Shown: piece by piece, positions 1 to 64,000 of the stretch | Layout of the letters: every line of letters begins with the position of its first letter | Numbering within the stretch: position 1 is the stretch's first letter | Assembly (NCBI GenBank): GCA_046757165.1 | Contig: JBHHXT010000006.1 | Coordinates: 780 to 64,779, forward strand | Reading direction: 5' to 3' | DNA length: 64,000 nt | Source: a bacterium | GTDB taxonomy: Bacteria; Zhuqueibacterota; Zhuqueibacteria; Oceanimicrobiales; Oceanimicrobiaceae | Notes under the pieces: generated by a model | What the model saw: only the letters and a program-made list of their open reading frames with translations | What the model was told of the DNA's origin: nothing | Databases searched by the model: none | Translations under genes and position numbers: made by a program

Positions 1-3000
1 AAGGGTCGCTTCGTTTGAAGGCTTCGATGTGTCGGTAGGCGGTCAGGGCATCTTCATACATTTGGTTACGGAAGTAAGCATTGCCCAACATGACGTACCC
101 ATCCGTAAAATCGGGGTCGCGTTTGATGGCAGCTTTGAAGCAGATGATCGCGTCCTCGTATTGTTTGTCTTGATAGTGTTGTGTACCGCGCGACAACTCA
201 GCCGGTGGTTGTTCGGCTGGCGGACGGTCATCGGCATAGGTCGGAGTCGCGCGGCGCTGCACCGGTGGTGTTTGGCTGCCGGCTGCGACTTCGCCGTGCG
301 GTGTGGATGTCCTCTGTTCTGCATCGATGTCACCAACATGCTCGCTTTGAGGCTCGATCGAAAGGCTGGGTTCCGGGGCATGTGAACGGGTCGCAAGCTT
401 GTCATCGAGCTCGTTGCTTGTAATCTCGAAACCTTTGAGGGAAGGGAAGACGGGAGTGTCTGGTGGTTTTCGCGGCGTTTCCTTGGTTTCTTCCGGTGCA
501 GTCAAGTCCGGGCTTGCCATCTCCGGCGCGTCGACCGTGTCCTCGCGCGCCAGAAATTCCACAGCCTCTTTTTCAGGTGAGATGTCATGAATGTTCTTGT
601 TCTCGAGGGCAATTTCTGAATCTTGCTGCTCCGCTGCAGGTGTGTCTCCTTCGTTGTCTATGAAGTCCGGACGAACCTGAATCTCACTCTCTACTTCCTT
701 TGTCTCCTCGTCGGGAAAGTCCGTCTCGGGCTCGTTCTGCCCGAGGAGTGCCTCTACGGTGGTGTCGAAGTAGCCCTCGTGTTCTCTGGTCTCGGCACCG
801 GAATCAGAATCAGACAGGTCGGTGTTCGCCTCGGTCTCTGTCAACGCATCCGGCATCGGGGGGCCTGCGTGGCTGGATTCGGGTTTGTCGGCGTCGTCCT
901 GCGTCGTTTCTGATGCGCCTGCTGCGGAACCATCTGCACCCTCAGCAGGGCCTTCAGGCCGCGTCGCGCTATCTTCTGCCGCCCCGGGCTCCTGTCCTTG
1001 CTTTGTCTCGAATGAACCTTCGGCAGCAGAGCCGGCGTCTCCGATCAGCTCACCAGTGGCAGCCTCCATACCCGAATAAAACTCGATGATGTCATCGGGT
1101 TGGATGGGGTGAGTCGAGCCGAGCAAGGTGCCCTCAGACGGGACGGGTCCGGGCAAGCCCGCTTGTTGGTCGATTTGCTCCGGTGGTGGGACCGTTTCCG
1201 CCGGTTCAGGCCCATCTTCTGCATGAACGGGCCTGGTGGCTTCGTCTGTGGAACGAGACTCTGGTTCGGCCGCACCCGGCTGGCTCGCGAACGGTTCTAT
1301 CTCAGCGATTTCAAATTCAGCAGGCGCACCTGGCAGGCCCACACCCTGTTCTCTTGCCAATTCCAGGTCGTCTGTCTTCGCGGTGCCCTCGGACTCGGCC
1401 TGAGGCGGTTGAACATCGCTCTCCAGGGTTTCTTGCCCGGATTCGATGATTGCGGCTTCCTGCTCGTCAGTGCCGGATTCATCGGCATCGGCGCTCGCGA
1501 GATTGTCCGGTACCTCAGGTTCAACCTGCAGTTCTTGTTCCGTGTCGACTGGCAGCTCTGGAGTGCTCTCCTGCGTCAAGTCAGGCGGTGGAGCCGTGTC
1601 GCAGATTTCCGGCTCAGCAGGGTGAATTTCTCCGGCAGCATCCGAAGATAGGATGGCATGTTCCGGTGCCTCTGGCTCCTCTGACTCGACATGGGATTGA
1701 GCCTCGGGTTCGCGCTCCGCAACCTCGCCAGCCTCACGCTCTTGCCCGGCCAGGGGTTGCACCGCGGCTTCAGACTTGTCGTCCGGTTCGGCCGCAGCTT
1801 CTTTCCCGCCATCTTCTGCCGCCGCTTCCAGCACATCCACTTCGTCCGGCGTTGCAGGGGCCGCGGGCAGCAAGGCTTCCGGTTCTCGTCCGGCCGGGGC
1901 GTGCACGGTGGCTTCAGACTTATCGTCCGGTTCGGCTGCGGCTTCTTTTTCGCCATCTTCTGCCGCCGCTTCCAGCACATCCACATCGTCCGGCGTCTCA
2001 GGGGCCGCGGGCGGTAAGGGTTCCGGTTCTTGCCCGGCCGGGGCGTGCACCGCGGCTTCAGACTTGTCGTCCGGTTCGGTTGCGGCTTCTTTTTCACCAT
2101 CTTCTGCCGTTGCTTCCAGCACATCCACATCGTCCGGCGTTGCAGGGGTGGCGGGCAGTGAGGGTTCCGGTGGTTCTGGGGCTTCCGCGGTCTCGACTTC
2201 ACTCGATACGTCGTCGGACTTGTCCTCAATCTCTGCTGGGCGCTCGGGTTCCGCAGGCGCCTCTTTCGCCGTGGCCGGGACGACATCCTCGGCCATCTCG
2301 ACCGAGTCGGGCGAGTCGTCCACCGGGCTCTCTGTTGTTTCAGCGGGTGCGCTTTCCACTGTTGCTGGCGGGCTGGCAAGATTTCTGGCATAACTATCAA
2401 AGATGGAATCTATCAAAGAATCTGAGATATCTTCGGCAAGAAGAGTACTGCTCTCGTCGCCACCAGCGTCGCCGGTCAACTCTGTACCGGCCGGCAGATG
2501 CAGCGCCTTCCTGTCGGTTTCCAGAGGGTCATCCATGCGGGCATTCAAATCCTGGGCGGCGCCTGGCACGTCCGTTTCTTCGACTTCTGCGCCGCCGGCA
2601 ACGTCTGCGGCGACCTCAGTTTGGTCCAACGAGAGCGTTTCATCCGGCCTGTGCGTTTCGGTCAACTCTTCACGGTTCGTGCTGGAGATGAGTTGGTCGA
2701 GAAAATCACCAAATACGAAATCAGCCTCGATGTCCGGACAAAAGAAGGCGGTGTCCGACCGGTCCTGTTCAAACGAAGGTTCACTCGATTGACTCTTCTG
2801 GCCGGTGGGGGCGCCGGGTTCGGCAGGTTTGTCGCCCTTGCGGATGGCCGGCTGATCGCTTGTGAGAGGCGCCACACGCAGCCTCTTGCGTATCTTGATG
2901 TGGCCATTCAGGGACAGTTGCGGCGTGCCTGGCGGGTTGGCGTTGCGCTGTTTTTCTGCACACAATTTGGCGTATCGTCTGCGCAATTCAGGGGTGGGCA

Positions 3001-5188
3001 GCTTTTGTCTTTGCAGTTCTGCTTCGATCTTCTCAGCGTTGATTTTGGTCTCTTTGTATCTGGGAAGCTCGAGCTCAGCCGCGATCTCAGCAGGTGCAAA
3101 TTCAGGATGGTGCGCCACAACATCCAGCATTTTGGTTGTGTCTTCAATGCTGAGGTATTTGCTTTCGACCGAAAGACCTTCCTCGACGGGCACGGGTTCT
3201 GCTTGTCCTTCAGGCTCCGCGTCGGTTTTTTTTCGAATTGTGACGATGGTGATATCATCGTGCAGCGGCCCGTCTTCCCGAAAGGAATAGATGCTGTTTT
3301 TCAGCTTTTCAACGAACAGAGTGAGCGGCAGTTTGCTGTGCCTTCTGACTTGCTTCAGGAGCCTTTCTTCGCCAAATTCGCCTCGTTGTGGATTTCTCGC
3401 TTCCGTAATCCCATCTGTATACAGGAGAATAGTGTCGCCGTCTTGCAGTTGAATCGTTTCCGACACGATATTATTGCGGAAGAAATCTTTTTCCGGCAGC
3501 GTGATGCCCACCGGACACCCTATCGGGTTGAGGTAAAACGTCTTGCCCGTTTCCCCACGATGCAGGATGAGGGGAGTATGGCCGCCACTGGCAAAATTCA
3601 CCACGCAGGTTTTTGTGTTGACCACCAGGTAGAAGACGGTGACGAACATGCCGTTCCGCAGGTCGTTCGCGACGAAATCGTTGACTCGTGTCAGCACCTC
3701 CGCCGCGTCATGAACGCCCCGCGCCTCGGTCCTCAGTGCCGTGCGAATCATGGTCATGACCATCGAACCGGGCACGCCTTTGCCGGCAACGTCGGCTATG
3801 ACAACCCCGAGTCGGTCCTGGTCGACCTCGATAAAATCATAGTAATCGCCGCTGACTGTTGCGGCCCCCTCATAGTATGCCGCAATCTCGATCTTGTCCA
3901 GAACCGGGATTTGGGCTGGCAACAGGGACTGCTGAATATCCTTTGCCAGATGTATCTCCTTCTCGAACCGTTCGCTTTGCTCCAGGTGCTTTTGGGTTTC
4001 GTTGAATCTTTGCGTGATGTCACTGAACGCCCGGGCAATCTCTCCAATCTCAGAGGAGCCATCAATATCGAGATCCTTTCTCACTTCTCCCTTGCCGGTC
4101 GCTCTAACCCACTCTGAGAGTTTGCGCACAGGGTAGTTGATAATGAAACTGAAGAGCGCCAAAAGAACATAGCTGGCGCCCAGCGTCACGAGCCCTAGCT
4201 TAATGTAACGCAGCCGTCTAAGATGCACTTCATTGTCAACGTAGTGTTTTGAGAGCAGAATATGGACCTTTTTGTAGGCCGCGGGTTCATTCTCGAAATT
4301 CAATCGCCGTTCGAACTCATAGACGGCCACGCTATCGTTGAGTACGTAGGTGGTGACGCCTGGCACGAAATCAGCCACCTGGCCAGGCCGGACAAAGGGT
4401 GAATCCAGCTCTGCCTCGACCGTCGACCAGGCAATGTGACCCAGGCTGTCTTCAACCGAAAGGCTATAGATTTGTCCGAAGTTTTCTTCATAGATGGGCA
4501 AGAGAATGGCACTCAAATAGGATTCACCGTCCGGGCCGTTCAACAGCCCCGGTTTGATGGCACTGATCTGGTTGCCGACCTGTTTGCACAGCTTTCGGCC
4601 AGACTGGATGAATACGTCGCTGACTCTTTTTTCTGCTTGCCAGTAATAGTAGCCGACGCCGGCGACATTGAAGAGCGTGACAAGCAAGATGGCGTTGACA
4701 AAATAGCGGATCTTCGAGGCCGGCGGCAGCCCCCACAAATAGGTCAGACTCAACCGCTTTGGATGTCCCCTGTCGACCTTGGTCAAACTCAGCTCATTGC
4801 CCGCCTCAGACTTGCGATAGTCGATCTCGTCCATCAGCTTGCGCATCATAAAGATGCCCAGCCCGACCTTTTCGCCCAGACCGGCCGTTTCTTTGATGTT
4901 GGGCGTTCTGGCCCATTTCGGATCGAAAAAGGCGCCCTGGTCGATGAGATTGATGGTCAGACTCTTTCGGCGAACGATGGCCTGAATGGTGATATACCCT
5001 TCGTTTTCGCTGTAGGCATGGTTAATGATATTGGTGGCGGCCTCATCGATGGCAATTTTGAAGGCGTTGACCAGTTTACGGCTGTAGCCGTACTTCGTGC
5101 CAATTTGGGTCACAAAGTCGCGCAGGCTGGCCAGGTGGTCAATATGGGCAGGGACGATCAGATGTTCTTTTTGGGCAAATCTAAACAA
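1..5188 (-). CDS. Very large multidomain signalling protein, at least 1729 aa within the window. Minus-strand ORF with TTG start at 5188; its C-terminus runs past position 1, so it is absent from the ORF table. Architecture: RsbW-like HATPase_c serine-kinase/anti-sigma domain, TM1, about 145-aa periplasmic loop, TM2, HAMP, PP2C/SpoIIE phosphatase, about 900-aa acidic low-complexity region with 48-aa tandem repeats, then C-terminal TPR repeats.
   Basis: My manual reverse-complement translation from 5188 to 1 is stop-free and gives meaningful protein throughout. An in-frame TGA lies upstream at 5222-5224, and the TTG start gives MFRFAQKEHLIVPAHIDHLASLRDFVTQIG...IDEAATNIINHAY, a spacing typical of RsbW N-termini. 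Hydrophobic helices YFVNAILLVTLFNVAGVGYYY and LGLVTLGASYVLLALFSFII bracket the loop. The PP2C motifs are IADVAGKGVPGSMVM and ILLYTDGITEA. The tail is rich in E/D/P/A, and the window ends in TPR-like sequence (YEDAIICFKAAIKRDPDFTDGYVMLGNAYFRNQMYEDALTAYRHIEAF). Forward ORFs 2498..4117, 4436..5209 and 1450..2691 are antisense shadows. Confidence 0.75.
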   Translation of the reverse strand, partial: MFRFAQKEHLIVPAHIDHLASLRDFVTQIGTKYGYSRKLVNAFKIAIDEAATNIINHAYSENEGYITIQAIVRRKSLTINLIDQGAFFDPKWARTPNIKETAGLGEKVGLGIFMMRKLMDEIDYRKSEAGNELSLTKVDRGHPKRLSLTYLWGLPPASKIRYFVNAILLVTLFNVAGVGYYYWQAEKRVSDVFIQSGRKLCKQVGNQISAIKPGLLNGPDGESYLSAILLPIYEENFGQIYSLSVEDSLGHIAWSTVEAELDSPFVRPGQVADFVPGVTTYVLNDSVAVYEFERRLNFENEPAAYKKVHILLSKHYVDNEVHLRRLRYIKLGLVTLGASYVLLALFSFIINYPVRKLSEWVRATGKGEVRKDLDIDGSSEIGEIARAFSDITQRFNETQKHLEQSERFEKEIHLAKDIQQSLLPAQIPVLDKIEIAAYYEGAATVSGDYYDFIEVDQDRLGVVIADVAGKGVPGSMVMTMIRTALRTEARGVHDAAEVLTRVNDFVANDLRNGMFVTVFYLVVNTKTCVVNFASGGHTPLILHRGETGKTFYLNPIGCPVGITLPEKDFFRNNIVSETIQLQDGDTILLYTDGITEARNPQRGEFGEERLLKQVRRHSKLPLTLFVEKLKNSIYSFREDGPLHDDITIVTIRKKTDAEPEGQAEPVPVEEGLSVESKYLSIEDTTKMLDVVAHHPEFAPAEIAAELELPRYKETKINAEKIEAELQRQKLPTPELRRRYAKLCAEKQRNANPPGTPQLSLNGHIKIRKRLRVAPLTSDQPAIRKGDKPAEPGAPTGQKSQSSEPSFEQDRSDTAFFCPDIEADFVFGDFLDQLISSTNREELTETHRPDETLSLDQTEVAADVAGGAEVEETDVPGAAQDLNARMDDPLETDRKALHLPAGTELTGDAGGDESSTLLAEDISDSLIDSIFDSYARNLASPPATVESAPAETTESPVDDSPDSVEMAEDVVPATAKEAPAEPERPAEIEDKSDDVSSEVETAEAPEPPEPSLPATPATPDDVDVLEATAEDGEKEAATEPDDKSEAAVHAPAGQEPEPLPPAAPETPDDVDVLEAAAEDGEKEAAAEPDDKSEATVHAPAGREPEALLPAAPATPDEVDVLEAAAEDGGKEAAAEPDDKSEAAVQPLAGQEREAGEVAEREPEAQSHVESEEPEAPEHAILSSDAAGEIHPAEPEICDTAPPPDLTQESTPELPVDTEQELQVEPEVPDNLASADADESGTDEQEAAIIESGQETLESDVQPPQAESEGTAKTDDLELAREQGVGLPGAPAEFEIAEIEPFASQPGAAEPESRSTDEATRPVHAEDGPEPAETVPPPEQIDQQAGLPGPVPSEGTLLGSTHPIQPDDIIEFYSGMEAATGELIGDAGSAAEGSFETKQGQEPGAAEDSATRPEGPAEGADGSAAGASETTQDDADKPESSHAGPPMPDALTETEANTDLSDSDSGAETREHEGYFDTTVEALLGQNEPETDFPDEETKEVESEIQVRPDFIDNEGDTPAAEQQDSEIALENKNIHDISPEKEAVEFLAREDTVDAPEMASPDLTAPEETKETPRKPPDTPVFPSLKGFEITSNELDDKLATRSHAPEPSLSIEPQSEHVGDIDAEQRTSTPHGEVAAGSQTPPVQRRATPTYADDRPPAEQPPAELSRGTQHYQDKQYEDAIICFKAAIKRDPDFTDGYVMLGNAYFRNQMYEDALTAYRHIEAFKRSDP
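1759..2190 (-). repeat. Three tandem 144-bp in-frame repeats (48 aa each) inside the acidic region of the 1..5188 gene.
   Basis: The units begin at about 1759, 1903 and 2047 (period 144 bp) and are near-identical, with forward-strand core gcttcagacttgtcgtccggttcgg...ccagcacatccac. On the minus strand they encode PATPDDVDVLEA(A/T)AEDGEKEAA(A/T)EPDDKSEA(A/T)VHAPAGQEPE-type units. Confidence 0.8.
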
Positions 5189-5264
5189 ACTCTGTTCTCG
5201 ATGCGTTAGACCGATTCTCCCTCACGATGAGGAGAGAGTCAGTCGTGTCCATGCGGCAGGGCCA

Positions 5265-6026
5265 TCAACTCTTTTTCGAGTTGAGCGTGATGCTTTGCAA
5301 CTGATTCTTCTTGAGACTTCCCAGGAACACAGGGTACTCGCACTTTCTTCTCAAGTTCTCTGCCAGCAGTCTGCCTCCGATCGCATTTTTGTCCGATTTA
5401 TTGATGAAGATAGCAATGTGGGCGTGGATCGGGATGTTTTTCAGGTAGCTATAGGGCGAGATCAGCTCACGAGCGATGATTTCAGGCGTCAGGGTCGTGC
5501 CCATTTTCAGGTCCCACTTTCTTGCAAAAAGCTCCGCGCGGTGGACCCATTTATCGCTCAGGGGTTGCCCCACTGCCTCGGCGCCACAAATAATAATCAC
5601 GGAAGTGCAGTCGCCCGGAATGACAGGCTCGTACTCTTTGTGTGTCTTCAAGGGTCGTTGTCGGGCCCCATCTGCCTCAACCAAAACGATATCGGACTTT
5701 GTTCGCAGCTCCGAGACGGTTTGCTGACTCACCCCCAGCAGCCGGTTCTTCTCCTGATAAGAATCTTTAGCGACAGCGGCAAGCTTCGATGTTTGGAGCC
5801 AGGATTCTACCTCTGACAGGTAGTCCCGGCTTTCCGTCTGCAGAACGGTGGCAATCCTGGACGAGACCTGGAATTTGGTGGTTGAGGTCAACACAACTCT
5901 CAAGTTGCGTTCAATCAACTCCCTGGAAAGTTTGTCCATCAAGGTGGATTTGCCCCCGCCGCCGATGATAGCGACGACCTGGTTTGCCGGGGCATTTCTC
6001 GAGTCGATAAGCGCTGCCAATTGCAT
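5265..6026 (-). CDS. yqeC: YqeC-family P-loop protein (putative selenium-dependent molybdenum hydroxylase accessory protein).
   Basis: 253 aa with an N-terminal Walker A motif (VVAIIGGGGKSTLM) and a size and motif layout matching the YqeC/TIGR03172 family. The family assignment is from memory of that family. Confidence 0.5.
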   Translation of the reverse strand: MQLAALIDSRNAPANQVVAIIGGGGKSTLMDKLSRELIERNLRVVLTSTTKFQVSSRIATVLQTESRDYLSEVESWLQTSKLAAVAKDSYQEKNRLLGVSQQTVSELRTKSDIVLVEADGARQRPLKTHKEYEPVIPGDCTSVIIICGAEAVGQPLSDKWVHRAELFARKWDLKMGTTLTPEIIARELISPYSYLKNIPIHAHIAIFINKSDKNAIGGRLLAENLRRKCEYPVFLGSLKKNQLQSITLNSKKS

Positions 6027-6283
6027 CTTGTGTGCCTTTTCCTGAAGAATCCAAAGATTAGAATAATTGCAGATAAATGCAAGGGGTCATTTCTAAAAAG
6101 TGTTTGATGGTAGAGTCTCCGGGGCGGATTTTTCCCTTGATTGTCAGAGCGGAAATGCTATATTTAATATAAAATAGATGCAAGAATGCTGAACAGCGTA
6201 ATTCTCGAACATGGTTTTATTTCTTTCTTAATCAACAAATTATACACGTTCGCAATCCACGTAATACAAGTAAAGGAGAACCT

Positions 6284-7480
6284 ATGTCTTCAGCAGATTT
6301 GACGCGATCGAAAGAACATTTTGCGAACCTGATCGAGCAGCAACTGCAGCGTGTCGAAAGGATGAAGCAAGACGCGGACTGGATCGACTATAGCACTCTC
6401 AAGCCAATCATTATCGGAATCGTCGGCGGCGACGGCATCGGGCCGTTTATCGCCGCCGAAGCACAACGGATTCTGGAATTCTTGCTCAAGGAAGAGGTCG
6501 CGTCCGGCAAAGTCGAGTTCCGGGTGATCGAGGGCCTCACCATTCAACGGCGCGCCGAAGTCAGGAAGGCCATCCCGGACGAGGTGCTGGAAGATCTCGA
6601 GAAGTGCCACATCACGCTCAAAGGGCCCACGACCACCCCGCGCAAGGGCGATCCCTGGCCGAACGTCGAAAGCGCGAACGTCGCCATGCGCAAAGAGCTC
6701 GAATTGTTTGCCAATGTGCGTCCGGTAAAAGTTCCAACCGAAGGCATCGATTGGGTCTTCTTCAGAGAAAACACCGAAGGCGCTTACGCATTGGGGAGCA
6801 ACGGGGTCAACATCTCCGATGATCTCGCCATCGACTTTACCGTCAGTACCACGCAGGGAACGTCACGACTCATTCGTCTCGCCTTTGAACACGCCAGGAA
6901 AAACAACATCGACAAAGTCACCCTGGTGACAAAAGCGAATGTGATAAAAACCACGGACGGCAAGTTTCTGGATATCGGCTACAGGATCGCCAGGGAGTAC
7001 CCGAATATTCAGTGTGATGATTGGTACATCGATATCATGACGGCGAAATTAGTGGATCCCAAGCGTCGATCGCAGTTCAAGGTGATGGCCCTACCGAATC
7101 TGTATGGCGACATTCTTACCGACGAAGCTGCGGAGTTCCAGGGAGGGGTGGGCACGGCCGGGAGCGCCAATATTGGCACCCGGTATGCCATGTTCGAAGC
7201 CATTCATGGCAGCGCACCCCGCATGGTCAAGGAAGGTCGCGCGCAATACGCTGACCCGTCCAGCATGATTCGCGCCGCCAGCATGTTGCTCAGACACATC
7301 GGATATGAGCAAAAGGCCAGCAACCTGGAAATGGCGCTCGATATTTGCGGCCAGCTCGAGAAGAAATTGACCATCACGGGCAGGGACACAGGCGCCACAG
7401 GCAAAGATTTGGCTGACTACATCATGAGCACGGTGCAGGAGGCCAATCTAAAATCCAAATGGCAAGAATTGCAGCAATAG
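6284..7480 (+). CDS. icd: Isocitrate dehydrogenase (isocitrate/isopropylmalate dehydrogenase family).
   Basis: 398 aa with an AAAGGAGA ribosome-binding site 6 nt upstream. It carries GIVGGDGIGPFI and NLYGDILTDEAAEFQGGVGTAGSANIG decarboxylating-dehydrogenase motifs, sits next to citrate synthase, and is preceded by an AT-rich divergent promoter region 6030-6283. Confidence 0.8.
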   Translation: MSSADLTRSKEHFANLIEQQLQRVERMKQDADWIDYSTLKPIIIGIVGGDGIGPFIAAEAQRILEFLLKEEVASGKVEFRVIEGLTIQRRAEVRKAIPDEVLEDLEKCHITLKGPTTTPRKGDPWPNVESANVAMRKELELFANVRPVKVPTEGIDWVFFRENTEGAYALGSNGVNISDDLAIDFTVSTTQGTSRLIRLAFEHARKNNIDKVTLVTKANVIKTTDGKFLDIGYRIAREYPNIQCDDWYIDIMTAKLVDPKRRSQFKVMALPNLYGDILTDEAAEFQGGVGTAGSANIGTRYAMFEAIHGSAPRMVKEGRAQYADPSSMIRAASMLLRHIGYEQKASNLEMALDICGQLEKKLTITGRDTGATGKDLADYIMSTVQEANLKSKWQELQQ

Positions 7481-7599
7481 ATTGATGGTTCTTGCTGTTA
7501 TCATGATTGGATGACGACAAAAGTTTTGCATTCTTGCGGAAATGAATGATCGTTTGGTGAAGAGGCTTAACCAGAGACTACTTTATGAGGAGGCTTTGC

Positions 7600-8850
7600 A
7601 TGAGTGCACAAGAAGTCAATGAGTTGATCAGGCAGGCAGCCATCAAAGCCGCGCGTGAAACCGACAACGAACCCGAGCCAGGCCTGACGAAAGAATTGGA
7701 TTGGCCCGTGCAGGTCACTCTTGGCAGAGGACTCGAAGGGGCTATCTCCAATAGCACGAAGATCGGTTATGTCAACGGTGCCAAGGGCTGGTTGGTCTAT
7801 CGCGGCTACAACTGCTTCGACCTGGCAGAAAAGTCCACGTTCGAAGAAACCACTTATCTTCTGCTGTTCGGAAGGCTCCCCACGTCTCCGGAGCTGGAAA
7901 AATTCAGGGAGAAACTTATCAGCTATCGCACGGTTCCGAGAGCGGTGTTTGATGTGTTGCGCGCGGTGCCGGCTGCCCGGAGCCATCCCATGTCGATTTT
8001 GGCTACAGCCGTGTCGGTGCTCGGCAATCTGGACGACAACGCCGAGGACACATCGGTTGAGGCCGAGACCGAGATCGCCGTCAAACTCATTGCCCAGATG
8101 GCGACCATCTCAGGCGCAATTGCCCGCATCCGTCAGGGGAAAGAGGCCGTAGCGCCCAATCCAGAATTGAGCCACGCGGGAAACTTCATGTATATGATGA
8201 CCGGGGAAACGCCAGATGACGCCAGCGAACGCATCATGGATGCTGCGCTGATTCTGCACGCTGACCATGGCATGAACGCTTCGACATTTACGACCATGGT
8301 GGTCAATTCTTCGCTTTCGGACATGTACAGCTCGATTGTCGCTGGCATCGGCAGTTTGAAGGGTCCCTTGCACGGTGGCGCCAATGAGCGTGTGCTCTAC
8401 GACCTCGAGGATATCGGCAGCCCGGACCAGGTCGAAGCCTGGTTTGCGAAAGCGCGCCAGGCCAAACGCAAGGTCATGGGATTCGGTCACCGGGTGTACA
8501 AGGCCTACGATCCCAGAGCCCGCATCCTGGGACCGATCGCCGAACTCGTGGCCCGCCGCGATGAAGAGACACGCAAACTGTATGAAACTGCGGTGCGCCT
8601 GGAAACTCAGGTATGCTCCGTGTTGGGCGCCGAGAAAAAGATCTTCCCCAATGTTGATTTCTATTCCGGCATCATCTACAAAGCGATGGGCATCGAGACT
8701 GCGATGTTCACGCCTATCTTCGCGGTCAGCCGCATCGCCGGCTGGACGGCGAGGGCCCTCGAATATCTGGCAGATAACCGGCTCTTCCGGCCGAGAGCCA
8801 TCTATACCGGTCCGATCAAGGCCGAGTACGTGCCGCTGAGCGAGCGCTAG
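7600..8850 (+). CDS. gltA: Citrate synthase.
   Basis: It contains HADHGMNASTFT and GFGHRVYKAYDPRA citrate synthase signatures. I prefer the ATG at 7600 (MSAQEVNELI) because the table start at 7585 overlaps the GAGGAGG ribosome-binding site. Confidence 0.85.
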   Translation: MSAQEVNELIRQAAIKAARETDNEPEPGLTKELDWPVQVTLGRGLEGAISNSTKIGYVNGAKGWLVYRGYNCFDLAEKSTFEETTYLLLFGRLPTSPELEKFREKLISYRTVPRAVFDVLRAVPAARSHPMSILATAVSVLGNLDDNAEDTSVEAETEIAVKLIAQMATISGAIARIRQGKEAVAPNPELSHAGNFMYMMTGETPDDASERIMDAALILHADHGMNASTFTTMVVNSSLSDMYSSIVAGIGSLKGPLHGGANERVLYDLEDIGSPDQVEAWFAKARQAKRKVMGFGHRVYKAYDPRARILGPIAELVARRDEETRKLYETAVRLETQVCSVLGAEKKIFPNVDFYSGIIYKAMGIETAMFTPIFAVSRIAGWTARALEYLADNRLFRPRAIYTGPIKAEYVPLSER

Positions 8851-8990
8851 GTGTTGCAGTACAGCAACTGGCTCGCTGCTCTACCGGAGTTTAGAGATTT
8901 CACAGGTGCCGCGCCCACAATTGGCTCAACTCGACATTGCGCGGCACCGGCATCATTGTAGAAAAGGGACTTTTAACAAGAGGTGCTGAT

Positions 8991-10748
8991 ATGAAAACTG
9001 GCGGTGCTTTTCTCACTTCCCCCGTTTGCACGGATGAAATCTTTACTCGCGAACAGTTCTCCGAAGAGCAAAAAGAAATCGGCCAGATGGTCGAGAAATT
9101 TGCCCGCGAGCGTATCCGGCCACAAAAAGAAGAGATCGAGAAGTTCAACAAAGAGCTCTCGCTCGAGCTGCTGCGTGAATGCGGCGAGATGGGATTGCTG
9201 AGCGTGGACATTCCGCAACCGTATGGCGGTCTCGGGCTGGACAAGGTCACCTCCGCCATCGTGGCGGAAAAACTCTCCATGGGGATGTGTGCTTCCTTCG
9301 CGACGACCTTCGGGGCACATGCGGGCATCGGCACCCTGCCGACCGTGTTTTTTGGCAATGAACAGCAGAAGAAAAAATATTTGCCCAAACTGGCCACTGC
9401 CGGGTGGATCGCTTCCTATGCGTTGACCGAACCGGAATCCGGCTCGGATGCCACCTCCGCCAGGACCACTGCCCGGCTCTCTGGAGATGGCAAATCCTAC
9501 ATTTTGAACGGCACCAAACAGTTCATCACCAATGCGAGCTGGGCCACGCTTTTCACCACCTTTGCGAATATGGACGGCAAGTTTACAGGGTTCCTGATCG
9601 AGCGCGACACCCCCGGGTTGTCCATCGGACCCGAGGAGAAAAAGATGGGCGTCAAGGGCTCCTCTACCTGCTCGGTCTATCTTGAAAATGCAACCGTGCC
9701 GGTGGAGAGCGTTCTGGGCGAAGTTGGCTCGGGCGCAGCTATCGCGTTCAATACCTTGAACATTGGCCGGTTCAAATTGGGCGCCGGCGCATTGGGCGGT
9801 TGCAAGATCGTCACCGAGGAAACGCTGCGCTATGCCAGCCAGCGCCGGCAGTTCGGCCAGGCCATCCGCAATTTCGATGTGATCAAAGGATATTTCGCAG
9901 ACATGGCTGTCCGGACATTCGCGCTGGACGCCATCGTCTACCGCACCATCGGCCTGATCGATGCGGCCATTGCCGCTATTCCTGTGGACGCACCCGACTA
10001 CAACAAACGCGTTGCTGACGCGATTGAAAGTTACGCCATCGAGGCCTCCATGTGCAAGGTTTACGGCAGCGAGAGCCTGGCCTTTGTGGCGGACACCAGC
10101 GTGCAGATTTACGGCGGCTACGGGTTCATTGAAGAGTACCCACTGGCCTCGGTCCTGAGAGACACCCGCATCGACCGCATCTGGGAAGGCACCAACGAGA
10201 TCAACCGACAGATCATCGCGGGCTACGTTCTGAAGAAAGCTTTGCTGGAAACCCTGCCCATGCGGGAGGGGATTAAGGACATCAAGCTGCAAAATCTGCA
10301 CGCGGGTTCGCCGGTCGCTCCAGATGACGGGCTGGCCGCCGAGAAGAGCGCGTTTGAAGTCGCCAGAAAGCTGGTGCTTTACACTTTCAACGAAGCGGTG
10401 AGCAGGTACGGTCAGGACCTCACCAACCAGCAGCAGGTCGGCGCTCTGTTGAGCGACATGTTTACCGATATCTTTATCTCGAGCAGTGCACTTTCCCGGG
10501 TCTCACAGCAGAGCAAAAGGCGAGAATCCGACCCAATTGCGCGGGCAATTGTGAAAGTGTTGTGCTACGAAAGAATCCAGGCGTTGACGGCGGCCGCTCA
10601 GAAGATCTTGCACGCCGTTGTCGAGGCGCCCTACCTCGGCCAGACGATGCGTACGCTGAATCTATTCCGCCAAGAAATGCGGGTAGAGCAGAACATATTC
10701 AGGTTGAAACGCGAAATAGCGGAAGCCGTTTATTCGGGCCTGAGCTGA
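8991..10748 (+). CDS. fadE: Long-form acyl-CoA dehydrogenase (Bacillus FadE/YusJ-like, about 585 aa with C-terminal extension).
   Basis: An AAGAGGTG ribosome-binding site precedes the ATG at 8991. The acyl-CoA dehydrogenase motifs are YALTEPESGSDA and QIYGGYGFIEEYPLASVLRDTRIDRIWEGTNEI, followed by about 200 extra C-terminal residues as in Firmicute FadE. Confidence 0.8.
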   Translation: MKTGGAFLTSPVCTDEIFTREQFSEEQKEIGQMVEKFARERIRPQKEEIEKFNKELSLELLRECGEMGLLSVDIPQPYGGLGLDKVTSAIVAEKLSMGMCASFATTFGAHAGIGTLPTVFFGNEQQKKKYLPKLATAGWIASYALTEPESGSDATSARTTARLSGDGKSYILNGTKQFITNASWATLFTTFANMDGKFTGFLIERDTPGLSIGPEEKKMGVKGSSTCSVYLENATVPVESVLGEVGSGAAIAFNTLNIGRFKLGAGALGGCKIVTEETLRYASQRRQFGQAIRNFDVIKGYFADMAVRTFALDAIVYRTIGLIDAAIAAIPVDAPDYNKRVADAIESYAIEASMCKVYGSESLAFVADTSVQIYGGYGFIEEYPLASVLRDTRIDRIWEGTNEINRQIIAGYVLKKALLETLPMREGIKDIKLQNLHAGSPVAPDDGLAAEKSAFEVARKLVLYTFNEAVSRYGQDLTNQQQVGALLSDMFTDIFISSSALSRVSQQSKRRESDPIARAIVKVLCYERIQALTAAAQKILHAVVEAPYLGQTMRTLNLFRQEMRVEQNIFRLKREIAEAVYSGLS

Positions 10749-11017
10749 GCGCTTCCTGGCCGGTGCGGCGGTGTACAGGCTTTCAGCTTGCTTTGGGTAA
10801 GGGGAGCAACATGATGCCAAGTAAACACCCTGAAGTGAACTCCGAGAGCGGGGCGGTCGGTGTTCAAGCTTCAGCTTGAGGGGAGTGGTTGGGACACGCG
10901 GCTTACCCAAATCACGAATACCCGGAGCCGGTGAGAAGACTATTCAACGGTGAATCGCTCAATTCAGGTTAAAGCCCGACAGTAAGAACACAAAGAACAC
11001 AGCAAAAGGAGCAGACA

Positions 11018-12157
11018 ATGTCAAGTCAAGAGAGATTTACGGTCATCATCGATGCCGTACGGAGCCCGATTGGTGTCAAGAACGGTCGACTTGTGGGTAT
11101 CCGGGCGGACGAGCTATCGGCCCAGGTGGTCCGTGCTCTGCTGAAAAGAAATCCACAGTTCCCGAAGGAGAAGACCGAAGACGTGGTCTGGGGGTGTGCC
11201 TTTCCGGAAGCGACACAGGGCATGCTGGTCGCGCGCGGCGTGGGCTTGTTGGCCGGCCTGGCGGAGACCACCGCGGCCAAAGTCGTCAACCGCTTTTGTG
11301 GCTCATCGATGGAGGCGGCGCACCAGCTCGATCGCGCGATCCTGGCCGGGGACATCGAAGCGGGGATTGCCGGTGGGGTAGAGGACATGTTCTCCATCCC
11401 TATGGGCGGTTTCAACCCGAGTTTTCATCCAAAACTGGCGGAGATGAAGTTTTACATGGGGATGGGTGAGACCGCTGAAAATTTGGCCAGGGATGGTGCC
11501 ATCACTCGAGAAGCCCAGGAAAAATTTTCCGTGGCCTCCCATCAAAAAGCACTTGCTGCCTGGAAAGAAGGCCGTTTCGCGAAGGAAGTCGCGGCGATTC
11601 AAACGAACGGCGCCACCGTCGAGCAAGACGAGGGGCCGCGCGAGCCGAATTTCGAGAAGATTCAGTCCCTCAAGCCCGCCTTTCTGAAAGATGGCACCGT
11701 CACAGCGGCCACGAGCAGTCCGTTTTCGGTTGGAGCTGCCGCCCTGCTTCTGGTCAGCAACAGCCTGGCCCTGGAACTGGATTTGAAACCGCGTGCCAGG
11801 ATCGTCGCTCGCGCGGTCGCCGGTGTCGACTGGACACGGATGGGCATGGGGCCCATTCCCGCGACCGAGAAGGTGCTGCAAAAAGCCAACATGACCCTTG
11901 ACGACATCGACGTGATCGAGCTCAACGAAGCGTTCGCTGCCCAGTCGCTCTATGTGATTCAGAAAGCAGGCTGGTCCCCGGAGAAAGTCAATCTCAACGG
12001 CGGCGCCATCGCGCTGGGTCATCCACTTGGCTGCTCTGGCGCACGTATTCTGACAACCCTGCTCAATGTGATGGAACAGCAGAAGGCCAGGACCGGCCTG
12101 GCGACCATGTGCATCGGCGGGGGTCAGGGCATTGCAACCATCATCGAACGCATGTAA
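11018..12157 (+). CDS. fadA: 3-ketoacyl-CoA thiolase (acetyl-CoA acyltransferase).
   Basis: The thiolase motifs are NRFCGSSMEA with the active Cys, and NLNGGAIALGHPLGCSGARI with GGGQG near the C-terminus. Confidence 0.85.
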   Translation: MSSQERFTVIIDAVRSPIGVKNGRLVGIRADELSAQVVRALLKRNPQFPKEKTEDVVWGCAFPEATQGMLVARGVGLLAGLAETTAAKVVNRFCGSSMEAAHQLDRAILAGDIEAGIAGGVEDMFSIPMGGFNPSFHPKLAEMKFYMGMGETAENLARDGAITREAQEKFSVASHQKALAAWKEGRFAKEVAAIQTNGATVEQDEGPREPNFEKIQSLKPAFLKDGTVTAATSSPFSVGAAALLLVSNSLALELDLKPRARIVARAVAGVDWTRMGMGPIPATEKVLQKANMTLDDIDVIELNEAFAAQSLYVIQKAGWSPEKVNLNGGAIALGHPLGCSGARILTTLLNVMEQQKARTGLATMCIGGGQGIATIIERM

Positions 12158-12167
12158 GGAGGACGCC

Positions 12168-14513
12168 ATGACAGACAAGATCGAAAAAGTTGCGGTGCTC
12201 GGTGCGGGCGTAATGGGCGCCCAGCTCGCCGCGCACCTCTCGAACGCCGGCATTCCGTCCTTGTTGTTCGATATTTCCCAGGAGGTGGCTGAGCAGGGTA
12301 AACGTGCGGCGCTGACCCTCAAGCCGGCCCCATTCTACAATCCAAAAACCGCTGAGCTGATCGAGCCTTGTAACTACGACGACCACCTGGACAAACTCAA
12401 AGAAGTCGATTGGGTGCTGGAAGCGGTGGTCGAGCGTTTGGATATCAAGCAGTCGCTGTTCAACCGCATCGCGCCGCATTTGAAGAAGGGGGCGATTGTC
12501 TCGTCGAACACTTCTGGCCTCTCCATTAAGAACATGATGGACGGCATGCCGGCGGCGTTTCAGCAGCGCTTTCTGGTGACGCACTTCTTCAATCCGCCGC
12601 GCTATATGCGGCTCCTTGAAATCGTCTCCGGTGAAAAAACCGATCCGGCGCGGGTTGCAAAGTTGGCTGAATTCTGCGAAAACGTGCTGGGCAAAGGCAT
12701 CGTCACCGCCAAAGACACGCCCAACTTCATCGCCAACCGCATCGGTACCTTTGGCATGATGCTGTCCCTGAAGCTGACGCGTGAGATGAACTTGACAGTG
12801 GAGGAAGTCGACAAGATCACGGGCACACTGGTTGGCCGTCCGAAAAGCGCAACCTACCGCACCGCCGACGTTGTCGGACTCGATACGTTGGCACACGTGG
12901 CCCGGAATACATACGAATATTGCCCGGACGATGAGCAGCGGGAGATCTTTCTGGTGCCGGAGTTCTTCCAACAGATGCTGGACAAGGGCCTGCTCGGCCA
13001 AAAAGTCAAGAAGGGATTCTACCAAAAGGTCGACAAAGAGATTCTTTCCCTTGACTTAGACACCCTCGAGTATTCGCCCCAAAAAACCGTCCGCCTTGAT
13101 GGGTATCGCGTCGCCAAGGGATTTCAGACCACGCCCGAGCGCATCAAAGCGCTTGCCTTCAGCGACGATCCTGCTGGCAAATATTTCTGGGAACTGCTGG
13201 CCACCACGCTTATCTACACCGCAAACCGTCTCCCGGAAATCGCAGACGACATCGTCAATGTCGACAATGCGATGAAATGGGGATTCGGCTGGGAGCTGGG
13301 ACCGTTTGAAACCTGGGATGCGATTGGCCTGCAAAAGTCGGTTGAGCGCATGCAGCGGGAAGGAAAGAAAGTTCCAGCCTGGATTCTGGAGATGGTACAA
13401 AGTGGTGAGCCCGCTTTCTACACCAGCCAGAAGGGCCAAAAGACCTTTCTTGATCTTACCACCAAAAAACCAGCAGATTTTCCGCGCAGCGCCAAAAGCG
13501 TGGACCTGGCCTCTTTGAAACAGGCCGGCAAGGAAGTCAGCAAGAACTGGTGCGCCAGCCTGGTGGACCTCGGCGACGGCGTCCTGTGTCTGGAGTTTCA
13601 CAGCGCCCTGCAGCCGGTCATGAATCCAATCGACGCCTCGATCATCGATATGATGCAGGCCGCGCTGCAAACCGTGTCGGAGAAAGGCTTCAAAGGTCTG
13701 GTCGTTGGGCATCAGGGTCAAAATTTTTCCGCCGGCGCGAATCTGGCGCTCATCCTCGAGCTTTGCGAGGCGAAAGATTGGCCGCGCATCGAGCAGACCA
13801 GCAAGACCTTTCAGGATATCACCCAGGCGTTGAAATTCGCGCAATTTCCGGTGGTGTCGGCGCCGTTCAATCTGTGTCTTGGCGGTGGCTACGAGGCCGC
13901 GGCCTTCGCCGACCGGATTGTGGCCTCTGCCGAATTGTACTGTGGTCTCGTGGAGGTGGGGGTCGGAATCATTCCGGGCGCAGGCGGCAATCTGCGTGTG
14001 CTGCTCAACAACAGGCAGAAGATGGAAAAGGCGAGAACCGGCCCCTTTCCGGTCGTGCAGAAGGCGTTTGAAACCATCGGTTTCGCCCGCGTGTCCACCT
14101 CGGCGAAGGAAGCTGTCCGGCTGGGCTACCTGAGGCGTTCAGACCAGATCGTTCTGAACGCGCAGCATTTGCTTTTTGAGGCCAAACAGGCGGTGCTCGA
14201 GCTGGCCGGGAGTTACGCCCCACCGGCGTGCCATGAAGATCTCATTCTGCCCGGCGAGGGAGGCAGGCTGGCCATCGAAAGCTCGCTCTCCGATTTCGTC
14301 AAGGCGGGTCAGATCTCAGAACACGACCGGTTGATCGGCAGCAAACTGGCGCGGGTTCTGACCGGCGGCGACGTGGCCTCCCTGACCAGACCCGTCGACG
14401 AGCAGACGATCCTCGATCTGGAACGAGAAGCTTTCGTCAGCCTGTGCGGTGAGAAGCGCTCGCAAGAACGGATGAAGTACATGCTGGAAAAGGGCAAGCC
14501 GCTGCGGAATTAG
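12168..14513 (+). CDS. fadN: Bifunctional 3-hydroxyacyl-CoA dehydrogenase / enoyl-CoA hydratase with the FadN (Bacillus YusL) domain order: N-terminal dehydrogenase, C-terminal crotonase.
   Basis: An AAGGAGG ribosome-binding site lies 6 nt before the ATG at 12168, which is downstream of the table start. A Rossmann motif VAVLGAGVMGAQLA sits at the N-terminus and a crotonase fold in the C-terminal third. Total length is about 781 aa, and fadA ends 11 nt upstream. Confidence 0.8.
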   Translation: MTDKIEKVAVLGAGVMGAQLAAHLSNAGIPSLLFDISQEVAEQGKRAALTLKPAPFYNPKTAELIEPCNYDDHLDKLKEVDWVLEAVVERLDIKQSLFNRIAPHLKKGAIVSSNTSGLSIKNMMDGMPAAFQQRFLVTHFFNPPRYMRLLEIVSGEKTDPARVAKLAEFCENVLGKGIVTAKDTPNFIANRIGTFGMMLSLKLTREMNLTVEEVDKITGTLVGRPKSATYRTADVVGLDTLAHVARNTYEYCPDDEQREIFLVPEFFQQMLDKGLLGQKVKKGFYQKVDKEILSLDLDTLEYSPQKTVRLDGYRVAKGFQTTPERIKALAFSDDPAGKYFWELLATTLIYTANRLPEIADDIVNVDNAMKWGFGWELGPFETWDAIGLQKSVERMQREGKKVPAWILEMVQSGEPAFYTSQKGQKTFLDLTTKKPADFPRSAKSVDLASLKQAGKEVSKNWCASLVDLGDGVLCLEFHSALQPVMNPIDASIIDMMQAALQTVSEKGFKGLVVGHQGQNFSAGANLALILELCEAKDWPRIEQTSKTFQDITQALKFAQFPVVSAPFNLCLGGGYEAAAFADRIVASAELYCGLVEVGVGIIPGAGGNLRVLLNNRQKMEKARTGPFPVVQKAFETIGFARVSTSAKEAVRLGYLRRSDQIVLNAQHLLFEAKQAVLELAGSYAPPACHEDLILPGEGGRLAIESSLSDFVKAGQISEHDRLIGSKLARVLTGGDVASLTRPVDEQTILDLEREAFVSLCGEKRSQERMKYMLEKGKPLRN

Positions 14514-14748
14514 CTGCTCATTCGCCAGGAATCTGCCCGGAAAATGGTAAACAGGTCATTCCGGCTGCCGGAACCCGGTACCAGACAGCCACGCAAAGAC
14601 TCCGGGGTGCAAAGAGAGCTGACCTCAGCGGAGCCGCGACCCAATTCGGTGCGTTTCGGTAACTTCCCGGATTTGTGCGTAAAACACGGTTGCCTTTTTA
14701 GACAGCCCCAGAAACATACAAAATCGTGCAATTCACGAGTATGTTTTA

Positions 14749-14879
14749 CCGCGAAGCGCACGAAGGTCGCGAAGACAGGAAAGAGTTCTTTAGAATTTCG
14801 TGTTGCATGCTAGCTAGCGTAAGAAACAAATGACAGGTATATATAGCTTTCTCTTCGCGTTCTTCGCGCCTTTGCGGTG
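14749..14879. repeat. Imperfect palindromic intergenic element of the CGCGAAGG / CTTTGCG family (REP/MITE-like).
   Basis: The left arm ccgcgaagcgcacgaaggtcgcgaag (14749-14774) and right arm cttcgcgttcttcgcgcctttgcggtg (14853-14879) are mutually inverted around an AT-rich core. Related arms occur at 55356-55438, 61953-62032 and, more weakly, 28117-28207. Confidence 0.55.
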
Positions 14880-15127
14880 AATGAATTATTCAGAGTAAAT
14901 CACTGGCTAAGAACATGTTTTGAAGCGTCCAAACTTTGCGAAGAAAACACAATGTGAGTGGCGTCCGACATCCCCCTTTCCTGAGTTGTATCACAAGGTT
15001 GTCCCACACCAGCCCCAATTCGTCCCAGTTCTTCTACCATTCGTCCCAAAAGGGTAGAGTAATTCATAGTTTTCTCTAACTTTATGCATAATACTGGAGC
15101 TAACAACACAATCTGGAGGTCAACACG

Positions 15128-15883
15128 ATGAAAAACAGGCTTGCAACGTACCTTTTTGCGCTCAACGTTCTTCTTCTTGGCGCACCCCCTTCAAACGCGC
15201 AAATCCCGGACAAATTCGAGAACCTGCAAGTTCTCCCCAAAGATCTCAGCAAGCAGGAGCTCATGGCCCATATGCGGGCCTTCGCCAGAGGGTTGGGCGT
15301 GCGCTGCCAACACTGCCATGTCGGCGAGGAAGGGCAGCCGCTGTCGACCTTTGACTTCGCCTCTGACGAAAAACCGGTGAAGGAAACCGCTCGGATTATG
15401 ATGAAGATGCGACAGGAAATCAACCAAACCTTTATGACGCGCTTGGGCAAAGAGAAAGCGCAGACACTGCAAGTCAACTGTGTCACCTGTCACCACGGAC
15501 AGTCGAGACCACAAACGCTCGAGCAAGTGCTAACAGGTGTTTTAGATGCCGATGGTATCGACGCAGCAACCGAGAAGTATCGCGAGCTGCGAAAGCAGAA
15601 TTATGGTGGCTTTGCCTTTGATTTTGGCGAGTTCACCCTGCTGAGGCTTGCAAGCGAGCTGTCAGAAAAAAACCTCGAGGCGGCCATCGCCATGCTGAGA
15701 CTCAACCTGGAATTCTATCCGGAATCCGCTTTCACCCATTACTCCCTCGGCGAAGGGTACGCCCAAAAGGGAGACAAGGCGCTGGCCATCGAGCATCTGC
15801 AAAAAGCGTTGGCCATTCAACCGCAGAATCGACGGGCGAAAAGAAGACTGGACCAGCTTTCCAAGAGCTCAGACACGCATTGA
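15128..15883 (+). CDS. Secreted diheme c-type cytochrome with C-terminal TPR-like region.
   Basis: It has a signal peptide (MKNRLATYLFALNVLLLGAPPSNA) and two CxxCH heme-binding motifs (CQHCH, CVTCHH). The C-terminal 90 aa are TPR-like (AFTHYSLGEGYAQKGDKALAIEHLQKALAIQP). Confidence 0.7.
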   Translation: MKNRLATYLFALNVLLLGAPPSNAQIPDKFENLQVLPKDLSKQELMAHMRAFARGLGVRCQHCHVGEEGQPLSTFDFASDEKPVKETARIMMKMRQEINQTFMTRLGKEKAQTLQVNCVTCHHGQSRPQTLEQVLTGVLDADGIDAATEKYRELRKQNYGGFAFDFGEFTLLRLASELSEKNLEAAIAMLRLNLEFYPESAFTHYSLGEGYAQKGDKALAIEHLQKALAIQPQNRRAKRRLDQLSKSSDTH

Positions 15884-15914
15884 GGCTGGACAAAAAAGGG
15901 TGACCGCCATGGTT

Positions 15915-15952
15915 GGCAGATCTCAAATCTTGAGGTCTGCCGCTTTATTTTG
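15915..15952 (+). terminator. Probable rho-independent terminator after the cytochrome gene.
   Basis: The stem ggcagatctcaa-atc-ttgaggtctgcc pairs 11 of 12 bp and is followed by gctttattttgttg. Confidence 0.5.
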
Positions 15953-16017
15953 TTGCCTTTTGAACGATTTATTTGTAAAGTAGCAGCCAGAAGACGCACA
16001 TTCTCAGGGAAGAAATC

Positions 16018-17268
16018 ATGTATGTCCTGGTCCTCAATTGTGGTTCATCCTCGGTCAAATTCCAGATCATCGAGACCGATCTCGATTTGATCGAGAAGAA
16101 TTCAGACCGCCGCCTGGCGCACGGCGTGTTGGAACGCATCGGCAGCCACTCGCTGATCACCTTGCAGGCGGAAGGGGCGCCCAAGAGCAAGAAAGATGCG
16201 CCTCTGCGAGACCACCGTGCCGCCATAGACATCATTCTGCGCTGGATCATCTCACCCGAGTCAAAGATAGAACAGATTCGATCCTTGTCCGACATTCATG
16301 CGGTCGGACACCGGGTCGTGCACGGCGGTGAGAAATTCAGTAAATCGGTCAGAATCGATTCTGACATCATTGCGGAGATCGAAGAGTGCATTGAGCTGGC
16401 GCCGCTGCACAATCCTGCCAACATCAAAGGCATCAAGGCGGTGACGGAGCTCCTGGGCGAAGGGGTGCCGCAGGTCGCGGTTTTCGATACCGCCTTTCAC
16501 TCCACAATGCCGGCGACTTCCTACCTTTACGGATTGCCCTATCCGCTTTATCGTCGCTACAAGATTCGAAGGTATGGTTTCCACGGCACCTCGCACCGCT
16601 ACATCGCTTACCGTTACCGGCAAGTACACGGTTTGAACCAAAACCAGGTCAACATCATCTCCCTGCACCTCGGCAACGGCTGCTCCGCGTGCGCCATCAA
16701 AGGCGGGTCCTCTGTTGACACCTCGATGGGTTTCACGCCTCTGGATGGTCTGCTGATGGGCACCCGCTCGGGCGATGTGGACCCGTCGATACTGGAGTTT
16801 CTTTATCATAAAGAAGGCTTGACGTTCAACGAAATCGACACGCTTCTGAACAAACGGTCCGGTTTGCTCGGAATCTCAGGCTTGACCAATGACATGCGTG
16901 AACTGTTGGAAGAGGAGGCGGAGAACCAGGACCGTCGAGCCAAACTGGCCATCGATATCTTTTGCAAGAGAATCAGAAAATATGTCGCCGCGTACTATGT
17001 GGAGATGAAAGGCAAGGTGGAAGCTGTGGTTTTCACCGGCGGAATCGGGGAGAATGCGCCCACTGTGCGCGAGCGTGTTTGCCAGGGGCTGGAGAGCATC
17101 GGCTTGCACCTGGATAAGAAAAGAAATGCCACCGTACATTCCGGCGCGAGTGGCACGATCTCCAGGGACGGCAGCAGGTTACAAGCATGCGTTTTCCCGA
17201 CCGATGAAGAGCTGCTCATCGCGCGGGACACCGTACGTGTCGTCAAAAACGCGCCGCGGAGATGGTGA
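16018..17268 (+). CDS. ackA: Acetate kinase.
   Basis: It has the N-terminal VLVLNCGSSSVKFQI motif, HLGNGCSA, and a size and fold consistent with acetate/propionate kinases. Confidence 0.9.
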   Translation: MYVLVLNCGSSSVKFQIIETDLDLIEKNSDRRLAHGVLERIGSHSLITLQAEGAPKSKKDAPLRDHRAAIDIILRWIISPESKIEQIRSLSDIHAVGHRVVHGGEKFSKSVRIDSDIIAEIEECIELAPLHNPANIKGIKAVTELLGEGVPQVAVFDTAFHSTMPATSYLYGLPYPLYRRYKIRRYGFHGTSHRYIAYRYRQVHGLNQNQVNIISLHLGNGCSACAIKGGSSVDTSMGFTPLDGLLMGTRSGDVDPSILEFLYHKEGLTFNEIDTLLNKRSGLLGISGLTNDMRELLEEEAENQDRRAKLAIDIFCKRIRKYVAAYYVEMKGKVEAVVFTGGIGENAPTVRERVCQGLESIGLHLDKKRNATVHSGASGTISRDGSRLQACVFPTDEELLIARDTVRVVKNAPRRW

Positions 17269-17283
17269 GCCAGCGAGTTTATC

Positions 17284-17417
17284 CACCGAAATTCACCGAA
17301 ACCACCGAATCCCACCGAGAGTATCTAACGATCAGTGAATAATCTGTCATACTTTGACCTTTGCGGCTTCACCGCGTTAGAAATAATCCAGGTCAAAAAT
17401 AATCGGTCAACTCGGTG
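17284..17417. repeat. Array of four CACCGA(A/G) heptamers (17284-17319, period about 11 bp) with an inverted TCGGT/CTCGGTGG partner at 17403-17417, placed exactly between the convergent ackA and the giant minus-strand gene.
   Basis: The forward array reads ccaccgaaattcaccgaaaccaccgaatcccaccgag, and the partner aatcggtcaactcggtgga lies 85 bp downstream. The same heptamer family forms a near-perfect palindrome at 30925-30993. Confidence 0.55.
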
Positions 17418-17430
17418 GATAAGAATGACG

Positions 17431-20400
17431 CTAGATGATCCCCTCCAATTCCGCTTTTGCCGGTTCCTGTTCTTCACTCTCGAGCCGTTTCATCATATTG
17501 CCATAGCGATGGTCGATCTTGAAGCCGAATTTGTAAAAGTACTGAGGTCGCAGGTAGCCAACCGTGACGATTTCTACCCCCTGACTTGTCAATCGGTTGA
17601 AGAACTCGTTCAGCAGTCCATCGCTGATTTCTTTTCTGCGGTGATGCTCCTGCACCACGATTTTCTCCAGGTGCACATGCTTGGCATCCACATGATGGTA
17701 GAACATGCCCGCAACAACGCGCCCACGGGGATTGAGCACGACGAGATACTGATGCTCAGGTCGAAACTCCACCGGTAGATTTGCCAGCGTGAAAAGTTTG
17801 TGTAGTTTTGCGATTTCCTTCGGATTGGCTGGTTTGCGCACCGCCAGTTGATTGCCATCATTGTCCTCGATAAACACGACCAGGGAGGTCTTCTCCGCGC
17901 CCTCAGAAGTGAGGGACACGAACTCTGCTTCGTGTTTGACGCCAAGGTGGGGGTAGGAAAGCCGGGTGAGAAAAAACTGCTCCTCGTGCGAAAAGTGGTT
18001 GCGGCCACGTAACTCGGCCAAATGTTCCGGCAGTTCATAGGTTGCGACTTCCTTACGTCTAACCCTGCGTAAAATCTGATTCAAACCATCGATGAGCGTG
18101 GGATCGCTGTGGGAAAAAACCGTGTCGCGAAAGAACTGGATTCGGGCACCGGGGTATTTTTTTTCGATCTGGGCCAGGATGTAAGTCGTGTATAAGTCAC
18201 GCAAGGTCTGCATACGGGCTTGCCGTGTTGCAGCCGGATTCAAGACATACCAGCGTTTGAAGCGGGCGATGGCAAAGTGGAGCCGTTCTGGCTTGTAGCC
18301 TTTCTCTCGCACAGAAGTGATGAATTCACTCAAGTTTTTCACCAGCTCGTCCGTCTCGCCGGGTTCATCGTTTTGCTGGTCGCTCTCGATGGCTTGCTCG
18401 AAAAGCTGCACCCCTTCCTTCTCCCCCAGGATCTCGAGAAAAGCAGAAAAGATGACATGCCAGCTACATCGACCTTTTAGATGGGTGTACGTCGACTCGG
18501 CCGAAAGAATGAAGTGTCTTCGAAACGCCAGGATCATTTCAAAGAGAGTTGCAAAGGGTTTGCGCGACGAAATCGAAACGATACGGAAGCCGACCAGGAA
18601 ATCATGCGACGGCACGATGACGTTTGCCGGCGTCGGATCAGCGATTTCCAACGTTCGGCCCGTTCGATTCCAGAAATCGATGTAGGCGCTCAGGCCGTTC
18701 CAGACAAACGAGGGCCAGAGTTGTTGCATCCGCTCCTCGCCGTCTTTGGCGGCTTGCCGGTCCAGGCGTCGCAGATACCTGGCGACCGTCTCACCGGGGA
18801 TGAACTCTTCGGTCCACAATCCATATTCTGGCCAATAGCCTCCAAACTCCTCGACTAACGGAGTCCTGTCGTCGGTTGCCCCGGCGCAGATCAGCCAGTT
18901 GATCTCGGAGATGATTTCGTCGTCGGAGAGCGATTTGTTGAGATTGATGGCGACGTCAAATGCGCCGTAGCTGTGCGTTTGCACCGACACCCGGTAGACC
19001 GCTTTTCCGTGCAAGGCACCCAGGAAGCTGATGTAGATTCCCTGTTGCGGGATTTCATGCAGCGGAATAAGCCGGCCGCCGGAGAAGATGAAGATGGCCT
19101 CCCTGAGCAAGGGACCCTTCTGAATCGCCTCGGCCATGATTTCGCGGTCACTCGAGGGGATGGTTTCTTCGAAGAACAACACATCCTTCCAGCGAAACTC
19201 CTCACGGGTTTCAGGGTCGATGGCGATCTGTAAATTGTCGCCCAACCAGTTGCGGAACCCCTTTCGCAAGGTTTGCAGGCAGCGCTCGGCTTGGGTCTTG
19301 ATGGCGCCGTCGGGGGCAAAAATGCGCCACCTCACCAGCTCCGCCCGGATGGACTTATGCGCGACCGGATGCTGGACGCCGTAGGCTGTGATAAATCGCA
19401 ACATCGCTTTGATCGGAAATTTGGACGCCTTCTCCTGGCCGTTTTGCACGCTTTGCAAGCACGCTGCCAGGTAGTCCAGAAGAGTGTTGAGTTGATCTTT
19501 TGAGAAGTCGTGGCGGCTCAGTCTGGCGATTGTGTCCCGGTCGAGGATGGCATGTTTCGCCAGCAGAAACCGCTCCAGAATGGGCCTGAGCAAGTTTCTC
19601 TTTTCATTGAGCAAAAGCACCTGGAATGCTCGCCTTTTGATGGCTGTGTTGCTCGAGGCACAGGAGCGCATCAGGACCCCTTTGGCCAGGCGAAGTGTTT
19701 TTTCATTTTTGTCAGAGATGACCGCTTGCAGATAATCGATGGCCTTGAAGGCAGCCTTTTCCTGCCAGGTTTGCAGCACGAACGCGGCGACGTGAACACC
19801 CTGAACACTTTTGTATTTTGCTTTCATGATCTTGCCAAAGTCCTCCGCCACTCGTCTCTGCAGAGGTGCCGGCTTGCTTGCCAACTGCAGTTGAATCGTC
19901 GAACTGTGGGAAACGTTGCCCGTGGCGACGCGGAAGATTTTGTGCCCGACGAAGTGGCCTAGTTGCAGGTTTCCCAGCCACAACGTTGGATCCCGCACAA
20001 TCATGCCCAGGTCCAAATAATTCTCCTCCGTCTCATAGACGAAACTGCCGATTTGCATGCGACAGCATCCACTCCTTTTCAGTCTCCTGATATGCAATTT
20101 TGTCTTTGTGGGCGTCAGGACAATGGCGGAGCCTTGCACTTTCAGGTCATTCGAAGTCAGACCCTGTGCCCGCAGGAACCAGGACGGGATGCGAAAGTCA
20201 AAGCCGTCGACCGTGAGCGAAACATAATCCCGGGCGTACATCTCCTCGATGACAGGGGCAAAATTCTGCTCGATGGCTTTACGCTTGTACGTGCTTTTGA
20301 CGGTCAGCTCTCCCCGGTCGGCCTCGAAGTCCCGGTCGATGATAGTGAAATTGACGATTCTTTCGTAGGGCGCCAGGAACTGGTTGATGGAAACAATGAT

Positions 20401-22230
20401 AGAGCCGAAGAACTCCCGCAGCTTCTCATGGCTGAGCTGGCGAAGATTCACTTGTTCATAGTCATAGTTCGGAAAGAGCAGCAGCGTGTTGTACTCCCGG
20501 CGGTCGCCAACCAGGAACACACGCCTGACCGCTTCAAAATCGTTGAACAGGTTTTCGATTTTTTGTGGGGAGATGGTTTCCCCCTGTACGCTCTTGTAAA
20601 TCTCTTTCTTCCTATCGATGATCTCGAAAAATCCCTCGCCGTCCTGGCGGAAGATATCCCCGGTGTGCAGCCATCCGTCCTCCATCCCGGTGGTTTCATC
20701 GTCCAGGTAGCCCATCATGACATAGGGACCTCGAATGAGCATTTCACCATCCTGCGCCAGCTTGATATCGATGCCGGGCAGGGCTTTCCCCACGGAGTTG
20801 GTGCGGTAATCGAAAGGTGGGGTCATGGTGATGCCGCCGGTCGCTTCGGTCATGCCAAATCCGCTCATGATTTCGACCCCGCATTCCTGAAAGAATCGAA
20901 AGATGTCGGGGTCGAGGTAGCCGGCGGCGGACAGCCCCCATTTCAAGCACCCCCCGGTCATCTCTTGCACGACCGCGCGCACCCCGGCAAGCGGTGCATG
21001 TTCAACGTCGATCTTCTCACCGATCTTTTCACGCAATTGAATCCATTTCTTGGGAATGCTGATAAAGACAGTGGGCCGGGTCAATTGCATGTTCTCGACG
21101 ATGGTTTCGATCTTGGTGTTTTCGATGAAGCTGTAGGTGGCGCCCCAGAAGAGAGACCCGACCATCTCGAAGTATCTGCCGAACGTGTGAAACAGGGGCA
21201 GGTAGCAAAGAAAGCGGTCCTGGTCTCCGATTTGTGGCAGCGCGATGGCACGGGCGAAACGCTTGCTGATGATGTTGCGGTGCGAGAACATGATACCCTT
21301 CGGGGCCTCGGTGGTGCCTGAGGTGTACATGACGGTCGCAAGATCATCCAGTTTGACCCCGGCCATGGCCTCGATGACCGTGCTGTCTGGCAACGTGATG
21401 CCGCGCAACAAGAATTCACCAAATGAGATGATTTGGTCATCAGCGGGAATCTGAGTCGTGTCCATGGCGACCGTCAGGTGGACCTCCTTTGTTTGCCTCC
21501 AAATCTTCAGCAGCTCGGCCAGGCGGCGGTCTCGAGACACGAAGATGACTCGGACCCGCGAGTGATTGATGATAAATCTGATGGTTTGCGGCGTGGCATT
21601 GACCGGGATAGGCACATTGACGATGCCGCAGATCAGGCACGCCAGGTCGATGCATACCATGTCCAGGGTGTTATCCGACAGGATGGCCACGCGGCAGGGC
21701 CCGGAGGGCTGCGCAAGCTCGGCTGTGATGTCCAGAAGACTTTTGGCAATGGCGAAAACCCGGCTTTGCAGCTCCCGCCAGGAGTGGTTCATTGCCCTGC
21801 GCCCGGACAGGGTCTGGAAGATGGATTTTTCGCCGTATTCCTGCACCCGCTGCATCAACAGCGCGCCCGTGGTGAAATTGCTCGCATCCACGATGGCCAG
21901 CAGCAACCGGAACCAGTCCTCTGACAGATTGTTCTCCTGAACTTTTTGCAGGACACAGCTCCGGCGTGCCGCGTTCAGGAAATTGTGGAGTATCCTTACG
22001 AGATGGGGCTGTTGGGCCGGGCCGCACGCTTTCAGACTCTTAAGCAGGCGTTCACCCAGTTGGCAAAGAAGCGGAATCTCGAGGTGCGCCATATTCGTCG
22101 AAGATATCGCGCCATCTGTTAGCAGGTCGAGCAGCTGCTGGACGCGGCCGTTTTTGTGCCGGCCGTTTCCGGAATGCAGGGCCTGGATGACCTCGTCAAC
22201 CTGTTGCAAGACCTCTTTGTCAGTGAGCAT
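17431..22230 (-). CDS. Giant multidomain protein of about 1599 aa. It has an N-terminal region of about 180 aa of unknown function, an AMP-dependent synthetase/ligase (acyl-CoA synthetase-like) domain, about 900 aa of uncharacterised sequence, and a C-terminal GNAT-like acyltransferase fold.
   Basis: An AAGGA ribosome-binding site lies 6 nt before the ATG at 22230 (MLTDKEVLQQ), whereas the table start at 22389 falls in an AT-rich region. The AMP-binding motifs are MYTSGTTEAPKGIMFSHRN and GYLDDETTGMEDGWLHTGDI...IIDRKKEIYK. The C-terminal 110 aa (HQYLVVLNPRGRVVAGMFYHH...EISDGLLNEFFNRLTSQGVEIVTVGY...FYKFGF) resemble a GNAT fold. The central region has no motif I can name, and the forward ORF 19963..21321 is an antisense shadow. 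Confidence 0.7.
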   Translation of the reverse strand: MLTDKEVLQQVDEVIQALHSGNGRHKNGRVQQLLDLLTDGAISSTNMAHLEIPLLCQLGERLLKSLKACGPAQQPHLVRILHNFLNAARRSCVLQKVQENNLSEDWFRLLLAIVDASNFTTGALLMQRVQEYGEKSIFQTLSGRRAMNHSWRELQSRVFAIAKSLLDITAELAQPSGPCRVAILSDNTLDMVCIDLACLICGIVNVPIPVNATPQTIRFIINHSRVRVIFVSRDRRLAELLKIWRQTKEVHLTVAMDTTQIPADDQIISFGEFLLRGITLPDSTVIEAMAGVKLDDLATVMYTSGTTEAPKGIMFSHRNIISKRFARAIALPQIGDQDRFLCYLPLFHTFGRYFEMVGSLFWGATYSFIENTKIETIVENMQLTRPTVFISIPKKWIQLREKIGEKIDVEHAPLAGVRAVVQEMTGGCLKWGLSAAGYLDPDIFRFFQECGVEIMSGFGMTEATGGITMTPPFDYRTNSVGKALPGIDIKLAQDGEMLIRGPYVMMGYLDDETTGMEDGWLHTGDIFRQDGEGFFEIIDRKKEIYKSVQGETISPQKIENLFNDFEAVRRVFLVGDRREYNTLLLFPNYDYEQVNLRQLSHEKLREFFGSIIVSINQFLAPYERIVNFTIIDRDFEADRGELTVKSTYKRKAIEQNFAPVIEEMYARDYVSLTVDGFDFRIPSWFLRAQGLTSNDLKVQGSAIVLTPTKTKLHIRRLKRSGCCRMQIGSFVYETEENYLDLGMIVRDPTLWLGNLQLGHFVGHKIFRVATGNVSHSSTIQLQLASKPAPLQRRVAEDFGKIMKAKYKSVQGVHVAAFVLQTWQEKAAFKAIDYLQAVISDKNEKTLRLAKGVLMRSCASSNTAIKRRAFQVLLLNEKRNLLRPILERFLLAKHAILDRDTIARLSRHDFSKDQLNTLLDYLAACLQSVQNGQEKASKFPIKAMLRFITAYGVQHPVAHKSIRAELVRWRIFAPDGAIKTQAERCLQTLRKGFRNWLGDNLQIAIDPETREEFRWKDVLFFEETIPSSDREIMAEAIQKGPLLREAIFIFSGGRLIPLHEIPQQGIYISFLGALHGKAVYRVSVQTHSYGAFDVAINLNKSLSDDEIISEINWLICAGATDDRTPLVEEFGGYWPEYGLWTEEFIPGETVARYLRRLDRQAAKDGEERMQQLWPSFVWNGLSAYIDFWNRTGRTLEIADPTPANVIVPSHDFLVGFRIVSISSRKPFATLFEMILAFRRHFILSAESTYTHLKGRCSWHVIFSAFLEILGEKEGVQLFEQAIESDQQNDEPGETDELVKNLSEFITSVREKGYKPERLHFAIARFKRWYVLNPAATRQARMQTLRDLYTTYILAQIEKKYPGARIQFFRDTVFSHSDPTLIDGLNQILRRVRRKEVATYELPEHLAELRGRNHFSHEEQFFLTRLSYPHLGVKHEAEFVSLTSEGAEKTSLVVFIEDNDGNQLAVRKPANPKEIAKLHKLFTLANLPVEFRPEHQYLVVLNPRGRVVAGMFYHHVDAKHVHLEKIVVQEHHRRKEISDGLLNEFFNRLTSQGVEIVTVGYLRPQYFYKFGFKIDHRYGNMMKRLESEEQEPAKAELEGII

Positions 22231-22459
22231 AACGTCCTTTTCAAAGATGACGTGACGGATAGAAATTAAACAGACCTGGCTATAAATACAAACAAAATTT
22301 TTTGTCATCTGACTCGGAAAGAACAGATGGAACGAAAAATGGTCAAACCCGATGCCGGGAACGCACATGTTTTTGCTTGCAATTCGCACAAATAAATCTT
22401 ATCATTTTGCTTTGAGTTCGATTTGCACTGGTTCGATGAAAGGAGCTAAATAGAGTGCC

Positions 22460-23395
22460 ATGCCAAATGCTGAAGTTAGAAATGTGATCATCATCGGTTC
22501 CGGGCCAGCCGGATACACGGCGGCAACTTACAACGCGCGCGCCATGTTGCAGCCGCTGGTTTTTGCGGGGCCAGAGCCCGGGGGACAGCTAACGTTAACT
22601 ACAGATGTCGAGAACTACCCGGGGTTTCCAACCGGTGTCATGGGACCGGACTTGATGAACGCCATGCGCGAGCAAGCCGAGCGTTTCGGCGCCGAGATTG
22701 TCTGGGATGCAGTGACACGGGTGGATTTCTCTAAACGGCCGTTTTCTGTGTTCGTGGGCGAGCAGGAGTACCTGGGCAGGACCGTAATCATCGCCTCGGG
22801 CGCCTCCGCCAGACTTCTGGGCCTTGAATCAGAGAAGAAGCTCATGGGCCACGGCGTCTCAACCTGCGCTGTTTGTGATGGCGCCTTTTATAAAGGCAAA
22901 GACGTCATCGTGGTCGGCGGCGGCGATACCGCTCTGGAAGACTCGACCTTCTTGACCCGGTTTGCGAAACGGGTCGAGGTCGTGCACCGCCGGGACCAAC
23001 TGCGCGCCTCGAAGATCATGCAGGAGCGCGCGTTCAAGAACGAGAAGTTGCATTTTGTCTGGGATACGGTCATCGACGAGATTCACGACGTGGAGAAGCG
23101 GAGCGTGACCGGAGTTACCTTGAGAAACGTCAAATCAGGAGAAACAATTCAGCGCGAGGTCGACGGCGTCTTCGTTGCCATCGGCCACAAGCCGAACACC
23201 GAAATTTTTCATGGCCAGATTGAGTTGGATGATGTCGGCTATATCGTGCCGAAGCAGCGCACGATGACCAGGGTCGATGGCGTATTTGCTGCCGGCGATG
23301 TCGTGGACCACTACTATCGGCAGGCGATTACCGCGGCCGGGATGGGATGCCAGGCGGCGATTGACGCAGAAAGATGGCTCGAGGCGCAGGAATGA
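22460..23395 (+). CDS. trxB: Thioredoxin-disulfide reductase.
   Basis: It contains GSGPAGYTAA for FAD binding, the CAVCDG redox-active disulfide motif, and a GGGDTA NADPH-binding motif. Confidence 0.9.
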   Translation: MPNAEVRNVIIIGSGPAGYTAATYNARAMLQPLVFAGPEPGGQLTLTTDVENYPGFPTGVMGPDLMNAMREQAERFGAEIVWDAVTRVDFSKRPFSVFVGEQEYLGRTVIIASGASARLLGLESEKKLMGHGVSTCAVCDGAFYKGKDVIVVGGGDTALEDSTFLTRFAKRVEVVHRRDQLRASKIMQERAFKNEKLHFVWDTVIDEIHDVEKRSVTGVTLRNVKSGETIQREVDGVFVAIGHKPNTEIFHGQIELDDVGYIVPKQRTMTRVDGVFAAGDVVDHYYRQAITAAGMGCQAAIDAERWLEAQE

Positions 23396-23661
23396 AATTC
23401 AGCCCACGCTGGCTCATCCAGGCGGCAGCCTTTATTGGCTGCATTTTCTTTTTTCTCGAAATCTGGCAGCGTTCCAAGCAGATGCTCGTCAGCGCCAGTA
23501 CGCGAGACGTATGGCTGCTCGTACTCCACGGCTCCCTTTTTCTCGGCTGTTTTTTTGTGATGGCCCTCACCAGCTATCTGAAGCAGCGGAAGAATGGCAC
23601 GCTCGAGAATCCGCTTCCGTTCTTTGAAAAGGTGCTGGCCAAAATGGGGCTGGCGCGATAA
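23392..23661 (+). CDS. Small membrane protein of unknown function (two predicted TM helices).
   Basis: Its ATG overlaps the trxB stop (ATGA). The helices are AAAFIGCIFFFLEIW and VWLLVLHGSLFLGCFFVMALT, and I detect no homology. Confidence 0.4.
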   Translation: MKFSPRWLIQAAAFIGCIFFFLEIWQRSKQMLVSASTRDVWLLVLHGSLFLGCFFVMALTSYLKQRKNGTLENPLPFFEKVLAKMGLAR

Positions 23662-23684
23662 CCCGGAAGCCCTCGACTTGCCTG

Positions 23685-24554
23685 ATGAGATTCGGTGCCC
23701 ATGTTTCGATTGCAGGTGGGGTGTTCAATGCCCCACAAAACGGCGTGCAAGCCGGCTGTGATGTCGTTCAGATTTTCACCAAGAACCAGCGTCAATGGCG
23801 CACAAAAGAGCTCACCAGCGCCGACGTCGAAAAATTCAAGGCCGAGGAAGAGCGTACGGGCGTAAAAGTGGTGTGTGTGCACGCCTCGTACTTGATCAAT
23901 CTTGGTGGGGATGACCCGCACAAGCTCGATCAATCACGTCAGAATTTCACGATAGAAATCGAAAGGGCAGAGGCGCTCGGGATTCCCTATCTAATCGTTC
24001 ATCCCGGTTCTCATGTCGGGCAGGGCGAGCAGCAAGGCATCCTCACCATCGTTGAAAGCCTCAATGAGGTGCTGGACAAATCTGCGGATTTGCGGTTGAA
24101 GGTTCTCCTGGAAGCCACGGCCGGTCAGGGCTCCAACCTGGGCCACACCTTTGAACAGTTGGCTGCGATCAAGAACAAGATCGAAGCGACTGGGAGGGTG
24201 GGATTCTGTCTCGATACGTGCCACATATTTGCCGCAGGATATGAGCTGCGCGACAAGGAGGGGTACCGCCAAACCATGGACCAGCTCGATCAACTGCTCG
24301 GTGCAGAACACATCGGTATCATTCATGCAAATGACTCCAGGTTTGACCTCGGGAGCAAGCGGGACCGTCATGCGCACATCGGTGAGGGTGAGCTTGGCCT
24401 TGCTGCATTTGCGAACTTGATAAACGACCCCCATTTCAAAGAGGTGCCGTTTATCATCGAGACCCCCGGCGGGCCGGAGAAAGACAACGAAAATCTGGCG
24501 AAACTGCGCAGCCTGGTCGACCAGGGAACCGGCCGGAATCAGGGAGGCGCATGA
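23685..24554 (+). CDS. nfo: Endonuclease IV (AP endonuclease Nfo).
   Basis: It opens with MRFGAHVSIAGG and carries conserved His/Asp/Glu metal-ligand blocks (HASYLINL, HPGSH, LETTAG-like LEATAGQG, HANDS). Confidence 0.85.
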   Translation: MRFGAHVSIAGGVFNAPQNGVQAGCDVVQIFTKNQRQWRTKELTSADVEKFKAEEERTGVKVVCVHASYLINLGGDDPHKLDQSRQNFTIEIERAEALGIPYLIVHPGSHVGQGEQQGILTIVESLNEVLDKSADLRLKVLLEATAGQGSNLGHTFEQLAAIKNKIEATGRVGFCLDTCHIFAAGYELRDKEGYRQTMDQLDQLLGAEHIGIIHANDSRFDLGSKRDRHAHIGEGELGLAAFANLINDPHFKEVPFIIETPGGPEKDNENLAKLRSLVDQGTGRNQGGA

Positions 24555-24588
24555 GGAAATCCATGCGATTCTACCGTGTCATCATCCT

Positions 24589-24642
24589 AAGCCGGACAAG
24601 CCGGAAAGTCTTGCCAAAGAATGACAGAACTTGACTTGTCAG
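24589..24642. repeat. Conserved roughly 55-bp sequence found next to both toxin-antitoxin loci in the window (second, interrupted copy at 55324-55341 plus 55474-55503).
   Basis: The block aagccggacaagccggaa (24589-24606) matches 55324-55341 at 18 of 18 positions. The block gccaaagaatgacagaacttgacttgtcag (24613-24642) matches 55474-55503 at 27 of 30 positions. Confidence 0.7.
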
Positions 24643-24772
24643 GGCCTGATTTGCGATCAACAAAAAAACGCGAAATCGTCTGGATGCAACGCGGGCGGAA
24701 CGGCAGCTATCATGGCGACAAACAGCTCATGCAGCATTTGGGATGTGAGTTTGACCTGGCATTCGAGGGAGA

Positions 24773-25120
24773 ATGAACGTTTTGACAACAAACGAACGCG
24801 CTGAGGTTCCGAGAGAAGCCATCTTGGACGTCGTGGAACAAAAAAAAACCAGGTTCAATCCGCAGAAAATCATCCTCTTTGGATCCTATGCACGCGGTAC
24901 GCAAGGCCCCGGCAGTGATGTAGACCTTCTTGTCGTTATGCCCTTGGAGAAAAAACCGCTCCGCCAGGCCATCGAGATTCTGCAGAACATAGATTATCAT
25001 TTCGGCCTGGATCTGATTGTCAGGAGTCCGGAGGCGTCAATGAGGCGAGTAAAGCTGGGCGATTTTTTTCTGCAGGAAGCGGTTGAGCAGGGGGTTCTTC
25101 TTTATGAATCCGATCATTGA
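24773..25120 (+). CDS. MntA-type minimal nucleotidyltransferase (type VII TA antitoxin-like), apparently orphan.
   Basis: 115 aa with the Pol-beta superfamily motif GSYARGTQGPGSDVDLLVV. The expected HepT/HEPN partner is absent: only a 48-aa ORF (25104..25250, ATG overlapping the stop as ATGA) follows, and it has no HEPN motif. Confidence 0.6.
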   Translation: MNVLTTNERAEVPREAILDVVEQKKTRFNPQKIILFGSYARGTQGPGSDVDLLVVMPLEKKPLRQAIEILQNIDYHFGLDLIVRSPEASMRRVKLGDFFLQEAVEQGVLLYESDH

Positions 25121-25360
25121 AGAATGGCTCCGGAAACCGCAAAGACGCAATGAACGTAAAGGTCAAAATATGATAGCCTGCATTATTCATGAATTGTTTG
25201 TTCGTAGTGCCGCCGTCAGGCGGCCAAAGGCTTTAAAAACAGCACGCTGACGCGTGCACTACAAACTTCAAAAGGCAGCTTTGTTCAAAACTTCTATTCG
25301 GGTATGCGGCTTTGCCGCGCTAGGACTTACTCAGGCTGATGATTTCGACCTAAAGGGAAT

Positions 25361-28069
25361 ATGGCTCACATTTATCAAGAGATCCTTGATTCCATTCAAA
25401 AGCCCGTGCGCTACCTGGGCAACGAATGGAATGTCATTCGCAAATCGAAAGAGGAAGCGCGCAAGCGCGTCGTGCTCTGCTTTCCGGACACGTATGAGAT
25501 CGGTATGTCCCATCTGGGACTGCGTATTCTCTACGCTATCCTGAACAAGCGTGACGATACCGCTGCTGAGCGCTGCTACACCCCCTGGATCGACATGGAG
25601 CAGAAGCTGCGGCAGAAAGGATGGCCGCTGGTCTCCCTGGAAACCCAGACGCCGCTCAATGAATTCGATGTGGTAGGGTTTTCCCTGCAGTATGAACTGG
25701 AGTACACCAATATTCTCACCATGCTCGATCTGGGTGGAATTCCTCTGCATTCGAGAGAGCGCGCGGCGAAGGATCCCCTCGTCATCGGCGGCGGACCGTG
25801 TGCGTTTAGCCCCGAGCCAATTGTCGATTATTTCGATTGTATCCTGATCGGCGATGGTGAAGAGGCCTTCCCGAACGTGGTCGACCGGTTCATTGAATTA
25901 CGGGATGGCGACTTGCCACGTGCGGAAATCCTGGGTCACCTGGCGCAGTGTGACGGCATTTATGTGCCTTCGCTGTATGAAACCCGCATCGACTCCGAGA
26001 CAGGGTTCGAGGTCGTCACGGGGAGCACGAACGCCCCCTATCCGGTGCGGCGGACTTACATCGAGGACATCAATCAGTATCCGTTTCCCGCCGACATTCT
26101 TGTGCCGCATGGCGACATTGTGCACGACCGGGTTTCCGTTGAGATCGCGCGCGGGTGCACTGAAGGGTGCCGTTTCTGTCAGGCCGGGACGATTTACCGG
26201 CCTGTGCGCGAACGCAAGCCGGAGGAAATCATCAAGAGTGTTCTCAAAAGTCTTGCAAAAACCGGCTTTGACCAGGCCTCCCTGACCTCGTTGTCGACCG
26301 CGGATTTCAGTTGCATCGGCCCCCTGGCACAGAAGCTGAGCGATGAATTGCAGAAACGGAAAACCGCCATGACTGTCTCTTCCATGCGCGTCTATGGCAT
26401 GACTGATGACCTCGGCGTGAGCCTGTCAAAAGTCCGGCGCTCGGGATTTACCATTGCACCTGAGGCGGGCAGCCAGCGCATGCGCGACGTCATCAACAAA
26501 GGGATCACCGAAGAGGTGATCCTGCATGGCGCGCGCACGGCGTTTCAAAACGGGTGGAACCATGTCAAACTCTACTTCATGATAGGCCTGCCCACCGAGA
26601 CCGGAGATGACTTGAAAGCGATTGTCGACCTGGGAGTCAAGATTCTCAGGCTGGCCGAGCAGGAGCACGGCAAGAAAGCTCAGGTGACGATCAGCATCTC
26701 TTCGCACATTCCCAAGCCCCATGCGCCGTTCCAGTGGCTCGGGGTAGAAGACCAGGCGTCCTTGCGGGAGAAGCAGAAATACTTGCTGCGCCTGATTCGG
26801 CCACACAAACGGCTGCGCCTGAAATGGCACGATGTCGAGCACACGTGGCTGGAGGCGATTTTTTCGCGTGGCGACCGCCGGCTCAACAAGGCGGTGGAGC
26901 TGGCCTACCGCCGTGGCTGCCGCTTCGACGCCTGGACCGACCAGGTGGATGTTGGGGCCTGGCGCCAGGTGTTTGATGATTTGAACATCGATACGGAAAT
27001 ATGGATGCGGGACATCCCCCTTTATGCCGCGCTGCCGTGGGACCACCTGGATTCGCTGGTGAAAAAGGAGTGGCTCGTTCGCGAGCTGAAGCGGGCCATG
27101 AAAGGTCGCTTCTCCCCCGCTTGCGAGAAACCGTTCAAAAGAAAAGATGAGCACGACCGCACAGATCTGGGCCGGCCAACGGAAAGCGACAAACTGGTTT
27201 GCTATCACTGCGGTCTGGAGTGCGACCTGGACGCGATCCGGCGTGAGCGCATCGAAAGCTGGAGAAGTCTGGAGAACGGAATCGAAGTCAAAGGCGAAGT
27301 GCCGCAGGAGGGGGAGTCGAGTCCGTACCCGCAGCGCGTGACGCGGTACCGGGCCGCCTACACCAAGCTGGGTGAGTGCCGCTTCCTTTCTGCCCTGGAT
27401 TCGACGCGTACCTTCACACGCGCTTTCAACCGCTCCATGGTGCCGCTCAGATTCAGTCAAGGGTTTCATCCGGCGCCGGTGATTTCATTTGGTCCTGCAC
27501 TCGCGGTTGGCATGGAGAGCGCTGAGGAGTTCCTCGATTTCGAAACCGTTGCAGACATCCCTGAACAGGAGCTGCGCGCCAGGCTCAACGCGCAGTTGCC
27601 CCGCGGGTTGGAATTCACGGCACTGGCGAAAATCGATGCCAGAGCGAAATCCTTATTCGAAGTGATTGATTTCGCTGAATACTCCGTCCTTGTGGACCTG
27701 GCAGGGCTGGAGGAGTACCTCGAGACGCGCGCCAACGGTCGTGCTCACGCGACTTCGGTCGCTTTACACGCAGCTTTCGCTAACAAGCTTTTGGAGCGCG
27801 ACAGCATTGAAGTTAAAAGGACGAGCAAGGGTCGGCTCCGGATTCAGGACGTCAGGCCCCTCATCCGCAAGCTCGAAGTGCTCAATTCAGAGGTCCCCCT
27901 GCGGCTTCGTTTGCTCCTTGGTTCGGGCAGGAACGGGAGCGTGCGCCCGGAAATCGTCCTGAAAGAGATGTACGGCGAGGACGTGCCCCTGGAGATGTTC
28001 CGCATCCGGCGCGAACGGTTGCTGGTGGAAAAGGCTGGAACTTTCTATTCGCCACTGGAGTTGGACTAA
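25361..28069 (+). CDS. B12-binding-domain radical SAM protein fused to a DUF2344-like C-terminal domain (TIGR03960 plus TIGR03936 type).
   Basis: The radical SAM motif is CTEGCRFCQAG, preceded by a cobalamin-binding-like N-terminal domain. The C-terminal 300 aa (RFLSALDSTRTFTRAFNRSMVPLRFSQGFHP) resemble the radical-SAM-associated DUF2344 family, which is often encoded separately. Confidence 0.65.
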   Translation: MAHIYQEILDSIQKPVRYLGNEWNVIRKSKEEARKRVVLCFPDTYEIGMSHLGLRILYAILNKRDDTAAERCYTPWIDMEQKLRQKGWPLVSLETQTPLNEFDVVGFSLQYELEYTNILTMLDLGGIPLHSRERAAKDPLVIGGGPCAFSPEPIVDYFDCILIGDGEEAFPNVVDRFIELRDGDLPRAEILGHLAQCDGIYVPSLYETRIDSETGFEVVTGSTNAPYPVRRTYIEDINQYPFPADILVPHGDIVHDRVSVEIARGCTEGCRFCQAGTIYRPVRERKPEEIIKSVLKSLAKTGFDQASLTSLSTADFSCIGPLAQKLSDELQKRKTAMTVSSMRVYGMTDDLGVSLSKVRRSGFTIAPEAGSQRMRDVINKGITEEVILHGARTAFQNGWNHVKLYFMIGLPTETGDDLKAIVDLGVKILRLAEQEHGKKAQVTISISSHIPKPHAPFQWLGVEDQASLREKQKYLLRLIRPHKRLRLKWHDVEHTWLEAIFSRGDRRLNKAVELAYRRGCRFDAWTDQVDVGAWRQVFDDLNIDTEIWMRDIPLYAALPWDHLDSLVKKEWLVRELKRAMKGRFSPACEKPFKRKDEHDRTDLGRPTESDKLVCYHCGLECDLDAIRRERIESWRSLENGIEVKGEVPQEGESSPYPQRVTRYRAAYTKLGECRFLSALDSTRTFTRAFNRSMVPLRFSQGFHPAPVISFGPALAVGMESAEEFLDFETVADIPEQELRARLNAQLPRGLEFTALAKIDARAKSLFEVIDFAEYSVLVDLAGLEEYLETRANGRAHATSVALHAAFANKLLERDSIEVKRTSKGRLRIQDVRPLIRKLEVLNSEVPLRLRLLLGSGRNGSVRPEIVLKEMYGEDVPLEMFRIRRERLLVEKAGTFYSPLELD

Positions 28070-28189
28070 TCTTTCATGTTATGAGTCATCCGTTGCATTT
28101 TTTGAAAAATTGTCGATCACGCAAAGCCGCAAAGTACGCAAAGATAAGATAGCGTGGAAAGAAGAGATGCACCGATAACTGCTTGAATT

Positions 28190-29563
28190 ATGCTGCTTTG
28201 CCGTACTATGGAGACTACCGAAATCAAGCATTCGAACTCGAGAGTCGGGAGCAAAGACTCACGGCTCAAGAAATATCGCGCCTCCTTCTATACCCTCGGG
28301 TGCCGGCTGAACCAGGCTGAGACTTCGCTCATCAGCAACACGTTCAAAGAAAAGGGGTACGAGATCGTTGCCTACGGCGAGCCCACCGATGTCTGTGTCA
28401 TAAACACCTGCACGGTCACCGAGCAGGCAGACGCCAAGTGCCGCCAGTTGGTGCGACAGGTGCTCAAGCGCTCCCCCGATGCATTTGTGGCGGTGGTCGG
28501 CTGTTACGCGCAAATGGATTCCGGAATCCTCGCAGAGATCGACGGCGTCGATCTCATTGTTGGCACCGAGGAGAAGCTCCAGGTCTCGTCGTTTGTTGAT
28601 GTTCCGCACAAGCTGCCTGAGCCGATCGTGCGCAACCGCAAGATTCGGAGCACGCCCTTTACAATCAGCTCGGTCGGCAATTATGAGCATGCCACCCGCG
28701 CGAACCTGAAGGTGCAGGACGGCTGTGATTTCATGTGCACCTTTTGCATCATTCCGTTTGCCCGGGGCCGCGCTCGCAGTCGGACTTTCCGGGACATTCA
28801 ACGCGAGGCCCGGCAACTGGTCGAGCGTGGTCACAAGGAGTTGGTGCTGAGCGGCGTCAATATCGGCACGTATGAATTCGAAGGCAAGACCCTGCTCGAT
28901 GTCATCAAGATGCTGGAGCGTATCGAGGGACTGGTGCGCATTCGAATCAGCTCAATCGAGCCCACCACGATTCCCGATGCGCTCGTCAACCACATGGCGG
29001 AATCTGAAAAGCTCTGTCACCACTTTCACATCCCGGTCCAACACGGTGATGATGCTGTTCTGCAAAAGATGCGGCGGCTGTACACGGTCGGGGAGTATGT
29101 TGAGTTTCTGGAGAGGGTACAGAAACGCATTCCAGACGTTTGCCTTGGCACGGACGTCATGGTTGGCTTTCCCGGCGAGGGCGTGGCAGAGTTTGAAACC
29201 ACCCACCAGCTCTTGCGCGATTTGCCGTTTGCTTACTTTCACGTCTTTTCTTTTTCCGAGCGCGGTGGAACCCCTGCGGTGCGAATGGCGGACAAGGTAG
29301 AAGCGCGAGTGAAGAAAGAACGGAGTCAGGCGTTACGCATGCTCTCCAATCAAAAGAGACGAGAATTCATGCAAGGACAAATTGGCAGATCGGTGCGCGT
29401 GCTCATGGAAGAACGGTATGAAGATGGCTTGTACCAGGGGTTTACAGACAACTACATCAAAGTGGCCGTGCAGACAGAACGCGACCTGGAAAATCAGATG
29501 GTCGAGGTGGAGCTGCGGCAAGTCAGCGAGCAGCCTCTCGCACTCGGCGTCATCAAGGCTTAG
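28190..29563 (+). CDS. mtaB: MiaB-like tRNA methylthiotransferase (MtaB/RimO clade).
   Basis: It has the MTTase N-domain (FYTLGCRLNQAETS), the radical SAM motif CDFMCTFCIIP and a TRAM C-terminus. The start is ambiguous (ATG at 28190 or 28208) and neither has a clear ribosome-binding site. Confidence 0.7.
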   Translation: MLLCRTMETTEIKHSNSRVGSKDSRLKKYRASFYTLGCRLNQAETSLISNTFKEKGYEIVAYGEPTDVCVINTCTVTEQADAKCRQLVRQVLKRSPDAFVAVVGCYAQMDSGILAEIDGVDLIVGTEEKLQVSSFVDVPHKLPEPIVRNRKIRSTPFTISSVGNYEHATRANLKVQDGCDFMCTFCIIPFARGRARSRTFRDIQREARQLVERGHKELVLSGVNIGTYEFEGKTLLDVIKMLERIEGLVRIRISSIEPTTIPDALVNHMAESEKLCHHFHIPVQHGDDAVLQKMRRLYTVGEYVEFLERVQKRIPDVCLGTDVMVGFPGEGVAEFETTHQLLRDLPFAYFHVFSFSERGGTPAVRMADKVEARVKKERSQALRMLSNQKRREFMQGQIGRSVRVLMEERYEDGLYQGFTDNYIKVAVQTERDLENQMVEVELRQVSEQPLALGVIKA

Positions 29564-29566
29564 TCG

Positions 29567-30880
29567 ATGAAGAAAGTCTACATTGAAACATACGGCTGTC
29601 AGATGAACGAGTACGATACGGAGCTGGTCAAAAGCATCCTCGAATCAAGAGATTACGAGTTGACGGCAGCCGAAGCGGACGCAGATGTGATTTTCATGAA
29701 CACCTGCGCCATTCGTGAAAACGCTTACGGCAAAATCTACGCGCGTCTGGGAGACATCAAACACTTGAAACATGAGAAGAAAAACCTTGTGGTCGGACTG
29801 CTCGGCTGCATGTCACAAAATCTGCGCGGCAGTCTCGACAGGAACGAGGATTTGGTCGATATTTTTGCCGGGCCGGACAGTTACAAACGGCTTCCGGACA
29901 TGATCGAAGCGGTCCTGGCCGGCAGTCACCGGGAAGTCGACTTCAGTCTGTCCGAGTTCGAGGATTATAGCGATGTCTATCCACGACGTGTGCCAGGCGT
30001 CAACGCCTGGATTGCGGTCATGCGCGGGTGCGACAATTTCTGCACCTTCTGTGTGGTGCCCTACACCAGAGGTCGCGAGCGCAGCCGGACGCTCGAGAGC
30101 GTCGTCGCCGAAACGGAACGGCTGGTGGCCGAGGGGTTCAAACAGGTCACCCTGTTGGGCCAAAACGTCAACTCTTACCAGTGCAACGGGACCGACTTCG
30201 CAGACTTGATCGTGGCCGTGGCGCGCGTAGACGGTCTCGAGCGGGTGCGTTTCATCTCACCGCATCCCAAGGATTTTCCTGACAAGCTTCTGCGGGTCAT
30301 GGCGGAAACCCGAAAGATTTGCCATCACATCCATTTGCCCCTGCAGGCGGGAAACAATCGCGTCTTGCAGATGATGGCGCGCACGTACACTCGAGAAAGT
30401 TTTCTGGCGCTGGTCGAAAAAATACGGAATACTGTCCCAAACGTCACGTTGACAACGGACGTGATCGTTGGCTTTCCAACTGAGTCCGACGAAGAGTTCG
30501 AGCATACGCTCGAAGTTATCCAAGAAGTCGAGTTCGATGCGGCGTTCATGTTCAAATATTCGGAAAGAAAAAACACCATTGCTTACCGCAACTTTGTCGA
30601 TGACGTGCCGGAGGAAAAAAAGACCGAGCGTATCGTCAGAGTCAATGAGCTGCAAAAAGCCAAGTCCCTGAAGAAAAACAAAGAGGAAATTGGCACCATG
30701 CAGCACATTCTCGTGGAAAGTGCGAGCAAAAAGAATTCGGCTGAGTGGATCGGCAGAACGGACGGCAACAAAATTGTGGTCTTCGAAAGAGGTAATTGTG
30801 ACCAGGGGGAGATGATTGCGGTCAAGATCACCGGGGCCAGCGCGAATACGCTCTTTGGGGACAGGGTGGAACAGCGATGA
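29567..30880 (+). CDS. miaB: tRNA-2-methylthio-N6-dimethylallyladenosine synthase.
   Basis: It opens with MKKVYIETYGCQMNEYD, carries the radical SAM motif CDNFCTFCVVP and a TRAM domain, and lies 3 nt after mtaB. Confidence 0.85.
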   Translation: MKKVYIETYGCQMNEYDTELVKSILESRDYELTAAEADADVIFMNTCAIRENAYGKIYARLGDIKHLKHEKKNLVVGLLGCMSQNLRGSLDRNEDLVDIFAGPDSYKRLPDMIEAVLAGSHREVDFSLSEFEDYSDVYPRRVPGVNAWIAVMRGCDNFCTFCVVPYTRGRERSRTLESVVAETERLVAEGFKQVTLLGQNVNSYQCNGTDFADLIVAVARVDGLERVRFISPHPKDFPDKLLRVMAETRKICHHIHLPLQAGNNRVLQMMARTYTRESFLALVEKIRNTVPNVTLTTDVIVGFPTESDEEFEHTLEVIQEVEFDAAFMFKYSERKNTIAYRNFVDDVPEEKKTERIVRVNELQKAKSLKKNKEEIGTMQHILVESASKKNSAEWIGRTDGNKIVVFERGNCDQGEMIAVKITGASANTLFGDRVEQR

Positions 30881-30924
30881 CAGAGTTTTATTGATTTAGC
30901 CACGAATAAGATGAGTCTCGTGTA

Positions 30925-30993
30925 TTCGGTGAGCTTCGGTGACTTCGGTGGTCTCAAAATCTTTCCCACCGAAGGGCACCGAAGTCACCGAAA
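30925..30993. repeat. Near-perfect palindrome built from three TTCGGTG and three CACCGAA heptamers; likely a terminator or REP element after miaB.
   Basis: The left half ttcggtgagcttcggtgacttcggtgg is followed by the loop tctcaaaatctttc and the right half ccaccgaagggcaccgaagtcaccgaa. It is of the same family as 17284-17417. Confidence 0.6.
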
Positions 30994-31127
30994 TACAGCG
31001 GATTTGATTGCGGCTTTATCGCGCTGCATGAATCGATGGCTAAGCATTCTTAGAATTAAGTTAAGTCCAGACAGAACGAGATAGAGCCAGGTTTTTGTTT
31101 ACACACTAACACTTCGGGGCGAAAAAT

Positions 31128-32294
31128 ATGGCATTTCAAGGGTTGGATTTTTACGGCATTGAGAATCTTCTTTCAGAAGAAGAGCGTTTGGTCCGCAACA
31201 CCGTGCGTGAGTTCATCGAGGCGGAATTCATGCCGCTTGTGCGGGAAAGTTACCGCAAGGGGGAGTTTCCCGTGCAACTGATTCCTCCGATTGGCGAGCT
31301 GGGGCTGCTTGGGGCAAATCTGTCCGGATATGGCTGCGCCGGGCTGAAGCCGGTCGCCTACGGCTTGATCAGTCAGGAGCTCGAGCGCGGCGATAGTGGC
31401 CTGAGAAGCTTCGTTTCGGTCCAGGGCAGCCTGGTGATGTATCCGATTCACACCTTTGGGTCGGAGGCGCAAAAGCAGACCTGGCTGCCCAAATTGGCAA
31501 AGGGGGAAGCCATCGGCTGTTTCGGGCTAACAGAGCCTGATTTTGGCAGCAACCCCTCTGGCATGCGCACGCGAGCTGAGAAGACGGATGAAGGATGGCG
31601 CCTGAACGGCAGTAAAATGTGGATTACGAACGGAACGCTTGCCGATATCGCCGTGGTCTGGGCAAAAACGGAGGCCGGCATTCGTGGCTTCCTGGTCGAG
31701 AAGGGGACGCGGGGATTTGAAAGCAAAGCCATGCACGGCAAGCTGTCGCTGCGCGCCTCGGACACCGCCGAGCTGCTGTTCGACAACTGTGACATCCCTC
31801 AGGAAAATCTTTTGCCCGCAACAAACGGGCTGAAAAGCGCGCTCATGTGTTTGAGTCAGGCCCGGTACGGGATCGCCTGGGGAGCCATCGGCGCGGCGAT
31901 GGCCTGCTATGAAGAGGCGCTGACCTACGCCAGGGGCCGCGTTCAGTTCGACGGCAAGCCCATTGCCTCGCATCAGTTGGTCCAGGAGAAGCTGGTCTAC
32001 ATGCTGACTGAAATCACCAAAGCACAGCTTCTGGTCTTGCAGTTGGGTCGACTGAAACAACAGGACAAAGTGACTCCCGGTCAGGTTTCCCTGGCGAAAC
32101 GAAATAATGTCTATCACGCGCTCGAGATTGCCCGCCTGGCCCGGCAGATTTTGGGCGCAAATGGCATTCTCGATGACTATCAGGCCATGCGCCATCTTTG
32201 CAATCTGGAAACGGTGATCACTTACGAGGGAACGCACGACATACATACGCTTATTTTGGGCAACGAAATCACTGGCCTCCCGGCTTTTTCTTGA
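31128..32294 (+). CDS. gcdH: Glutaryl-CoA dehydrogenase-like acyl-CoA dehydrogenase.
   Basis: 388 aa with a GcdH-type N-terminus (LLSEEERLVRNTVREF). The acyl-CoA dehydrogenase motifs are GLTEPDFGSNPSGMRT, MWITNG, and a C-terminal YEGTHDIH. Confidence 0.6.
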   Translation: MAFQGLDFYGIENLLSEEERLVRNTVREFIEAEFMPLVRESYRKGEFPVQLIPPIGELGLLGANLSGYGCAGLKPVAYGLISQELERGDSGLRSFVSVQGSLVMYPIHTFGSEAQKQTWLPKLAKGEAIGCFGLTEPDFGSNPSGMRTRAEKTDEGWRLNGSKMWITNGTLADIAVVWAKTEAGIRGFLVEKGTRGFESKAMHGKLSLRASDTAELLFDNCDIPQENLLPATNGLKSALMCLSQARYGIAWGAIGAAMACYEEALTYARGRVQFDGKPIASHQLVQEKLVYMLTEITKAQLLVLQLGRLKQQDKVTPGQVSLAKRNNVYHALEIARLARQILGANGILDDYQAMRHLCNLETVITYEGTHDIHTLILGNEITGLPAFS

Positions 32295-32316
32295 GCCAAA
32301 TGTAAGTGAACAGACG

Positions 32317-32724
32317 ATGAATCTCTACGACAAAGACGACGGCTTCAAGAAATTCACCCTGGAGGAGGCGAACGCGCTCTTGCCTGAGGTCATCCAAAGA
32401 ACTGAAAAGGCAGTGCAGCTTCTGGAAAAGGTCAAGCAAACCTACGATGCGGAACGTTCGAACGACCCCGACAGGGCCGAGGCAGAGTTCGATGCAGAAT
32501 GCGCCCATATCCTGGACCGCTGGTCGCGCGAGATTGTGGCCCTGGGCGCCTACCCAAAAGGCTATTTCACCGTAGATTTCAAATCCCCTCTTCCTGATAC
32601 CTTGTTTTGCTGGACTTTGGGCGAGCGAGTGATCTCTCACACGCACAAAATATTCGAAAGCTACAAGGACCGCGTCCCAATTCAGGACATCCCTTCCCTG
32701 GGATTCGAGAACTCTCTAAATTGA
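32317..32724 (+). CDS. Hypothetical cytoplasmic protein of 135 aa (DUF2203-like, tentative).
   Basis: The N-terminal FTLEEANALLPEVI block resembles DUF2203 family starts. I find no catalytic motif. Confidence 0.4.
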   Translation: MNLYDKDDGFKKFTLEEANALLPEVIQRTEKAVQLLEKVKQTYDAERSNDPDRAEAEFDAECAHILDRWSREIVALGAYPKGYFTVDFKSPLPDTLFCWTLGERVISHTHKIFESYKDRVPIQDIPSLGFENSLN

Positions 32725-32726
32725 CC

Positions 32727-33560
32727 ATGTTCAAAAACGTTTTCTTTTTCCTGTTTACACACTTTTCAGTCGGGCTTGTTTTTACGATTCTTATGATTTC
32801 CCGGCAAGAAATCGGGAAGCTTTTTTTCCGGGTGACGACACTCTTGGCTTCAGGGCTCATCGTGGTCGCCCTTGCGGCGAAGCCATTCGGGGCCATAGAT
32901 TGGTCGTATCTCTTTCATCCTGCTCCGGAGGCCGACACGCTCTGGCCACAACTAAGCTATTGGTTTCTTGTGATCACGGCCTTCCTGCTTCTCGTATACA
33001 ATGTGGTTTCTACCGGATTCCACAAGTTCCTGCTCGCAGCAAGTTTCCTGACCGGCCTTGCCGGTATTTCCTGTTTTTCACTCGTCACCTACCGACCTGC
33101 CGGAGCGGCGTTTGCCCACCAGGGGCTGTTCGTCACAAACGGCATCACTGCGACGTTGCTTTTGGGCTCGGTTCTGGGAGCGATGATCACGGGACACTGG
33201 TACCTGGTGCAGCACAAGTTGAGCTTGACGCCTTTAAAAAACAGCACTCGTGTTTACCTTCTTTCAGTCTTTTCGCGAACTGGCATCGTGGTGGCAAGTT
33301 TATTGCTTACCTGGAATGTGGATTTGGACACCAGCCCGTCACAGCTTCTCACAGGTCTGAGTTTCAACAGCTTTGTTTTCTTTCTTCGGATTGGCTTCGG
33401 CCTGATCATTCCGCTCATTTTCGGCCTGCTGATCTGTAGTGCTGTTACGATTCGGTCAACTCAATCCGCAACCGGAATGTTGTACGCTACTATTGTATTG
33501 ATTTTGATTGGCGAGACCTTTGCCAGGTTCTTGTATTTCTCTGTGGGCATTCCCTTGTAG
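32727..33560 (+). CDS. Polytopic integral membrane protein (about 8 TM helices) of unknown function.
   Basis: The ATG at 32727 lies 2 nt after the upstream stop. Hydrophobic stretches are spaced about 25-35 aa apart across 277 aa, and I find no recognisable transporter motif. Confidence 0.5.
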   Translation: MFKNVFFFLFTHFSVGLVFTILMISRQEIGKLFFRVTTLLASGLIVVALAAKPFGAIDWSYLFHPAPEADTLWPQLSYWFLVITAFLLLVYNVVSTGFHKFLLAASFLTGLAGISCFSLVTYRPAGAAFAHQGLFVTNGITATLLLGSVLGAMITGHWYLVQHKLSLTPLKNSTRVYLLSVFSRTGIVVASLLLTWNVDLDTSPSQLLTGLSFNSFVFFLRIGFGLIIPLIFGLLICSAVTIRSTQSATGMLYATIVLILIGETFARFLYFSVGIPL

Positions 33561-33676
33561 TTTCCACTTTCGGTTCTGCGGAGACAGGGATTTGTCTTGC
33601 TTTTTCCTGCGGTAGTCATTATATTCCCGTCTGCACGTTACACAAATACTTAGAAAAGAAGTGCACAGTTGCTGCT

Positions 33677-34108
33677 ATGAGCGTTGAACTTGAACTCAAA
33701 CCCAGCCATAAACTGGAATTGTTGAGCGCAGTTTTCCAGGGCAGACCCCTGCGCTCCATCCTCGAACCGTTTACCACCAGGCAATTGGTGCAGGCGCATG
33801 CATTCTTGTGGGATAAACTGGTTGAGATACACTATTTGACACAACCGCGGCAATTCGAGCGCGAAGTCGTCACCCGAAACATGGTGCCTTCCGCGACTTA
33901 TCAGAGACAGCAAGGGTGCGACTTACGCCTGGATTACTGCAAGGGAGTCGAGTGCATCTGGTCAAATCCTGTTTGTGCTGGCAATAAAGTCAAAAACAAT
34001 ATGGAGGCCATGGCGAAAGCGATTTCCCAATACCTGAAATCGTCCAAACAAGCCCGGCCGGTTCCGCTCAAAAAGCGATATGTCACGAGCATCGAAGTCA
34101 ATGAATAA
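33677..34108 (+). CDS. Hypothetical 143-aa protein with a Cys-x6-C-x3-C-x6-C cluster.
   Basis: The cluster reads QGCDLRLDYCKGVECIWSNPVCAG, a possible metal-binding knuckle. I detect no family match. Confidence 0.4.
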   Translation: MSVELELKPSHKLELLSAVFQGRPLRSILEPFTTRQLVQAHAFLWDKLVEIHYLTQPRQFEREVVTRNMVPSATYQRQQGCDLRLDYCKGVECIWSNPVCAGNKVKNNMEAMAKAISQYLKSSKQARPVPLKKRYVTSIEVNE

Positions 34109-34120
34109 CAGGCGGAGCAA

Positions 34121-35686
34121 ATGGATATGTCATCTCTAACTTCTATCATTCTATATACATCAGTGGGGGTTGTGTTGTATGCTTTGGGTTGGCTTTCTGC
34201 TTTCTTTTTCTCCAAAAGCAAGCTGAGAAATGCCAATGCTCAGGTCGAGGATATCCTGACCCAGGCGCAACGAGAAGGCGAGCGCATCAAGCAAAGAACC
34301 ATTTTGAAAGCCAAAGAGCAGTGGTATAGAGTGCGTGACGAGCAGGAGAGCCGCCTGAAAGCTCGGCAAAAGAAACTCGACAAGATTGAGCGTGAGTTCT
34401 CCGAGAAGGAAAAGAGGGTGTTGCGCAAAGAGAGTGAGTTCGGCCAAAAAGAGAGCAACCTGCGCTACAACGAAAGAAACTTGCAGGAGCAGAAAGAGGC
34501 GCTCAGAACCAAAGAAGATGAGCTGAATCGCCTCATGCATGAACAGAACCTGGCGCTCTCCAAGATATCGCAGATCAGTCCGGGGGAAGCCAAGGAATTG
34601 CTGCTGGAGAATCTTCGGCGAGAATATAAGGCCGAGGCCGCACAAATCTACAAAGAATATGTTGACAAAGCCAAGGACAATGCCACGCGCGAGGCCAAGA
34701 AAATTATCACCATGGCCATCGAGAGGAACGCCGCCGATCACTGCGTGGAAACCACGGTCTTGGTCGTGCCTCTACCTTCGGAAGACTTGAAGGGGCGTAT
34801 CATTGGACGGGATGGCCGCAACATCAAAGCCTTCGAACAGGCCACTGGCGTGAAAGTCATTGTAGGTGACACGCCAGAAGCGGTCGTGCTTTCTGCTTTC
34901 GACCCCGTACGACGCCAGGTTGCCAGGCTGGCACTCGAAAAGATTATCAGCAACCACAGAGTGCACCCACAGATGATCGAAGACATCGTGCGGAATGCGG
35001 AAAAAGAGGTGGACCGGCTCATCTGGCGAGTTGGAAACGAAGTTATCGCTCGCATCGGCGTTGGCCGTATGCACCCGGATTTGATTCGTATTCTGGGCCG
35101 TTTGAGATATCGCAGCAGCTATGGCCAAAACGTGCTGCAGCATTGCGAGGAAGTGGCAACGCTCACCGGCGCCATGGCAGCCGAGCTCAAGCTGGATGTC
35201 AAGCTCGCCAAGAGAGCGGGCCTGATGCACGACATTGGCAAGGCCATGAGCCAGGACCAGGAAGGCACCCATGTGCAGATCGGTCTCAAGGTCGCCAATA
35301 AGTTTAGAGAGAATCCGGTCGTTTTGAATGCGATTGCCTCCCATCATGAGGACGAACCCAAAACCTCCCTCATTTCTGTGCTTGTCGCCTGCGCCGACTC
35401 CATTTCAGGCGCACGTCCGGGAGCACGACGCGACACTCTGGACGGCTATGTGCGCAGAATTGAAAGCCTGGAGAAGGTTGCAGATTCCTTTGACCTGGTG
35501 AGCAAAGCCTACGCCATTTCCGCCGGCCGTGAAGTTCGGGTGATTGTGCAGCCAGAAAAAGTGAGCGATGCGCAGGCCAATCTGCTCGCCAGCGACATCG
35601 CCGAGAAAATACACTCCGATCTGGAGTATCCAGGGCAGATCAAAGTCACCGTGATTCGGGAAACCAGGGCCGTGAGTTACGCATAA
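34121..35686 (+). CDS. rny: Ribonuclease Y.
   Basis: It has an N-terminal TM anchor, a coiled-coil region, a KH domain (GRIIGRDGRNIKAFE) and an HD domain (HSYGQNVLQHCEEVA...HHEDEP). Total length is 521 aa. Confidence 0.9.
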   Translation: MDMSSLTSIILYTSVGVVLYALGWLSAFFFSKSKLRNANAQVEDILTQAQREGERIKQRTILKAKEQWYRVRDEQESRLKARQKKLDKIEREFSEKEKRVLRKESEFGQKESNLRYNERNLQEQKEALRTKEDELNRLMHEQNLALSKISQISPGEAKELLLENLRREYKAEAAQIYKEYVDKAKDNATREAKKIITMAIERNAADHCVETTVLVVPLPSEDLKGRIIGRDGRNIKAFEQATGVKVIVGDTPEAVVLSAFDPVRRQVARLALEKIISNHRVHPQMIEDIVRNAEKEVDRLIWRVGNEVIARIGVGRMHPDLIRILGRLRYRSSYGQNVLQHCEEVATLTGAMAAELKLDVKLAKRAGLMHDIGKAMSQDQEGTHVQIGLKVANKFRENPVVLNAIASHHEDEPKTSLISVLVACADSISGARPGARRDTLDGYVRRIESLEKVADSFDLVSKAYAISAGREVRVIVQPEKVSDAQANLLASDIAEKIHSDLEYPGQIKVTVIRETRAVSYA

Positions 35687-35731
35687 CGAAGAAAATATGG
35701 ATGAATACTCACCTAAACAGGATGTTGTAGC

Positions 35732-37672
35732 ATGCGCACCGTTTTAGAAACCATCAAGAGCCCGCAGGATCTCAAACCTCTCAAAATCGCTGAATTGCAG
35801 CAGCTTTGTGCAGAGATCCGAGACTACTTCGTCAGCGTCATAACCAGCGTCGGGGGACACTTCGCGCCCAGCCTGGGCGTGGTGGAGCTCACAACTGCTC
35901 TCCACTATGTGTTTGACGCGCCTGCAGACAAGCTGATATGGGATGTTGGCCATCAGGGCTACGTCCACAAAATACTCACCGGCCGTCGGGAGGAGCTCAG
36001 AACCATCAGACAGTACAAAGGTATTAGCGGGTTTCTGAAGCGCACCGAGAGTCTGTATGATGACTTCGGGGCTGGCCATGCCAGTACCTCCATTTCCGCG
36101 GCGCTTGGATTCGCAGCCGCCAGGGATTTGAAAGGCGGAGAGAATAAAGTCGTCGCCATCATCGGTGATGGCGCGCTGACTGGCGGCCTGGCCTATGAGG
36201 CGTTGAATAATGCCGGTAGCCTCAACAAGGACATTCTCGTTGTTCTGAACGACAACCAGATGTCCATCTCGCCCAATGTCGGTGCCATTTCGAAATATCT
36301 GACCGAGATTACCTCTCATCCGCGCTACAACAAGCTCAAAGACGAGATCTGGAATTTGACCGAAAAGATGCCCGTCGGTAAGAAGCGAATTCGAAAGGTT
36401 GTCCGCAGGGTAGAGGAAAGTTTGAAGAATCTCATGGTTCCGGGCATGTTTTTTGAGGAGCTTGGCTTCAGATACTTCGGCCCGATCGATGGTCATGACC
36501 TGCGAGAGCTTATCCCGACGCTGCAGAATCTGAAGAATCTCAAGGGCCCCAAAGTGCTTCATGTATTGACGGTGAAAGGGAAGGGCGTCGACTATGCCGA
36601 GAAAGATTCGGTCAGATTTCATGCAGTTTCCCCGCTGCCGAAGCAATCGGCCGGTGACGAGCGGGTCGTTCCTAAGCCGCCGGCGTATAACAAAGTTTTC
36701 ACGGATGCGCTTATTGAACTAGGCCGCAGCAACGAGAAAGTTGTGGCGATTACCGCGGCCATGGCTGAAGGCACGGGCCTCGTGAAGTTCCAACAAGAGT
36801 TCCCCGAAAGATTTTTTGATGTCGGAATCGCCGAAGGACATGCCGTCACCTACGCGGCTGGCCTGGCGGCGGAAGGCATTCGTCCGTGCGTCGCGATCTA
36901 TTCGACTTTCCTGCAACGCGCCTACGACCATATCATTCATGACGTCGCGCTTCAGCACCTGCCCGTCGTTTTCACGCTGGACCGCGCCGGACTGTGCGGC
37001 GCGGATGGCCCGACACACCACGGCACCTTTGACTTGTCCTATCTCTCACTTATTCCCGGCATGATCGTGGCGGCTCCCAGGGATGGCGACGAGCTGAGAA
37101 ACCTGTTGCACACGGCCTTTGCCCAGGACAGCAATCCTTTCGCGATTCGTTATCCCAAGGACACGTGTGTCAATCTTTCCGGCCGGCACGAGTTTACGGA
37201 GATGGAGATCGGCTCCTGGGAAGTGCTGCGCCATGGGAATAATCTGGCGCTGCTGGCCGTTGGAACAATGGTAGAAAATTCCCTGCGGGCCGCCGAAAAA
37301 TTGCAGAGAGAGGGCGTCTCGATTGCGGTCGTCAACTGCAGGTTTGTCAAACCCCTCGATGCGGACTTGTTAAGCGAGCTCGCTCGAAAGTATGACCACC
37401 TGGTGACGGTTGAAGAGAATGTGCTCAGGGGCGGCTTCGGCTGCCAGGTCGGTCAACATTTGCGGATGCACGGCATAGAATTGGGGACGATTTCCCATCT
37501 CGGCATCCCCGATGATTTTGTCGAGCATGGCTCCCGGTCGATCCTGCTCGAGAATCTGGGGCTTTCGCCGAACAGAATAGCAACGTTTTGCTCGAAGGTT
37601 ATCGAGCACCAGCAAGAATTCGAACCTGTTTCGCTTGAAGCCTCGAAAGCAATGAACAAGATAATGATGTAA
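35732..37672 (+). CDS. dxs: 1-deoxy-D-xylulose-5-phosphate synthase.
   Basis: It carries the TPP-binding motif GDGALTGG and the GHQGY N-terminal transketolase signature ([11 protein letters not shown]). Total length is 646 aa. Confidence 0.9.
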
Positions 37673-37698
37673 GCTTAAGAATTAAGGAAGGAGATACC

Positions 37699-38151
37699 AT
37701 GCCCGCCAAAAGAGTGAAAATTGCGGCTGCTTTTACGATAGTTGCCGGACTGCTTGTCTGGTTGACGATTTCCGGGTTTGACGAGAACATGCAATACTAC
37801 CGGGATGTCAAGGATTTGAAGAGTCTGCCGGCGAGTGAATTGTCCAAAGGGCTGAGAGTCAAGGGGTATTTGGTCGCTGGCTCGGTTGAAAGAGCGGACA
37901 ACACCAGTCTGGAAAGATTCTTTTTGATTGAGGAGAGCGGTCACCAGTTGCGCGTTCGATATGACAAAGAACTTCCAGACACGTTCAAAGATGGGGCAGA
38001 GGTGCTCGTGGAGGGGAAAATGACCGAGGCCGGTTATTTCGATGCCAAAATGCTGATGGCCAAATGTCCGTCAAAATACGAAAGTACCGAAGAATTCAAT
38101 GCCAGGGATTATGATCCCGCGAAGTATCAGAATCGGGACGGCACGAATTAG
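37699..38151 (+). CDS. ccmE: Cytochrome c-type biogenesis heme chaperone CcmE, CxxxY variant.
   Basis: It has an N-terminal membrane anchor and OB-fold. The heme-binding site LMAKCPSKYES carries C-x3-Y in place of the canonical H-x3-Y. An AAGGAAGGAG ribosome-binding site precedes it. Confidence 0.8.
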   Translation: MPAKRVKIAAAFTIVAGLLVWLTISGFDENMQYYRDVKDLKSLPASELSKGLRVKGYLVAGSVERADNTSLERFFLIEESGHQLRVRYDKELPDTFKDGAEVLVEGKMTEAGYFDAKMLMAKCPSKYESTEEFNARDYDPAKYQNRDGTN

Positions 38152-38211
38152 GGAGTGATTGACCGAAAACCATAGAACGATTTCATAGCGGAGGGATAAA
38201 GGTTGGAGACT

Positions 38212-40254
38212 ATGCCTGATATTGGACACCTGATCCTGGTTTTGGCGCTAGCCTGTGCAGTGTACGCCATTGTGGCATCCATCTGGGGTGGGCGCAGGCA
38301 AAGAGAGGACATGCTCAGGTCCGGGGAGAACGCCTTGTATATGGTGACGTTTCTGCTCACGCTGAGCGTGTTCGTCCTGTGGCAACAGATCCTGGCACAC
38401 GATTTTCACAACGAATATGTCGCCAGCTATTCGAATCGTGACATGCCGGTTTTTTATGTGCTCGCCTCTCTCTGGGGCGGTCAGAAGGGCTCGCTGCTGT
38501 TCTGGGGGTGGCTGCTGTCGCTCTATTCTTCTCTGGCGGTTTACCTGAACCGCGGCAGGAATCGCGAGCTCATGCCTTACGTGGTCGCAACTCTGGTGGC
38601 GGGCGCGATGTTTTTCATTCTGCTAAACCTTTTTGTTTCACAACCCTTTGAAAAGCTCTGGCAATTGGCGGATGGCCGGGTTATCAAAGCCCTTGTGCAA
38701 CCTCCAGGGTCGGTTGCGTTTGCGCCCGCCGACGGCCGGGGATTGAACCCGCTGCTGCAACATCCAGCCATGGCGATTCACCCGCCGGTGCTCTATCTTG
38801 GCTTCGTGGGATTCGGTGTGCCCTTCGCGTTCGCCATCGCCTCTTTGTTGACCGGCAGACTCGATAGCCAGTGGTTGCTCACGATCCGGCGTTGGACGCT
38901 TGTGCCCTGGTTCTTTCTTGGGATTGGCATGCTGCTCGGTGGCAAATGGGCCTATATGGAGCTCGGCTGGGGTGGGTACTGGGCCTGGGACCCGGTGGAA
39001 AACGCTGCCCTCATGCCCTGGCTCGTCGGCACGGCTTTCATCCACTCGGTCATGATCCAGGAAAAGAAGAACATGCTCAAGGTTTGGAACATGGTGCTTA
39101 TTTTATTGACCTACACCTTGTGCATTTTTGGCACCTTTCTGACCCGAAGTGGTGTGGTCTCCTCGGTGCATTCTTTTGCCCGTTCTGAAATCGCGCCCTG
39201 GTTTGTCGGTTACCTGGTGCTGATTATCGTCGGTTCTGCAGCGCTGCTGATCAAGCGACTGCCAGCCCTCAAGAGTGAGCACCATTTTGAATCGGTTGTG
39301 TCGAGAGAGTCGGCTTTCCTGCTCAACAACCTCGTCTTTCTGGGGGCCCTGTTTGCCGTCTTCTGGGGAACCATCTTCCCGATGGTGACCGAGGCGATTC
39401 GCGAGGTAAAGATTACAGTGGCCGAGCCATTCTTCAACAAGGTGACCATCCCGATTGGCCTGTTCTTGTTGCTGTTGACCGGTGTCGGTCCCTTGTTCGC
39501 CTGGAAAAAGACCTCCTCTAAGCTCTTGCTGAGAATCTTTCTGAAACCGACGCTGGTTTCCCTGGCAGGGCTTGTGATCATGTTGGTGGCTGGCATCCGC
39601 CATTTCTACGCCCTTGTCTCATTTACCTTGGCTATTTTTGTCACTGCGACAATCCTGGCTGAATTCCATAAAGGTGCCCGCGCCCGCATGCGCACAAACG
39701 CCGAAGGCTATGTTGAAGCCCTCTTCCGGCTTTTCGAACGCAACAAACGGCGCTATGGCGGCTACATCGTTCACTTCGGCATGGTGGTCTTGTTCGTCGG
39801 CTTCACCGGCAAAGCATTCGATACGGAAAAAGAAAGCCATCTGAAGAAAGACGAGTCAATGCAAATCCGGGATTACACCCTCACGTATTTGGGTCTCGAG
39901 ACGCTGCAAGATGAGAACAAAATCGTCTGGCAGGCGACGATGGACGTCTACAAGGGTGGACAGAAGGTCAAGACCATCTATCCCAACAAGCATTATTACC
40001 CCGTCCAGGAGCAGCCTACAACCGAAGTCGTCCTCAGGTCGACTTTACTCGAGGATCTTTATGTCGTCCTGGCGCAGCCGAATGAGGACGAGAGCGCTGT
40101 GTTCAAAGTCTACATAAACCCGCTGGTCAACCTGGTCTGGATCGCGGGATTTATTATCACGTTAGGAACATTCGTCATTTTGCTGCCGGATGGAAAAGAG
40201 AAGAAGCGATCCCGGAAACCCCGGCAGTTAGCTTCGCAGCCGGAATATGTTTGA
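38212..40254 (+). CDS. ccmF: Cytochrome c-type biogenesis protein CcmF (heme lyase/heme handling protein).
   Basis: It has the WWD domain WGGYWAWDPVENAAL and multiple TM helices. I prefer the ATG at 38212 after the GGAGGGATAAAGG ribosome-binding site, because the table start at 38203 is TTG. Confidence 0.8.
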   Translation: MPDIGHLILVLALACAVYAIVASIWGGRRQREDMLRSGENALYMVTFLLTLSVFVLWQQILAHDFHNEYVASYSNRDMPVFYVLASLWGGQKGSLLFWGWLLSLYSSLAVYLNRGRNRELMPYVVATLVAGAMFFILLNLFVSQPFEKLWQLADGRVIKALVQPPGSVAFAPADGRGLNPLLQHPAMAIHPPVLYLGFVGFGVPFAFAIASLLTGRLDSQWLLTIRRWTLVPWFFLGIGMLLGGKWAYMELGWGGYWAWDPVENAALMPWLVGTAFIHSVMIQEKKNMLKVWNMVLILLTYTLCIFGTFLTRSGVVSSVHSFARSEIAPWFVGYLVLIIVGSAALLIKRLPALKSEHHFESVVSRESAFLLNNLVFLGALFAVFWGTIFPMVTEAIREVKITVAEPFFNKVTIPIGLFLLLLTGVGPLFAWKKTSSKLLLRIFLKPTLVSLAGLVIMLVAGIRHFYALVSFTLAIFVTATILAEFHKGARARMRTNAEGYVEALFRLFERNKRRYGGYIVHFGMVVLFVGFTGKAFDTEKESHLKKDESMQIRDYTLTYLGLETLQDENKIVWQATMDVYKGGQKVKTIYPNKHYYPVQEQPTTEVVLRSTLLEDLYVVLAQPNEDESAVFKVYINPLVNLVWIAGFIITLGTFVILLPDGKEKKRSRKPRQLASQPEYV

Positions 40255-40341
40255 CCGCAGGATAGAGAGAATCTCCAAAGTCCTGGTGTCAGCCTCCTTT
40301 GCCCTTCGGGGCAGCATTCCCCAGGTTGACTAATTTTTCAC

Positions 40342-40370
40342 TTGACAATGCGAGGCGATTTCCCTATATT
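40342..40370 (+). promoter_or_regulatory. Sigma70-type promoter for the rrf2-suf operon.
   Basis: TTGACA (40342-40347), a 17-nt spacer, then TATATT (40365-40370), about 33 nt upstream of the Rrf2 ATG. The preceding GC hairpin with UUCG tetraloop (tgcccttcggggca, 40300-40313) may close ccmF. Confidence 0.5.
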
Positions 40371-40402
40371 AAACCCGACCAAAATAGTCGCATTTTTGAG
40401 CC

Positions 40403-40837
40403 ATGCTAAAGCTATCCAAAAAATCAGAATACGGCATTATTGCCCTGAAGCATATGCTCAACCAACCTGCGGGAGAGGTGAGCACGGCTAAAGACATTGC
40501 CCGCGTGTACAACATTCCGGCTGAGGTGATGGCAAAGATTCTGCAAACTTTGGCTCGCAAGGGCATTGTTCAATCGTCGCAGGGAGCAAAGGGCGGATAT
40601 TTTCTCGCCAGAGAAGGCGGGCGGATCAGCCTATCGGAAATCATAGAGTCTATCGAAGGGCCGGTCGGGATTGTCAACTGCGTCAACGATCAGGATTGTG
40701 ACTGCGTGCAGTTGACCAATTGCAACATCAGCGATCCCTTCAAAGTGATTCAAAAGCAATTCAAGATATTTCTTTCGGGCATCTCACTGGCTGACATCAA
40801 TGATCAAATGGAGATGCAAAGAGTACGGTGGTATTGA
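40403..40837 (+). CDS. Rrf2-family transcriptional regulator (IscR/SufR-like) with three-Cys cluster ligands.
   Basis: It has an N-terminal wHTH (LSKKSEYGIIALKHM) and the C-terminal CVNDQDCDCVQLTNC motif. It sits directly upstream of sufA-sufBCDS. Confidence 0.75.
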   Translation: MLKLSKKSEYGIIALKHMLNQPAGEVSTAKDIARVYNIPAEVMAKILQTLARKGIVQSSQGAKGGYFLAREGGRISLSEIIESIEGPVGIVNCVNDQDCDCVQLTNCNISDPFKVIQKQFKIFLSGISLADINDQMEMQRVRWY

Positions 40838-40866
40838 TCGGTTCAATAAATCTAGGGAGGTGAAGA

Positions 40867-41193
40867 ATGATCACCCTGACACCAAAGGCGATTACCGAAG
40901 TGAAACGGCTGATGCAGGAAGAGAATTCAGCCCAGCAGATGGGACTGCGAGTCGGCGTCAAAGGTGGCGGTTGTTCCGGGCTGTCGTACGTCCTCGACTT
41001 CGTAAAGGAACCGCGCCAGGATGACAAGATTTTGGAGTTTGACGGGATCAAGGTGTTTATGGACCCCAAGAGCGCTATCTATCTGAAGGGAACCCAGCTC
41101 GATTTCACCGATGGATTAGGTGGGACTGGATTTACGTTTAGCAATCCGAATGCGCAACGGACATGCGGCTGCGGCAGCAGTTTTGCAGTTTAG
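40867..41193 (+). CDS. sufA: A-type Fe-S carrier (SufA/IscA/ErpA family).
   Basis: 108 aa with the GGGCSGLSY motif and C-terminal CGCGSSF cysteine triad. A GGGAGGTG ribosome-binding site precedes it. Confidence 0.8.
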   Translation: MITLTPKAITEVKRLMQEENSAQQMGLRVGVKGGGCSGLSYVLDFVKEPRQDDKILEFDGIKVFMDPKSAIYLKGTQLDFTDGLGGTGFTFSNPNAQRTCGCGSSFAV

Positions 41194-41221
41194 AGGTCAT
41201 TTGAACGAATAGGAGCGTTGC

Positions 41222-42667
41222 ATGAGTACCGAACAGGAAACAATCGAGGAGTTTACAAGGAGCGAATACAAGTGGGGGTTCACGACGGACCTGGACACCG
41301 ATCTGGCCCCTAAGGGTCTCAACGAGGACATCGTTCGACTGATCTCCAGGAAGAAGAAGGAGCCCCAGTTCATGCTCGACTGGCGTTTGAAAGCCTTCCG
41401 GCACTGGCAAACGATGGCAGAGCCCACGTGGCCTAACGTCCACTATCCGGCCATCGACTATCAAGATGCCTACTACTACGCTGCGCCGAAGAAGGAAAAA
41501 AAACTGAAAAGCCTCGATGAGGTCGACCCCAAGATTCGTGAAACCTTTGACAAACTCGGCATTTCGCTCACTGAGCAAAAGAGGTTGAGCGGCGTGGCTG
41601 TGGATGCTGTCATGGACAGCGTCTCTGTGGCAACCACGTTCAAAGATGAATTGCAGAAACACGGCATCATCTTTTGCTCGTTCTCTGAAGCGGTACAGAA
41701 TCACCCCGATTTGGTGAGAAAGTACGTGGGTTCAGTGGTGCCCTATACCGACAATTTTTTTGCTGCCCTGAACTCAGCTGTGTTCAGTGATGGTTCTTTC
41801 TGCTATGTCCCCAAAGGGGTGCGCTGTCCCATGGAGCTATCGACCTACTTTCGAATCAACGCCGCCAACACGGGACAATTCGAGAGAACGCTCATCGTGG
41901 CCGAGGAGGGGGCCACGGTCAGCTATCTGGAAGGGTGCACGGCGCCCATGCGTGATGAAAACCAGCTGCATGCTGCCGTCGTGGAAATCGTGGCGCACAA
42001 GAATGCCAAAGTGAAGTACTCCACCGTGCAGAACTGGTATCCCGGCGATGAAAATGGCCGCGGAGGAATCTACAACTTCGTGACCAAACGCGGTATTTGT
42101 CAGGGCGACCACGCCAAAATATCGTGGACACAAGTAGAAACCGGTTCTGCCATCACCTGGAAATACCCCAGTGTGATCCTGAAGGGGGATCAGTCGGTAG
42201 GCGAGTTCTATTCCGTGGCCCTGACCAACAACTACCAGCAGGCAGACACCGGCACAAAGATGATTCACCTGGGGCGCAACACCTCCAGCACTATTATCTC
42301 CAAAGGCATTTCAGCCGGTCGCAGCAACAATTCTTACCGCGGTCTGGTACGAGTGGCGCGGAACGCAGAGAATGCACGCAATTTTTCTCAATGCGATTCG
42401 CTCTTGATCGGGGACAAGTGCGGGGCGCATACGTTTCCTTACCTGGAGGTCCACAACCGGAGCGCCAGGATCGAGCACGAAGCCACCACCACGAAAATTG
42501 GCGAAGACCAGATTTTTTATTGCAACCAACGCGGTATTGGGACAGAGAACGCGATTGGGTTGATCGTCAACGGGTATTGCAAGGAAGTCTTCCGCGAGCT
42601 GCCCATGGAGTTCGCGGTGGAAGCACAGAAGCTCCTGGCGATCAGCCTGGAGGGCAGTGTCGGGTAA
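41222..42667 (+). CDS. sufB: Fe-S cluster assembly protein SufB.
   Basis: 481 aa with the SufB/SufD beta-helix C-terminal domain and conserved SufB blocks (YYYAAPK..., ...EHEATTTKI...). Confidence 0.85.
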
Positions 42668-42766
42668 ACACGACACTGTGAGGCGTTTTGTAACCGGAGA
42701 GAGGAAGAAACCACAGAGAGGCAAAGTTCACGAAGTTGAAGAATGATAGGAGAGCAACCAGACACC

Positions 42767-43531
42767 ATGTTGAAAATACGAAATCTTGAAGTTGCAGTAG
42801 AAGGAAATCAGATTCTCAAAGGCCTGGATTTAGAGGTGAACGCCGGTGAGGTGCACGCCATCATGGGACCGAACGGCAGCGGAAAAAGTACGCTGGCCAA
42901 CGTGCTGGCTGGCCGCGAGGAATATGAGCTCCTCGCCGGGACCATTGAGTACAACGGCCAGGACCTGCTCGATATGGCGCCGGAAGAGCGCGCCCACGCA
43001 GGGCTTTTTCTCGCCTTTCAATATCCCATCGAGATCCCGGGGGTGAGCATGTCCAATTTTCTCAAGATCGCCCTAAACGAAATCCGCGAAGCGCGCGGAC
43101 AGGAGACGCTCGACGCCATGGATTTCTTCTCCCTGGTCAGGGCCAAACTGAAGATGGTTGAGATGGACGAGAAGTTCCTCAGTCGCTCAATCAATGAGGG
43201 CTTTTCTGGCGGTGAGAAGAAGCGCAACGAGATTCTTCAGATGGCTGTGCTGGAACCGAAGCTGGCCATTCTGGATGAGACGGATTCTGGATTGGACATT
43301 GATGCGCTCAAGATTGTGGCGAACGGCGTCAATGAGCTGCGCGGCAAGAAAAACGCGATCGTGGTTGTCACCCACTATCAGCGCTTGCTGAATTACATTG
43401 TGCCGGATTTTGTGCATGTTTTACTGGACGGGCGAATCGTCAAGTCCGGAGACAGGAAACTGGCGTTGCAACTCGAAGAGCAGGGGTACGACTGGCTGAA
43501 GGAAGAAAACGACCCGCCAGTCACAGCCTGA
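42767..43531 (+). CDS. sufC: Fe-S cluster assembly ATPase SufC.
   Basis: It carries Walker A GPNGSGKSTL, the ABC signature FSGGEKKR and Walker B LAILDETDSGLD. The start may instead be 42743. Confidence 0.85.
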   Translation: MLKIRNLEVAVEGNQILKGLDLEVNAGEVHAIMGPNGSGKSTLANVLAGREEYELLAGTIEYNGQDLLDMAPEERAHAGLFLAFQYPIEIPGVSMSNFLKIALNEIREARGQETLDAMDFFSLVRAKLKMVEMDEKFLSRSINEGFSGGEKKRNEILQMAVLEPKLAILDETDSGLDIDALKIVANGVNELRGKKNAIVVVTHYQRLLNYIVPDFVHVLLDGRIVKSGDRKLALQLEEQGYDWLKEENDPPVTA

Positions 43532-43581
43532 ATCAATCGACCATCGATTATCGATGGTCGACGATTAAGGAAGCTCAGGAC

Positions 43582-44940
43582 TTGAAACAAGGAATTGCAC
43601 GGTACATGAAAAACATAGACATCGAGAAAGAGGACATCAAGAGATGGTACCTCGACAACTTTGAGCGGGTTGAGGACAGGTTTAACGGCTTTCGGAATCT
43701 ACCATTTCATCAGACGCGCAGAGCTGCTATCGCCAGGTTTTCTGAGTATGGCTTTCCGACCCCGCGCCATGAGGATTGGAAGTATACAAACGTGGCTCCC
43801 ATTCTGCAGCAAAAGTTCACATTGGCCTCCGCTGCCGTCGATGTGCCGGACGGACTTTTGCAGGAGCTGCAATTTGACGGTTTGCAGGAGAACGTTGTCG
43901 TGCTGGTCAACGGCCGGTACTCGGCTGCCCTGTCCAATCTGACCCTCGACCAGAAGGGGGTCATTATCAGCAGCCTGGCAGAGGCGATGGTCAGTCATCC
44001 GGAGATTGTCAATCCCGCTCTGGGCAAATATGCCAACTTCGATGAAGAGAGCTTTACGGCACTCAACACCGCCTTCACGTCGGACGGAACAGTGATTTAC
44101 CTTCCGGATAACACGCAGGTGCAGGAACCCATTCATCTCATTCACCTCTCCGATTCCCGGTCTGAGAGATTCGTTTCACACCCTCGCAATCTGTTTCTGA
44201 TCGGGAAAAACAGTCAGGCCGATATTATCGAGACCTTTGCTGGCGTTTCGGAGCCCCACTATTTCAACAATCTCGTCAGTGAGGTTGTTCTGGCTGAAAA
44301 CGCACGGCTCAATCACCTGAAGGTGCAGGAGGAAGGGAGAACGGCGTTCCACATTTCGAACGTGCACGTTCACCAGGAGCGGTGCAGCGTATATTCATCC
44401 GTGAACATCGACCTCGGCGGGGCGCTGGTTCGCAACAATCTGAACGTCCGGCTGAACGGCGTTGGCTGTGCGTCGTATCTGTTCGGTTTCTACATGGGCA
44501 GCGGAACACAGCACATCGACAACCACACCTTCGTCGACCACGCTCTGCCGCACTGTTTCAGCAACGAGCTGTACAAGGGTATTCTCGATGAGAAAGCCAA
44601 AGGCGTCTTCAACGGCAAGATCCTCGTGCGGCCGGATGCACAAAAAACCAACGCGCTACAATCCAACAAAACATTGCTTTTGACGGATGAGGCCTCCATC
44701 AACGCCAAACCGCAGTTGGAGATCTTTGCCGACGACGTCAAATGCACGCACGGCGCCACCATCGGTCAGTTGGACGACGAGGCGCTTTTCTACCTCCGCG
44801 CGCGTGGCATCGGCAAGGAGATGGCCGGAGCCATGTTGCGCCACGCTTTTATCAGAGATGTCCTCGATAACGTCAAAGAGACATCCGTACGTGAAAAGTT
44901 GGATGCCAAGATCATGCAAAGATTCACAAATGGTAAATAA
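43582..44940 (+). CDS. sufD: Fe-S cluster assembly protein SufD.
   Basis: SufB-like beta-helix paralog lacking the SufB N-terminal motifs. The start is TTG at 43582 or ATG at 43606. Confidence 0.75.
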   Translation: MKQGIARYMKNIDIEKEDIKRWYLDNFERVEDRFNGFRNLPFHQTRRAAIARFSEYGFPTPRHEDWKYTNVAPILQQKFTLASAAVDVPDGLLQELQFDGLQENVVVLVNGRYSAALSNLTLDQKGVIISSLAEAMVSHPEIVNPALGKYANFDEESFTALNTAFTSDGTVIYLPDNTQVQEPIHLIHLSDSRSERFVSHPRNLFLIGKNSQADIIETFAGVSEPHYFNNLVSEVVLAENARLNHLKVQEEGRTAFHISNVHVHQERCSVYSSVNIDLGGALVRNNLNVRLNGVGCASYLFGFYMGSGTQHIDNHTFVDHALPHCFSNELYKGILDEKAKGVFNGKILVRPDAQKTNALQSNKTLLLTDEASINAKPQLEIFADDVKCTHGATIGQLDDEALFYLRARGIGKEMAGAMLRHAFIRDVLDNVKETSVREKLDAKIMQRFTNGK

Positions 44941-44949
44941 GGTTTAGCG

Positions 44950-46224
44950 ATGGAAGACCTCCTTCAACGTAGAGTTGCAGTGCCGGAAGTCTCTTGCCCC
45001 ATCGAGGTATTTGACGTCGAGATGGTACGCGATGACTTTCCACTTTTGCACAAGAGAGTGCACGGCAAACGTTTGGTGTACCTCGATAATGCCGCGACCT
45101 CCCAGAAACCGCGGGTCGTTATCGAGGCGGTCAAGGCGTATTACGAAGTGCAGAATGCCAATATTCACCGGGGCGTGCACTACTTGAGTGAGCTGGCCAC
45201 CTCACAATATGAAGAGGCGCGCGTCAAAGTCCGGAAGTTCATCAACGCAGGCTCGGAAAAAGAGATCATTTTTACACGCGGCACGACAGAATCGGTGAAT
45301 CTGGTCGCCGCGTCCTATGGCCGGCAACATCTGAAGGATGGGGATGAAATTGTCATCTCTACGATGGAGCATCACTCGAACATCGTTCCCTGGCAGCTTC
45401 TGTGCGAGCAGACCGGTGCCAAGCTGCGCGTGATTCCAATGAATGACTCCGGTGAGCTCGTTCTCGCGAAGTACGAGTCGCTTTTGACGGAGCGCACGAA
45501 ACTCGTCGCGCTGGTCCACATCTCTAATTCGCTCGGCACGATCAACCCGGTGAAAGAGATGATTGCCTCCGCCCATGCCCGCAACATCCCGGTTCTTCTC
45601 GATGGCGCGCAAGCCGTAGTACACACCCGCGTTGACGTGCAGGATCTGGATTGTGATTTCTATGCCTTCTCGGGGCACAAGATGCTGGGACCGACCGGAA
45701 TCGGTGTGCTCTACGGCAAGGAGGCGTTGCTGGACGCCATGCCGCCCTATCAGGGAGGCGGCGATATGATCAAATCCGTCACGTTTGACCGGACGACCTA
45801 TAATGACTTGCCCTACAAATTCGAAGCGGGTACGCCCAACATGGCCGGGACCATCGGCCTTGGCCACGCGATTGACTATCTGCTCGACCTCGGTTTTGAC
45901 AAGATAGCGGGGCATGAGGCGTCGTTGCTGCAATATGCGCATGAAGCGTTATCCTGCATCTCGCAAGTCAAACTCATCGGCACTGCCAAGCGCAAAGCCG
46001 GGGTGGTTTCCTTTGTGATCGAGGGCGTGCATGCGCATGATGTTGGCACGATTTTAGACCAGAACGGCATTGCAATACGGACCGGCCACCACTGCACGCA
46101 GCCGGTGATGGATTGGTTCGACGTGCCGGCAACGTCCAGAGCTTCCTTTGTTTTTTACAACACCAGAGAGGAAATCGACCTTCTGGTCAAGGGTATTTAC
46201 GGCGTGATCAACCTGTTCAAATAA
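44950..46224 (+). CDS. sufS: Cysteine desulfurase SufS (class II aminotransferase V).
   Basis: It has the PLP-lysine region FYAFSGHKMLGPTGIGVLYGK and the active-site loop RTGHHCTQP. The start could instead be 45022. Confidence 0.8.
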   Translation: MEDLLQRRVAVPEVSCPIEVFDVEMVRDDFPLLHKRVHGKRLVYLDNAATSQKPRVVIEAVKAYYEVQNANIHRGVHYLSELATSQYEEARVKVRKFINAGSEKEIIFTRGTTESVNLVAASYGRQHLKDGDEIVISTMEHHSNIVPWQLLCEQTGAKLRVIPMNDSGELVLAKYESLLTERTKLVALVHISNSLGTINPVKEMIASAHARNIPVLLDGAQAVVHTRVDVQDLDCDFYAFSGHKMLGPTGIGVLYGKEALLDAMPPYQGGGDMIKSVTFDRTTYNDLPYKFEAGTPNMAGTIGLGHAIDYLLDLGFDKIAGHEASLLQYAHEALSCISQVKLIGTAKRKAGVVSFVIEGVHAHDVGTILDQNGIAIRTGHHCTQPVMDWFDVPATSRASFVFYNTREEIDLLVKGIYGVINLFK

Positions 46225-46679
46225 TGCAAGATCTGAGAGAACTTTATCAGCAGATCATTCTCGACCACAATAAGAATCCCAAGAATTTCAAAAAGGTAGA
46301 GGGAGCGACGCATGAGTCGGAAGGCTATAATCCGCTGTGTGGCGACAAGATCAAGCTGTCGCTTAAAATGGAGGGCGACAAGATTGCTGACATCGGGTTT
46401 CAGGGTTCAGGGTGCGCCATTTCGAAGGCCTCGGCTTCCGTCATGACGACGATGGTGAAGGGCAAAAGCGTCGATGAAGCAGACGCGCTCTTCGAAATCT
46501 TCAAGCACGCGATTACGAGTGGCGTGAACGAGGAGGTCGACACCGACAGACTCGGGAAGCTGGCCGTCTTCGCCGGCGTGCGGGAATTCCCCTCTCGCAT
46601 CAAGTGCGCAGCGCTTGCCTGGCACACGATGGAGGCCGCGCTGCACAACGATGATGAGATTGTTTCAACTGAATCGTAA
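46224..46679 (+). CDS. sufU: SufU/IscU-like zinc-dependent sulfurtransferase (NifU N-terminal fold).
   Basis: Its ATG overlaps the sufS stop (TAATG). The motifs are NPLCGDKI, GSGCAISKASAS, and a C-terminal KCAALAW. Confidence 0.7.
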   Translation: MQDLRELYQQIILDHNKNPKNFKKVEGATHESEGYNPLCGDKIKLSLKMEGDKIADIGFQGSGCAISKASASVMTTMVKGKSVDEADALFEIFKHAITSGVNEEVDTDRLGKLAVFAGVREFPSRIKCAALAWHTMEAALHNDDEIVSTES

Positions 46680-46694
46680 CCATTGAGATTGTAC

Positions 46695-47018
46695 ATGGAA
46701 ACCCCCTCACAGCAGACCGACCTGAGAGATCAAATTGTTGAAGTGCTGAAGACCTGCTACGACCCGGAGATTCCGGTCAACATTTATGACTTGGGTCTCA
46801 TTTACGATATTGAAGTCGACGGCGAGAACAACGCGCACGTGACCATGACGCTTACTTCACCTGCCTGTCCTGTTGCCGGCACGCTCCCCATCGATGTGGA
46901 GGAGAAAATCAAAGGGATAAAAGAAATCAAAAGCGCCCGGGTAGAGGTGGTTTGGGAGCCGCAATGGAGCCCCGACATGATGAGCGACGTGGCAAGATAT
47001 GAACTCGGCATGATGTAA
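46695..47018 (+). CDS. sufT: SufT/DUF59 (MIP18-family) Fe-S assembly protein.
   Basis: It has the conserved DPEIPVNIYDLGLIY and TLTSPACP motifs. The alternative TTG start is at 46683. Confidence 0.7.
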   Translation: METPSQQTDLRDQIVEVLKTCYDPEIPVNIYDLGLIYDIEVDGENNAHVTMTLTSPACPVAGTLPIDVEEKIKGIKEIKSARVEVVWEPQWSPDMMSDVARYELGMM

Positions 47019-47037
47019 AAACAATCGATTCCTGTCC

Positions 47038-47457
47038 GTGTCCCTTTACCAGCAAGCGATTCTCAACCACTCCCGAAATCCCCACAACTTTGGCCGGATG
47101 CCAGATCCGACGGTTGAAGTTGTGGCAAGCAACCCGGTCTGCGGTGACGAAATTGTTCTCCAGCTCCGCATTGAAAAAAATCACATCTCCCAGGTTCGGT
47201 TCGAGGGCAAGGGCTGTTCGATCAGTCAAGCCTCCGCTTCCCTGATGTCTGACCACATCATGGGCAAAAGCATCAAACAAACGACAAAACTTTGTGAACG
47301 ATTCAAAGCCATGCTGACGGAAGGGGACTGTCGCAATCCTGAAGGATTGGAGGAGCTGCAGGTGATGCAAGACGTCCGCGCCTATCCCGTTCGGGTGAAA
47401 TGTGCGTTGCTGGCCTGGGATGCGCTGCGGGATGGCATCGCAATGTATCAAAGGTGA
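47038..47457 (+). CDS. Second SufU/IscU-like paralog.
   Basis: GTG start. The motifs NPVCGDEI, GKGCSISQASAS and KCALLAW parallel the first copy, with roughly 40% identity by eye. Confidence 0.65.
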   Translation: MSLYQQAILNHSRNPHNFGRMPDPTVEVVASNPVCGDEIVLQLRIEKNHISQVRFEGKGCSISQASASLMSDHIMGKSIKQTTKLCERFKAMLTEGDCRNPEGLEELQVMQDVRAYPVRVKCALLAWDALRDGIAMYQR

Positions 47458-47559
47458 GTTTTGATTCCCTATTCTTCAACAAATTCTCTTGAGTTTTCGA
47501 ATCAGATTTGTTAAGTTGATTTTGGTTCTTTAACATCATCAAAGCAAAAAGGAGGGAGG

Positions 47560-48240
47560 ATGAAAGACAACGTTAGAGCTTATCTCGCGGAATTTCTGGC
47601 CACGTTCGCTTTGTGTTTTTTCGGCGCCGGGGCGATCGTGACCAACACCTATTCGAATGGTGAGCTTGGCTTGATCGGGATCGCGCTGGCGCATGCCGTG
47701 GTCCTGGCCATCATGATCAATGCAACCGGTCATATCTCGGGCGGTCATGTCAATCCGGCGGTGACGCTCGCTTTCATGGTCACCAAAAAAATCGAGGCGC
47801 TAAAAGGAGTGGGGTACATCATTTCTCAGCTCGCGGGTGGGGTTGTGGCAGGTCTGGCGCTCAGAGTCATCTTTAGCCCGCAAGTCTGGGCTGATACCCA
47901 TCTCGGCACCCCGGCGCTCTCTTCCGGGGTATCCCCTGAACACGGTGTTCTTATTGAAGCGATTCTGACGTTTTTTCTGATGTTTACCATTTATGCCACG
48001 GCGGTGGACAAACGCGCCCCGCAGAATGTCTACGGGTTTGCGATTGGACTCGTTCTCTTGTTCGATATTCTGATGGGTGGGCCGCTGACAGGTGCTGCCA
48101 TGAATCCTGCCAGAACGTTTGGCCCGGCGCTCGCTTCAGGATTCTTCGTGCGCCACTGGGTTTACTGGGTTGGGCCTGTACTCGGAGCGGTCAGCGCTGC
48201 TTTGCTGTATGACCGTTTTTTCCTTTCGGATGAGAAATAG
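47560..48240 (+). CDS. aqpZ: Aquaporin / MIP-family channel.
   Basis: It carries two NPA boxes (HVNPAVT, MNPARTFGP) on a six-TM layout. An AAAGGAGGGAGG ribosome-binding site precedes it. Confidence 0.85.
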   Translation: MKDNVRAYLAEFLATFALCFFGAGAIVTNTYSNGELGLIGIALAHAVVLAIMINATGHISGGHVNPAVTLAFMVTKKIEALKGVGYIISQLAGGVVAGLALRVIFSPQVWADTHLGTPALSSGVSPEHGVLIEAILTFFLMFTIYATAVDKRAPQNVYGFAIGLVLLFDILMGGPLTGAAMNPARTFGPALASGFFVRHWVYWVGPVLGAVSAALLYDRFFLSDEK

Positions 48241-48308
48241 CTAATGACGGACAAATTCACGTAGATAGGCTGTAGACTTTAGGTAGGAAGCGCCTAGTAG
48301 GCCACTGT

Positions 48309-48367
48309 CTAAACACCCGAATAGTTCACCTATTCTTTTCCGACATACTTCTATCGCCCCAATTCCG
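48309..48367. promoter_or_regulatory. Two short palindromes upstream of the first enoyl-CoA hydratase gene; candidate operator sites.
   Basis: GAATAG-ttcac-CTATTC spans 48309-48325 and AATTCC-gtcat-GGAATT spans 48351-48367, lying 80-140 nt upstream of the ATG at 48447. Confidence 0.3.
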
Positions 48368-48446
48368 TCATGGAATTATTTTCAAAGTTGTGGTGTTCTT
48401 GCAAAGAATCGAAAGTCACAAACATTATACCAGAGGAGAATCTTAG

Positions 48447-49235
48447 ATGCCAGAGAGTTTAGTGGACTACCGTGTGGAAGACGGTATCGCCATCCTGGAG
48501 CTGAACAACCCGCCGGCGAACAGTTATAATCACGAAATGATGGCTGCGTTGGACGCCTGTGTTTTGAAGGCGAGGTTTGATGCGTCTGTGCACCTGTTGA
48601 TCATCACGGGAAAAGGAGAGAAGTTCTTTTCCGGTGGCGCGGACATCAACATGTTACAGTCCAACGGTCCAGAATATCTCTACAATTTCGGCCTGCACGG
48701 CAATGAAACCTTGATGCGGATCGAAAACACGCCAAAACTCGTCATCGCTGCGATCAATGGCCACGCCATGGGCGGCGGGTGTGAAATCAGTCTGGCATGT
48801 GATCTGCGCGTTGCTAAGGCCGGCAAGAGCAAGATCGGGTTGCCCGAAGTCAACCTGGGCGTGCTGCCCGGGATGGGCGGTACGCAACGGCTGCCGCGCT
48901 TGATCGGCCAGGCCAGGGCGATAGAGCTGATGGCCTCGGGGGCCGCGCTTTCCGTGGACCAGGCGCTCGAGATAGGCCTGGTCAATCATGTTTTTGAAGA
49001 GGACGGGCACTGGGAAAAAGTCATGGACTATGCGCGCAATTTCGTGCCACCTAAGAAAGCGAGCCTTTCGCTTGGCTTGATCAAACGCGCCGTCAAGTCC
49101 GGGGCGGAGATGTCGCTGCCGGACGGCCTGGCACTCGAACGGGAGCTTTTGCAGCGGGGATTCGAGAGCGAAGACGCGCAGGAAGGGCTAAAGGCGTATC
49201 TTGAAAAAAGGGCGGCTAAGTTCAAAGGCAAATAA
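48447..49235 (+). CDS. Enoyl-CoA hydratase/isomerase (crotonase) family protein.
   Basis: It has the crotonase fold with oxyanion-hole motifs FFSGGADI and AAINGHAMGGGCEI. Confidence 0.8.
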   Translation: MPESLVDYRVEDGIAILELNNPPANSYNHEMMAALDACVLKARFDASVHLLIITGKGEKFFSGGADINMLQSNGPEYLYNFGLHGNETLMRIENTPKLVIAAINGHAMGGGCEISLACDLRVAKAGKSKIGLPEVNLGVLPGMGGTQRLPRLIGQARAIELMASGAALSVDQALEIGLVNHVFEEDGHWEKVMDYARNFVPPKKASLSLGLIKRAVKSGAEMSLPDGLALERELLQRGFESEDAQEGLKAYLEKRAAKFKGK

Positions 49236-49273
49236 TCGATTGAGTTGAGTAAATACGAACAGGAGACGAATTC

Positions 49274-50734
49274 ATGGCTCAGATGTTTCTAAATGGGGAA
49301 TGGGTAAACGCCAGCAGTGGCAAAACAGTTGAAATAGGAAATCCCGTCGACGGGTCGGTGGTGGACACCGTGCCGTCCAGCGACGCTGAGGACGCCACTG
49401 CCGCCGTCGAGTCTGCCAGGGCGGCCTTCAAAGAATGGGCCGGGACGGCGCCTGATGTGCGGGCGGAGATTTTGCACAGAGGCGTCGCTCTCGTCAAAGC
49501 GCAGGTGAAAGATCTGGCCGCACTGCTGACGCAAGAGCAAGGCAAGCCCTTCATGGAGTCGATGGGAGAGTTGAATCATTTCTTGCACGGCATGGAATTC
49601 TACCTCGGCCTGGCAAGCAAGGTCAGGGGCAAGCAAGTCCCTCTGCCGCCTTCGATGAATCCCAACTGTTATGGGGTGATCATGAGGCAGCCTGTGGGAA
49701 TCTGCGTCGGCATCGTCCCCTGGAACTTCCCGATCACGCTCATGGGCACCAAAGTCGGGCCTGCGCTTGTCGCCGGCTGCCCGATCATTATCAAACCGGC
49801 TTCCACCACACCTTTGACCACGCTGAAAATCATTGGTTTGCTCAACGAGGCCGGCCTCCCGGCCGGTGTGCTCAATTGTGTCACCGGCCGCGGCAGCAAG
49901 GTTGGTTCGGCTTTGATTGCGCATCCGGAGGTGCGACGAGTGGCGCTGACCGGCAGCTCCGCAACCGGCCGGCAAGTGATGCAGGTCGCTGGCCCGGATT
50001 TCAAGCGCATCACCCTGGAGCTGGGGGGCTCTGACCCGATGATCGTTTGCCCGGATGCCGACCTTGCCAAAGCGGTGAGCGGGGCCATGATCGGCCGCTA
50101 CTGGAACGCGGGCCAGGCCTGTTTGGCGGTCAAGCGGCTCTATTTGTTCGAGGAGATCTACGACGAATTTCTGGATAAACTGGTCGCAAAGGTGGGCCGC
50201 TATGAAGTGGGAGATGGCCGGGTGAAAGCGGAGAAGCCCCGCATCCGGATGGGCCCCCTGCACACGGCGTTTCAGCGCGAGGAAGTCGAAGACCAGCTCA
50301 AAGATGCTGTCGACAAGGGCGCTGAAGTTCTGGTTGGAGGCAAACGACCGCAAGACGACGGGTTGAGCAAAGGTCATTTCTTCGAGCCAGCCGTGGTCAC
50401 CAACGTGTCAGAAGAGAGCAAACTGGTGACCGAGGAGGTGTTCGGCCCGGTGCTCCCGGTCTTCAAGGTCTCTTCGCTGGATGAAGCGATTGCCAAAGCA
50501 AACGACAGCAAGTGGGGCCTCGGTGCTTCAATCTGGACGAATAATATGAAGTACGCCAATCAAGCCGCGCGTGAGATTCAGTCTGGCATGGTCTGGGTGA
50601 ACCAATTGCATTTTGGCTACGACGAGATGCCTTTCGGCGGTGTGAAAGCATCGGGGATCGGGCATGAGCACGGGCCGGAAGCACTGGATACCTATTTTGA
50701 ACCCAAAAGCGTTGTCTTTGGAGGTCTGGACTAA
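49274..50734 (+). CDS. NAD(P)-dependent aldehyde dehydrogenase.
   Basis: It carries the catalytic Glu motif LELGGSDP and the catalytic Cys in NAGQACLA, with VPWNFP near the N-terminus. Total length is 486 aa. Confidence 0.85.
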   Translation: MAQMFLNGEWVNASSGKTVEIGNPVDGSVVDTVPSSDAEDATAAVESARAAFKEWAGTAPDVRAEILHRGVALVKAQVKDLAALLTQEQGKPFMESMGELNHFLHGMEFYLGLASKVRGKQVPLPPSMNPNCYGVIMRQPVGICVGIVPWNFPITLMGTKVGPALVAGCPIIIKPASTTPLTTLKIIGLLNEAGLPAGVLNCVTGRGSKVGSALIAHPEVRRVALTGSSATGRQVMQVAGPDFKRITLELGGSDPMIVCPDADLAKAVSGAMIGRYWNAGQACLAVKRLYLFEEIYDEFLDKLVAKVGRYEVGDGRVKAEKPRIRMGPLHTAFQREEVEDQLKDAVDKGAEVLVGGKRPQDDGLSKGHFFEPAVVTNVSEESKLVTEEVFGPVLPVFKVSSLDEAIAKANDSKWGLGASIWTNNMKYANQAAREIQSGMVWVNQLHFGYDEMPFGGVKASGIGHEHGPEALDTYFEPKSVVFGGLD

Positions 50735-50912
50735 TCTGATCGACAAGACGACAACATTTTTTGGCCTGGATTATTGACAAGAGATTAGCAAATATTCACA
50801 TAACCGCTTGATTATGTCTAACTTAACGGGATCTTCAAGACTCATCTTGTTCGTGCCAATTCGTGTAGATTCGTGGCTGAATCAATTATTCGGTCGCGTC
50901 AATAGGTTATAG

Positions 50913-50932
50913 ATTCCCGCTTTCGCGGGAAT
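50913..50932. promoter_or_regulatory. Perfect 8-4-8 palindrome ATTCCCGC-tttc-GCGGGAAT upstream of the second aldehyde dehydrogenase.
   Basis: The hairpin or operator lies 50 nt before the ATG at 50985, with no U-tract after it. Confidence 0.35.
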
Positions 50933-50984
50933 GACCGACAAACTGGACTTTTATAACAACCGAACTGGGAAGAACAAATCATAC

Positions 50985-52421
50985 ATGGCTAAGATGTTCA
51001 TAGCAGGCGAGCAGGTGGACGCCCGCTCAGGCGAAACCACCACGATTTACAACCCGGCGAATGGCGAGGCCGTGGGCACGGCACCGAAGGGAAACCGGGA
51101 AGATGCGAAGATAGCCATCGAGGCGGCAGCCGGGGCGTTCAACTCCTGGTCGACAACTCCTTTTTCACAGCGGGGTGAAATTCTGTTCAACACCTCCCGG
51201 ATGGTGCGCGAGCACGAAAACGACCTGGCGGTCCTGTTGACCGAGGAGCAGGGCAAACCCCTGCGCGAATCCGTTAGAGAGATTCGCCGCTTTGCCCATA
51301 CCCTCGACCACTACGCCGGATTGGCGAAGAATATCCGTGGCGGGTATGTGCCCCTGCTGGATGCCAATCGCTTTGGCATGATCATCAAGCGTCCTCTGGG
51401 CGTTTGTGGGGCGATTGTGCCGTGGAATTTTCCGGTTTCGTTGATGGGCAACAAGATCGCGCCCGGTCTTTTAACAGGAAACACATTTGTGGTCAAACCG
51501 GCAAGCACAACGCCTCTGACGGCCACGAAAGTTGTTGAGTTGATGTTTCGGGCCGGACTGCCAACCGGGGTGCTCAACATCGTGACGGGTCCCGGAGGCA
51601 CGGTCGGGCAGGAAATCATCGAGAATTCCAAAGTGCGCAAAATCGGATTCACCGGTGCGACGGACACGGGTCGCAAGGTCATGGCAAGCGCGGCCACTGA
51701 ACTCAAACGCGTGACGCTCGAGCTGGGCGGGAGCGATCCGATGATCGTTTGCGATGACGCCAATCTCGACAAGGCGGTCAGTGCTGCTTCGGTGGGCCGG
51801 TTCTTCAATTGTGGCCAGGCCTGCCTCGCGGTCAAACGGCTCTATCTCTTTGAGCAAATCGCGGACGAGTTTATTGACAAGCTCGTTGCGAAAGTGAAGA
51901 AACTGCGGCTCGGCGACGGCCTGGCGGAGGGCACCATGATCGGACCGATGCACACAAAGGGACAACAGGCAGAGGTCGAAGCACAGGTGCAAGACGCACT
52001 CGACAAAGGGGCCAGGATTCTGGCCGGCGGCAAGCGCCCTGAAGGAGCGGAATACGCAACGGGCAACTATTATCTGCCAACCTTGTTGACCGACATCGAT
52101 GAATCCTCCAGAATCATTACCGAGGAGGTCTTCGGACCCGCCCTGCCCATCATGCGGGTGAGCTCGCTCGAGGAAGCGATCGAAAAGGCCAACGACCATA
52201 TTTATGGCCTCGGATCTTCTGTGTGGACGCGCGACCTGGATCGCGCCAACGAAGCGGCCTATCGCATCGACGCCGGTTACACCTGGATAAACTCAGCGCA
52301 GATTATCTTTGACGAAATGCCGTTCGGCGGCTTCAAGCAGAGCGGTTTGGGCAAGGAGCACGGGTCGGAGGCATTGGACTACTACATGGAAACCAAATCA
52401 GTCGTCTTTGCAAAGAATTAG
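50985..52421 (+). CDS. Second aldehyde dehydrogenase paralog.
   Basis: It contains LELGGSDP and CGQACLA. I prefer the ATG at 50985 (MAKMFIAGEQ) by alignment to the upstream paralog (MAQMFLNGEW). Confidence 0.85.
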   Translation: MAKMFIAGEQVDARSGETTTIYNPANGEAVGTAPKGNREDAKIAIEAAAGAFNSWSTTPFSQRGEILFNTSRMVREHENDLAVLLTEEQGKPLRESVREIRRFAHTLDHYAGLAKNIRGGYVPLLDANRFGMIIKRPLGVCGAIVPWNFPVSLMGNKIAPGLLTGNTFVVKPASTTPLTATKVVELMFRAGLPTGVLNIVTGPGGTVGQEIIENSKVRKIGFTGATDTGRKVMASAATELKRVTLELGGSDPMIVCDDANLDKAVSAASVGRFFNCGQACLAVKRLYLFEQIADEFIDKLVAKVKKLRLGDGLAEGTMIGPMHTKGQQAEVEAQVQDALDKGARILAGGKRPEGAEYATGNYYLPTLLTDIDESSRIITEEVFGPALPIMRVSSLEEAIEKANDHIYGLGSSVWTRDLDRANEAAYRIDAGYTWINSAQIIFDEMPFGGFKQSGLGKEHGSEALDYYMETKSVVFAKN

Positions 52422-52426
52422 CGCCC

Positions 52427-53218
52427 ATGAGCACGACGTATCAGGCGGTCACCTTCGAGCTGAGCGACAACGGCATCGCCACAATCACGCTCAACCGTCC
52501 CGATAAGCTCAACGCCATGAACAATGCCATGCGCAGCGATTTCAGGGTGCTGCGCGACGAGCTTGCTTCCAACAAGCACATCAAAGTTGTCATTTTCACC
52601 GGCGCCGGGCGCGCGTTTTCAGCCGGCGGCGATATCGACTTTCTCGACCGCGACTGGCTGACCCAGGACTTCCGCGAAGAGACGCAAGACTTCACCGGCT
52701 TTTTCGATTCGCTCGAGAGGCTGGAAAAGCCGGTTCTGGCGGCCATCAACGGCCCGTGTACTGGAGCGGGGTTGCAGATTACGCTTTCCTGTGACATCCG
52801 CATCGCGTCAGAGCGCGCAACGTTTGGCTTCCGGGAGAATCTCATCGGACTCATCCCGGGCGCGGGTGGCTGCTCGAGATTGGTCAAACTGATCGGCTAC
52901 GGCAAAGCGAAAGAATTGATTTTTACCGGTGAGATGATCTCTGCCGAAGAGGCCAAATCCATCGGCATGGTCAACCGGGTCGTGCCGCATGAGCAGTTGT
53001 TGGATGAGACTCGCACTCTGGCCGAGCACCTCCTGACCCGGGCACCCGTTGCCCTGGGTTTGGTCAAACGAATCCTGTGGAGCTGCGTCAGCGTTGACAT
53101 GGCCAGCGGCCGGACCCTGGAGAGCCTGGCGCAGAGCATTCTGATCAAAACCGAAGACCATAAGGAAGGCATTCGGGCCTTTCGCGAAAAGAGACATCCA
53201 GAGTTCAAGGGCAAATGA
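52427..53218 (+). CDS. Enoyl-CoA hydratase/isomerase family protein (second crotonase).
   Basis: It contains FSAGGDI and AAINGPCTGAGLQI, and begins 6 nt after the aldehyde dehydrogenase stop. Confidence 0.8.
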   Translation: MSTTYQAVTFELSDNGIATITLNRPDKLNAMNNAMRSDFRVLRDELASNKHIKVVIFTGAGRAFSAGGDIDFLDRDWLTQDFREETQDFTGFFDSLERLEKPVLAAINGPCTGAGLQITLSCDIRIASERATFGFRENLIGLIPGAGGCSRLVKLIGYGKAKELIFTGEMISAEEAKSIGMVNRVVPHEQLLDETRTLAEHLLTRAPVALGLVKRILWSCVSVDMASGRTLESLAQSILIKTEDHKEGIRAFREKRHPEFKGK

Positions 53219-53233
53219 GAGAATAACAAACAC

Positions 53234-54427
53234 ATGCATCGTCAAAATCAGCAGGTTTTTATCGGCGCCCCGGTTCGCACACCGATTGGCAAGTTTGGCG
53301 GTGGACTGAGCTCGCTGACCAGTCCTGAGCTGGGGGCGGTTTCTGCAACGGCAACCATCAACAGGGCCGGCATCGACCCGGACCAGATCGATGAAGTTAT
53401 CATTGGAATAGCGCGCTTGGCGGGGGTCGGTCCGAACCCCGCACGGCAGATCGCTTTCAAAGCAGGGTGCCCGGAGACCGTGCCCGCCTACTCGATCAAC
53501 ATGGCATGCGGCTCCGGGTTGAAGTCCATTATTAGCGGATTCCAAACCGTTGCCCTCGGCGACGCCAACCTCATCCTGGCGGGTGGCTCCGAGAGTTTGA
53601 GCAATGCGCCATACCTCTTGATGCAAGGCCGATGGGGCTATCGCTTGGGACACAGCCAGGTGGTTGATTCGATGTACCGGGATGGCTATCTGTGCCCGCT
53701 TTGCGACGAGATTATGGGGGAGACGGCTGAAAATCTGGCTGAGAAATACGGGATTCCCCGGACGGAATCCGATCAATACGCGCTGCTGTCTCAAAAGCGG
53801 TGCCGCATCGCACAAGAGAACGGGCGGTTTGCAGACGAAATTGTCCCGGTCGAGGTCCCCCTCAAGAAGGGGGCAGTGAAGGTGATAGACACCGATGAGC
53901 ACCCGCGGCCGGAAACGACGCTGGAAGGCCTTGCCAGGCTCGAGCCAGTGTTCAAGGAGGGCGGCACCGTCCATGCCGGCAACGCTTCCGGAATCACCGA
54001 CGGCGCCGCAACCGTGCTCGTGTTTTCCGAGCAGAAGCGCGACGAGCTCAATCTCAATCCAGTGGTCAGAATTGTCGACACCACCATTGCCGGTGTGGAC
54101 CCTTCTCTGATGGGAATCGGGCCGGTGCCGGCCGTCAAGAACCTGTTGCAGCGTAACAATTTGCACCTCAGCGATATCGACTTGATCGAGCTGAATGAAG
54201 CATTTGCGGTGCAGGTGCTTGCCTGCCACAAAGAACTGGATTTTGATATGGATAAAGTCAATGTCAACGGGGGCGCCATCGCGCTCGGACATCCAACGGG
54301 GTGCACGGGAACACGGATAACGGTCACTTTGCTGCATGAGATGGTCAAACGCGATGCAACCCTCGGGCTCGCGACGCTGTGCGTCAGTGGCGGCATGGGC
54401 GTGGCTTTGCTGGTGGAGAGAGTCTGA
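53234..54427 (+). CDS. Acetyl-CoA C-acyltransferase (thiolase II).
   Basis: It contains NMACGSGLKS with the active Cys, NVNGGAIALGHPTGCTG and CVSGGMG. Confidence 0.85.
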   Translation: MHRQNQQVFIGAPVRTPIGKFGGGLSSLTSPELGAVSATATINRAGIDPDQIDEVIIGIARLAGVGPNPARQIAFKAGCPETVPAYSINMACGSGLKSIISGFQTVALGDANLILAGGSESLSNAPYLLMQGRWGYRLGHSQVVDSMYRDGYLCPLCDEIMGETAENLAEKYGIPRTESDQYALLSQKRCRIAQENGRFADEIVPVEVPLKKGAVKVIDTDEHPRPETTLEGLARLEPVFKEGGTVHAGNASGITDGAATVLVFSEQKRDELNLNPVVRIVDTTIAGVDPSLMGIGPVPAVKNLLQRNNLHLSDIDLIELNEAFAVQVLACHKELDFDMDKVNVNGGAIALGHPTGCTGTRITVTLLHEMVKRDATLGLATLCVSGGMGVALLVERV

Positions 54428-54729
54428 TGGCCAGAGTTCCGAAAGAATATCACAAGTTTTTCTGGGAAGTGAAGGCAGAGATGCTGGACACGGAGGAGTA
54501 TCCTGAGTATATCATCGAACGGATTCTGGAGCACGGGACGCTGGAATCGGTGAAGTGGCTACGCAGTACCATCGGGGATGAGAGGATAAGGTCGTTTGTC
54601 AAGACTCGAGGAGACCGAAGCCTGTCGTCCATGACTTTTAACTTTTGGCAATTAATCCTTAAGCTGAGTCCAGAGGAATGTACACGAATGTCCTCAACAA
54701 GACGCAAATACTCATTCTGGAAGTATTGA
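54427..54729 (+). CDS. Small protein (100 aa); probable antitoxin partner of the downstream AbiEii-family nucleotidyltransferase.
   Basis: Its ATG overlaps the thiolase stop (TGATG), and its 3' end overlaps the start of the next ORF by 51 nt. I recognise no catalytic motif. Confidence 0.4.
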   Translation: MARVPKEYHKFFWEVKAEMLDTEEYPEYIIERILEHGTLESVKWLRSTIGDERIRSFVKTRGDRSLSSMTFNFWQLILKLSPEECTRMSSTRRKYSFWKY

Positions 54730-55298
54730 GCCAACTGCCTCTGATCAGGAATTTCTATCTTGCAGGCGGCACTGCACTTGCACTGCACTACGGCCATCGT
54801 GAATCAGTCGACTTTGACTTCTTTTCAGAAAAGCCTTTCTCCCCAGATGAGATATTAGGCGAGCTAAAGAAGAACAAGATCGAGCTTCAGTTCAAGAACG
54901 CGAATACGCTGGGCATCTTGTTTCAAGGTGTCACATGTACTTTTTTTCTTTACAAGTATCCTCTTCTCGGCAGATTCCACACGGTGTTTGAACACGTGCA
55001 GGTCGTAGGCGTATCCGATATCGCTGCAATGAAGGTTGCGGCAATCGCCGGACGAGGGAAAAAAAGAGATTTTATTGATCTGTATTTTGTTTGCCAAAAA
55101 GACTACTCGTTGAGAGAAGCCGTGGAATTGTATCAGAAAAAATACGAGGTATTGAATCACGATTTATATCACGTTTACAAAGGACTTGCGTATTTCTCGG
55201 ACGCGGAGCTAGACTCCATGCCTAAGATGTTTGACAGCGTGGAGTGGAGCCTGGTCAAGAGTTTCTTTGAAAAACAAGTTAGTCAACTTATGGAGTAG
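54678..55298 (+). CDS. Nucleotidyltransferase AbiEii/AbiGii toxin-family protein (DUF1814-like).
   Basis: 206 aa with the FYLAGGTALALHYGHRESVDFDFF motif, which matches the GGTAL...R.S.D.DF signature of AbiEii-type type IV TA toxins. Confidence 0.6.
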   Translation: MYTNVLNKTQILILEVLSQLPLIRNFYLAGGTALALHYGHRESVDFDFFSEKPFSPDEILGELKKNKIELQFKNANTLGILFQGVTCTFFLYKYPLLGRFHTVFEHVQVVGVSDIAAMKVAAIAGRGKKRDFIDLYFVCQKDYSLREAVELYQKKYEVLNHDLYHVYKGLAYFSDAELDSMPKMFDSVEWSLVKSFFEKQVSQLME

Positions 55299-55341
55299 AA
55301 CACACAAGGCTCAAGCCGGACAAGCCGGAACCAACAAAGAT

Positions 55342-55473
55342 TAAGAGCGCACGCGAAGGCGCAGAGCCGCAAAGAATAGGCAAAGGATTCTCTTTGCGAA
55401 CCCTTTGCGCCTTCGCGTCTTTGCGTGAAATCTTTGGTTTTAGGATTCAGTTTTCATTTTTTGCCAAAAGATG
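55342..55473. mobile_element. MITE-like insertion (about 130 bp) with terminal inverted repeats, carrying an internal CGCGAAGG/CTTTGCG palindrome and splitting the conserved TA-flank sequence.
   Basis: The terminal inverted repeats ccaacaaagatt (55342-55353) and aatctttggtt (55440-55450) match at 10 of 11 positions. The internal inverted arms are cacgcgaaggcgcagagccgcaaag and ctttgcgccttcgcgtctttgcgtg. The two halves of the conserved sequence are contiguous at locus 24589-24642 but separated here. Confidence 0.55.
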
Positions 55474-55516
55474 ACAGAACGTGACTTGTCAGATACTAAA
55501 ATTAAGGACATGAACC

Positions 55517-56665
55517 ATGATCGATTTCAGTCTAAGCGATGAGCAAAAGCAACTGCGCGACCTGGCCAGAGAGTTCACCGAGAAGGAGATCAAGCCCGTG
55601 GCCGCCGAATATGACAAAAAAGCGGAGTTCCCGACCGAAGTGCTGCGCAAAGCCTGGGAGCTTGGTTTGATGAACGTACAGATTCCCGAGAAATTCGGCG
55701 GACCGGGATTGGGCGTGCTGGAGGACTGCCTGATCGCCGAGGAGCTGGGCGCCGGCTGCACAGGCATTGGGACTTCCATGATGTCAAATATGCTGGCGCA
55801 GGGGCCGTTGCTGGTTGCCGGCACCGACGAACAGAACAAGAAATATCTCGGTCAGATGGTCGATGAGTTTGCCTTTTGCGCCTATGCCGTGACCGAGCCG
55901 GGTGCGGGTTCCGATGTCGCGGGCATCAAAACGACGGCCAGGAAAGTAGGCAATGACTACGTCGTCAATGGCCAGAAGATGTGGATCACCAACGCGGCGC
56001 AAGCAAAGTGGTTTTTCGTCCTGACCTACACCGACCCGGCGGCGAGTTACAAAGGCATGACGGCATTCGTCATTCCGGCTGATCTACCGGGTGTGGCGGT
56101 TGGCAAGCACGAGGAAAAGATGGGACAACGCGCCTCGGACACGCGCGCCGTGACGTTCGAAGACGTGAAACTGCCGGCCGAAAACCGGCTCGGCGCCGAG
56201 GGGGATGGCTGGAGAATCGCGATGCACGCTTTCGACCACTCCCGTCCGATCGTGGCGGCGGCGGCTGTGGGGTTGGCGCGTGGCGCCATGGAGCATTCGA
56301 TCCAGTATGCGGGGGAGCGCACGACCTTTGGGGTCCAGATTGCCAAGCATCAGGCCGTGAGCTTTATGATTGCCGACATGGCCATGAACGTCGAAGCAGC
56401 CCGGCATCTGGTTTGGAAGTCCGCCTGGAAGACAGACCGGGGCGAACGCAACACGCTTGAAGCGGCCTACGCCAAAGCCTTCGCCGCTGACATGGCCATG
56501 AAAGTCGCCACCGACGCCGTGCAAGTGTACGGAGGCTATGGCTATTCTGCGGAATATCCGGTCGAAAAGATGATGCGGGATGCGAAGATTTTTCAAATCT
56601 ACGAAGGCACCAGCCAGGTTCAGCGCTTGATCATTGCCCGCGAGCTGTTCAGCCGGAAATCATGA
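55517..56665 (+). CDS. Acyl-CoA dehydrogenase (short/medium-chain type).
   Basis: 382 aa with YAVTEPGAGSDVAG, MWITN and QVYGGYGYSAEYPVEKMMRDAKIFQIYEGTSQVQ motifs. An AAGGA ribosome-binding site precedes it. Confidence 0.85.
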   Translation: MIDFSLSDEQKQLRDLAREFTEKEIKPVAAEYDKKAEFPTEVLRKAWELGLMNVQIPEKFGGPGLGVLEDCLIAEELGAGCTGIGTSMMSNMLAQGPLLVAGTDEQNKKYLGQMVDEFAFCAYAVTEPGAGSDVAGIKTTARKVGNDYVVNGQKMWITNAAQAKWFFVLTYTDPAASYKGMTAFVIPADLPGVAVGKHEEKMGQRASDTRAVTFEDVKLPAENRLGAEGDGWRIAMHAFDHSRPIVAAAAVGLARGAMEHSIQYAGERTTFGVQIAKHQAVSFMIADMAMNVEAARHLVWKSAWKTDRGERNTLEAAYAKAFAADMAMKVATDAVQVYGGYGYSAEYPVEKMMRDAKIFQIYEGTSQVQRLIIARELFSRKS

Positions 56666-57156
56666 CCACCGGAAATCGAACGATGAACAAAACCCTCGTG
56701 ACCTTGAAAGTCAATGGTTCAGACTGCGAAACGGCGATTCGGGAGTACGACGTTCTCCTGGACGTGCTCCGTGAGAATTTGAACCTGACGGGCACCAAGC
56801 GGGGATGTGACATGGGCACGTGCGGCTGTTGTGCGGTTCTGATCGATGGACGCCCGAAACTTTCCTGTTTGACTCTGGCGATGGAGTGTGTTGGCAGGGA
56901 GGTCACGACCATCGAGGGCTTGAAATCACCTCTCTTGCATCCTTTGCAAAGAACATTCGCTGAGGCTGGCGGTTCGCAATGTGGCTTTTGTACCGCTGGA
57001 TTCATTATCACGGCCAGGGCGCTGCTCCATGAAACTCACCATCCGTCACGCAGTGAAATTGAAGAGGCAATTTCCGGCAACATGTGCCGGTGCACCGGCT
57101 ACATCAAGATCGTCGATGCCATTGAGATGGCCGCCAGCGAACTGAATGGACCGTAA
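56662..57156 (+). CDS. hcrC: (2Fe-2S)-binding small subunit of a molybdenum-hydroxylase-family enzyme, proposed 4-hydroxybenzoyl-CoA reductase gamma-like.
   Basis: It has the plant-type ferredoxin motif CDMGTCGCC and the second cluster motif CGFCTAGF...CRCTGY. Its 164 aa are close to HcrC size, and the start may be 56683. Confidence 0.5.
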   Translation: MTTGNRTMNKTLVTLKVNGSDCETAIREYDVLLDVLRENLNLTGTKRGCDMGTCGCCAVLIDGRPKLSCLTLAMECVGREVTTIEGLKSPLLHPLQRTFAEAGGSQCGFCTAGFIITARALLHETHHPSRSEIEEAISGNMCRCTGYIKIVDAIEMAASELNGP

Positions 57157-57271
57157 AGAATCGGGTCGTGTTTGCACAGTTTTCGAGTTTCGAGTTTAGG
57201 ATTTCGAATTTCCGGCTCATGTAATACAACGTCACCAAATTGTTGACAAAACCAGGAATCAAAACAAGAGC

Positions 57272-59647
57272 ATGATTATGAAGGGAGCAAGGGCCTCTCA
57301 TCAGGTCGTTGGCAAGCGATACCCGCTTGTTGATGCCCTCAAGAAAACCTCGGGCGAGGGAGTTTACACAGATGATATCAAACTGCCGGGCATGCTGGTC
57401 GGCAAGATCCTGCGCAGCCCGGTGTCGTACGCGCGTATCAAGCGTATCGATGTTTCGAAAGCGGAAAGCCTGGCGGGCGTTCATGCCGTGATCACGGGTG
57501 CTGAACCTGGCGCACTCAACAGATTCGGGGTCCTGCCAATTTCCAAAGATGAAATCAGTTTGCCGCAGCCCGGGGCCTCCGGACGTGACGGCAAAGTCTT
57601 GTATGTCGGTGACTGCGTCGCTGCCGTCGCTGCCGATAATGAGGAAACCGCCCTGGCCGCCTTGCGCCTCATCGAGGTCGAATATGAAGCGCTCCCTCCG
57701 GTTCATCGCCTCGAGAATGGACTGAAAAAGACGGATGAACCGATTCAGGACGAGACCCTGGACGGGACCAATATTCACAAGTCTGTCGAGCAGCATTTTG
57801 GCGACGTCGAAGCGGCGCTGAAGCGCTCCACCCACGTGCTCACACGGGATTTCGCATTTGTCGGCGTCACGCACGCCTTCACGGAACCGATCGCAGCGAT
57901 CGCCCATTTTGATGCTGACGAACGGTTGACCGTGTGGTCGGCGCAGCAGGTGCCGCATTACCTTCACCGCGCTTTGACTGAGGTGATGGAAATGGACATG
58001 CACCGCATCCGGGTCCTTCGACCCATGGTCGGCGGCGGCTTCGGAGGAAAAAGCGACCCCTTTCCGCACGAGATGATCGCCTCGTTGCTGTCGAGGAAGT
58101 GTCGCCGGCCGGTCAAGATTTTGTTCGACCGCGAGGAAGTCTTTTACAACAATCATGGCCGACATCCGACCCGGACGCATCTGACCGTTGCCACGGATGA
58201 TAAAGGCATGCTGACTGCCATCGACCTGGACGCCACGATTGACGGCGGGGCCTGGGGCAGTTTTGGCGTCGTGACGACTTATTACAACGGCGTTCTCTCC
58301 ATGGGACCATACAAGATCCCAAACTTCCGCTACGCGGGTCGACGCGTTTACACCAACAAGGCGCCGTGCGGTGCCATGCGAGGGCATGGCGCGGTCAACT
58401 CTCGGTTTGCGTTCGAGGTGCTCTTGGACCAGCTCGCCGAAGACAACAAGATGGACCCTTGTGAATTTCGCCTGGTCAACCTGCTGCCGGAAAACACCGA
58501 GACCCTCAATGGCTTTCGCATCACCAGCAATGGCACGCGCGAATGTATTGAGCGCGCGCGTGAGCAGTCGGAGTGGGACCGTAAGCACGGCAAATTGTCT
58601 CATGGCGAAGGCATTGGAGTGGCGTGCGGCTTCTACATCAGTGGCAGCGCGCACAGAATTCATTTCAACGAGCTGCCGCATTCGACGGTCCACCTGAAGA
58701 TAGATATGGACGGCGGCATCACGGTGCACTGTCTGGCGGCGGAAATCGGGCAGGGCAGTGATACCATGCTGGCGCAGTGTGTCGCAGAGCCCCTGGGGGT
58801 CAAGCTGGAGCGAATTCGTGTCTTCTCGGGGGATTCGGACACCGATCCCATTGATTTGGGCTCCTACTCCAGTCGTGTCACTTTCATGGCCGGCAATGCT
58901 GCCCTGGAGGCTGCCAACAAAATTCAGCAGAAAATTACGCAAGCAGCCGCGCGCAAGACGGGCTACCCGGCACAGGGGTTTGTGCTCAAAGATGAGCAGG
59001 TGATTTATGCTCCGGATCCTCAGATCCGGCTGACCTTCGATGATGCGCTGACTGAGGCGCTGGCAAAGAACGGCGCTTTGATTGCCAAAGGAATCTACCA
59101 GTCGCCGCCGCCCATCGGCAAGCGCGGTGAATTCAAAGGGTGGCGGGCCGGGCTTTCTCCGACCTATAGTTTTCAGGCATACATTGCGCAAGTCATGGTT
59201 GACCCGGAGACCTTCGAGGTCAGAGTGCAAAAGGTGTGGGCCGCACATGACTGTGGCAAAGCGCTCAACCCGCTCGCCGTCGAAGGCCAGATCGAAGGGT
59301 GCATCCACATGGGCCTCGGGCAGGTGCTGTGCGAGGAAATGCCCTACTTGAAGGGCACCATCCAGGGCCCGAATTTTCTGGACTACCGCACCCTGACGCC
59401 CATGCAGATGCCCGAAGTCGATGTGATCATCGTCGAGAGTCATGACCCGGAAGGCCCGTTTGGCGCAAAAGAAGCGGGAGAGGGGCCGCTTTTGCCCATC
59501 CTTCCCGCGGTGGCGAATGCCATTTATGATGCTGTCGGAATCCGCATCTATTCTCTGCCGATCACGCCAGACAAGCTCTGGAAGGAGGCGCAGCGTCAAG
59601 AGCGCGCTGTCACTCGTGTGAAAGTGCCGACGGCGGTCACGGCATGA
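57272..59647 (+). CDS. hcrA: Molybdopterin-binding large subunit of the xanthine dehydrogenase/aldehyde oxidase family, proposed 4-hydroxybenzoyl-CoA reductase alpha-like.
   Basis: 791 aa with Ald_Xan_dh N-terminal hammerhead and MoCo-binding domains (GGGFGGK, AAHDCGKALNP, EGPFGAKEAGEGP). The reverse-strand ORF 57104..59725 is a shadow. Confidence 0.5.
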   Translation: MIMKGARASHQVVGKRYPLVDALKKTSGEGVYTDDIKLPGMLVGKILRSPVSYARIKRIDVSKAESLAGVHAVITGAEPGALNRFGVLPISKDEISLPQPGASGRDGKVLYVGDCVAAVAADNEETALAALRLIEVEYEALPPVHRLENGLKKTDEPIQDETLDGTNIHKSVEQHFGDVEAALKRSTHVLTRDFAFVGVTHAFTEPIAAIAHFDADERLTVWSAQQVPHYLHRALTEVMEMDMHRIRVLRPMVGGGFGGKSDPFPHEMIASLLSRKCRRPVKILFDREEVFYNNHGRHPTRTHLTVATDDKGMLTAIDLDATIDGGAWGSFGVVTTYYNGVLSMGPYKIPNFRYAGRRVYTNKAPCGAMRGHGAVNSRFAFEVLLDQLAEDNKMDPCEFRLVNLLPENTETLNGFRITSNGTRECIERAREQSEWDRKHGKLSHGEGIGVACGFYISGSAHRIHFNELPHSTVHLKIDMDGGITVHCLAAEIGQGSDTMLAQCVAEPLGVKLERIRVFSGDSDTDPIDLGSYSSRVTFMAGNAALEAANKIQQKITQAAARKTGYPAQGFVLKDEQVIYAPDPQIRLTFDDALTEALAKNGALIAKGIYQSPPPIGKRGEFKGWRAGLSPTYSFQAYIAQVMVDPETFEVRVQKVWAAHDCGKALNPLAVEGQIEGCIHMGLGQVLCEEMPYLKGTIQGPNFLDYRTLTPMQMPEVDVIIVESHDPEGPFGAKEAGEGPLLPILPAVANAIYDAVGIRIYSLPITPDKLWKEAQRQERAVTRVKVPTAVTA

Positions 59648-59653
59648 TCTGTG

Positions 59654-59866
59654 TTCAGCCTGTAGAGACTGTGTGAAAATGTAAGGCAAGCATCTTGCTT
59701 GCCAGAATGGTTTGCACGAGAACAAGAATGTAGCTTAAATCATAAACCTCTTTTAATTAACAAGCCAGAGGCATGTTTTACCATGTTTTCTCACAGTCTC
59801 TTCAGGCTGAAAGTCAAATGTAGCGCAGTCTTCCAGACTGCAGGCAGAATGCCTGCGCTACTTTAC
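59654..59866. repeat. Highly structured intra-operon spacer: a 26-bp inverted repeat pair enclosing nested hairpins.
   Basis: ttcagcctgtagagactgtgtgaaaa (59654-59679) pairs with ttttctcacagtctcttcaggctgaaa (59786-59812) with 2 mismatches. The inner palindrome is ggcaagca-tc-ttgcttgcc (59684-59702). A downstream hairpin gtagcgcag...ctgcgctac (59822-59862) encloses gcaggca-gaa-tgcctgc. Confidence 0.6.
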
Positions 59867-59887
59867 AAAATATCGTGAGGGAGTTCT

Positions 59888-60925
59888 ATGAAATGCTTAA
59901 TGAATGTTCTTTTACTTTCCGGGCTTATCGCTGGCAGCGTTTGGACGGATGCTCCTGGCCAAACCCCATCACAAAAGATGACAGTCCGCCGGCCCGTTCA
60001 CACCTACTCCATTGTGGCTCGCGACCCTGAGACCGGTGAGCTCGGGGTGGCGGTGCAATCCCACTGGTTCTCAGTCGGGTCTCTCGTCACCTGGGCAGAA
60101 GCGGGCGTGGGGGCTGTGGCAACTCAGTCTCTGATCGATGTCACGTACGGCCCACTGGGACTTCAGTTGATGAAAGCAGGACGCACAGCCAACCAGGCGC
60201 TGGAAGCCCTGAAAGTCGCTGATGAACATCCCGAAATCCGGCAGGTTGCCATGATTGATGCGAAAGGGAATGTGGCGGCACACACGGGTGAGAAATGCAT
60301 TCCGGATGCAGGCCATCTCGTCGGAGAGAACTTTTCGGTGCAAGCAAATTTGATGCTGAACAAAGAAATCTGGCCTGCGATGAAGAGCGCCTATGAAGGC
60401 ACCGAAGGCGACCTGGCCGACAGGATGCTGGCGGCCCTGGAAGCCGCGCAAAACGCGGGTGGCGACATCCGCGGCAGGCAATCTGCGGCAATCTTGATCG
60501 TGAAAGGTGAGGCGACCGGCAGGCCCTGGGAAGATACGGTGATGGAGCTGCGAATCGAAGACCATGCCACACCGATTCAGGAGCTCAGGCGGCTGGTCAA
60601 GCTGCACCGCGCCTATCAGCACATGAACAACGGTGACCTTGCCCTCGAGGCTAATGATGTGGAAGGCGCCCTGCGCGAGTATGGCGCCGCTGAGGCGTTG
60701 TTCCCGGACAATCTTGAAATGAAATTCTGGCACGCGGTTTCTCTGGTGAATGCAGAGCGAGTCGATGAATCTTTGCCGCTCTTCAAGACCATCTTTAGCA
60801 AAGACAAAAACTGGGCAACTCTGGTTCCCAGATTGCCAGGCGTCGATATTCTTCCGAATGAGGAGGCCGTAATCACCAAAATACTGTCGGTAACTCAGGA
60901 TAACATCAAACGAACCGAGAAGTGA
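59888..60925 (+). CDS. Secreted DUF1028-family protein (Ntn-hydrolase-like fold) with C-terminal TPR-like repeat.
   Basis: It has a signal peptide (MKCLMNVLLLSGLIAGSVWT) and the N-terminal TYSIVARDPETGELGVAVQS block characteristic of DUF1028. The family assignment is from memory. Confidence 0.5.
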   Translation: MKCLMNVLLLSGLIAGSVWTDAPGQTPSQKMTVRRPVHTYSIVARDPETGELGVAVQSHWFSVGSLVTWAEAGVGAVATQSLIDVTYGPLGLQLMKAGRTANQALEALKVADEHPEIRQVAMIDAKGNVAAHTGEKCIPDAGHLVGENFSVQANLMLNKEIWPAMKSAYEGTEGDLADRMLAALEAAQNAGGDIRGRQSAAILIVKGEATGRPWEDTVMELRIEDHATPIQELRRLVKLHRAYQHMNNGDLALEANDVEGALREYGAAEALFPDNLEMKFWHAVSLVNAERVDESLPLFKTIFSKDKNWATLVPRLPGVDILPNEEAVITKILSVTQDNIKRTEK

Positions 60926-60929
60926 ACAC

Positions 60930-61913
60930 ATGATCCTGCCGCCGTTCAAATATCACCGTCCTGCGACAATTGATGAGGCCATCGACGTTGCGAGAACCTG
61001 CAAGGGCGATTTCGACTTTGTGGCCGGCGGCACGGATGTGCTGCCAAATTACAAGAATCGGTTGAACAGTCGAGATAATGTCATCAGCCTTTCTGGCATT
61101 AAGGAATTACATCAAATCTCGGAGAGCAAGATCGGCGCGATGGTCACGCTGGTAGCGCTGGAAAAGAATAACCGGCTCAGAAAGGTTTATCCGTCGATTT
61201 CCGAGGCAGCTCATCTCGTGGCCACGCCCCTTCTGCGTGAATCCGCGACCGTTGGCGGTAACATTCTTTTGGACACACGCTGCTGGTTTTTCAACCAGTC
61301 CTATCTCTGGCGCCAGTCCAAAGGTTTTTGCCTGAAGGCGGACGGGGACGTCTGTCTGGTCGTGCCGCAGAATGAGGTGTGCTACGCGACCTATTCCGGC
61401 GACATGGCGCCTGTCCTCATGGTTTTGAATGCAACCTTCCATCTCGCCGGTCCTGAGGGCGTGCGCGAGATCCATTCCAGCAAGTTTTTCACCCATGATG
61501 GCATCACGCGCAATGTGAAGCTCCCCGAGGAGATCCTGACCCACATCTCAATACCGGACGAATCAAAGTCGTTGCGGTCAGCCTACCGCAAGCTTCGCAT
61601 TCGTGACGCCATGGACTACCCGGTCATGGGCACGGCAGTGGCGTTGAGTTTGAACCAGAATACCATCGAAACGCTTAGAATCGCGCTCACGGGGACCGGC
61701 ACGACGCCTTTCCTCTATGATGAAATCACCCGACCGTTTTCCGGCGATCAGTTGACCGACGAGCTCATCGAGCAGATCAGTAACGAAGTCATGAACGAGG
61801 TCCAGCCTTACCGCAACGTGCATTTTTCGCCGCAATACCGCAAAGCCATGGTGGGCGTGTACTTGCAGCGGATTCTGACTGAGCTCGCAGATTCCACAAA
61901 CTCCAGCCACTAA
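60930..61913 (+). CDS. hcrB: FAD-binding medium subunit of the molybdenum-hydroxylase family carrying a four-cysteine insertion, proposed 4-hydroxybenzoyl-CoA reductase beta-like.
   Basis: It has the FAD_binding_5 fold (FDFVAGGTDVLP). The inserted loop DTRCWFFNQSYLWRQSKGFCLKADGDVCLVVPQNEVCYA places cysteines at 118, 134, 142 and 151. The spacing of 16, 8 and 9 residues is, as I recall, the same as the [4Fe-4S]-ligating Cys122/138/146/155 of Thauera HcrB. Total length is 327 aa, against HcrB at about 324. Confidence 0.55.
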   Translation: MILPPFKYHRPATIDEAIDVARTCKGDFDFVAGGTDVLPNYKNRLNSRDNVISLSGIKELHQISESKIGAMVTLVALEKNNRLRKVYPSISEAAHLVATPLLRESATVGGNILLDTRCWFFNQSYLWRQSKGFCLKADGDVCLVVPQNEVCYATYSGDMAPVLMVLNATFHLAGPEGVREIHSSKFFTHDGITRNVKLPEEILTHISIPDESKSLRSAYRKLRIRDAMDYPVMGTAVALSLNQNTIETLRIALTGTGTTPFLYDEITRPFSGDQLTDELIEQISNEVMNEVQPYRNVHFSPQYRKAMVGVYLQRILTELADSTNSSH

Positions 61914-61952
61914 GCCTGAGTACAGGTTTTCATAGATTCGATGACATATCGC

Positions 61953-62032
61953 CTCACGCAAAGCCGCAGAGTCCGCAGAGAAAGGAAGGTCAAAAACAAA
62001 CAAACTCCGCGCGCTCGGCGTCTTTGCGTGAG
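61953..62032. repeat. Palindromic REP-like element of the CTTTGCG family after hcrB.
   Basis: ctcacgcaaag (61953-61963) and ctttgcgtgag (62022-62032) are exact reverse complements. The inner arms cgcagagtccgcagag / ccgcgcgctcggcg resemble the elements at 55356-55438 and 14749-14879. Confidence 0.6.
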
Positions 62033-62160
62033 ATTGAATACGTGATCGTATTTACGAATTCCTGTACTAAGTTATTGATATCCCAGCACAAGAGGGGAAA
62101 GGGATGTCGATCCATCGTCTCGGCAGGTGAAATGGAGCGCATTTGACGGAGAAACCGGTC

Positions 62161-64000
62161 ATGCTCAAAAAGCTTACCTATTTTTCTATAGACCACCCCA
62201 AAATGGTGATCATCCTCACGCTGATTCTGACGGGCTTGTTTCTATTTCAACTCCCCAGGGCCCATATCGACACCGACCCGGAAAACATGCTGGAAGTGCG
62301 TCAACCCGACCGGGTTTTCTATGACCAAATCAAAAATGAGTTCGGCATTCGAGACCTCATCGTTTTGGGCATTCGTGATGACAGTGGTATCTTTCGAATC
62401 GAGACACTGGAAAAGATTGCCCGTATGACTGATGAAATCTTGAAAATAGAAGGGGTCATCGTCGAAGACGTCATAAGCTTCACGACCACAGACAATGTAA
62501 CTTCCGGGGGTGGGCTACTGCAGGTGCGCCGGATCATGGAGAGGGTGCCTCAGTCAAACGAGGAGCTTGACGCCATCAAAGCAGGCATCTATGATAACCC
62601 GCTTTTTGTGGAGAAAATCGTCTCGAAACAAGGGGACGCCGTAGCCCTTTATATCCCTATTCAGCAAAAGGACATGAGCTACCGCATTTCAAAAGCGATT
62701 GAGTCCATCGTGCAGGAGCAGTTGAGTGAAGGGCAAGATTACTACATTGCCGGTTTGCCGGTGGCGGAGGATACGTTCGGCTTCGAGATGTTCATGCAGA
62801 TGGGCATCCTGGCGCCGCTGATCGGCCTGGTGATCTTTGTCCTGATGTTCCTGTTGTTTCGGAAACTTTCTCTCGTCGTTTCGCCGATGATTGTTGCCAT
62901 GTTCAGCGTGGCCTGGGGTATGGGAGCGTTGATTGGCCTCGGCTTTACGGTGCACATTATGAGCTCCATGATTCCCATCTTCCTCATGCCCATCGCGGTG
63001 CTCGATTCGGTGCACATTTTGAGTGAATTTTACGACCGCTATCCAACGCTACGTGACCGGAAGCAAACGCTCATGGCGGTTACCGACGAACTTTTTGCCC
63101 CCATGTTTTATACTTCGATTACCACGGCTGTTGGATTTGCATCTCTGGCTCTGGCCGATATTCCACCCGTGCGGGTGTTCGGCGCTTTTGTGGCCTTTGG
63201 CGTGATGGCGGCCTGGCTGCTGACCGTGACCTTTGTCCCGGCATCCATCATGCTGATTGGCGAAGAAAAACTTTCGGCCAAGGTTGCCAAAAAAGAAGCA
63301 AAACCGTCCATCCTGGCTACGTTTCTACCCGCGGTCGGACGTTTTGCTTTCGCTCAGAGTCGAGCTGTTGTGTTCGCCGCTGGACTCCTTTTGGCTATTG
63401 GCATCTGGGGTCTCACCAAAATCGTGGTCAATGATAACCCGGTAAATTGGTTCAACAAAGATCACAGAATCCGCGTCGCTGACCGCGTGATGAATCAGCG
63501 CTTCGGCGGCACGTATATGGCGTATTTGTCCGTCGAGGGCCGGCAGCCAGGTGATATGAAACGGCCTGAAGTGATGAGCTACATCAGTGAGCTGCAAGCG
63601 TATCTGGAGCAGAAGGAGGTGGTGGGCAAAACCTCCTCAGTCGTGGATGTCGTGAAACGGATAGGCCAGGTACTCAAAAACGATGGCGAGGCGGCAAGCA
63701 CGATTCCGGTAAGTCAGGAAGAAATCGCCCAGTATTTATTTCTATTTCTGATGTCCGGTGACCCCAACGACCTCGACAACTTCGTGGATTACGATTACCA
63801 GAAGGCGAATATCTGGGTGCAGATGAAACGCGGCGACAACCGGGACATGGAACGAGTGGAGCGGTCGGTTGAGCAATTCATCGGCAAGAACGATCCGCCC
63901 GCAGACATCGAAATCCGCTGGTCCGGTCTTACCCACATCAACAAGGTCTGGCAGGACTTGATGGTCAAAGGCATGCTGAAGGCGGTGCTAGGGGGTTTTG
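62161..64000 (+). CDS. MMPL/RND-superfamily exporter (HpnN-like), N-terminal about 613 aa; continues beyond the window end.
   Basis: My manual translation from the ATG at 62161 is stop-free to 64000. It shows TM1, a large periplasmic loop, a TM cluster (FMQMGILAPLIGLVIFVLMFLLF...VAMFSVAWGMGAL), and a second loop. It is not in the ORF table because no stop falls in the window, and table ORF 62127..62324 is in another frame. Confidence 0.65.
   Translation, partial: MLKKLTYFSIDHPKMVIILTLILTGLFLFQLPRAHIDTDPENMLEVRQPDRVFYDQIKNEFGIRDLIVLGIRDDSGIFRIETLEKIARMTDEILKIEGVIVEDVISFTTTDNVTSGGGLLQVRRIMERVPQSNEELDAIKAGIYDNPLFVEKIVSKQGDAVALYIPIQQKDMSYRISKAIESIVQEQLSEGQDYYIAGLPVAEDTFGFEMFMQMGILAPLIGLVIFVLMFLLFRKLSLVVSPMIVAMFSVAWGMGALIGLGFTVHIMSSMIPIFLMPIAVLDSVHILSEFYDRYPTLRDRKQTLMAVTDELFAPMFYTSITTAVGFASLALADIPPVRVFGAFVAFGVMAAWLLTVTFVPASIMLIGEEKLSAKVAKKEAKPSILATFLPAVGRFAFAQSRAVVFAAGLLLAIGIWGLTKIVVNDNPVNWFNKDHRIRVADRVMNQRFGGTYMAYLSVEGRQPGDMKRPEVMSYISELQAYLEQKEVVGKTSSVVDVVKRIGQVLKNDGEAASTIPVSQEEIAQYLFLFLMSGDPNDLDNFVDYDYQKANIWVQMKRGDNRDMERVERSVEQFIGKNDPPADIEIRWSGLTHINKVWQDLMVKGMLKAVLGGF

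Follow-up and report, generated by a model that had tools for sequence, protein, structure and literature searches.

A predicted Cache-gated STAS-protein kinase/phosphatase with a long acidic linker, an apparent lineage-specific paralogue in a widespread family

The minus strand of the window, by which is meant the whole stretch of 64,000 nucleotides analyzed here, is translated from 5188 to 2 into 1729 codons with zero stops. The first start codon of this open reading frame (ORF), TTG at 5188, aligns with Met-1 of the homologues, and the nearest in-frame stop upstream of the ORF lies at 5224-5222. The ORF exits the window at base 1, and the C-terminal end that is missing is predicted from the relatives to comprise approximately 200 residues, including a second TPR module. 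The original prediction described this region as a single stop-free ORF of more than 5.1 kb, which agrees with the 1729 codons, and stated that a frameshift splitting it into separate genes would overturn this description. No such frameshift is detected. Fusion of separate genes by a frameshift is ruled out by the continuous frame and by homologues that are collinear over their full length, and is also countered by short-read contigs from three other sequencing runs, which anchor exactly on the first 3 kb of the gene. These contigs, which were located via the product of the neighbouring yqeC gene, agree with the window from end to end, and the outer 40 bases of two of them anchor at 10839 and at 2050 or 2169. 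The contigs all terminate within a 144-bp tandem repeat, so that the region from aa 1 to approximately aa 1040 is independently assembled; the ORF beyond approximately aa 1040 rests on the present assembly and on the matching architecture in relatives. The very long membrane protein is real, encoded by a single gene and correctly read. The features of the locus are as follows.

1..5188, minus strand: single ORF of at least 1729 codons, with a TTG start at 5188 and the C-terminus beyond base 1
4778..5152, minus strand: RsbW/SpoIIAB-type serine kinase domain (HATPase_c_2), aa 13-137, from Pfam and motifs
4643..4711, minus strand: transmembrane (TM) helix 1, approximately aa 160-182, preceded by a K/R-rich segment, from hydropathy
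4199..4642, minus strand: periplasmic single-Cache/PDC sensor, aa 183-330, from AF2, Foldseek and the Pfam matches of relatives
4133..4198, minus strand: TM helix 2, approximately aa 331-352, from hydropathy
4025..4141, minus strand: HAMP, aa 350-388 by Pfam, with family-invariant P353 and L357
3821..4024, minus strand: helical segment (aa 389-456) linking HAMP to the phosphatase, from family conservation
3233..3820, minus strand: PP2C/SpoIIE phosphatase, aa 457-652 by Pfam, from Pfam and motifs
2960..3172, minus strand: helical domain of homeodomain-like type, aa 673-743, with a homologue at the C-terminus of the STAS partner of the family
2894..2935, minus strand: nearly invariant motif (K)PPGTPxLxLxG, approximately aa 751-765, from the family alignment
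224..2818, minus strand: acidic Pro/Ala-rich disordered linker, aa 791-1655, from composition and charge
1740..2171, minus strand: 144-bp tandem repeat in 3 copies inside the linker, from Tandem Repeats Finder
2..223, minus strand: first TPR module, aa 1656-1729, truncated by the window edge, from Pfam
5265..6026, minus strand: yqeC, 253 aa, upstream and co-oriented; its synteny with icd marks the orphan clade described below

The N-terminal domain has the partner-switching kinase fold that was originally assigned to it. HATPase_c_2 of Pfam matches aa 13-137 with 85 bits (cut-off, 27.4) and full profile coverage, and the ATP-binding motifs are intact, because the N-box (E49/N53/H57), the G1 box (D83-x-G85) and the G2 box (G109-L-G111) are kept, as is the conserved R23. 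When the domain is aligned residue by residue to RsbW (PDB 6m36, E 2e-11) and SpoIIAB (1th8), the catalytic residues are placed in the known motifs, with DEAATNIINHAY, LIDQGAFFD and GLGIFMM aligning with the N-box, G1 and G2 motifs respectively. E49, N53, H57, D83, G85 and G109-G111 are invariant in the 26 aligned family members, including the window copy. In RsbW, the counterpart of R23 falls in the N-terminal arginine region; in SpoIIAB, this arginine makes contact with the sigma factor as well as with the antagonist. The RsbW equivalogs of NCBIfam are not reached, with 66.9 bits vs 145 for NF003144 and 56.9 bits vs 155 for TIGR01924. Genomic linkage to STAS genes, which is seen in the relatives, suggests that the kinase acts on a serine residue of a STAS protein.

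Only two hydrophobic segments exceed a Kyte-Doolittle value of 1.6, at approximately aa 160-182 and aa 331-352, and approximately 148 residues lie between them. This intervening region was originally regarded as a periplasmic loop flanked by two TM helices. The two helices and the extracytoplasmic location are retained, but the region is a folded single-Cache/PDC domain and not a mere loop. The AF2 model of aa 183-330 has a mean pLDDT of 93.4 and, between the TM helices, shows an antiparallel sheet at its centre with a long helix on the N-terminal side and another helix on the C-terminal side, as expected for a single Cache/PDC domain. The best PDB match of this domain in Foldseek is the extracellular domain of WalK (E 5.8e-6, TM 0.70), further matches are Tlp3, CitA and DctB (E 6e-6 to 1e-3 overall), and the periplasmic domain of Chlamydia RsbU (6mab) is among the weaker fold matches. 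Pfam sCache_3_2 matches the relative L064 with 33.7 bits (cut-off, 28.4) and does not match the window copy. A HAMP linker, also predicted originally, is present directly after the TM helix (27.1 bits vs a cut-off of 25, with P353 invariant), and the score of this domain rises to 44.9 bits in relatives. By analogy, the helical linker at aa 389-456 is likely to be a coiled-coil signal transmitter; helical linkers, HAMP-linked ones included, control PP2C domains, as in RsbU/RssB (PMC12143880). Both termini are cytoplasmic, and the kinase and the phosphatase are therefore located in the cytoplasm around an extracytoplasmic sensor.

The SpoIIE profile PF07228 matches aa 457-652 with 166.7 bits (cut-off, 25) over profile positions 2-190 of 192. 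All of the PP2C catalytic Asp residues, absence of which was named in the original prediction as grounds for rejecting this assignment, are present in the metal-binding motifs GD448yyD451, D466vaGKG471, D592G and D644D645. The corresponding four conserved segments, vsGDyyD, aDvaGKG, ytDGitE and hDDiT, align to their counterparts in SpoIIE, Rv1364c and SiaA, and D448, D451, D466, G469-K-G471, D592-G593 and D644-D645 are invariant in the same 26 members. The metal-binding motifs reach slightly N-terminal of the Pfam envelope. The presence of one ORF, the Pfam folds, the motifs and the topology together bear out the proposal that the kinase and phosphatase arms reside on one membrane protein.

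Two features between the phosphatase and the acidic region were overlooked in the original prediction. One is the homeodomain-like domain, which is homologous to the C-terminal domain of the STAS partner (hhalign, 98.65%). The other is the PPGTP..L.G motif.

The original prediction did not recognize this domain order as that of a described family. Full-length homologues with the same order are, however, abundant, and Vibrio fischeri SypE shares the order kinase, regulatory module and PP2C. Full-length matches are found in more than 120 protein clusters, and the best 120 matches cover 82-100% of aa 1-696 (most of them 100%) with 37-51% identity. The same core, as defined by a match to at least 550 of the 660 core HMM positions, is present in 83 sampled loci, the window included. 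The hosts belong to Calditrichota, KSB1, Zixibacteria, Latescibacterota, Eisenbacteria and related phyla, and one member is encoded by the cultured Caldithrix abyssi. The family carries only automatic annotations, such as 'SpoIIE family protein phosphatase' and 'serine phosphatase RsbU/anti-sigma regulatory factor', and no description of this kinase-Cache-HAMP-PP2C family was found in the open-access literature, within which absence is not proof. These comparisons indicate that the architecture belongs to a widespread, unstudied family and is not a one-off invention.

Synteny in relatives, which was recommended as a check, is conserved. A STAS gene lies immediately downstream on the same strand, or is fused, in 72 of the 76 assessable non-yqeC loci (approximately 95%), and is 25-125 nt downstream in all five loci with recorded gene calls. 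The fused relatives, which are of the Latescibacterota type, contain three STAS domains within the same polypeptide. The STAS partner has approximately 220-250 residues with an extra HTH-like domain, and scores 71 bits with the NCBIfam anti-sigma-antagonist model (cut-off, 53.45). Its invariant Ser, in the motif VDYIS-S-AGWG, occupies the alignment position of the serine that is phosphorylated in SpoIIAA and TM1442. A gene for a PorV/PorQ-family protein with TPR is located immediately upstream of the family gene, and the first gene in the order of the module encodes a giant protein, for which the only family match is a sub-threshold type IX secretion tail. In Caldithrix abyssi, the PorV-linked operon is found at L005. 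No sigma-factor gene is found among the annotated genes of five relatives' loci or among the window genes scanned, and the link to a sigma factor that was originally suggested is therefore unsupported.

Partner-switching modules, which consist of a kinase, a phosphatase and a STAS protein, are a major currency of bacterial signalling, but most of the work on them concerns Firmicutes, Actinobacteria and a few Proteobacteria. Judged by architecture, the closest characterized analogue of the window protein is V. fischeri SypE, in which a single polypeptide likewise carries a regulatory module flanked by an RsbW-like kinase on the N-terminal side and a PP2C domain on the C-terminal side. SypE is a kinase-REC-PP2C protein, of which both activities act on one STAS protein, SypA, which is encoded downstream and carries the output (PMC10120452). 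The central module of SypE is a cytoplasmic REC domain, whereas that of the window protein is TM1-Cache-TM2-HAMP without a REC match. The homeodomain-like domain, the acidic disordered region and TPR are all present in the window protein and all absent from SypE. SypA is a single-domain protein of 105 residues, unlike the longer STAS partner of the family with its HTH-like domain. A STAS substrate at the same locus, as for SypE, is present in the parent family, but not beside the window copy.

The other known systems share individual features with the window protein. SiaA of the SiaA/SiaB/SiaC system of Pseudomonas aeruginosa is a membrane-anchored HAMP-PP2C protein opposing an RsbW-like kinase on a STAS protein, and the output of this system, like that proposed for the family, is independent of a sigma factor. 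The HAMP-PP2C part has SiaA among its best matches (PDB 6k4e; NCBIfam NF038263). However, NF038263 gives 67 bits against a cut-off of 700, and for the HAMP-PP2C part only, indicating that the window protein is not an orthologue of SiaA. In the Sia system, moreover, the kinase and phosphatase are separate proteins and not a fusion, and no diguanylate cyclase partner is seen for the window protein. The RsbU/RsbW/RsbV and SpoIIE/SpoIIAB/SpoIIAA systems of Bacillus have the same three folds, catalytic motifs and STAS phospho-serine position, but they are composed of three separate proteins, have a sigma factor as the output, and sense via RsbT/stressosome or the division septum instead of a Cache domain. 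Rv1364c of Mycobacterium tuberculosis is a multidomain partner-switching fusion (PAS-PP2C-kinase-STAS), in which STAS is fused onto the enzyme as in the Latescibacterota-type relatives, and for the PP2C domain its structure (3ke6) gives the best sequence match in the PDB (E 3e-12). It differs in that the phosphatase precedes the kinase and in its cytoplasmic location; its sensor is a PAS domain, and a membrane sensor is lacking. Chlamydia trachomatis RsbU has a periplasmic sensor, a membrane span and a cytoplasmic PP2C domain, as does the window protein, but it lacks a fused kinase, and its periplasmic sensor module is made up of two domains.

We consider it probable from these sequence data that the gene product is a bifunctional STAS-protein kinase/phosphatase of the inner membrane, which is Cache-gated and follows SypE-type logic with a TM sensor in place of the receiver. 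A ligand or an envelope signal at the Cache domain would be transmitted through TM helix 2, HAMP and the helical linker to the regulatory switch of the PP2C domain, where it would set the phosphatase activity. The membrane-adjacent kinase domain would phosphorylate the conserved serine of the STAS protein, so that the phosphorylation state of this protein would be determined by the balance between the kinase and the phosphatase. The output would be carried by the unphosphorylated STAS protein, as for SypA. The homeodomain-like domain that is common to the enzyme and the STAS protein probably unites the two, either on DNA or by pairing.

RsbW-type kinases can double as anti-sigma factors. If this were the case here, the N-terminal domain would sequester an alternative sigma factor at the membrane, and the PP2C domain would dephosphorylate a STAS antagonist, which then frees the sigma factor. 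The top NCBIfam and PDB matches of the kinase are indeed the anti-sigma-B factor RsbW and the anti-sigma-F factor SpoIIAB, and the alignment of R23 with the N-terminal arginine region of RsbW points in the same direction. Such a classical sigma switch is nevertheless unlikely, because no sigma-factor gene is among the annotated genes of the five relatives' loci or among the scanned window genes, the NCBIfam scores are far under the RsbW equivalog cut-offs (67 vs 145 bits), an HTH-like domain has been added to the STAS protein that is the conserved partner, and SypE/SypA and SiaABC exert their output via a STAS protein and not a sigma factor (PMC10120452; PMC9239204).

The window copy itself is located in a different context from most members of the STAS-linked family. 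The upstream PorV/PorQ-TPR gene and the downstream STAS-HTH gene are not found in the window or in its clade; instead, the gene follows yqeC, with which it is probably co-transcribed. The yqeC/icd synteny is common to L009 and L011-L014 and is kept across at least six genomes. In the tree, which excludes the frameshifted L012, the window copy groups with L009, L011, L013 and L014 in a single clade that lies within the STAS-linked family. The metagenome-assembled genome CR04bin15 contains L011, which is linked to yqeC, as well as L018, which is linked to a STAS gene; the Calditrichaceae STAS protein of L018 is encoded at 4041-4739. A search for STAS substrates, which was also recommended, yields none in the 64-kb window, either with the family STAS HMM against all stop-to-stop ORFs of at least 60 aa or with Pfam on ten mostly small window ORFs (95-226 aa), and none is found within 6 kb downstream in L014 or within 356 nt in L012. 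The clade thus has no adjacent STAS gene, no PorV gene and no first HTH, and its TPR module is doubled. Replacement of the PorV/STAS context by the yqeC linkage marks it as a derived paralogue, and the window gene is a stand-alone duplicate within a clade confined to Calditrichaceae. According to this reading, the Calditrichaceae duplicate would have left the STAS operon, lost the first HTH, doubled the TPR module and expanded the acidic linker. Bacillus RsbU and RsbP both act on RsbV. In a similar way, the window copy most likely works in trans, delivering a second signal to the same STAS protein.

An orphan of this kind might instead be decaying or repurposed, such that it serves as a scaffold via its acidic region and TPR with vestigial enzyme domains. 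The long branches of the clade in the tree, the frameshift in the relative L012, the missing STAS gene, PorV gene and first HTH, and the variable, fast-evolving linker (22-34% identity; pN 0.47 vs pS 0.76) would fit this possibility. It is improbable, however, because all the catalytic residues are kept and the core is strongly constrained, with 72.5% amino-acid identity to L012 and saturated synonymous sites (pN 0.16, pS 0.76). The synonymous sites are saturated relative to every available relative, and dN/dS proper is therefore not computable. In addition, the ORF reaches its stop codon intact in L011 and L014, no stop interrupts the part recovered from the window and from L009, which are truncated by the window or contig edge, and the yqeC synteny is conserved in at least six genomes. 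Pseudogenization of the orphan copy is rejected for the core on account of its intact catalytic residues and of a pN far below pS.

The family couples a SypE-like two-enzyme polypeptide to a transmembrane Cache-HAMP sensor across many poorly studied FCB-related phyla, and the module is in a fixed gene order beside the PorV/PorQ-family gene, with a STAS partner that has an extra HTH-like domain. If functional, it would be a simple two-protein system (sensor/enzyme and STAS-HTH) in which to study the kinase/phosphatase balance set by one membrane receptor, and a candidate regulator of surface or secretion functions in Calditrichota and KSB1. The four genes, which encode in this order the giant protein, the PorV/PorQ-family outer-membrane protein-TPR fusion, the Cache-gated kinase/phosphatase and the STAS protein with the homeodomain-like domain, might tentatively be viewed as an undescribed multi-phylum pathway that links a phosphorylation switch to the state of either the cell surface or type IX secretion, with the window protein as a diverged member. 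The STAS-HTH protein would then act directly, possibly on DNA, rather than through a sigma factor, and the duplicated sensor of Calditrichaceae, with its hyper-expanded acidic tether, would represent a second input. The window gene itself, as a lineage-specific paralogue of a common family, carries a more modest message.

The linker at aa 791-1655 consists of 865 residues with 26% D+E, 5% K+R and a net charge of -183, and lies on the disordered side of the Uversky charge/hydropathy boundary. The tandem repeat within it (1740-2171; 3.0 copies, 88% matches, no indels) encodes three in-frame 48-aa repeats at aa 1006-1150, given its unit of 144 bp. TPR_1 and TPR_2 match aa 1665-1729 with 36.2 bits (cut-off, 27.8) and 35 bits (cut-off, 27) respectively. 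The acidic repeat region of approximately 900 residues followed by TPR is thus present as originally described. Its size was considered to be unusual, and the window copy does have the longest intact linker sampled, but it is unusual only in degree, because the relatives also have acidic linkers. The acidic disordered region and the TPR modules probably constitute a flexible tether and a protein-docking platform, which is the least supported of our conclusions. Exact-DNA scans of genome and metagenome contigs with the first 50-60 bases of the window, for the downstream region and the C-terminus, give no match, and a protein search with aa 1151-1729 gives none at E<=1e-5, probably because low-complexity words swamped the query. 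A mis-join at the 144-bp repeat, by which the acidic and TPR part after approximately aa 1040 would belong to another gene, is highly improbable, because, although the three independent short-read assemblies end in the repeat at window positions 2050 and 2169 and aa 1151-1729 has no match in a large protein collection, 580 further codons stay open in DNA of approximately 56-63% G+C, the repeat is in frame (144 = 3 x 48), L011, L012 and L014 likewise continue from an acidic linker into a TPR module, and the TPR sequences are closely similar (window, ...YEDAIICFKAAIKRDPDFTDGYVMLGNAYFRNQMYEDALTAY... vs L012, ...YEDAIICFKAVLRRSPDFADGYAMLGNAYFRNQMYSEALTAY...). The conserved islands within the linker include DISDSLIDSIF, which is common to P0001, and ADFVFGDFLDQLIS.

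The open frame, domains, membrane helices and acidic repeats reported in the original prediction are all correctly located and lie far beyond chance. The Pfam domains of the window protein, encoded on the minus strand from position 5188, are as follows.

aa 13-137, HATPase_c_2 (85 bits)
aa 350-388, HAMP (27.1 bits)
aa 457-652, SpoIIE (166.7 bits)
aa 1665-1729, TPR

Only two hydrophobic segments of membrane-helix grade are found, at about aa 160-182 and 331-352. The region between them (aa 183-330), first described as a periplasmic loop, is a folded domain (AlphaFold2 mean pLDDT 93.4). Comparison of this model with PDC/Cache sensors by Foldseek gives the WalK extracellular domain (E 5.8e-6, TM 0.70), followed by Tlp3, CitA and DctB, and the sensor domains of relatives reach the Pfam cut-off of sCache_3_2. 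In the final beta strand of this Cache fold, sensors that otherwise share 13-37% identity have a near-invariant histidine (window aa 309; nt 4262-4264, minus strand), a putative ligand- or metal-contact residue.

Kinase and phosphatase retain all their catalytic motifs: E49, N53 and H57 (N-box), D83 and G85 (G1 box) and G109-L-G111 (G2 box) in the kinase, and D448, D451, D466, G469-K-G471, D592-G593 and D644-D645 in the phosphatase. The motifs are invariant in an alignment of 26 family members, and in pairwise alignments with RsbW, SpoIIAB, SpoIIE, Rv1364c and SiaA the catalytic residues fall in the canonical motifs. A conserved helical, homeodomain-like domain (aa 673-743, about 70 aa) lies C-terminal of the phosphatase and is modelled as four helices (pLDDT about 90); Foldseek gave no significant match to this model. 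Most family members have a second HTH N-terminal of this domain; it passes the Pfam cut-offs of HTH_23, HTH_28 and HTH_29 and is absent from the window copy. IS630/Tc1-type transposases have the pair of HTH_23/29 and HTH_32 as their N-terminal DNA-binding region, and this is regarded here as a lead only. Directly after the homeodomain-like domain, the motif K-P-P-G-T-P-x-L-T-L-D-G is nearly invariant family-wide (window 2894-2935, minus strand; aa 752-765); it is modelled as a low-confidence beta hairpin. The region of aa 791-1655 contains 26% Asp+Glu and 5% Lys+Arg (net charge -183), and is classed as disordered by the charge/hydropathy boundary. The folded Cache domain, the helical domain with its motif and the intactness of all catalytic motifs were absent from the first reading.

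The interpretation offered with the original prediction is partly supported. The architecture exists, but the claim that it is unrecognised is overstated, because the design follows a known principle and the family is a common one. When aa 1-696 are used as a query, 483 significant protein clusters are obtained, of which the best 120 show 82-100% query coverage (most 100%) and 37-51% identity. Scanning one genome per species gives at least 577 relatives, the best 80 of which are from Calditrichota, KSB1, Zixibacteria, Latescibacterota/Krumholzibacteriia, Eisenbacteria, FCPU426, Ignavibacteria, Omnitrophota and several unclassified MAGs. Complete members, which include one from Caldithrix abyssi DSM 13497, are mostly 1100-1215 aa long with the same domain order as the window protein, and their names are purely automatic. 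The full core is present in 83 loci (window counted), and the median length of the 74 complete ORFs is 1200 aa; the window protein, with at least 1729 aa, is the longest intact one among those sampled. Thus, the window protein is an atypical paralogous member of a large, automatically annotated family, for which no description was found in the open-access literature.

Most members of this family are accompanied by a STAS protein. Each of the five loci for which gene calls are recorded encodes a STAS protein (220-236 aa) on the same strand, 25-125 nt 3' of the gene. When the 86 fetched loci are searched with an HMM of these partners, a same-strand STAS ORF is detected downstream or within the same ORF in 72. 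The other 14 consist of five of the yqeC clade (the paralogues linked to yqeC, including the window gene), five cut by a contig end, and four (L020, L021, L043 and L050) in which STAS is absent from the downstream sequence by this HMM; 72 of the 76 assessable parent-type loci therefore have it. The partner passes the NCBIfam anti-sigma-antagonist model (71 bits; cut-off 53.45) and is strongly conserved, with the motifs VDYISSAGWGIFISEIK and GDLKL..M.P.VYEVFELLEF. The partner's second serine aligns with the position of the phosphoserine in SpoIIAA and TM1442. A domain of about 70 aa at the C-terminus of the partner shares homology with the homeodomain-like domain of the enzyme (hhalign probability 98.65%, E 4.8e-16). 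In Latescibacterota-/Krumholzibacteriia-type members, three STAS domains are fused C-terminally and replace the acidic linker and TPR.

L073:6001-10221, STAS-fused member with extra STAS genes downstream; also L056, L074-L079 and L081

This fusion suggests joint action of the two enzymes and the STAS protein.

Of the 75 loci that have usable upstream DNA, about 69 encode an approximately 650-aa protein directly 5' of the gene, and in three more its match overlaps or enters the gene; only yqeC-linked loci are without any match. This protein passes the NCBIfam PorV/PorQ family model with 137-141 bits (cut-off 90) and has C-terminal TPR repeats. The fixed order of PorV/PorQ with TPR, kinase/Cache/HAMP/PP2C, and STAS with the HTH-like domain recurs in nearly all sampled loci (L005-L090), across several phyla; two examples follow.

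L006:3-11381, module
L005:1-14341, module

The PorV-family gene is preceded by that of a giant protein (1600-4700 aa) in all five loci looked up; the giant protein of L006 shows a type IX sorting tail at a sub-threshold score and nothing else. No paper describing the module was found in the open-access literature. This conserved module, rather than the orphan copy in the window, is the most interesting thread, and the orphan copy derives from it.

The window gene and yqeC are co-oriented, with yqeC upstream and a gap of 76 nt (5189-5264); beyond yqeC lies a divergent isocitrate/isopropylmalate dehydrogenase gene (Iso_dh family, called icd). This order is common to five relatives' loci, L009, L011, L012, L013 and L014, which are labelled Calditrichaceae, Caldithrix or Calditrichaeota. 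In L009, the end of yqeC and the start of the window gene's counterpart share 4 nt (1657-2448 and 2445-5622), which suggests translational coupling. No terminator-like or sigma-70-like site is detected on the coding strand in window 5189-5264. Given the overlap and this gap, yqeC and the sensor gene are probably co-transcribed. By neighbour-joining of the core, from which the frameshifted L012 was left out, L009, L011, L013, L014 and the window form one long-branched clade nested in the STAS-linked family. The yqeC-linked relatives are without the first HTH and have two TPR modules. None of them has a PorV-family gene, and no STAS is found downstream in L014 (6 kb), L011 (2.3 kb) or L012 (356 nt), nor is a STAS gene found within the 64-kb window, the remaining neighbourhood of which is ordinary metabolism. 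One MAG holds both a yqeC-linked copy (L011) and a PorV/STAS-linked copy (L018).

Total length in this clade varies widely with the linker: 1253 aa (L014), 1638 aa (L011), at least 1729 aa (window) and about 2300 aa (L012). L012:1283-8369 is the closest relative, with 72.5% identity in the N-terminal part of the core. In its MAG assembly, apparent frameshifts divide it into three overlapping ORFs, and its linker is even longer than that of the window. Between these two, pN is 0.16 and pS 0.76 (synonymous sites saturated) in the core, and pN is 0.47 in the linker. By these values, selection maintains the enzymatic core and constrains the linker only loosely.

The window gene contains 1729 stop-free codons (5188..2, minus strand), and its end is missing because the ORF exits the window at base 1. 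An in-frame TGA is located at 5224-5222, 12 codons upstream of the start, and the next start codon is TTG at 5188. This start agrees with the N-terminus of every homologue: (M)FRFAQKEHLIVPAHIDHL, against the family consensus MFK..KEQL.VPAHIDYL. Three copies of a 144-bp repeat without indels (1740-2171) encode three 48-aa repeats. Three other sequencing runs gave short-read contigs (L001-L003) that bear the neighbouring yqeC gene; the 40-mers at their ends match the window exactly, at 10839 and at 2050 or 2169. Thus, three independent short-read assemblies terminate within the tandem repeat; the first approximately 1040 residues are independently assembled, and the window's repeat count is to be regarded as uncertain and possibly inexact. 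The portion past the repeat is supported by this single assembly, in which the frame is open for 580 more codons. L011, L012 and L014 continue likewise past this point with an acidic linker and then a TPR module closely similar in sequence, and a chimeric join at the repeat is unlikely.

The topology, folds and intact active sites of the window protein are taken as established by computation, and the family is tightly linked to a STAS protein with a phospho-acceptor serine. RsbW/SpoIIAB-type kinases phosphorylate the STAS serine, and SpoIIE/RsbU-type PP2Cs dephosphorylate it. SypE has a kinase and a phosphatase on the same chain, and the two activities determine the phosphorylation of SypA, the carrier of the output (PMC10120452). 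PP2C domains are switched via crossing helical linkers from N-terminal sensor domains, including HAMP (PMC12143880). On this basis, the window protein is read as a dimeric inner-membrane receptor, in which the Cache domain would control the phosphatase via TM2, HAMP and the helical linker, and the membrane-proximal N-terminal kinase would oppose the phosphatase. The substrate of the window copy must be encoded elsewhere. The family's STAS-HTH protein is its most likely target, because the window copy retains the domain resembling that of the STAS partner together with intact enzymes; if so, the cell would have two sensors for one switch. Our best guess is that the homeodomain-like domain, PPGTP motif, acidic region and TPR may serve to co-localise enzyme and substrate and to provide flexible tethering to a docking platform.

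The working principle of SypE is similar, but by architecture the window protein is not a member of the SypE family, since it has no REC domain and different accessory domains. Nor is it an orthologue of SiaA, RsbW or RsbU, because its scores are far below the equivalog cut-offs.

Elsewhere in the window, a 1652-aa ORF (17431-22389, minus strand) begins with an AMP-binding (acyl/aryl-CoA ligase-like) enzyme of about 720 residues, and Pfam gives no match for the C-terminal extension of about 930 aa. A 251-aa protein (15128-15883, plus strand) contains a reaction-centre-type cytochrome c segment (CytoC_RC) and C-terminal TPR repeats. A 115-aa nucleotidyltransferase-domain protein (24773-25120, plus strand; NTP_transf_2/Polbeta) is similar to MNT-type antitoxin components.

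Follow-up and report, generated by a model that had tools for sequence, protein, structure and literature searches.

The window, a 64-kb stretch of bacterial DNA, carries on its forward strand a series of genes which Pfam assigns to an IDH (6284-7480), a citrate synthase (7585-8850), an acyl-CoA dehydrogenase (8937-10748), a thiolase (11018-12157), a FadB-like protein (12132-14513) and a cytochrome c/TPR protein (15128-15883), followed by ackA (16018-17268; PF00871, E 4e-148). Convergent with ackA, as the first-pass annotation had stated, a single large gene occupies 17431..22230 of the reverse strand, and beyond it, divergently oriented on the forward strand, is found a thioredoxin-reductase-like gene (22460..23395), whose synteny is kept only within the KSB1-like clade. 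No second ANL (AMP-forming acyl-CoA) ligase is present in the 64-kb window.

The large gene is a complete coding sequence of 1,599 amino acids plus stop, a single intact ORF from the ATG at 22230; counted from a GTG, the open frame extends over 17431..22389 of the same strand and has 1,652 codons. The protein begins MLTDKEV, and 4 nt 5' of the ATG lies a Shine-Dalgarno-like GAAAAGGA (22235..22242, reverse strand), recognised by its resemblance to the consensus only. The coordinates 17431-22230 given by the first-pass annotation are right, since 57 homologues align starting at the Met encoded by this ATG, with M1 at least 90% conserved, and since the Shine-Dalgarno-like element precedes it. Full-length homologues, 1,550-1,640 amino acids long, number more than 120 and have 26-63% identity, and the mean column identity of the homologue alignment is 55% over the entire length. 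Homologues cover 92-100% of the protein, and the ORF is therefore without the frameshift that the first-pass annotation had considered as a threat to its proposal of a real gene for a protein of about 1600 amino acids. That an assembly or gene-calling error has joined separate genes is improbable in the extreme; no supporting point was found, and the architecture of 1,500-1,640 amino acids occurs on hundreds of independent contigs, closed MAG chromosomes among them. Scanning 17200-22500 for promoters and terminators produced no excess of matches over shuffled sequence.

The protein is composed of a 118 amino acid extension and five folded modules: a long-chain-type ligase, a beta-domain, a solenoid, a kinase-like module and a Gcn5-like GNAT, all given below with their coordinates on the reverse strand. 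The N-terminal extension (residues 1-118; 21877..22230) is weakly conserved, with L85, R89 and W106 as its conserved residues, and has no match in Pfam, NCBIfam or PDB. Residues 119-667 (20230..21876) are an ANL domain, identified by PF00501, PF23562 and the match to the CAR A-domain. The AMP-binding signature noticed before is confirmed by Pfam, with PF00501 matching residues 130-509 (E 4e-63, 213.9 bits versus a cutoff of 29.9) and the quoted motifs located at 302, 519 and 539, and PF23562 matches the C-terminal subdomain at residues 548-667 (E 1.6e-12, 48.3 bits versus a cutoff of 20.8). In the PDB the CAR A-domain scores best (E 4e-30), and the top NCBIfam models are the long-chain fatty-acid-CoA ligase and FadD11, both under their cutoffs; the domain belongs to no named equivalog (FadD, FadD11, MenE and others), as NCBIfam scores reach at most 204 bits versus cutoffs of 476-1349.

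Like its best NCBIfam and PDB matches, the FadD11/ACSL-type synthetases and the CAR adenylation domain, the ligase has an AMP-binding_C_3-type C-terminal subdomain and intact motifs A3 (T303-K311), A5 (E462), A7 (D525) and A8 (R540), together with an A10 loop containing K645, T647 and R650. It differs from these relatives in scoring far under the equivalog cutoffs, in an A10 lysine displaced by two residues, and in being longer by 118 amino acids at the N-terminus and by about 930 at the C-terminus. When the domain is aligned to CAR (5mso), T647 stands opposite the lysine of the CAR 'GIRK', which we take to be the A10 lysine of CAR. This canonical column is Thr/Ser in the family and the lysine sits two residues upstream, as K645, conserved in at least 99% of sequences; we assume that K645 is the functional equivalent of the A10 lysine. 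The core motifs, sought as T/S-S/G-G-T-T-G-x-P-K (A3), G-x-T-E (A5), D (A7) and the hinge R (A8), are intact; their degeneracy had been named as a risk by the first-pass annotation. Across three independent sequence sets (57, 40 and 61 sequences), which reach down to 26% identity, K311, E462, D525, R540, K645 and R650 show no or almost no variation, and because of this near-invariance the ligase is, as judged from sequence, under catalytic constraint.

The arrangement had been described as different from Pat, and Pfam finds only the AMP-forming (ANL) type and no NDP-forming domain. Pat/PatZ of Salmonella and E. coli, a type I protein acetyltransferase, is alike in having a large acyl-CoA-synthetase-related domain followed by a C-terminal GNAT. 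It regulates metabolism at the acetyl-CoA node and targets ANL ligases, and type I/II Pat are defined by an NDP-forming acyl-CoA-synthetase-like regulatory domain (PMC8556138). In distinction to the AMP-forming ANL domain described here, with its intact motifs, the large domain of Pat is NDP-forming in fold and devoid of catalytic activity, and about 750 amino acids of beta-domain, solenoid and kinase-like fold separate ligase and GNAT in the present protein.

The description of about 900 amino acids without a nameable motif is correct at the sequence level, where Pfam and NCBIfam at E<=1 give only the ANL and GNAT matches. The AlphaFold (AF2) model, which had been recommended as a check, predicts for this region a beta-domain, an ARM/HEAT-like alpha-solenoid and a protein-kinase-like fold, with pLDDT 86-90. 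The small beta-domain (residues ~669-770; 19921..20226) is modelled with pLDDT ~90 and contains the invariant residues G728, Y732, G753 and N754; the alpha-solenoid follows at residues ~790-1000 (19231..19863). Neither has a significant structural neighbour in a fold search of the PDB (best E 0.036), and the weak Foldseek matches of the solenoid (E 0.04-0.4) include the V-ATPase H subunit, importin-alpha, TOG domains, AP2 and symplekin.

The protein-kinase-like fold (residues ~1040-1430; 17941..19113) is supported by the AF2 model (pLDDT 86) and by Foldseek, which matches it to the Tyr kinases RET, Eph and FGFR (probability 1.0, E ~1e-4, TMt 0.40-0.48) and, over 660-730 columns, also to PI3K-gamma and Vps34. 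The secondary-structure order of the model, beta1-3, alphaC, beta4-5 and a helical C-lobe, fits a bilobal kinase fold, and the 'VIVPSHDF' region, for which a kinase-like or phosphotransferase fold had been suspected, is placed within it by the model and the Foldseek kinase matches. At the sequence level the family profile of residues 1030-1445 has zero PDB matches at E<=10, and there is no kinase in Pfam at E<=1. The kinase-like residues are K1076 (glycine loop), R1080, E1109 (alphaC), D1198 and N1203 (catalytic-loop-like) and D1210, and the module does not carry the canonical catalytic set of VAIK Lys, alphaC Glu, HRD Asp, Asn and DFG Asp. The VAIK lysine is absent, the VAxK position being N1096, and the glycine-loop lysine K1076 is WNK-like. 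D1210 is only 7 residues past N1203, a spacing and position atypical for the DFG Asp, and in the model it lies probably in the beta7-beta8 turn and not at the DFG position. Since there is neither a VAIK lysine nor a sequence-level match to any kinase, the module is predicted to be either an atypical kinase or a pseudokinase. WNK1 likewise has its lysine in the glycine loop and none at the VAxK position, and PI3K-gamma and Vps34 share the order of a solenoid followed by a kinase fold, but these similarities are limited to fold and motif level (TM 0.2-0.48), with no sequence homology and a different spacing of the DFG-like Asp.

The module might still be an active WNK-like atypical kinase which phosphorylates an enzyme of TCA entry, IDH or citrate synthase, a functional analogue of AceK to which ligase and GNAT supply a fatty-acid or acetyl-CoA input. 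A coherent residue set (K1076, E1109, D/E1198, N/D1203 and D1210) is present in 51 of about 57 sequences of the main subfamily, and in a sister subfamily, which keeps N1203 and D1210, the joint loss of K1076, E1109 and D1198 is the usual kinase-to-pseudokinase pattern. IDH and citrate synthase genes adjoin the fusion gene both here and in the related locus L001, and PP2C/SpoIIE phosphatase genes lie downstream of it in L001 and L086. We nevertheless regard an active kinase as doubtful, given the lack of sequence-level similarity to any kinase and the probable location of D1210; moreover D1198, the presumed catalytic base, varies already within the main subfamily (45 D, 6 E and others; D = 79%), and the whole sister subfamily retains the architecture without K1076, E1109 and D1198.

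The C-terminal GNAT, previously proposed from the letters of the sequence, is borne out by fold and by family profile and covers residues ~1431-1585 (17476..17940). In this protein the PF00583 score is marginal, 21.6 bits versus a cutoff of 20.7. Foldseek matches of the AF2 model reach target-normalised TM values of 0.64-0.69 to 3d8p, 4pv6 and 5jph, with the MsPat and Ard1 folds also among the matches. The best PDB match of the family profile is Tetrahymena GCN5 (tGCN5; E 8.4e-12, 48 bits), about six orders of magnitude ahead of the next unrelated GNAT (2e-6), and KAT2A, PCAF and yGcn5 are matched too. By similarity the domain is of the protein-lysine acetyltransferase (KAT) type, a similarity which by itself does not discriminate between protein and small-molecule acceptors. 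Its CoA loop is in register with that of the Gcn5/PCAF catalytic domain. The family differs from Gcn5/PCAF in being bacterial, in having no bromodomain, in an N-terminal part of three strands and one helix instead of beta1-alpha1-alpha2, and in the column of the catalytic Glu (E122 of tGCN5), which here holds H1520 and not a Glu. The conserved acidic residue of the family, D/E1522 (E1522 here), is on beta4, i+2 from H1520 on the same strand.

Across the family the CoA-pyrophosphate loop reads R/K/Q-x-x-G-x-G/A/S, with the G in 52/57 and 36/40 sequences; in the present protein it is R1531-R-K-E1534-I-S, i.e. G1534E. This first glycine gives way to E, T, A, W or R in seven KSB1/Calditrichota loci, the present one included, and GNAT activity in this clade is therefore uncertain. 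The loss of the glycine and the marginal Pfam score could be explained if the protein were an ordinary FadD-type ligase with a GNAT decaying to a remnant and the C-terminal 900 amino acids serving only structure, in oligomerisation or localisation. This explanation has little probability, as conservation spans the whole length of the protein, the GNAT motifs are kept in four phyla and the architecture is obligatory.

This last point comes from a search with the kinase-like module, which gave 350 matches among 1.84 billion representatives, all in this architecture only. As the module occurs in no other architecture, the fusion is obligatory for it. Matches of 990 and 1,120-1,140 amino acids, at first sight ligase-less variants, begin in the middle of the AMP-binding profile and are 5'-truncated gene calls. 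Of about 185,000 species genomes 326 carry the gene, and the best 80 among these 326 are all MAGs and belong to KSB1, Calditrichota, Acidobacteriota and Gemmatimonadota. Full-text searches of the literature yielded no description of a fusion of ANL, kinase-like and GNAT domains; the architecture is new and the component domains are already known. An anti-phage defence system was considered and rejected, no PADLOC model matching at E<=0.01.

The search for homologues and conserved neighbours, which had been proposed as a check, gave besides the full-length homologues a recurrence of acyl-/acetyl-CoA metabolism genes, above all citrate synthase, which accompanies the gene in 18 out of 68 related loci and directly adjoins it in 11 (raw counts). 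An acyl-/acetyl-CoA gene is found within 5 ORFs in 29 of the 68 loci (raw count); several phyla and both gene orientations are represented. The surroundings differ between loci and do not form operons, no neighbour is universal, and a conserved operon partner was thus discarded. The multihaem cytochromes, seen in 16 loci, and TrxR, seen in 9, represent lineage-specific synteny and only citrate synthase crosses phyla. Among the Pfam-annotated neighbour clusters there are no deacylase (sirtuin/HDAC), carrier-protein or lipid-biosynthesis genes.

Gene context bears also on a biosynthetic explanation, in line with the activation and transfer of an acyl group suggested by the first-pass annotation. 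Here a fatty acid would be activated by the ligase and its acyl group moved by the GNAT to a small-molecule amine to give an N-acyl amide, the acceptor, bound by the central modules, being an amino acid, a polyamine or a lipid head group. Both catalytic domains are conserved within one chain, fusions of a ligase with an acyltransferase are known, Aas being one, the ANL part is matched by NCBIfam acyl-[ACP]-phospholipid acyltransferase models, and in one Gemmatimonadota locus a PlsC-type acyltransferase and an MFS transporter adjoin the gene. However, the Aas models match the ANL part only and, in distinction to Aas-type fusions, there is no PF01553 (PlsC-type) match; the GNAT is closest to the GCN5 type and not to N-acyl amino acid synthases or to aminoglycoside or polyamine GNATs; about 750 amino acids of solenoid and kinase-like fold are typical of protein scaffolds; and lipid, transport and biosynthetic genes do not recur beside the gene. 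Activation and transfer within one polypeptide may take place, but biosynthetic coupling to an acceptor of this kind seems to us rather unlikely, and protein acylation and regulation are favoured over lipid or small-molecule synthesis because of the GCN5-like GNAT, the scaffold domains and the gene context.

With domain identities, residue conservation, exclusivity of the architecture and gene context established, we tentatively prefer, at somewhat less than even confidence, to see the fusion as a self-contained regulator at the acyl-CoA/acetyl-CoA node, tying the acyl-CoA made by the ligase to protein acylation; its substrate, acylation target and direction of coupling are what we infer. The ligase would convert a free (fatty) acid, ATP and CoA to acyl-CoA, and we propose that it therefore serves the adjacent beta-oxidation genes as their FadD. 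This locally made acyl-CoA would be used or sensed by the Gcn5-like GNAT, which would acylate protein lysines, the likeliest target being the A10-loop lysine of the ligase itself, K645, which would provide product feedback in cis; partner enzymes such as citrate synthase may be other targets. The solenoid and kinase-like modules may constitute a scaffold and a nucleotide-sensing or allosteric element. GNAT acetylation of the ANL A10 lysine is an established regulatory pairing and KATs as a rule carry regulatory domains fused N-terminally (PMC8556138). Pat, AcuA and MsPat exert such control in trans. In the cAMP-regulated MsPat/MtPat a GNAT fused to a ligand-sensing domain acylates the A10 lysine of the ligase, and in AcuA-AcsA a GNAT does so in complex with its ANL substrate. 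In both systems regulator and ligase are separate, whereas the present protein unites ligase and GNAT in one chain, and the sensor of MsPat/MtPat is a cNMP domain, whereas the presumed sensor here is the kinase-like fold.

Bacterial protein acyltransferases are at present divided into five architectural types (PMC8556138). None of the five has an AMP-forming ligase or a kinase-like fold, and the family would be a sixth type, in which an acyl-CoA-making enzyme is hard-wired to a Gcn5-like acyltransferase via a scaffold and a (pseudo)kinase. Such a regulator would make testable both a local acyl-CoA supply for protein acylation and feedback in cis on a ligase, in carrier phyla (KSB1, Calditrichota, Acidobacteriota, Gemmatimonadota) which, like their central-carbon regulation, have been little studied. 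It is improbable that all three modules, including an active WNK-like kinase, are catalytic and form a single-chain hub controlling TCA entry (citrate synthase, IDH) by phosphorylation and acylation; that this hub would respond to fatty-acid or acetate supply is a similarly long shot. If true, it would be a bacterial counterpart of AceK plus Pat, its order of solenoid, PI3K-like (pseudo)kinase and Gcn5 would parallel the eukaryotic Tra1/TRRAP-Gcn5 pairing, and it would also parallel ACSS2 supplying acetyl-CoA locally to acetyltransferases. With the family comes a bacterial kinase-like lineage whose lysine is displaced in the WNK style and which offers a natural pair of subfamilies, one active-like and one degenerate.

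The fusion gene lies in a minus-strand frame open from 22389 to 17431 (1,652 codons, GTG start). Its ATG at 22230 (MLTDKEV...), 4 nt before which GAAAAGGA ends, encodes the methionine with which the proteins of the homologue alignment begin (n=57), so 17431-22230 (1,599 aa), as delimited in the first-pass annotation, is the best gene model; the same protein is called in one database at 1,645 aa (P0001), probably with too long a 5' end. Homologues of 41-63% identity cover 92-100% of the length, therefore the frame contains neither frameshift nor chimera; an artefact is excluded and the gene is real, as first proposed. Its G+C is that of the flanking sequence.

The adenylating core recognised at first reading is genuine and its A3, A5, A7 and A8 motifs are intact. 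It comprises AMP-binding (residues 130-509, Pfam E 4e-63) and AMP-binding_C_3 (residues 548-667, E 1.6e-12) domains, and K311, E462, D525 and R540, in the ANL core motifs A3, A5, A7 and A8 respectively, are invariant in three separate sets: 57 close homologues, 40 sequences including the divergent subfamily of 26-32% identity, and 61 GTDB species genomes. The top NCBIfam models are long-chain fatty-acid-CoA ligase and FadD11, every score being far under cutoff, and among solved structures the adenylation domain of carboxylic acid reductase (CAR; E 4e-30) comes closest. The A10 loop is atypical, with 'ELTVK645-S-T647-Y-K-R650' opposite CAR 'LLTGI-R-K-L-A-R' in the HMMER alignment: the column of the canonical lysine holds Thr647 (Thr or Ser family-wide), and there is almost no variation at R650 or at K645, which lies two residues upstream of Thr647. 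We infer from this alignment that K645 may be the displaced A10 lysine.

The stretch of some 900 residues left without a name in the first-pass annotation was resolved by AlphaFold2 with the family alignment (residues 640-1599, pLDDT 86, pTM 0.76; residues 660-1040, pLDDT 90, pTM 0.85) into a small eight-stranded beta-domain (~669-770), an alpha-solenoid (~790-1000) and a bilobal protein-kinase-like fold (~1040-1430); residues 1-118 remain without a domain assignment after comparison with Pfam, NCBIfam and the PDB. The sole structural neighbours of the solenoid are ARM/HEAT proteins, below significance.

A kinase-like fold, for which a test of the central region had been suggested, was thus found in the model. 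Foldseek matches it to the kinase domains of RET, Eph and FGFR (E ~1e-4, TM 0.40-0.48) and, over 660-730 columns, to PI3K-gamma and Vps34, a match which reflects the shared order of helical domain, then kinase domain; at the sequence level, a profile of residues 1030-1445 gave no PDB match at E<=10. The position of the VAxK lysine is occupied by Asn1096, and despite this the main subfamily, to which the window protein belongs, retains a coherent kinase-type set of residues: 'G-x-x-H-G-K1076-S-V-Y-R1080' in the beta1-beta2 loop, Glu1109 in alphaC (57/57 sequences), 'A-D1198-P-x-P-x-N1203' in a catalytic-loop-like segment, and an invariant D1210. K1076 stands where WNK kinases have their catalytic lysine, and WNK1 (GRGSFKTVYKG...VAWCEL, checked against PDB sequences) likewise has a non-lysine residue in VAxK. 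All five of K1076, E1109, D/E1198, N/D1203 and D1210 occur together in 51 of about 57 main-subfamily sequences, the window protein included. The divergent subfamily (P0200-P0266, alignment A5), whose members are full-length (~1,530-1,550 aa) with intact ANL motifs, has jointly lost K1076, N1096, E1109 and D1198 in 33/33 sequences and retains only R1080, N1203 and D1210; the GTDB sequence set confirms the pattern. The two subfamilies form a natural pair, one with an active-like and the other with a degenerate module.

An active, AceK-like kinase would be a rival reading of the main-subfamily set. A conventional active kinase is disfavoured, because just 79% of main-subfamily sequences have Asp at position 1198, D1210 follows N1203 by only 7 residues and thus probably lies in the beta7-beta8 turn, not at the DFG position, and the sister subfamily keeps the entire architecture without K1076, E1109 and D1198. 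We therefore treat the module as a putative nucleotide- or ligand-binding (pseudo)kinase, and give real phosphotransfer in the main subfamily a chance of about one third. In the closest relatives of the window, PP2C/SpoIIE-type phosphatase genes lie directly downstream of the fusion gene (HATPase_c_2-SpoIIE-TPR and GAF-SpoIIE; locus L001, 15719-20227, and locus L086, 15292-16596), neighbours which would be relevant if the module were active.

The C-terminal GNAT domain proposed at first reading is borne out by fold (~1431-1585, TM 0.64-0.69 to GNATs of solved structure, the mycobacterial protein acyltransferase 4orf and archaeal Ard1 among them) and marginally by Pfam (residues 1488-1570, 21.6 bits with the cutoff at 20.7). 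When residues 1428-1599 of both subfamilies are searched as one profile, the top match is Tetrahymena GCN5 (E 8.4e-12, 48 bits), the following matches being at ~2e-6 and human KAT2A, PCAF and yeast Gcn5 among the further ones. R1531-x-x-G1534-x-G/A/S stands opposite the GCN5 loop 'Q-V-R-G-Y-G', and on this match and loop alignment the domain is therefore assigned, by sequence, to the Gcn5-like GNATs of protein-lysine acetyltransferase type. His1520 occupies the column of the catalytic Glu122, and a conserved D/E1522 lies on the same strand two residues further. In the window protein G1534 is Glu (codon 17629-17631); in seven KSB1/Calditrichota loci (the window, L006, L012, L017, L019, L066 and L069) the position is E, T, A, W or R with the remainder of the R-x-x-G-x-S/A CoA-pyrophosphate loop retained, and Gly is kept in other phyla. 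With this change, binding of the acyl donor could be relaxed or altered in that clade.

Searching 1.84 billion cluster representatives exhaustively with an HMM of the kinase-like module returned 350 proteins, 163 at E<=1e-30. Complete ones measure 1,473-1,710 aa and carry the module at residues ~980-1450; shorter proteins were rejected as a separate form, as they begin within the AMP-binding profile and are truncated calls. The module is thus exclusive to the fusion architecture. It is present in 326 of 185,579 GTDB species genomes, and the best 80 of these are without exception MAGs and come from KSB1, Calditrichota, Acidobacteriota (Holophagae, Thermoanaerobaculia and relatives), Gemmatimonadota and a few further taxa; the nearest to the window protein are those of KSB1 and Calditrichaceae, at 65-69% identity. 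Databases name the homologues merely 'GNAT family N-acetyltransferase' or 'AMP-binding protein'. One Acidobacteriota MAG (MFD09779.bin.2.172) has two module-bearing loci on different contigs (L064 and L076), either paralogues or a binning duplicate.

ORFs were called in 68 loci and clustered within five ORFs of the fusion gene. The commonest neighbour is citrate synthase (18/68 loci, directly adjoining in 11), which lies on either side of the fusion gene and on either strand, in KSB1, Gemmatimonadota and Acidobacteriota. Acyl-CoA dehydrogenase, thiolase, FadB-like and AckA genes each occur in 4 loci of the clade to which the window belongs, with malonyl-CoA decarboxylase (3 loci), a CoA-binding protein (5 loci) and ACAD+ETF as further neighbours; at least one acyl-/acetyl-CoA gene is nearby in 29/68 loci (raw count). 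The synteny with multihaem cytochromes (16 loci) and with thioredoxin reductase (9 loci) is confined to particular lineages. In the window, genes for IDH, citrate synthase, ACAD, thiolase, a FadB-like protein, a cytochrome c/TPR protein and ackA lie on the plus strand, directed at the fusion gene, and the 64 kb contain no second ANL ligase. The association with acyl-CoA metabolism is suggestive, short of proof.

The analysis thus shows an obligatory fusion of a scaffold with three conserved modules that may bind ligands or act catalytically, in a setting of acyl-CoA metabolism. Each domain is of known kind and their combination lies outside the five recognised architectures of bacterial KATs (PMC8556138); a full-text literature search found no description of an ANL, kinase-like and GNAT fusion. 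The ligase would produce (fatty) acyl-CoA, which the Gcn5-like domain would use or sense for lysine acylation. The target may be the ligase's own K645, a feedback in cis analogous to the action of Pat, AcuA and MsPat on ANL enzymes (PMC8556138), or partner enzymes that a scaffold of solenoid and kinase-like module would bring in, citrate synthase being the obvious candidate. The kinase-like module, placed where known KAT types have cAMP-, ACT-, NADP- or NDP-synthetase-like domains, may be an allosteric or nucleotide sensor. So conceived, the protein would come closest in its mode of action to the regulated protein acyltransferases of Pat or MsPat type, but belongs to neither family, since NDP-forming and cNMP domains are both absent. 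Further rival readings are N-acylation of a small molecule, one of the acceptors considered in the first-pass annotation, and a merely structural C-terminal extension; a tri-catalytic hub of ligase, WNK-like kinase and Gcn5-like KAT controlling TCA-cycle entry is a bolder reading and an unlikely one.

Other features of these loci were recorded. The FadB-like fusion (12132-14513, +) has reversed domain order, with 3-hydroxyacyl-CoA dehydrogenase N-terminal (residues 19-298) and enoyl-CoA hydratase C-terminal (residues 494-623), and shares 26 nt with the 3' end of the thiolase ORF. The 251 aa cytochrome c/TPR protein (15128-15883, +), with a reaction-centre-type cytochrome c region and TPR repeats, is an odd insertion between the beta-oxidation genes and ackA. 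In Gemmatimonadota CP070722.1 (L002, 5102-7767) divergent genes for a PlsC-type acyltransferase and an MFS transporter adjoin the fusion gene, reminiscent of aas-lplT in this one genome only. The window ORFs 2498-4117 (539 aa) and 4436-5209 (257 aa), both on the plus strand, match no Pfam family at E<=1e-5, and the first 4 kb differ from the remainder in their strongly negative AT skew (-0.22 to -0.29). A 902 aa radical SAM protein (25361-28069, +; Radical_SAM_N2, B12-binding, Radical_SAM and DUF2344) is followed by a tandem pair of MiaB/RimO-like methylthiotransferases (28190-29563 and 29567-30880, +), a block which is syntenic in L001 and L086.

Follow-up and report, generated by a model that had tools for sequence, protein, structure and literature searches.

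Why should the same short sequence lie beside two separate toxin-antitoxin (TA) loci of one bacterial genome? In the 64-kb stretch of DNA analysed here as a whole (the window), a unit of about 55 bp is found upstream of an MntA-type gene and again downstream of an AbiEii-type gene pair. The original prediction considered three readings of this unit: a recombination or attachment site at which TA cassettes integrate, a promoter or operator shared by both loci, and a short dispersed repeat that lies beside both by chance. The third turned out to be essentially right, the unit being the two ends, joined together, of a mobile element that also exists in an autonomous form of 1.6 kb. Based on our results, we infer that the two window sequences are very probably miniature, non-autonomous derivatives of an IS-like mobile element that is widespread and unannotated.

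Two short copies in the window

The repeat beside the two TA loci is real. Its first part, half A (AAGCCGGACAAGCCGGAA), is identical at the two sites (18/18), and its second part, half B (GCCAAAGAATGACAGAACTTGACTTGTCAG), agrees at 27 of 30 positions, or at 29 of 32 when the preceding TT is included. In the 64-kb window, half A has no third match and half B no further copy at up to three mismatches; shuffled sequences give a mean of 0.15 such matches for half A and none for half B. The reported surroundings were also confirmed, as the first copy lies 130 nt before the NTP_transf_2 gene and the second directly downstream of the AbiEii-type pair, starting 15 nt past the stop of the AbiEii gene. 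The limits of the second copy had been placed slightly off, at 55324-55503, where comparison across the family gives 55313-55499. In the same comparison, the right boundary moved 7 nt outwards at each site and now lies at 24649 and 55499. The resulting coordinates are collected in Table 1.

Table 1. Positions of the two element copies, their parts and their neighbouring genes in the 64-kb window (LE and RE, the two ends of the element).
Feature	Position	Strand	Remarks
Endonuclease IV (nfo)	23685..24554	+	Backbone gene left of site 1; stop 35 nt before site 1
Site 1, minimal copy	24589..24649	+	61 bp; LE fused directly to RE
LE core, site 1 (half A)	24589..24606	+	Two AGCCGG units with 3 nt between them
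RE, site 1	24602..24649	+	Overlaps the last LE bases; the two ends abut
Half B, site 1	24613..24642		24611..24642 with the preceding TT
MntA-like nucleotidyltransferase (NTP_transf_2)	24773..25120	+	Accessory islet, right of site 1
CGCARAG and CTYTGCG unit cluster	28120..28143		Apart from the sites
DUF6922 + AbiEii gene pair	54427..55298	+	Accessory islet, left of site 2
AbiEii gene	54678..55298		Second part of the row above
Site 2, short copy	55313..55499	+	187 bp; LE, nested palindrome and RE ending ...CAGATACTAA
LE core, site 2 (half A)	55313..55330	+	Half A, exact
Central palindrome, site 2 (CCAACAAAGATT...AATCTTTGGTT)	55331..55449	+	CGCARAG and CTYTGCG units
RE, site 2	55452..55499	+	Terminus 17 nt before the acyl-CoA dehydrogenase ATG (55517)
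Half B, site 2	55463..55492		55461..55492 with the preceding TT
Acyl-CoA dehydrogenase	55517..56665	+	Backbone gene, right of site 2
CGCARAG and CTYTGCG unit cluster	61957..62028		Apart from the sites

The two copies differ in what lies between their ends. Site 1 has neither an ORF nor a central hairpin, and is the sole hairpin-less copy found. Its left flank, CCT (24586-24588, within ATCCT), agrees with the conserved YCCT flank of the family, and its terminus is degenerate, reading GGCCTGA in place of TGACTAA. This copy is a further reduced LE-RE fusion and most likely an immobile relic. At site 2, the terminus keeps ACTAA and the left flank is CTC (GGCTC), the usual CCT being missing. The 130 nt that separate half A from half B at this site fold into a long palindrome, and the whole unit forms a very stable hairpin (-68 kcal/mol). 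Units of the same palindrome cluster at two other places in the window, away from both sites, and we therefore assign the palindrome to a distinct REP-like family of the genome, one member of which is nested in the mini-element. The original prediction had the two halves at this site split by a MITE-like insertion. The split is there, but the insert is a nested host REP-like hairpin of the kind that is normal in short copies. As a side observation, a G/A polymorphism is present at position 24619, inside site 1.

The internal symmetries ascribed to the unit are modest. The arrangement gccgga-caa-gccgga, described as a dyad, is instead a direct repeat of AGCCGGA, of which only the two CCGG can pair, in a 4-bp stem. 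The other proposed dyad, tgacag...ctgtca-like, does exist as an inverted repeat (TGACA...TGTCA), but it is weak, with 5 bp.

Independent scoring of the window came from a sequence-only RE model (R1) and a PWM trained on 20 RE sequences, with the window copies excluded. With filters off, the two best window matches to R1 were 24605-24643 (E 0.012) and 55452-55499 (E 0.21). The PWM scored 19.6 at 55452 and 17.2 at 24602, and the next best of the 128,000 positions reached -0.1. Both RE-model matches lie just downstream of the half-A copies and on the same strand. The two sites carry the same RE subtype, which points to one lineage within the source genome.

The element family, its ends and its probable mobility

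The ends of the element were defined by ungapped comparison of 22 copies. In what follows, a slash within a sequence marks the boundary of the element. The LE consensus is YCCT/AAGCCGGACAAGCCGGAACCAAACA... and contains half A; the RE consensus, of about 48 nt, is ...ATCTTGTCAnnTTTTGACAnCAnTTGACTGGTAAGWGACTAA/ and contains half B. The RE has an imperfect subterminal hairpin and finishes in ...TAAGWGACTAA/. The LE is not the reverse complement of the RE as judged by eye, so that terminal inverted repeats are lacking, and the flanks of at least 20 copies contain no direct repeat that would represent a target-site duplication. The tetranucleotide CTAA spans both junctions (cCT/AAgcc and gaCTAA/) and could be either part of the ends or a strict target.

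Copies fall into two length classes, one of 1616-1644 bp with an ORF and one of 128-270 bp without. A full-length copy reads YCCT/AAGCCGG-NNN-AGCCGGAACCAAACAGG, followed by one ORF of about 500 aa and then TAAGWGACTAA/. At no fewer than eight loci, half A with CCAAACAGG is followed after 50-80 nt by the ~500-aa ORF on the same strand, with a half-B-like box directly past its stop. In the short copies a long near-perfect hairpin takes the place of the ORF; its sequence is host-specific and in several hosts resembles GTAG-tagged REPs. The LE core, AAGCCGG-NNN-AGCCGGAA, is exact at both window sites. The copies gathered through exact half-A matches have the same LE as these two sites, and both plasmid copies described below differ from it by one base. 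The N3 spacer varies (CGT in the subfamily of protein P0278, giving AAGCCGG-CGT-AGCCGGAA, and ACG in the plasmid copies), with the AGCCGG units kept. A tblastn search of the ~500-aa protein against the window found nothing, and without such an ORF both window copies are non-autonomous.

The family is widespread. At least 120 metagenome stretches contain half A exactly, and 59 of the 127 viral and metagenome half-A matches examined, among the matches listed, carry the flank signature CT/half A/YMAAA. The viral scan returned seven half-A matches, six of which are chance matches in KPDKPE-type coding sequence. The seventh, in a Mu-like phage contig (L105), is half A preceded by ATCCT and followed by a CGCAGAG-type palindrome and a box with 22/30 identity to half B. 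Two Betaproteobacteria plasmids carry the element: pOLGA1 of Paraburkholderia phytofirmans has a full-length copy, whose ORF encodes WP_063501089.1 and is annotated as an 'ArsR family transcriptional regulator', and a Polaromonas megaplasmid has a short copy of 235 bp. Together with this phage contig and these plasmids, the sources of the family are soil, sludge, sediment and gut metagenomes. A strict scan for half B in public genomes and JGI metagenomes gave no match; half B is too variable between lineages for such scans, and half A serves as the conserved handle. In all of the copies compared, neighbouring genes and their orientations are unrelated from one copy to the next.

Indirect evidence that the element moves comes from copies that agree up to its ends and diverge beyond them. 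The 503-aa protein P0278, carried in activated-sludge samples, recurs without change on at least 22 contigs that have at least six different left flanks and at least six different right flanks, and the identity of these copies begins exactly at CCT/AAGCCGG and ends exactly at GACTAA/. Among short copies, L210 and L218 share 97.6% identity and stand in unrelated flanks; two full-length copies from one metagenome (L157 and L175) are 92.9% identical and also differ in their flanks. Family membership, the element boundaries and multi-copy occurrence with unrelated flanks are established by these data. An empty-site/filled-site pair was not found for any copy.

The behaviour of assemblies is of interest in the same context. 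Most contigs that bear the ORF measure 1.6-2.0 kb, about the length of the element, which suggests that assemblies break at its ends, as they do at a multi-copy repeat. Logan contigs from the same strain as the window are likewise interrupted at both sites: three (L001, L002 and L003) end near the start of site 2, and two (L005 and L006) end inside site 1. L001 stops precisely 30 nt past the first base of half A, a distance of k-1 in a graph of k=31. Such a break would be expected if another copy had the same 30-mer with a different preceding base.

We also considered whether the LE-RE unit of about 60 bp could itself be the primary repeat, a landing pad into which the gene for the ~500-aa protein and the REP-like hairpins home after AACCAAACA. 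Site 1 would then simply be the bare unit. The hairpin does sit at the same place in every short copy, belongs to a host-specific family and is GTAG-tagged and REP-like in several cases, and a regular nesting of REPs within other short repeats has been described (PMC3733652). However, identical full-length copies with differing flanks start and end exactly at LE and RE, from which it follows that the ORF travels together with the ends, and the bare unit is a single case among 60-odd copies, with a decayed terminus. A landing pad therefore appears quite unlikely, and we retain the reading in which LE and RE are the ends of one mobile element.

Genomic context and alternative functions of the unit

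Comparison with related genomes bears on the association with TA genes. No close relative was found among GTDB representative genomes, where the best nfo match has 49% identity. The best syntenic relative (GCA_029261995.1) shares about 45 kb of backbone with the window; its acyl-CoA dehydrogenase is 84% identical and its nfo 69%. In this genome, the gap between thiolase and acyl-CoA dehydrogenase is 36 nt long and empty, with neither the AbiE pair nor the repeat. In its nfo-to-radical-SAM gap there are two other small genes that resemble a TA pair (HigB/HigA), followed by a duplicated 3' fragment of nfo; one protein of the pair is an HTH_3 protein and the other is RelE/HigB-like by eye only. 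In a second relative (L090), whose acyl-CoA dehydrogenase is 90% identical, a DUF2442 gene occupies the thiolase-to-dehydrogenase gap, and in more distant relatives this gap is empty and 49 nt long. The DUF6922 and AbiEii pair is absent from this gap in the relatives, and half A and half B are each absent from all those compared (GCA_029261995.1, L090 and the more distant ones). As the contents of the gaps differ among relatives, both gaps are variable islets in a conserved backbone. In the window, the MntA-like gene has no intact HEPN partner.

One of the original proposals was a promoter or operator common to both loci, through which their genes would be regulated together, and there are features that could be read in its favour. 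Half B contains TTGACT, a TTGAC-like hexamer lies about 16 nt from the RE terminus in many copies, and an outward-facing -35 box that forms hybrid promoters is conceivable; at site 2, moreover, the RE stops shortly upstream of the acyl-CoA dehydrogenase ATG. Against this, no sigma-70-type promoter (-35 and -10 boxes at 16-18 nt spacing) was found at either site on either strand, and the hexamer at site 2 is GTGACT, with no suitably spaced -10 box. The unit is not tied to one type of context, and the genes beside it and their orientations have nothing in common across copies. The search for RNA families gave no Rfam match at gathering thresholds and only miRNA-like hairpin noise at E<=1. Co-regulation of the two loci by this unit is thus very unlikely.

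The proposal that started this work, in which the unit is an attachment or recombination site for TA cassettes and marks an insertion hotspot, is to our reading extremely unlikely. It drew its appeal from the fact that both window copies abut TA-type genes, and the variability of both gaps among relatives (the HigB/HigA-like pair with the nfo fragment, and DUF2442 in L090) would agree with it. Nevertheless, the unit is present in dozens of unrelated contexts beside housekeeping genes, and its two parts are the ends of a 1.6-kb ORF-bearing element. The neighbours of short copies elsewhere include genes for rhodanese, DsbA, FlgJ/FlgK, GspK/GspL, UvrC/PgsA, a sigma factor and HtrA. Many copies are thus found, with no association with accessory genes. 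In the relatives, TA islets exist without the unit, and GCA_029261995.1 lacks the element at both orthologous gaps while having a TA-like pair in one of them. In the window itself, the TA genes stand on opposite sides of the unit at the two sites, and no integrase gene is near either of them. The element neither marks nor mediates the integration of TA cassettes.

The window does hold only two copies in 64 kb, both adjoining TA-type genes, which is unlikely under uniform placement among about 50 gaps. This adjacency would best be explained if both gaps readily accept inserted DNA and acquired several kinds of it, TA genes, REP-like hairpins and the element alike.

Several further readings were set aside. 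Half B as the native leader of the acyl-CoA dehydrogenase gene (with a 16/22 resemblance in L087) had no support from blastn, and the RE model fits better; half A, on the opposite strand, as a 5' leader with a ribosome-binding site does not agree with neighbours that are unrelated and often on the other strand; and attC, sigma-54 and LexA-box readings gave no fit by eye. Two observations are recorded here in their own right. A GCAGAAC motif is also present upstream of the radical-SAM gene in L089, and several half-A copies have AGG and a nearby ATG on the opposite strand.

The ~500-aa protein and the place of the element among known systems

The protein carried by full-length copies is common and poorly described. 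More than 7,400 clusters (90% identity) match it at E<=1e-20, and a profile search of 1.84 billion representative proteins (50% identity clusters) gave 9,765 matches at E<=1e-3 and 1,269 at E<=1e-30. In public records it is named 'hypothetical protein' or an 'ArsR family' or 'MarR family' regulator. Pfam, NCBIfam, PHROG and PADLOC assign it to no family beyond weak C-terminal winged-helix matches (HxlR, ArsR and HVO_A0261_N). There was no NCBIfam match at E<=0.1, the transpos_IS* models included, and neither single-sequence nor profile search found a relative in the PDB. A search of the literature for the sequence and for the description of the element returned nothing relevant.

A diverse alignment of 67 sequences gave invariant columns at D20, R21, G103, E112, Y141, Y143, G150, P161, N169, N190, E243, F250, K315, Y317, K319, R325 and E327. 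With this alignment, AlphaFold2 produced a model with pLDDT 94.0 and pTM 0.82; an earlier run with a shallow alignment had reached pLDDT 58.6, and its structural matches were uninformative. Foldseek comparison of the ~500-aa model with the PDB gave nothing at E<0.001; the only matches, above this threshold, were of the C-terminus to winged-helix repressors and, weakly, of the model to TBP (1mp9_B, E 0.03). Among predicted viral structures, the best match was a TATA-box binding protein at E 2.8e-5, with a TM of just 0.21-0.26. No known transposase, recombinase or nuclease fold was recognised in the model.

These results lead us to a tentative proposal that goes beyond the assignment of the window copies, and in which we place distinctly less confidence. 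The parent element may belong to a class of prokaryotic transposable elements that has not been described before, and a ~500-aa protein whose predicted fold differs from those of all known transposases and recombinases would move it. As part of the same proposal, the predicted fold would comprise two beta-saddle, TBP-like halves and a C-terminal winged helix, and the element may spawn miniature derivatives that capture host REP hairpins. Of the invariant residues, D20, E112, E243, E327, K315, K319, Y141, Y143 and Y317 could form a new active site.

The element was compared with known systems in both its short and its full-length forms. Like MITEs and other miniature IS derivatives, the short copies are small (61-270 bp), ORF-less and share their ends with a longer ORF-bearing element; they are also multi-copy and intergenic, with near-identical copies in unrelated flanks. 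Unlike MITEs, they show neither terminal inverted repeats nor a target-site duplication, and their centre is a host hairpin rather than a remnant of the parent ORF. The window copies are therefore MITE-like in behaviour but outside the MITE definition.

The closest parallels in the ends are with elements that do not follow the scheme of inverted repeats. The family has several traits in common with IS200/IS605. Neither has terminal inverted repeats or a target-site duplication; the ends are asymmetric and bear small (sub)terminal hairpins; a fixed sequence stands 5' of LE (YCCT or CCTAA), with a similar tetranucleotide, CTAA, at the RE terminus; and there is an association with REP-type hairpins. 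In contrast to IS200/IS605, the ~500-aa protein has no Y1_Tnp, HUH, TnpB or RuvC signature and its fold matches no HUH structure, and the hairpins of the family are short and weakly conserved. IS91/ISCR elements and Helitrons likewise have distinct ends without terminal inverted repeats or target-site duplication, and the size of the protein is similar to that of IS91/ISCR transposases. The 3' terminus of the element, CTAA or CTAG with a hairpin upstream, fits the CTRR consensus of Helitrons. However, no HUH-Y2 or zinc-finger IS91 domain was detected in the protein, there is no helicase, and the 5' end is not TC.

Three other systems resemble the family in part. IS110/IS1111 elements also lack typical terminal inverted repeats and have a non-coding LE upstream of a single ORF, and members of this group insert into REPs and other repeats; the ~500-aa protein differs from theirs in that no DEDD_Tnp_IS110 or Transposase_20 domain was detected. 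With REP/REPIN and RAYT systems there is a likeness in the central hairpins of short copies, which are REP-like and GTAG-tagged in several hosts, whereas LE and RE are not palindromic REPs and the protein of the family is not a RAYT. Integron attC sites have in common with the short copies two conserved ends, a palindromic centre of variable length and a frequent position beside TA cassettes. They differ from them in that RYYYAAC and GTTRRRY cores are absent here and the ends are not complementary (by eye), that the window contains no cassette array or integrase, and that full-length copies carry an ORF between the ends.

On this basis, a working model for the movement of the family can be outlined. 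Since a single ORF is carried between conserved ends, the ~500-aa protein would be what moves the element, and it would act in trans on the short copies and so mobilise them. The autonomous element would probably use a route other than classical cut-and-paste DDE transposition: its two ends are asymmetric and form small (sub)terminal hairpins, LE is preceded by a fixed YCCT, RE has CTAA at its tip, and neither terminal inverted repeats nor a target-site duplication were seen. In these features, its movement would be closest to that of IS200/IS605 or of rolling-circle IS91/Helitron-type elements. The tandem AGCCGG-N3-AGCCGG in LE is, from its sequence, a plausible binding site for the winged-helix domain.

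For the window, the outcome is deflationary: the element is one more mobile DNA in two gaps that probably tolerate insertion, and the feature itself is ordinary. At site 2, the 187 bp and their stable hairpin may affect the junction between AbiEii and the acyl-CoA dehydrogenase gene, which in relatives is a tight thiolase-dehydrogenase junction. The follow-up has at the same time uncovered a large element family whose protein current pipelines call 'hypothetical' or an 'ArsR/MarR regulator'. If the ~500-aa protein is a transposase, it would represent a new catalytic family and possibly a new mechanism of transposition. If so, the family would also expose an annotation gap, with contigs that break at the element and short copies that act as unmasked repeats. 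The regular nesting of REP hairpins at one position of the short copies could help to study how REPs choose their targets, and the parent family merits a dedicated study.

The protein of the full-length elements

Full-length copies of the dispersed mobile element, which is present in the window as two short copies devoid of the ORF (site 1, 24589-24649, and site 2, 55313-55499), carry an ORF of about 500 amino acids that is flanked by the same left end (LE) and right end (RE) in every case (L147, L226, L157, L175, L203, L134, L228 and L230-L239). At 50% identity the protein family falls into about 9,800 clusters, and its only annotations are hypothetical protein and ArsR/MarR regulator. The predicted model of the protein reached a pLDDT of 94, and its comparison with known folds gave no match except for a C-terminal winged helix and a weak match to a TBP-like saddle.

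Hairpins, repeats and the short copies

Hairpins of a REP-like family, made of CGCAAAG/CGCAGAG units, are found in several intergenic gaps of the window, and the site-2 element has one such copy nested within it. In every short copy (L155, L131, L181, L141, L172, L190 and window site 2), a hairpin lies just after AACCAAACA of LE, and these REP-like hairpins are host-specific. Because the position is constant in all short copies, our data suggest that REPs favour this site as a target or that the ORF is replaced in a regular manner.

Both element copies of the window are break points in assemblies of the same strain (Logan contigs L001-L006, from SRR29324597, SRR29324606 and SRR29324610), and a G/A polymorphism is present at window position 24619, within the RE of site 1 (gccaaaGaatg vs gccaaaAaatg). 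The Mu-like phage contig L105 (IMGVR_UViG_3300014205_009228), which carries a copy of the element, is dense in the tandem 7-mer hairpin repeats CTGATCC, GTGAGGA and GCTGAGT; it also holds two copies of a 276-bp element bounded by terminal inverted repeats, and one of these copies is inserted immediately after the RE-like box. Elsewhere in the window, a 144-nt unit occurs three times in tandem at 88% identity, within the limits of a candidate ORF on the minus strand.

Coordinates of the ORFs, repeats and TA-type genes
Feature	Location	Remark
Locus L228 (~500-aa protein family)	NZ_CP014580.1 252808-254322	
REP-like CGCAAAG/CGCAGAG units	window 28120-28143, 55360-55425, 61957-62028; also 14592 and 25138	
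144-nt tandem units	window 1740-2171	
Candidate ORF spanning the 144-nt units	window 1576-2400	minus strand
L105 repeats and 276-bp element	L105 295-497, 5004-5121, 7390-7519, 6673-6948, 11057-11168	listed jointly
PIN gene and small ORF, between two MiaB-like genes; VapB-like gene, before thiolase	L089 16150-16789 / L087 8492-8692	listed jointly

TA-type genes beside the element and along the backbone

No intact HEPN/HepT partner accompanies the MntA-like gene (window 25083-25250). Since this gene is overlapped by a 55-aa ORF with no match in Pfam, followed by a REP-like fragment directly 3' of the gene, the partner toxin gene may be truncated. Gene calls made on the Logan contigs place the start of the antitoxin-like DUF6922 gene on the final base of the stop codon of thiolase (window 54427), and the AbiE pair is therefore seamless in the thiolase-to-acyl-CoA-dehydrogenase junction, which is tight in relatives.

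In GCA_029261995.1 (L089), the syntenic relative that shares the window's backbone, the gap 3' of nfo contains a small two-gene pair (10855-12073, JAJDAF010000030.1) encoding one HTH_3 protein and another that is RelE/HigB-like, as judged by eye. After the pair comes a second copy of ~270 nt from the 3' part of nfo, an arrangement that resembles an insertion in which the 3' end of the gene was either brought along or restored. Other gaps of the same backbone in this relative (L089, L087) also hold small TA-type genes, and TA islets are therefore scattered along the conserved region, independently of the element.
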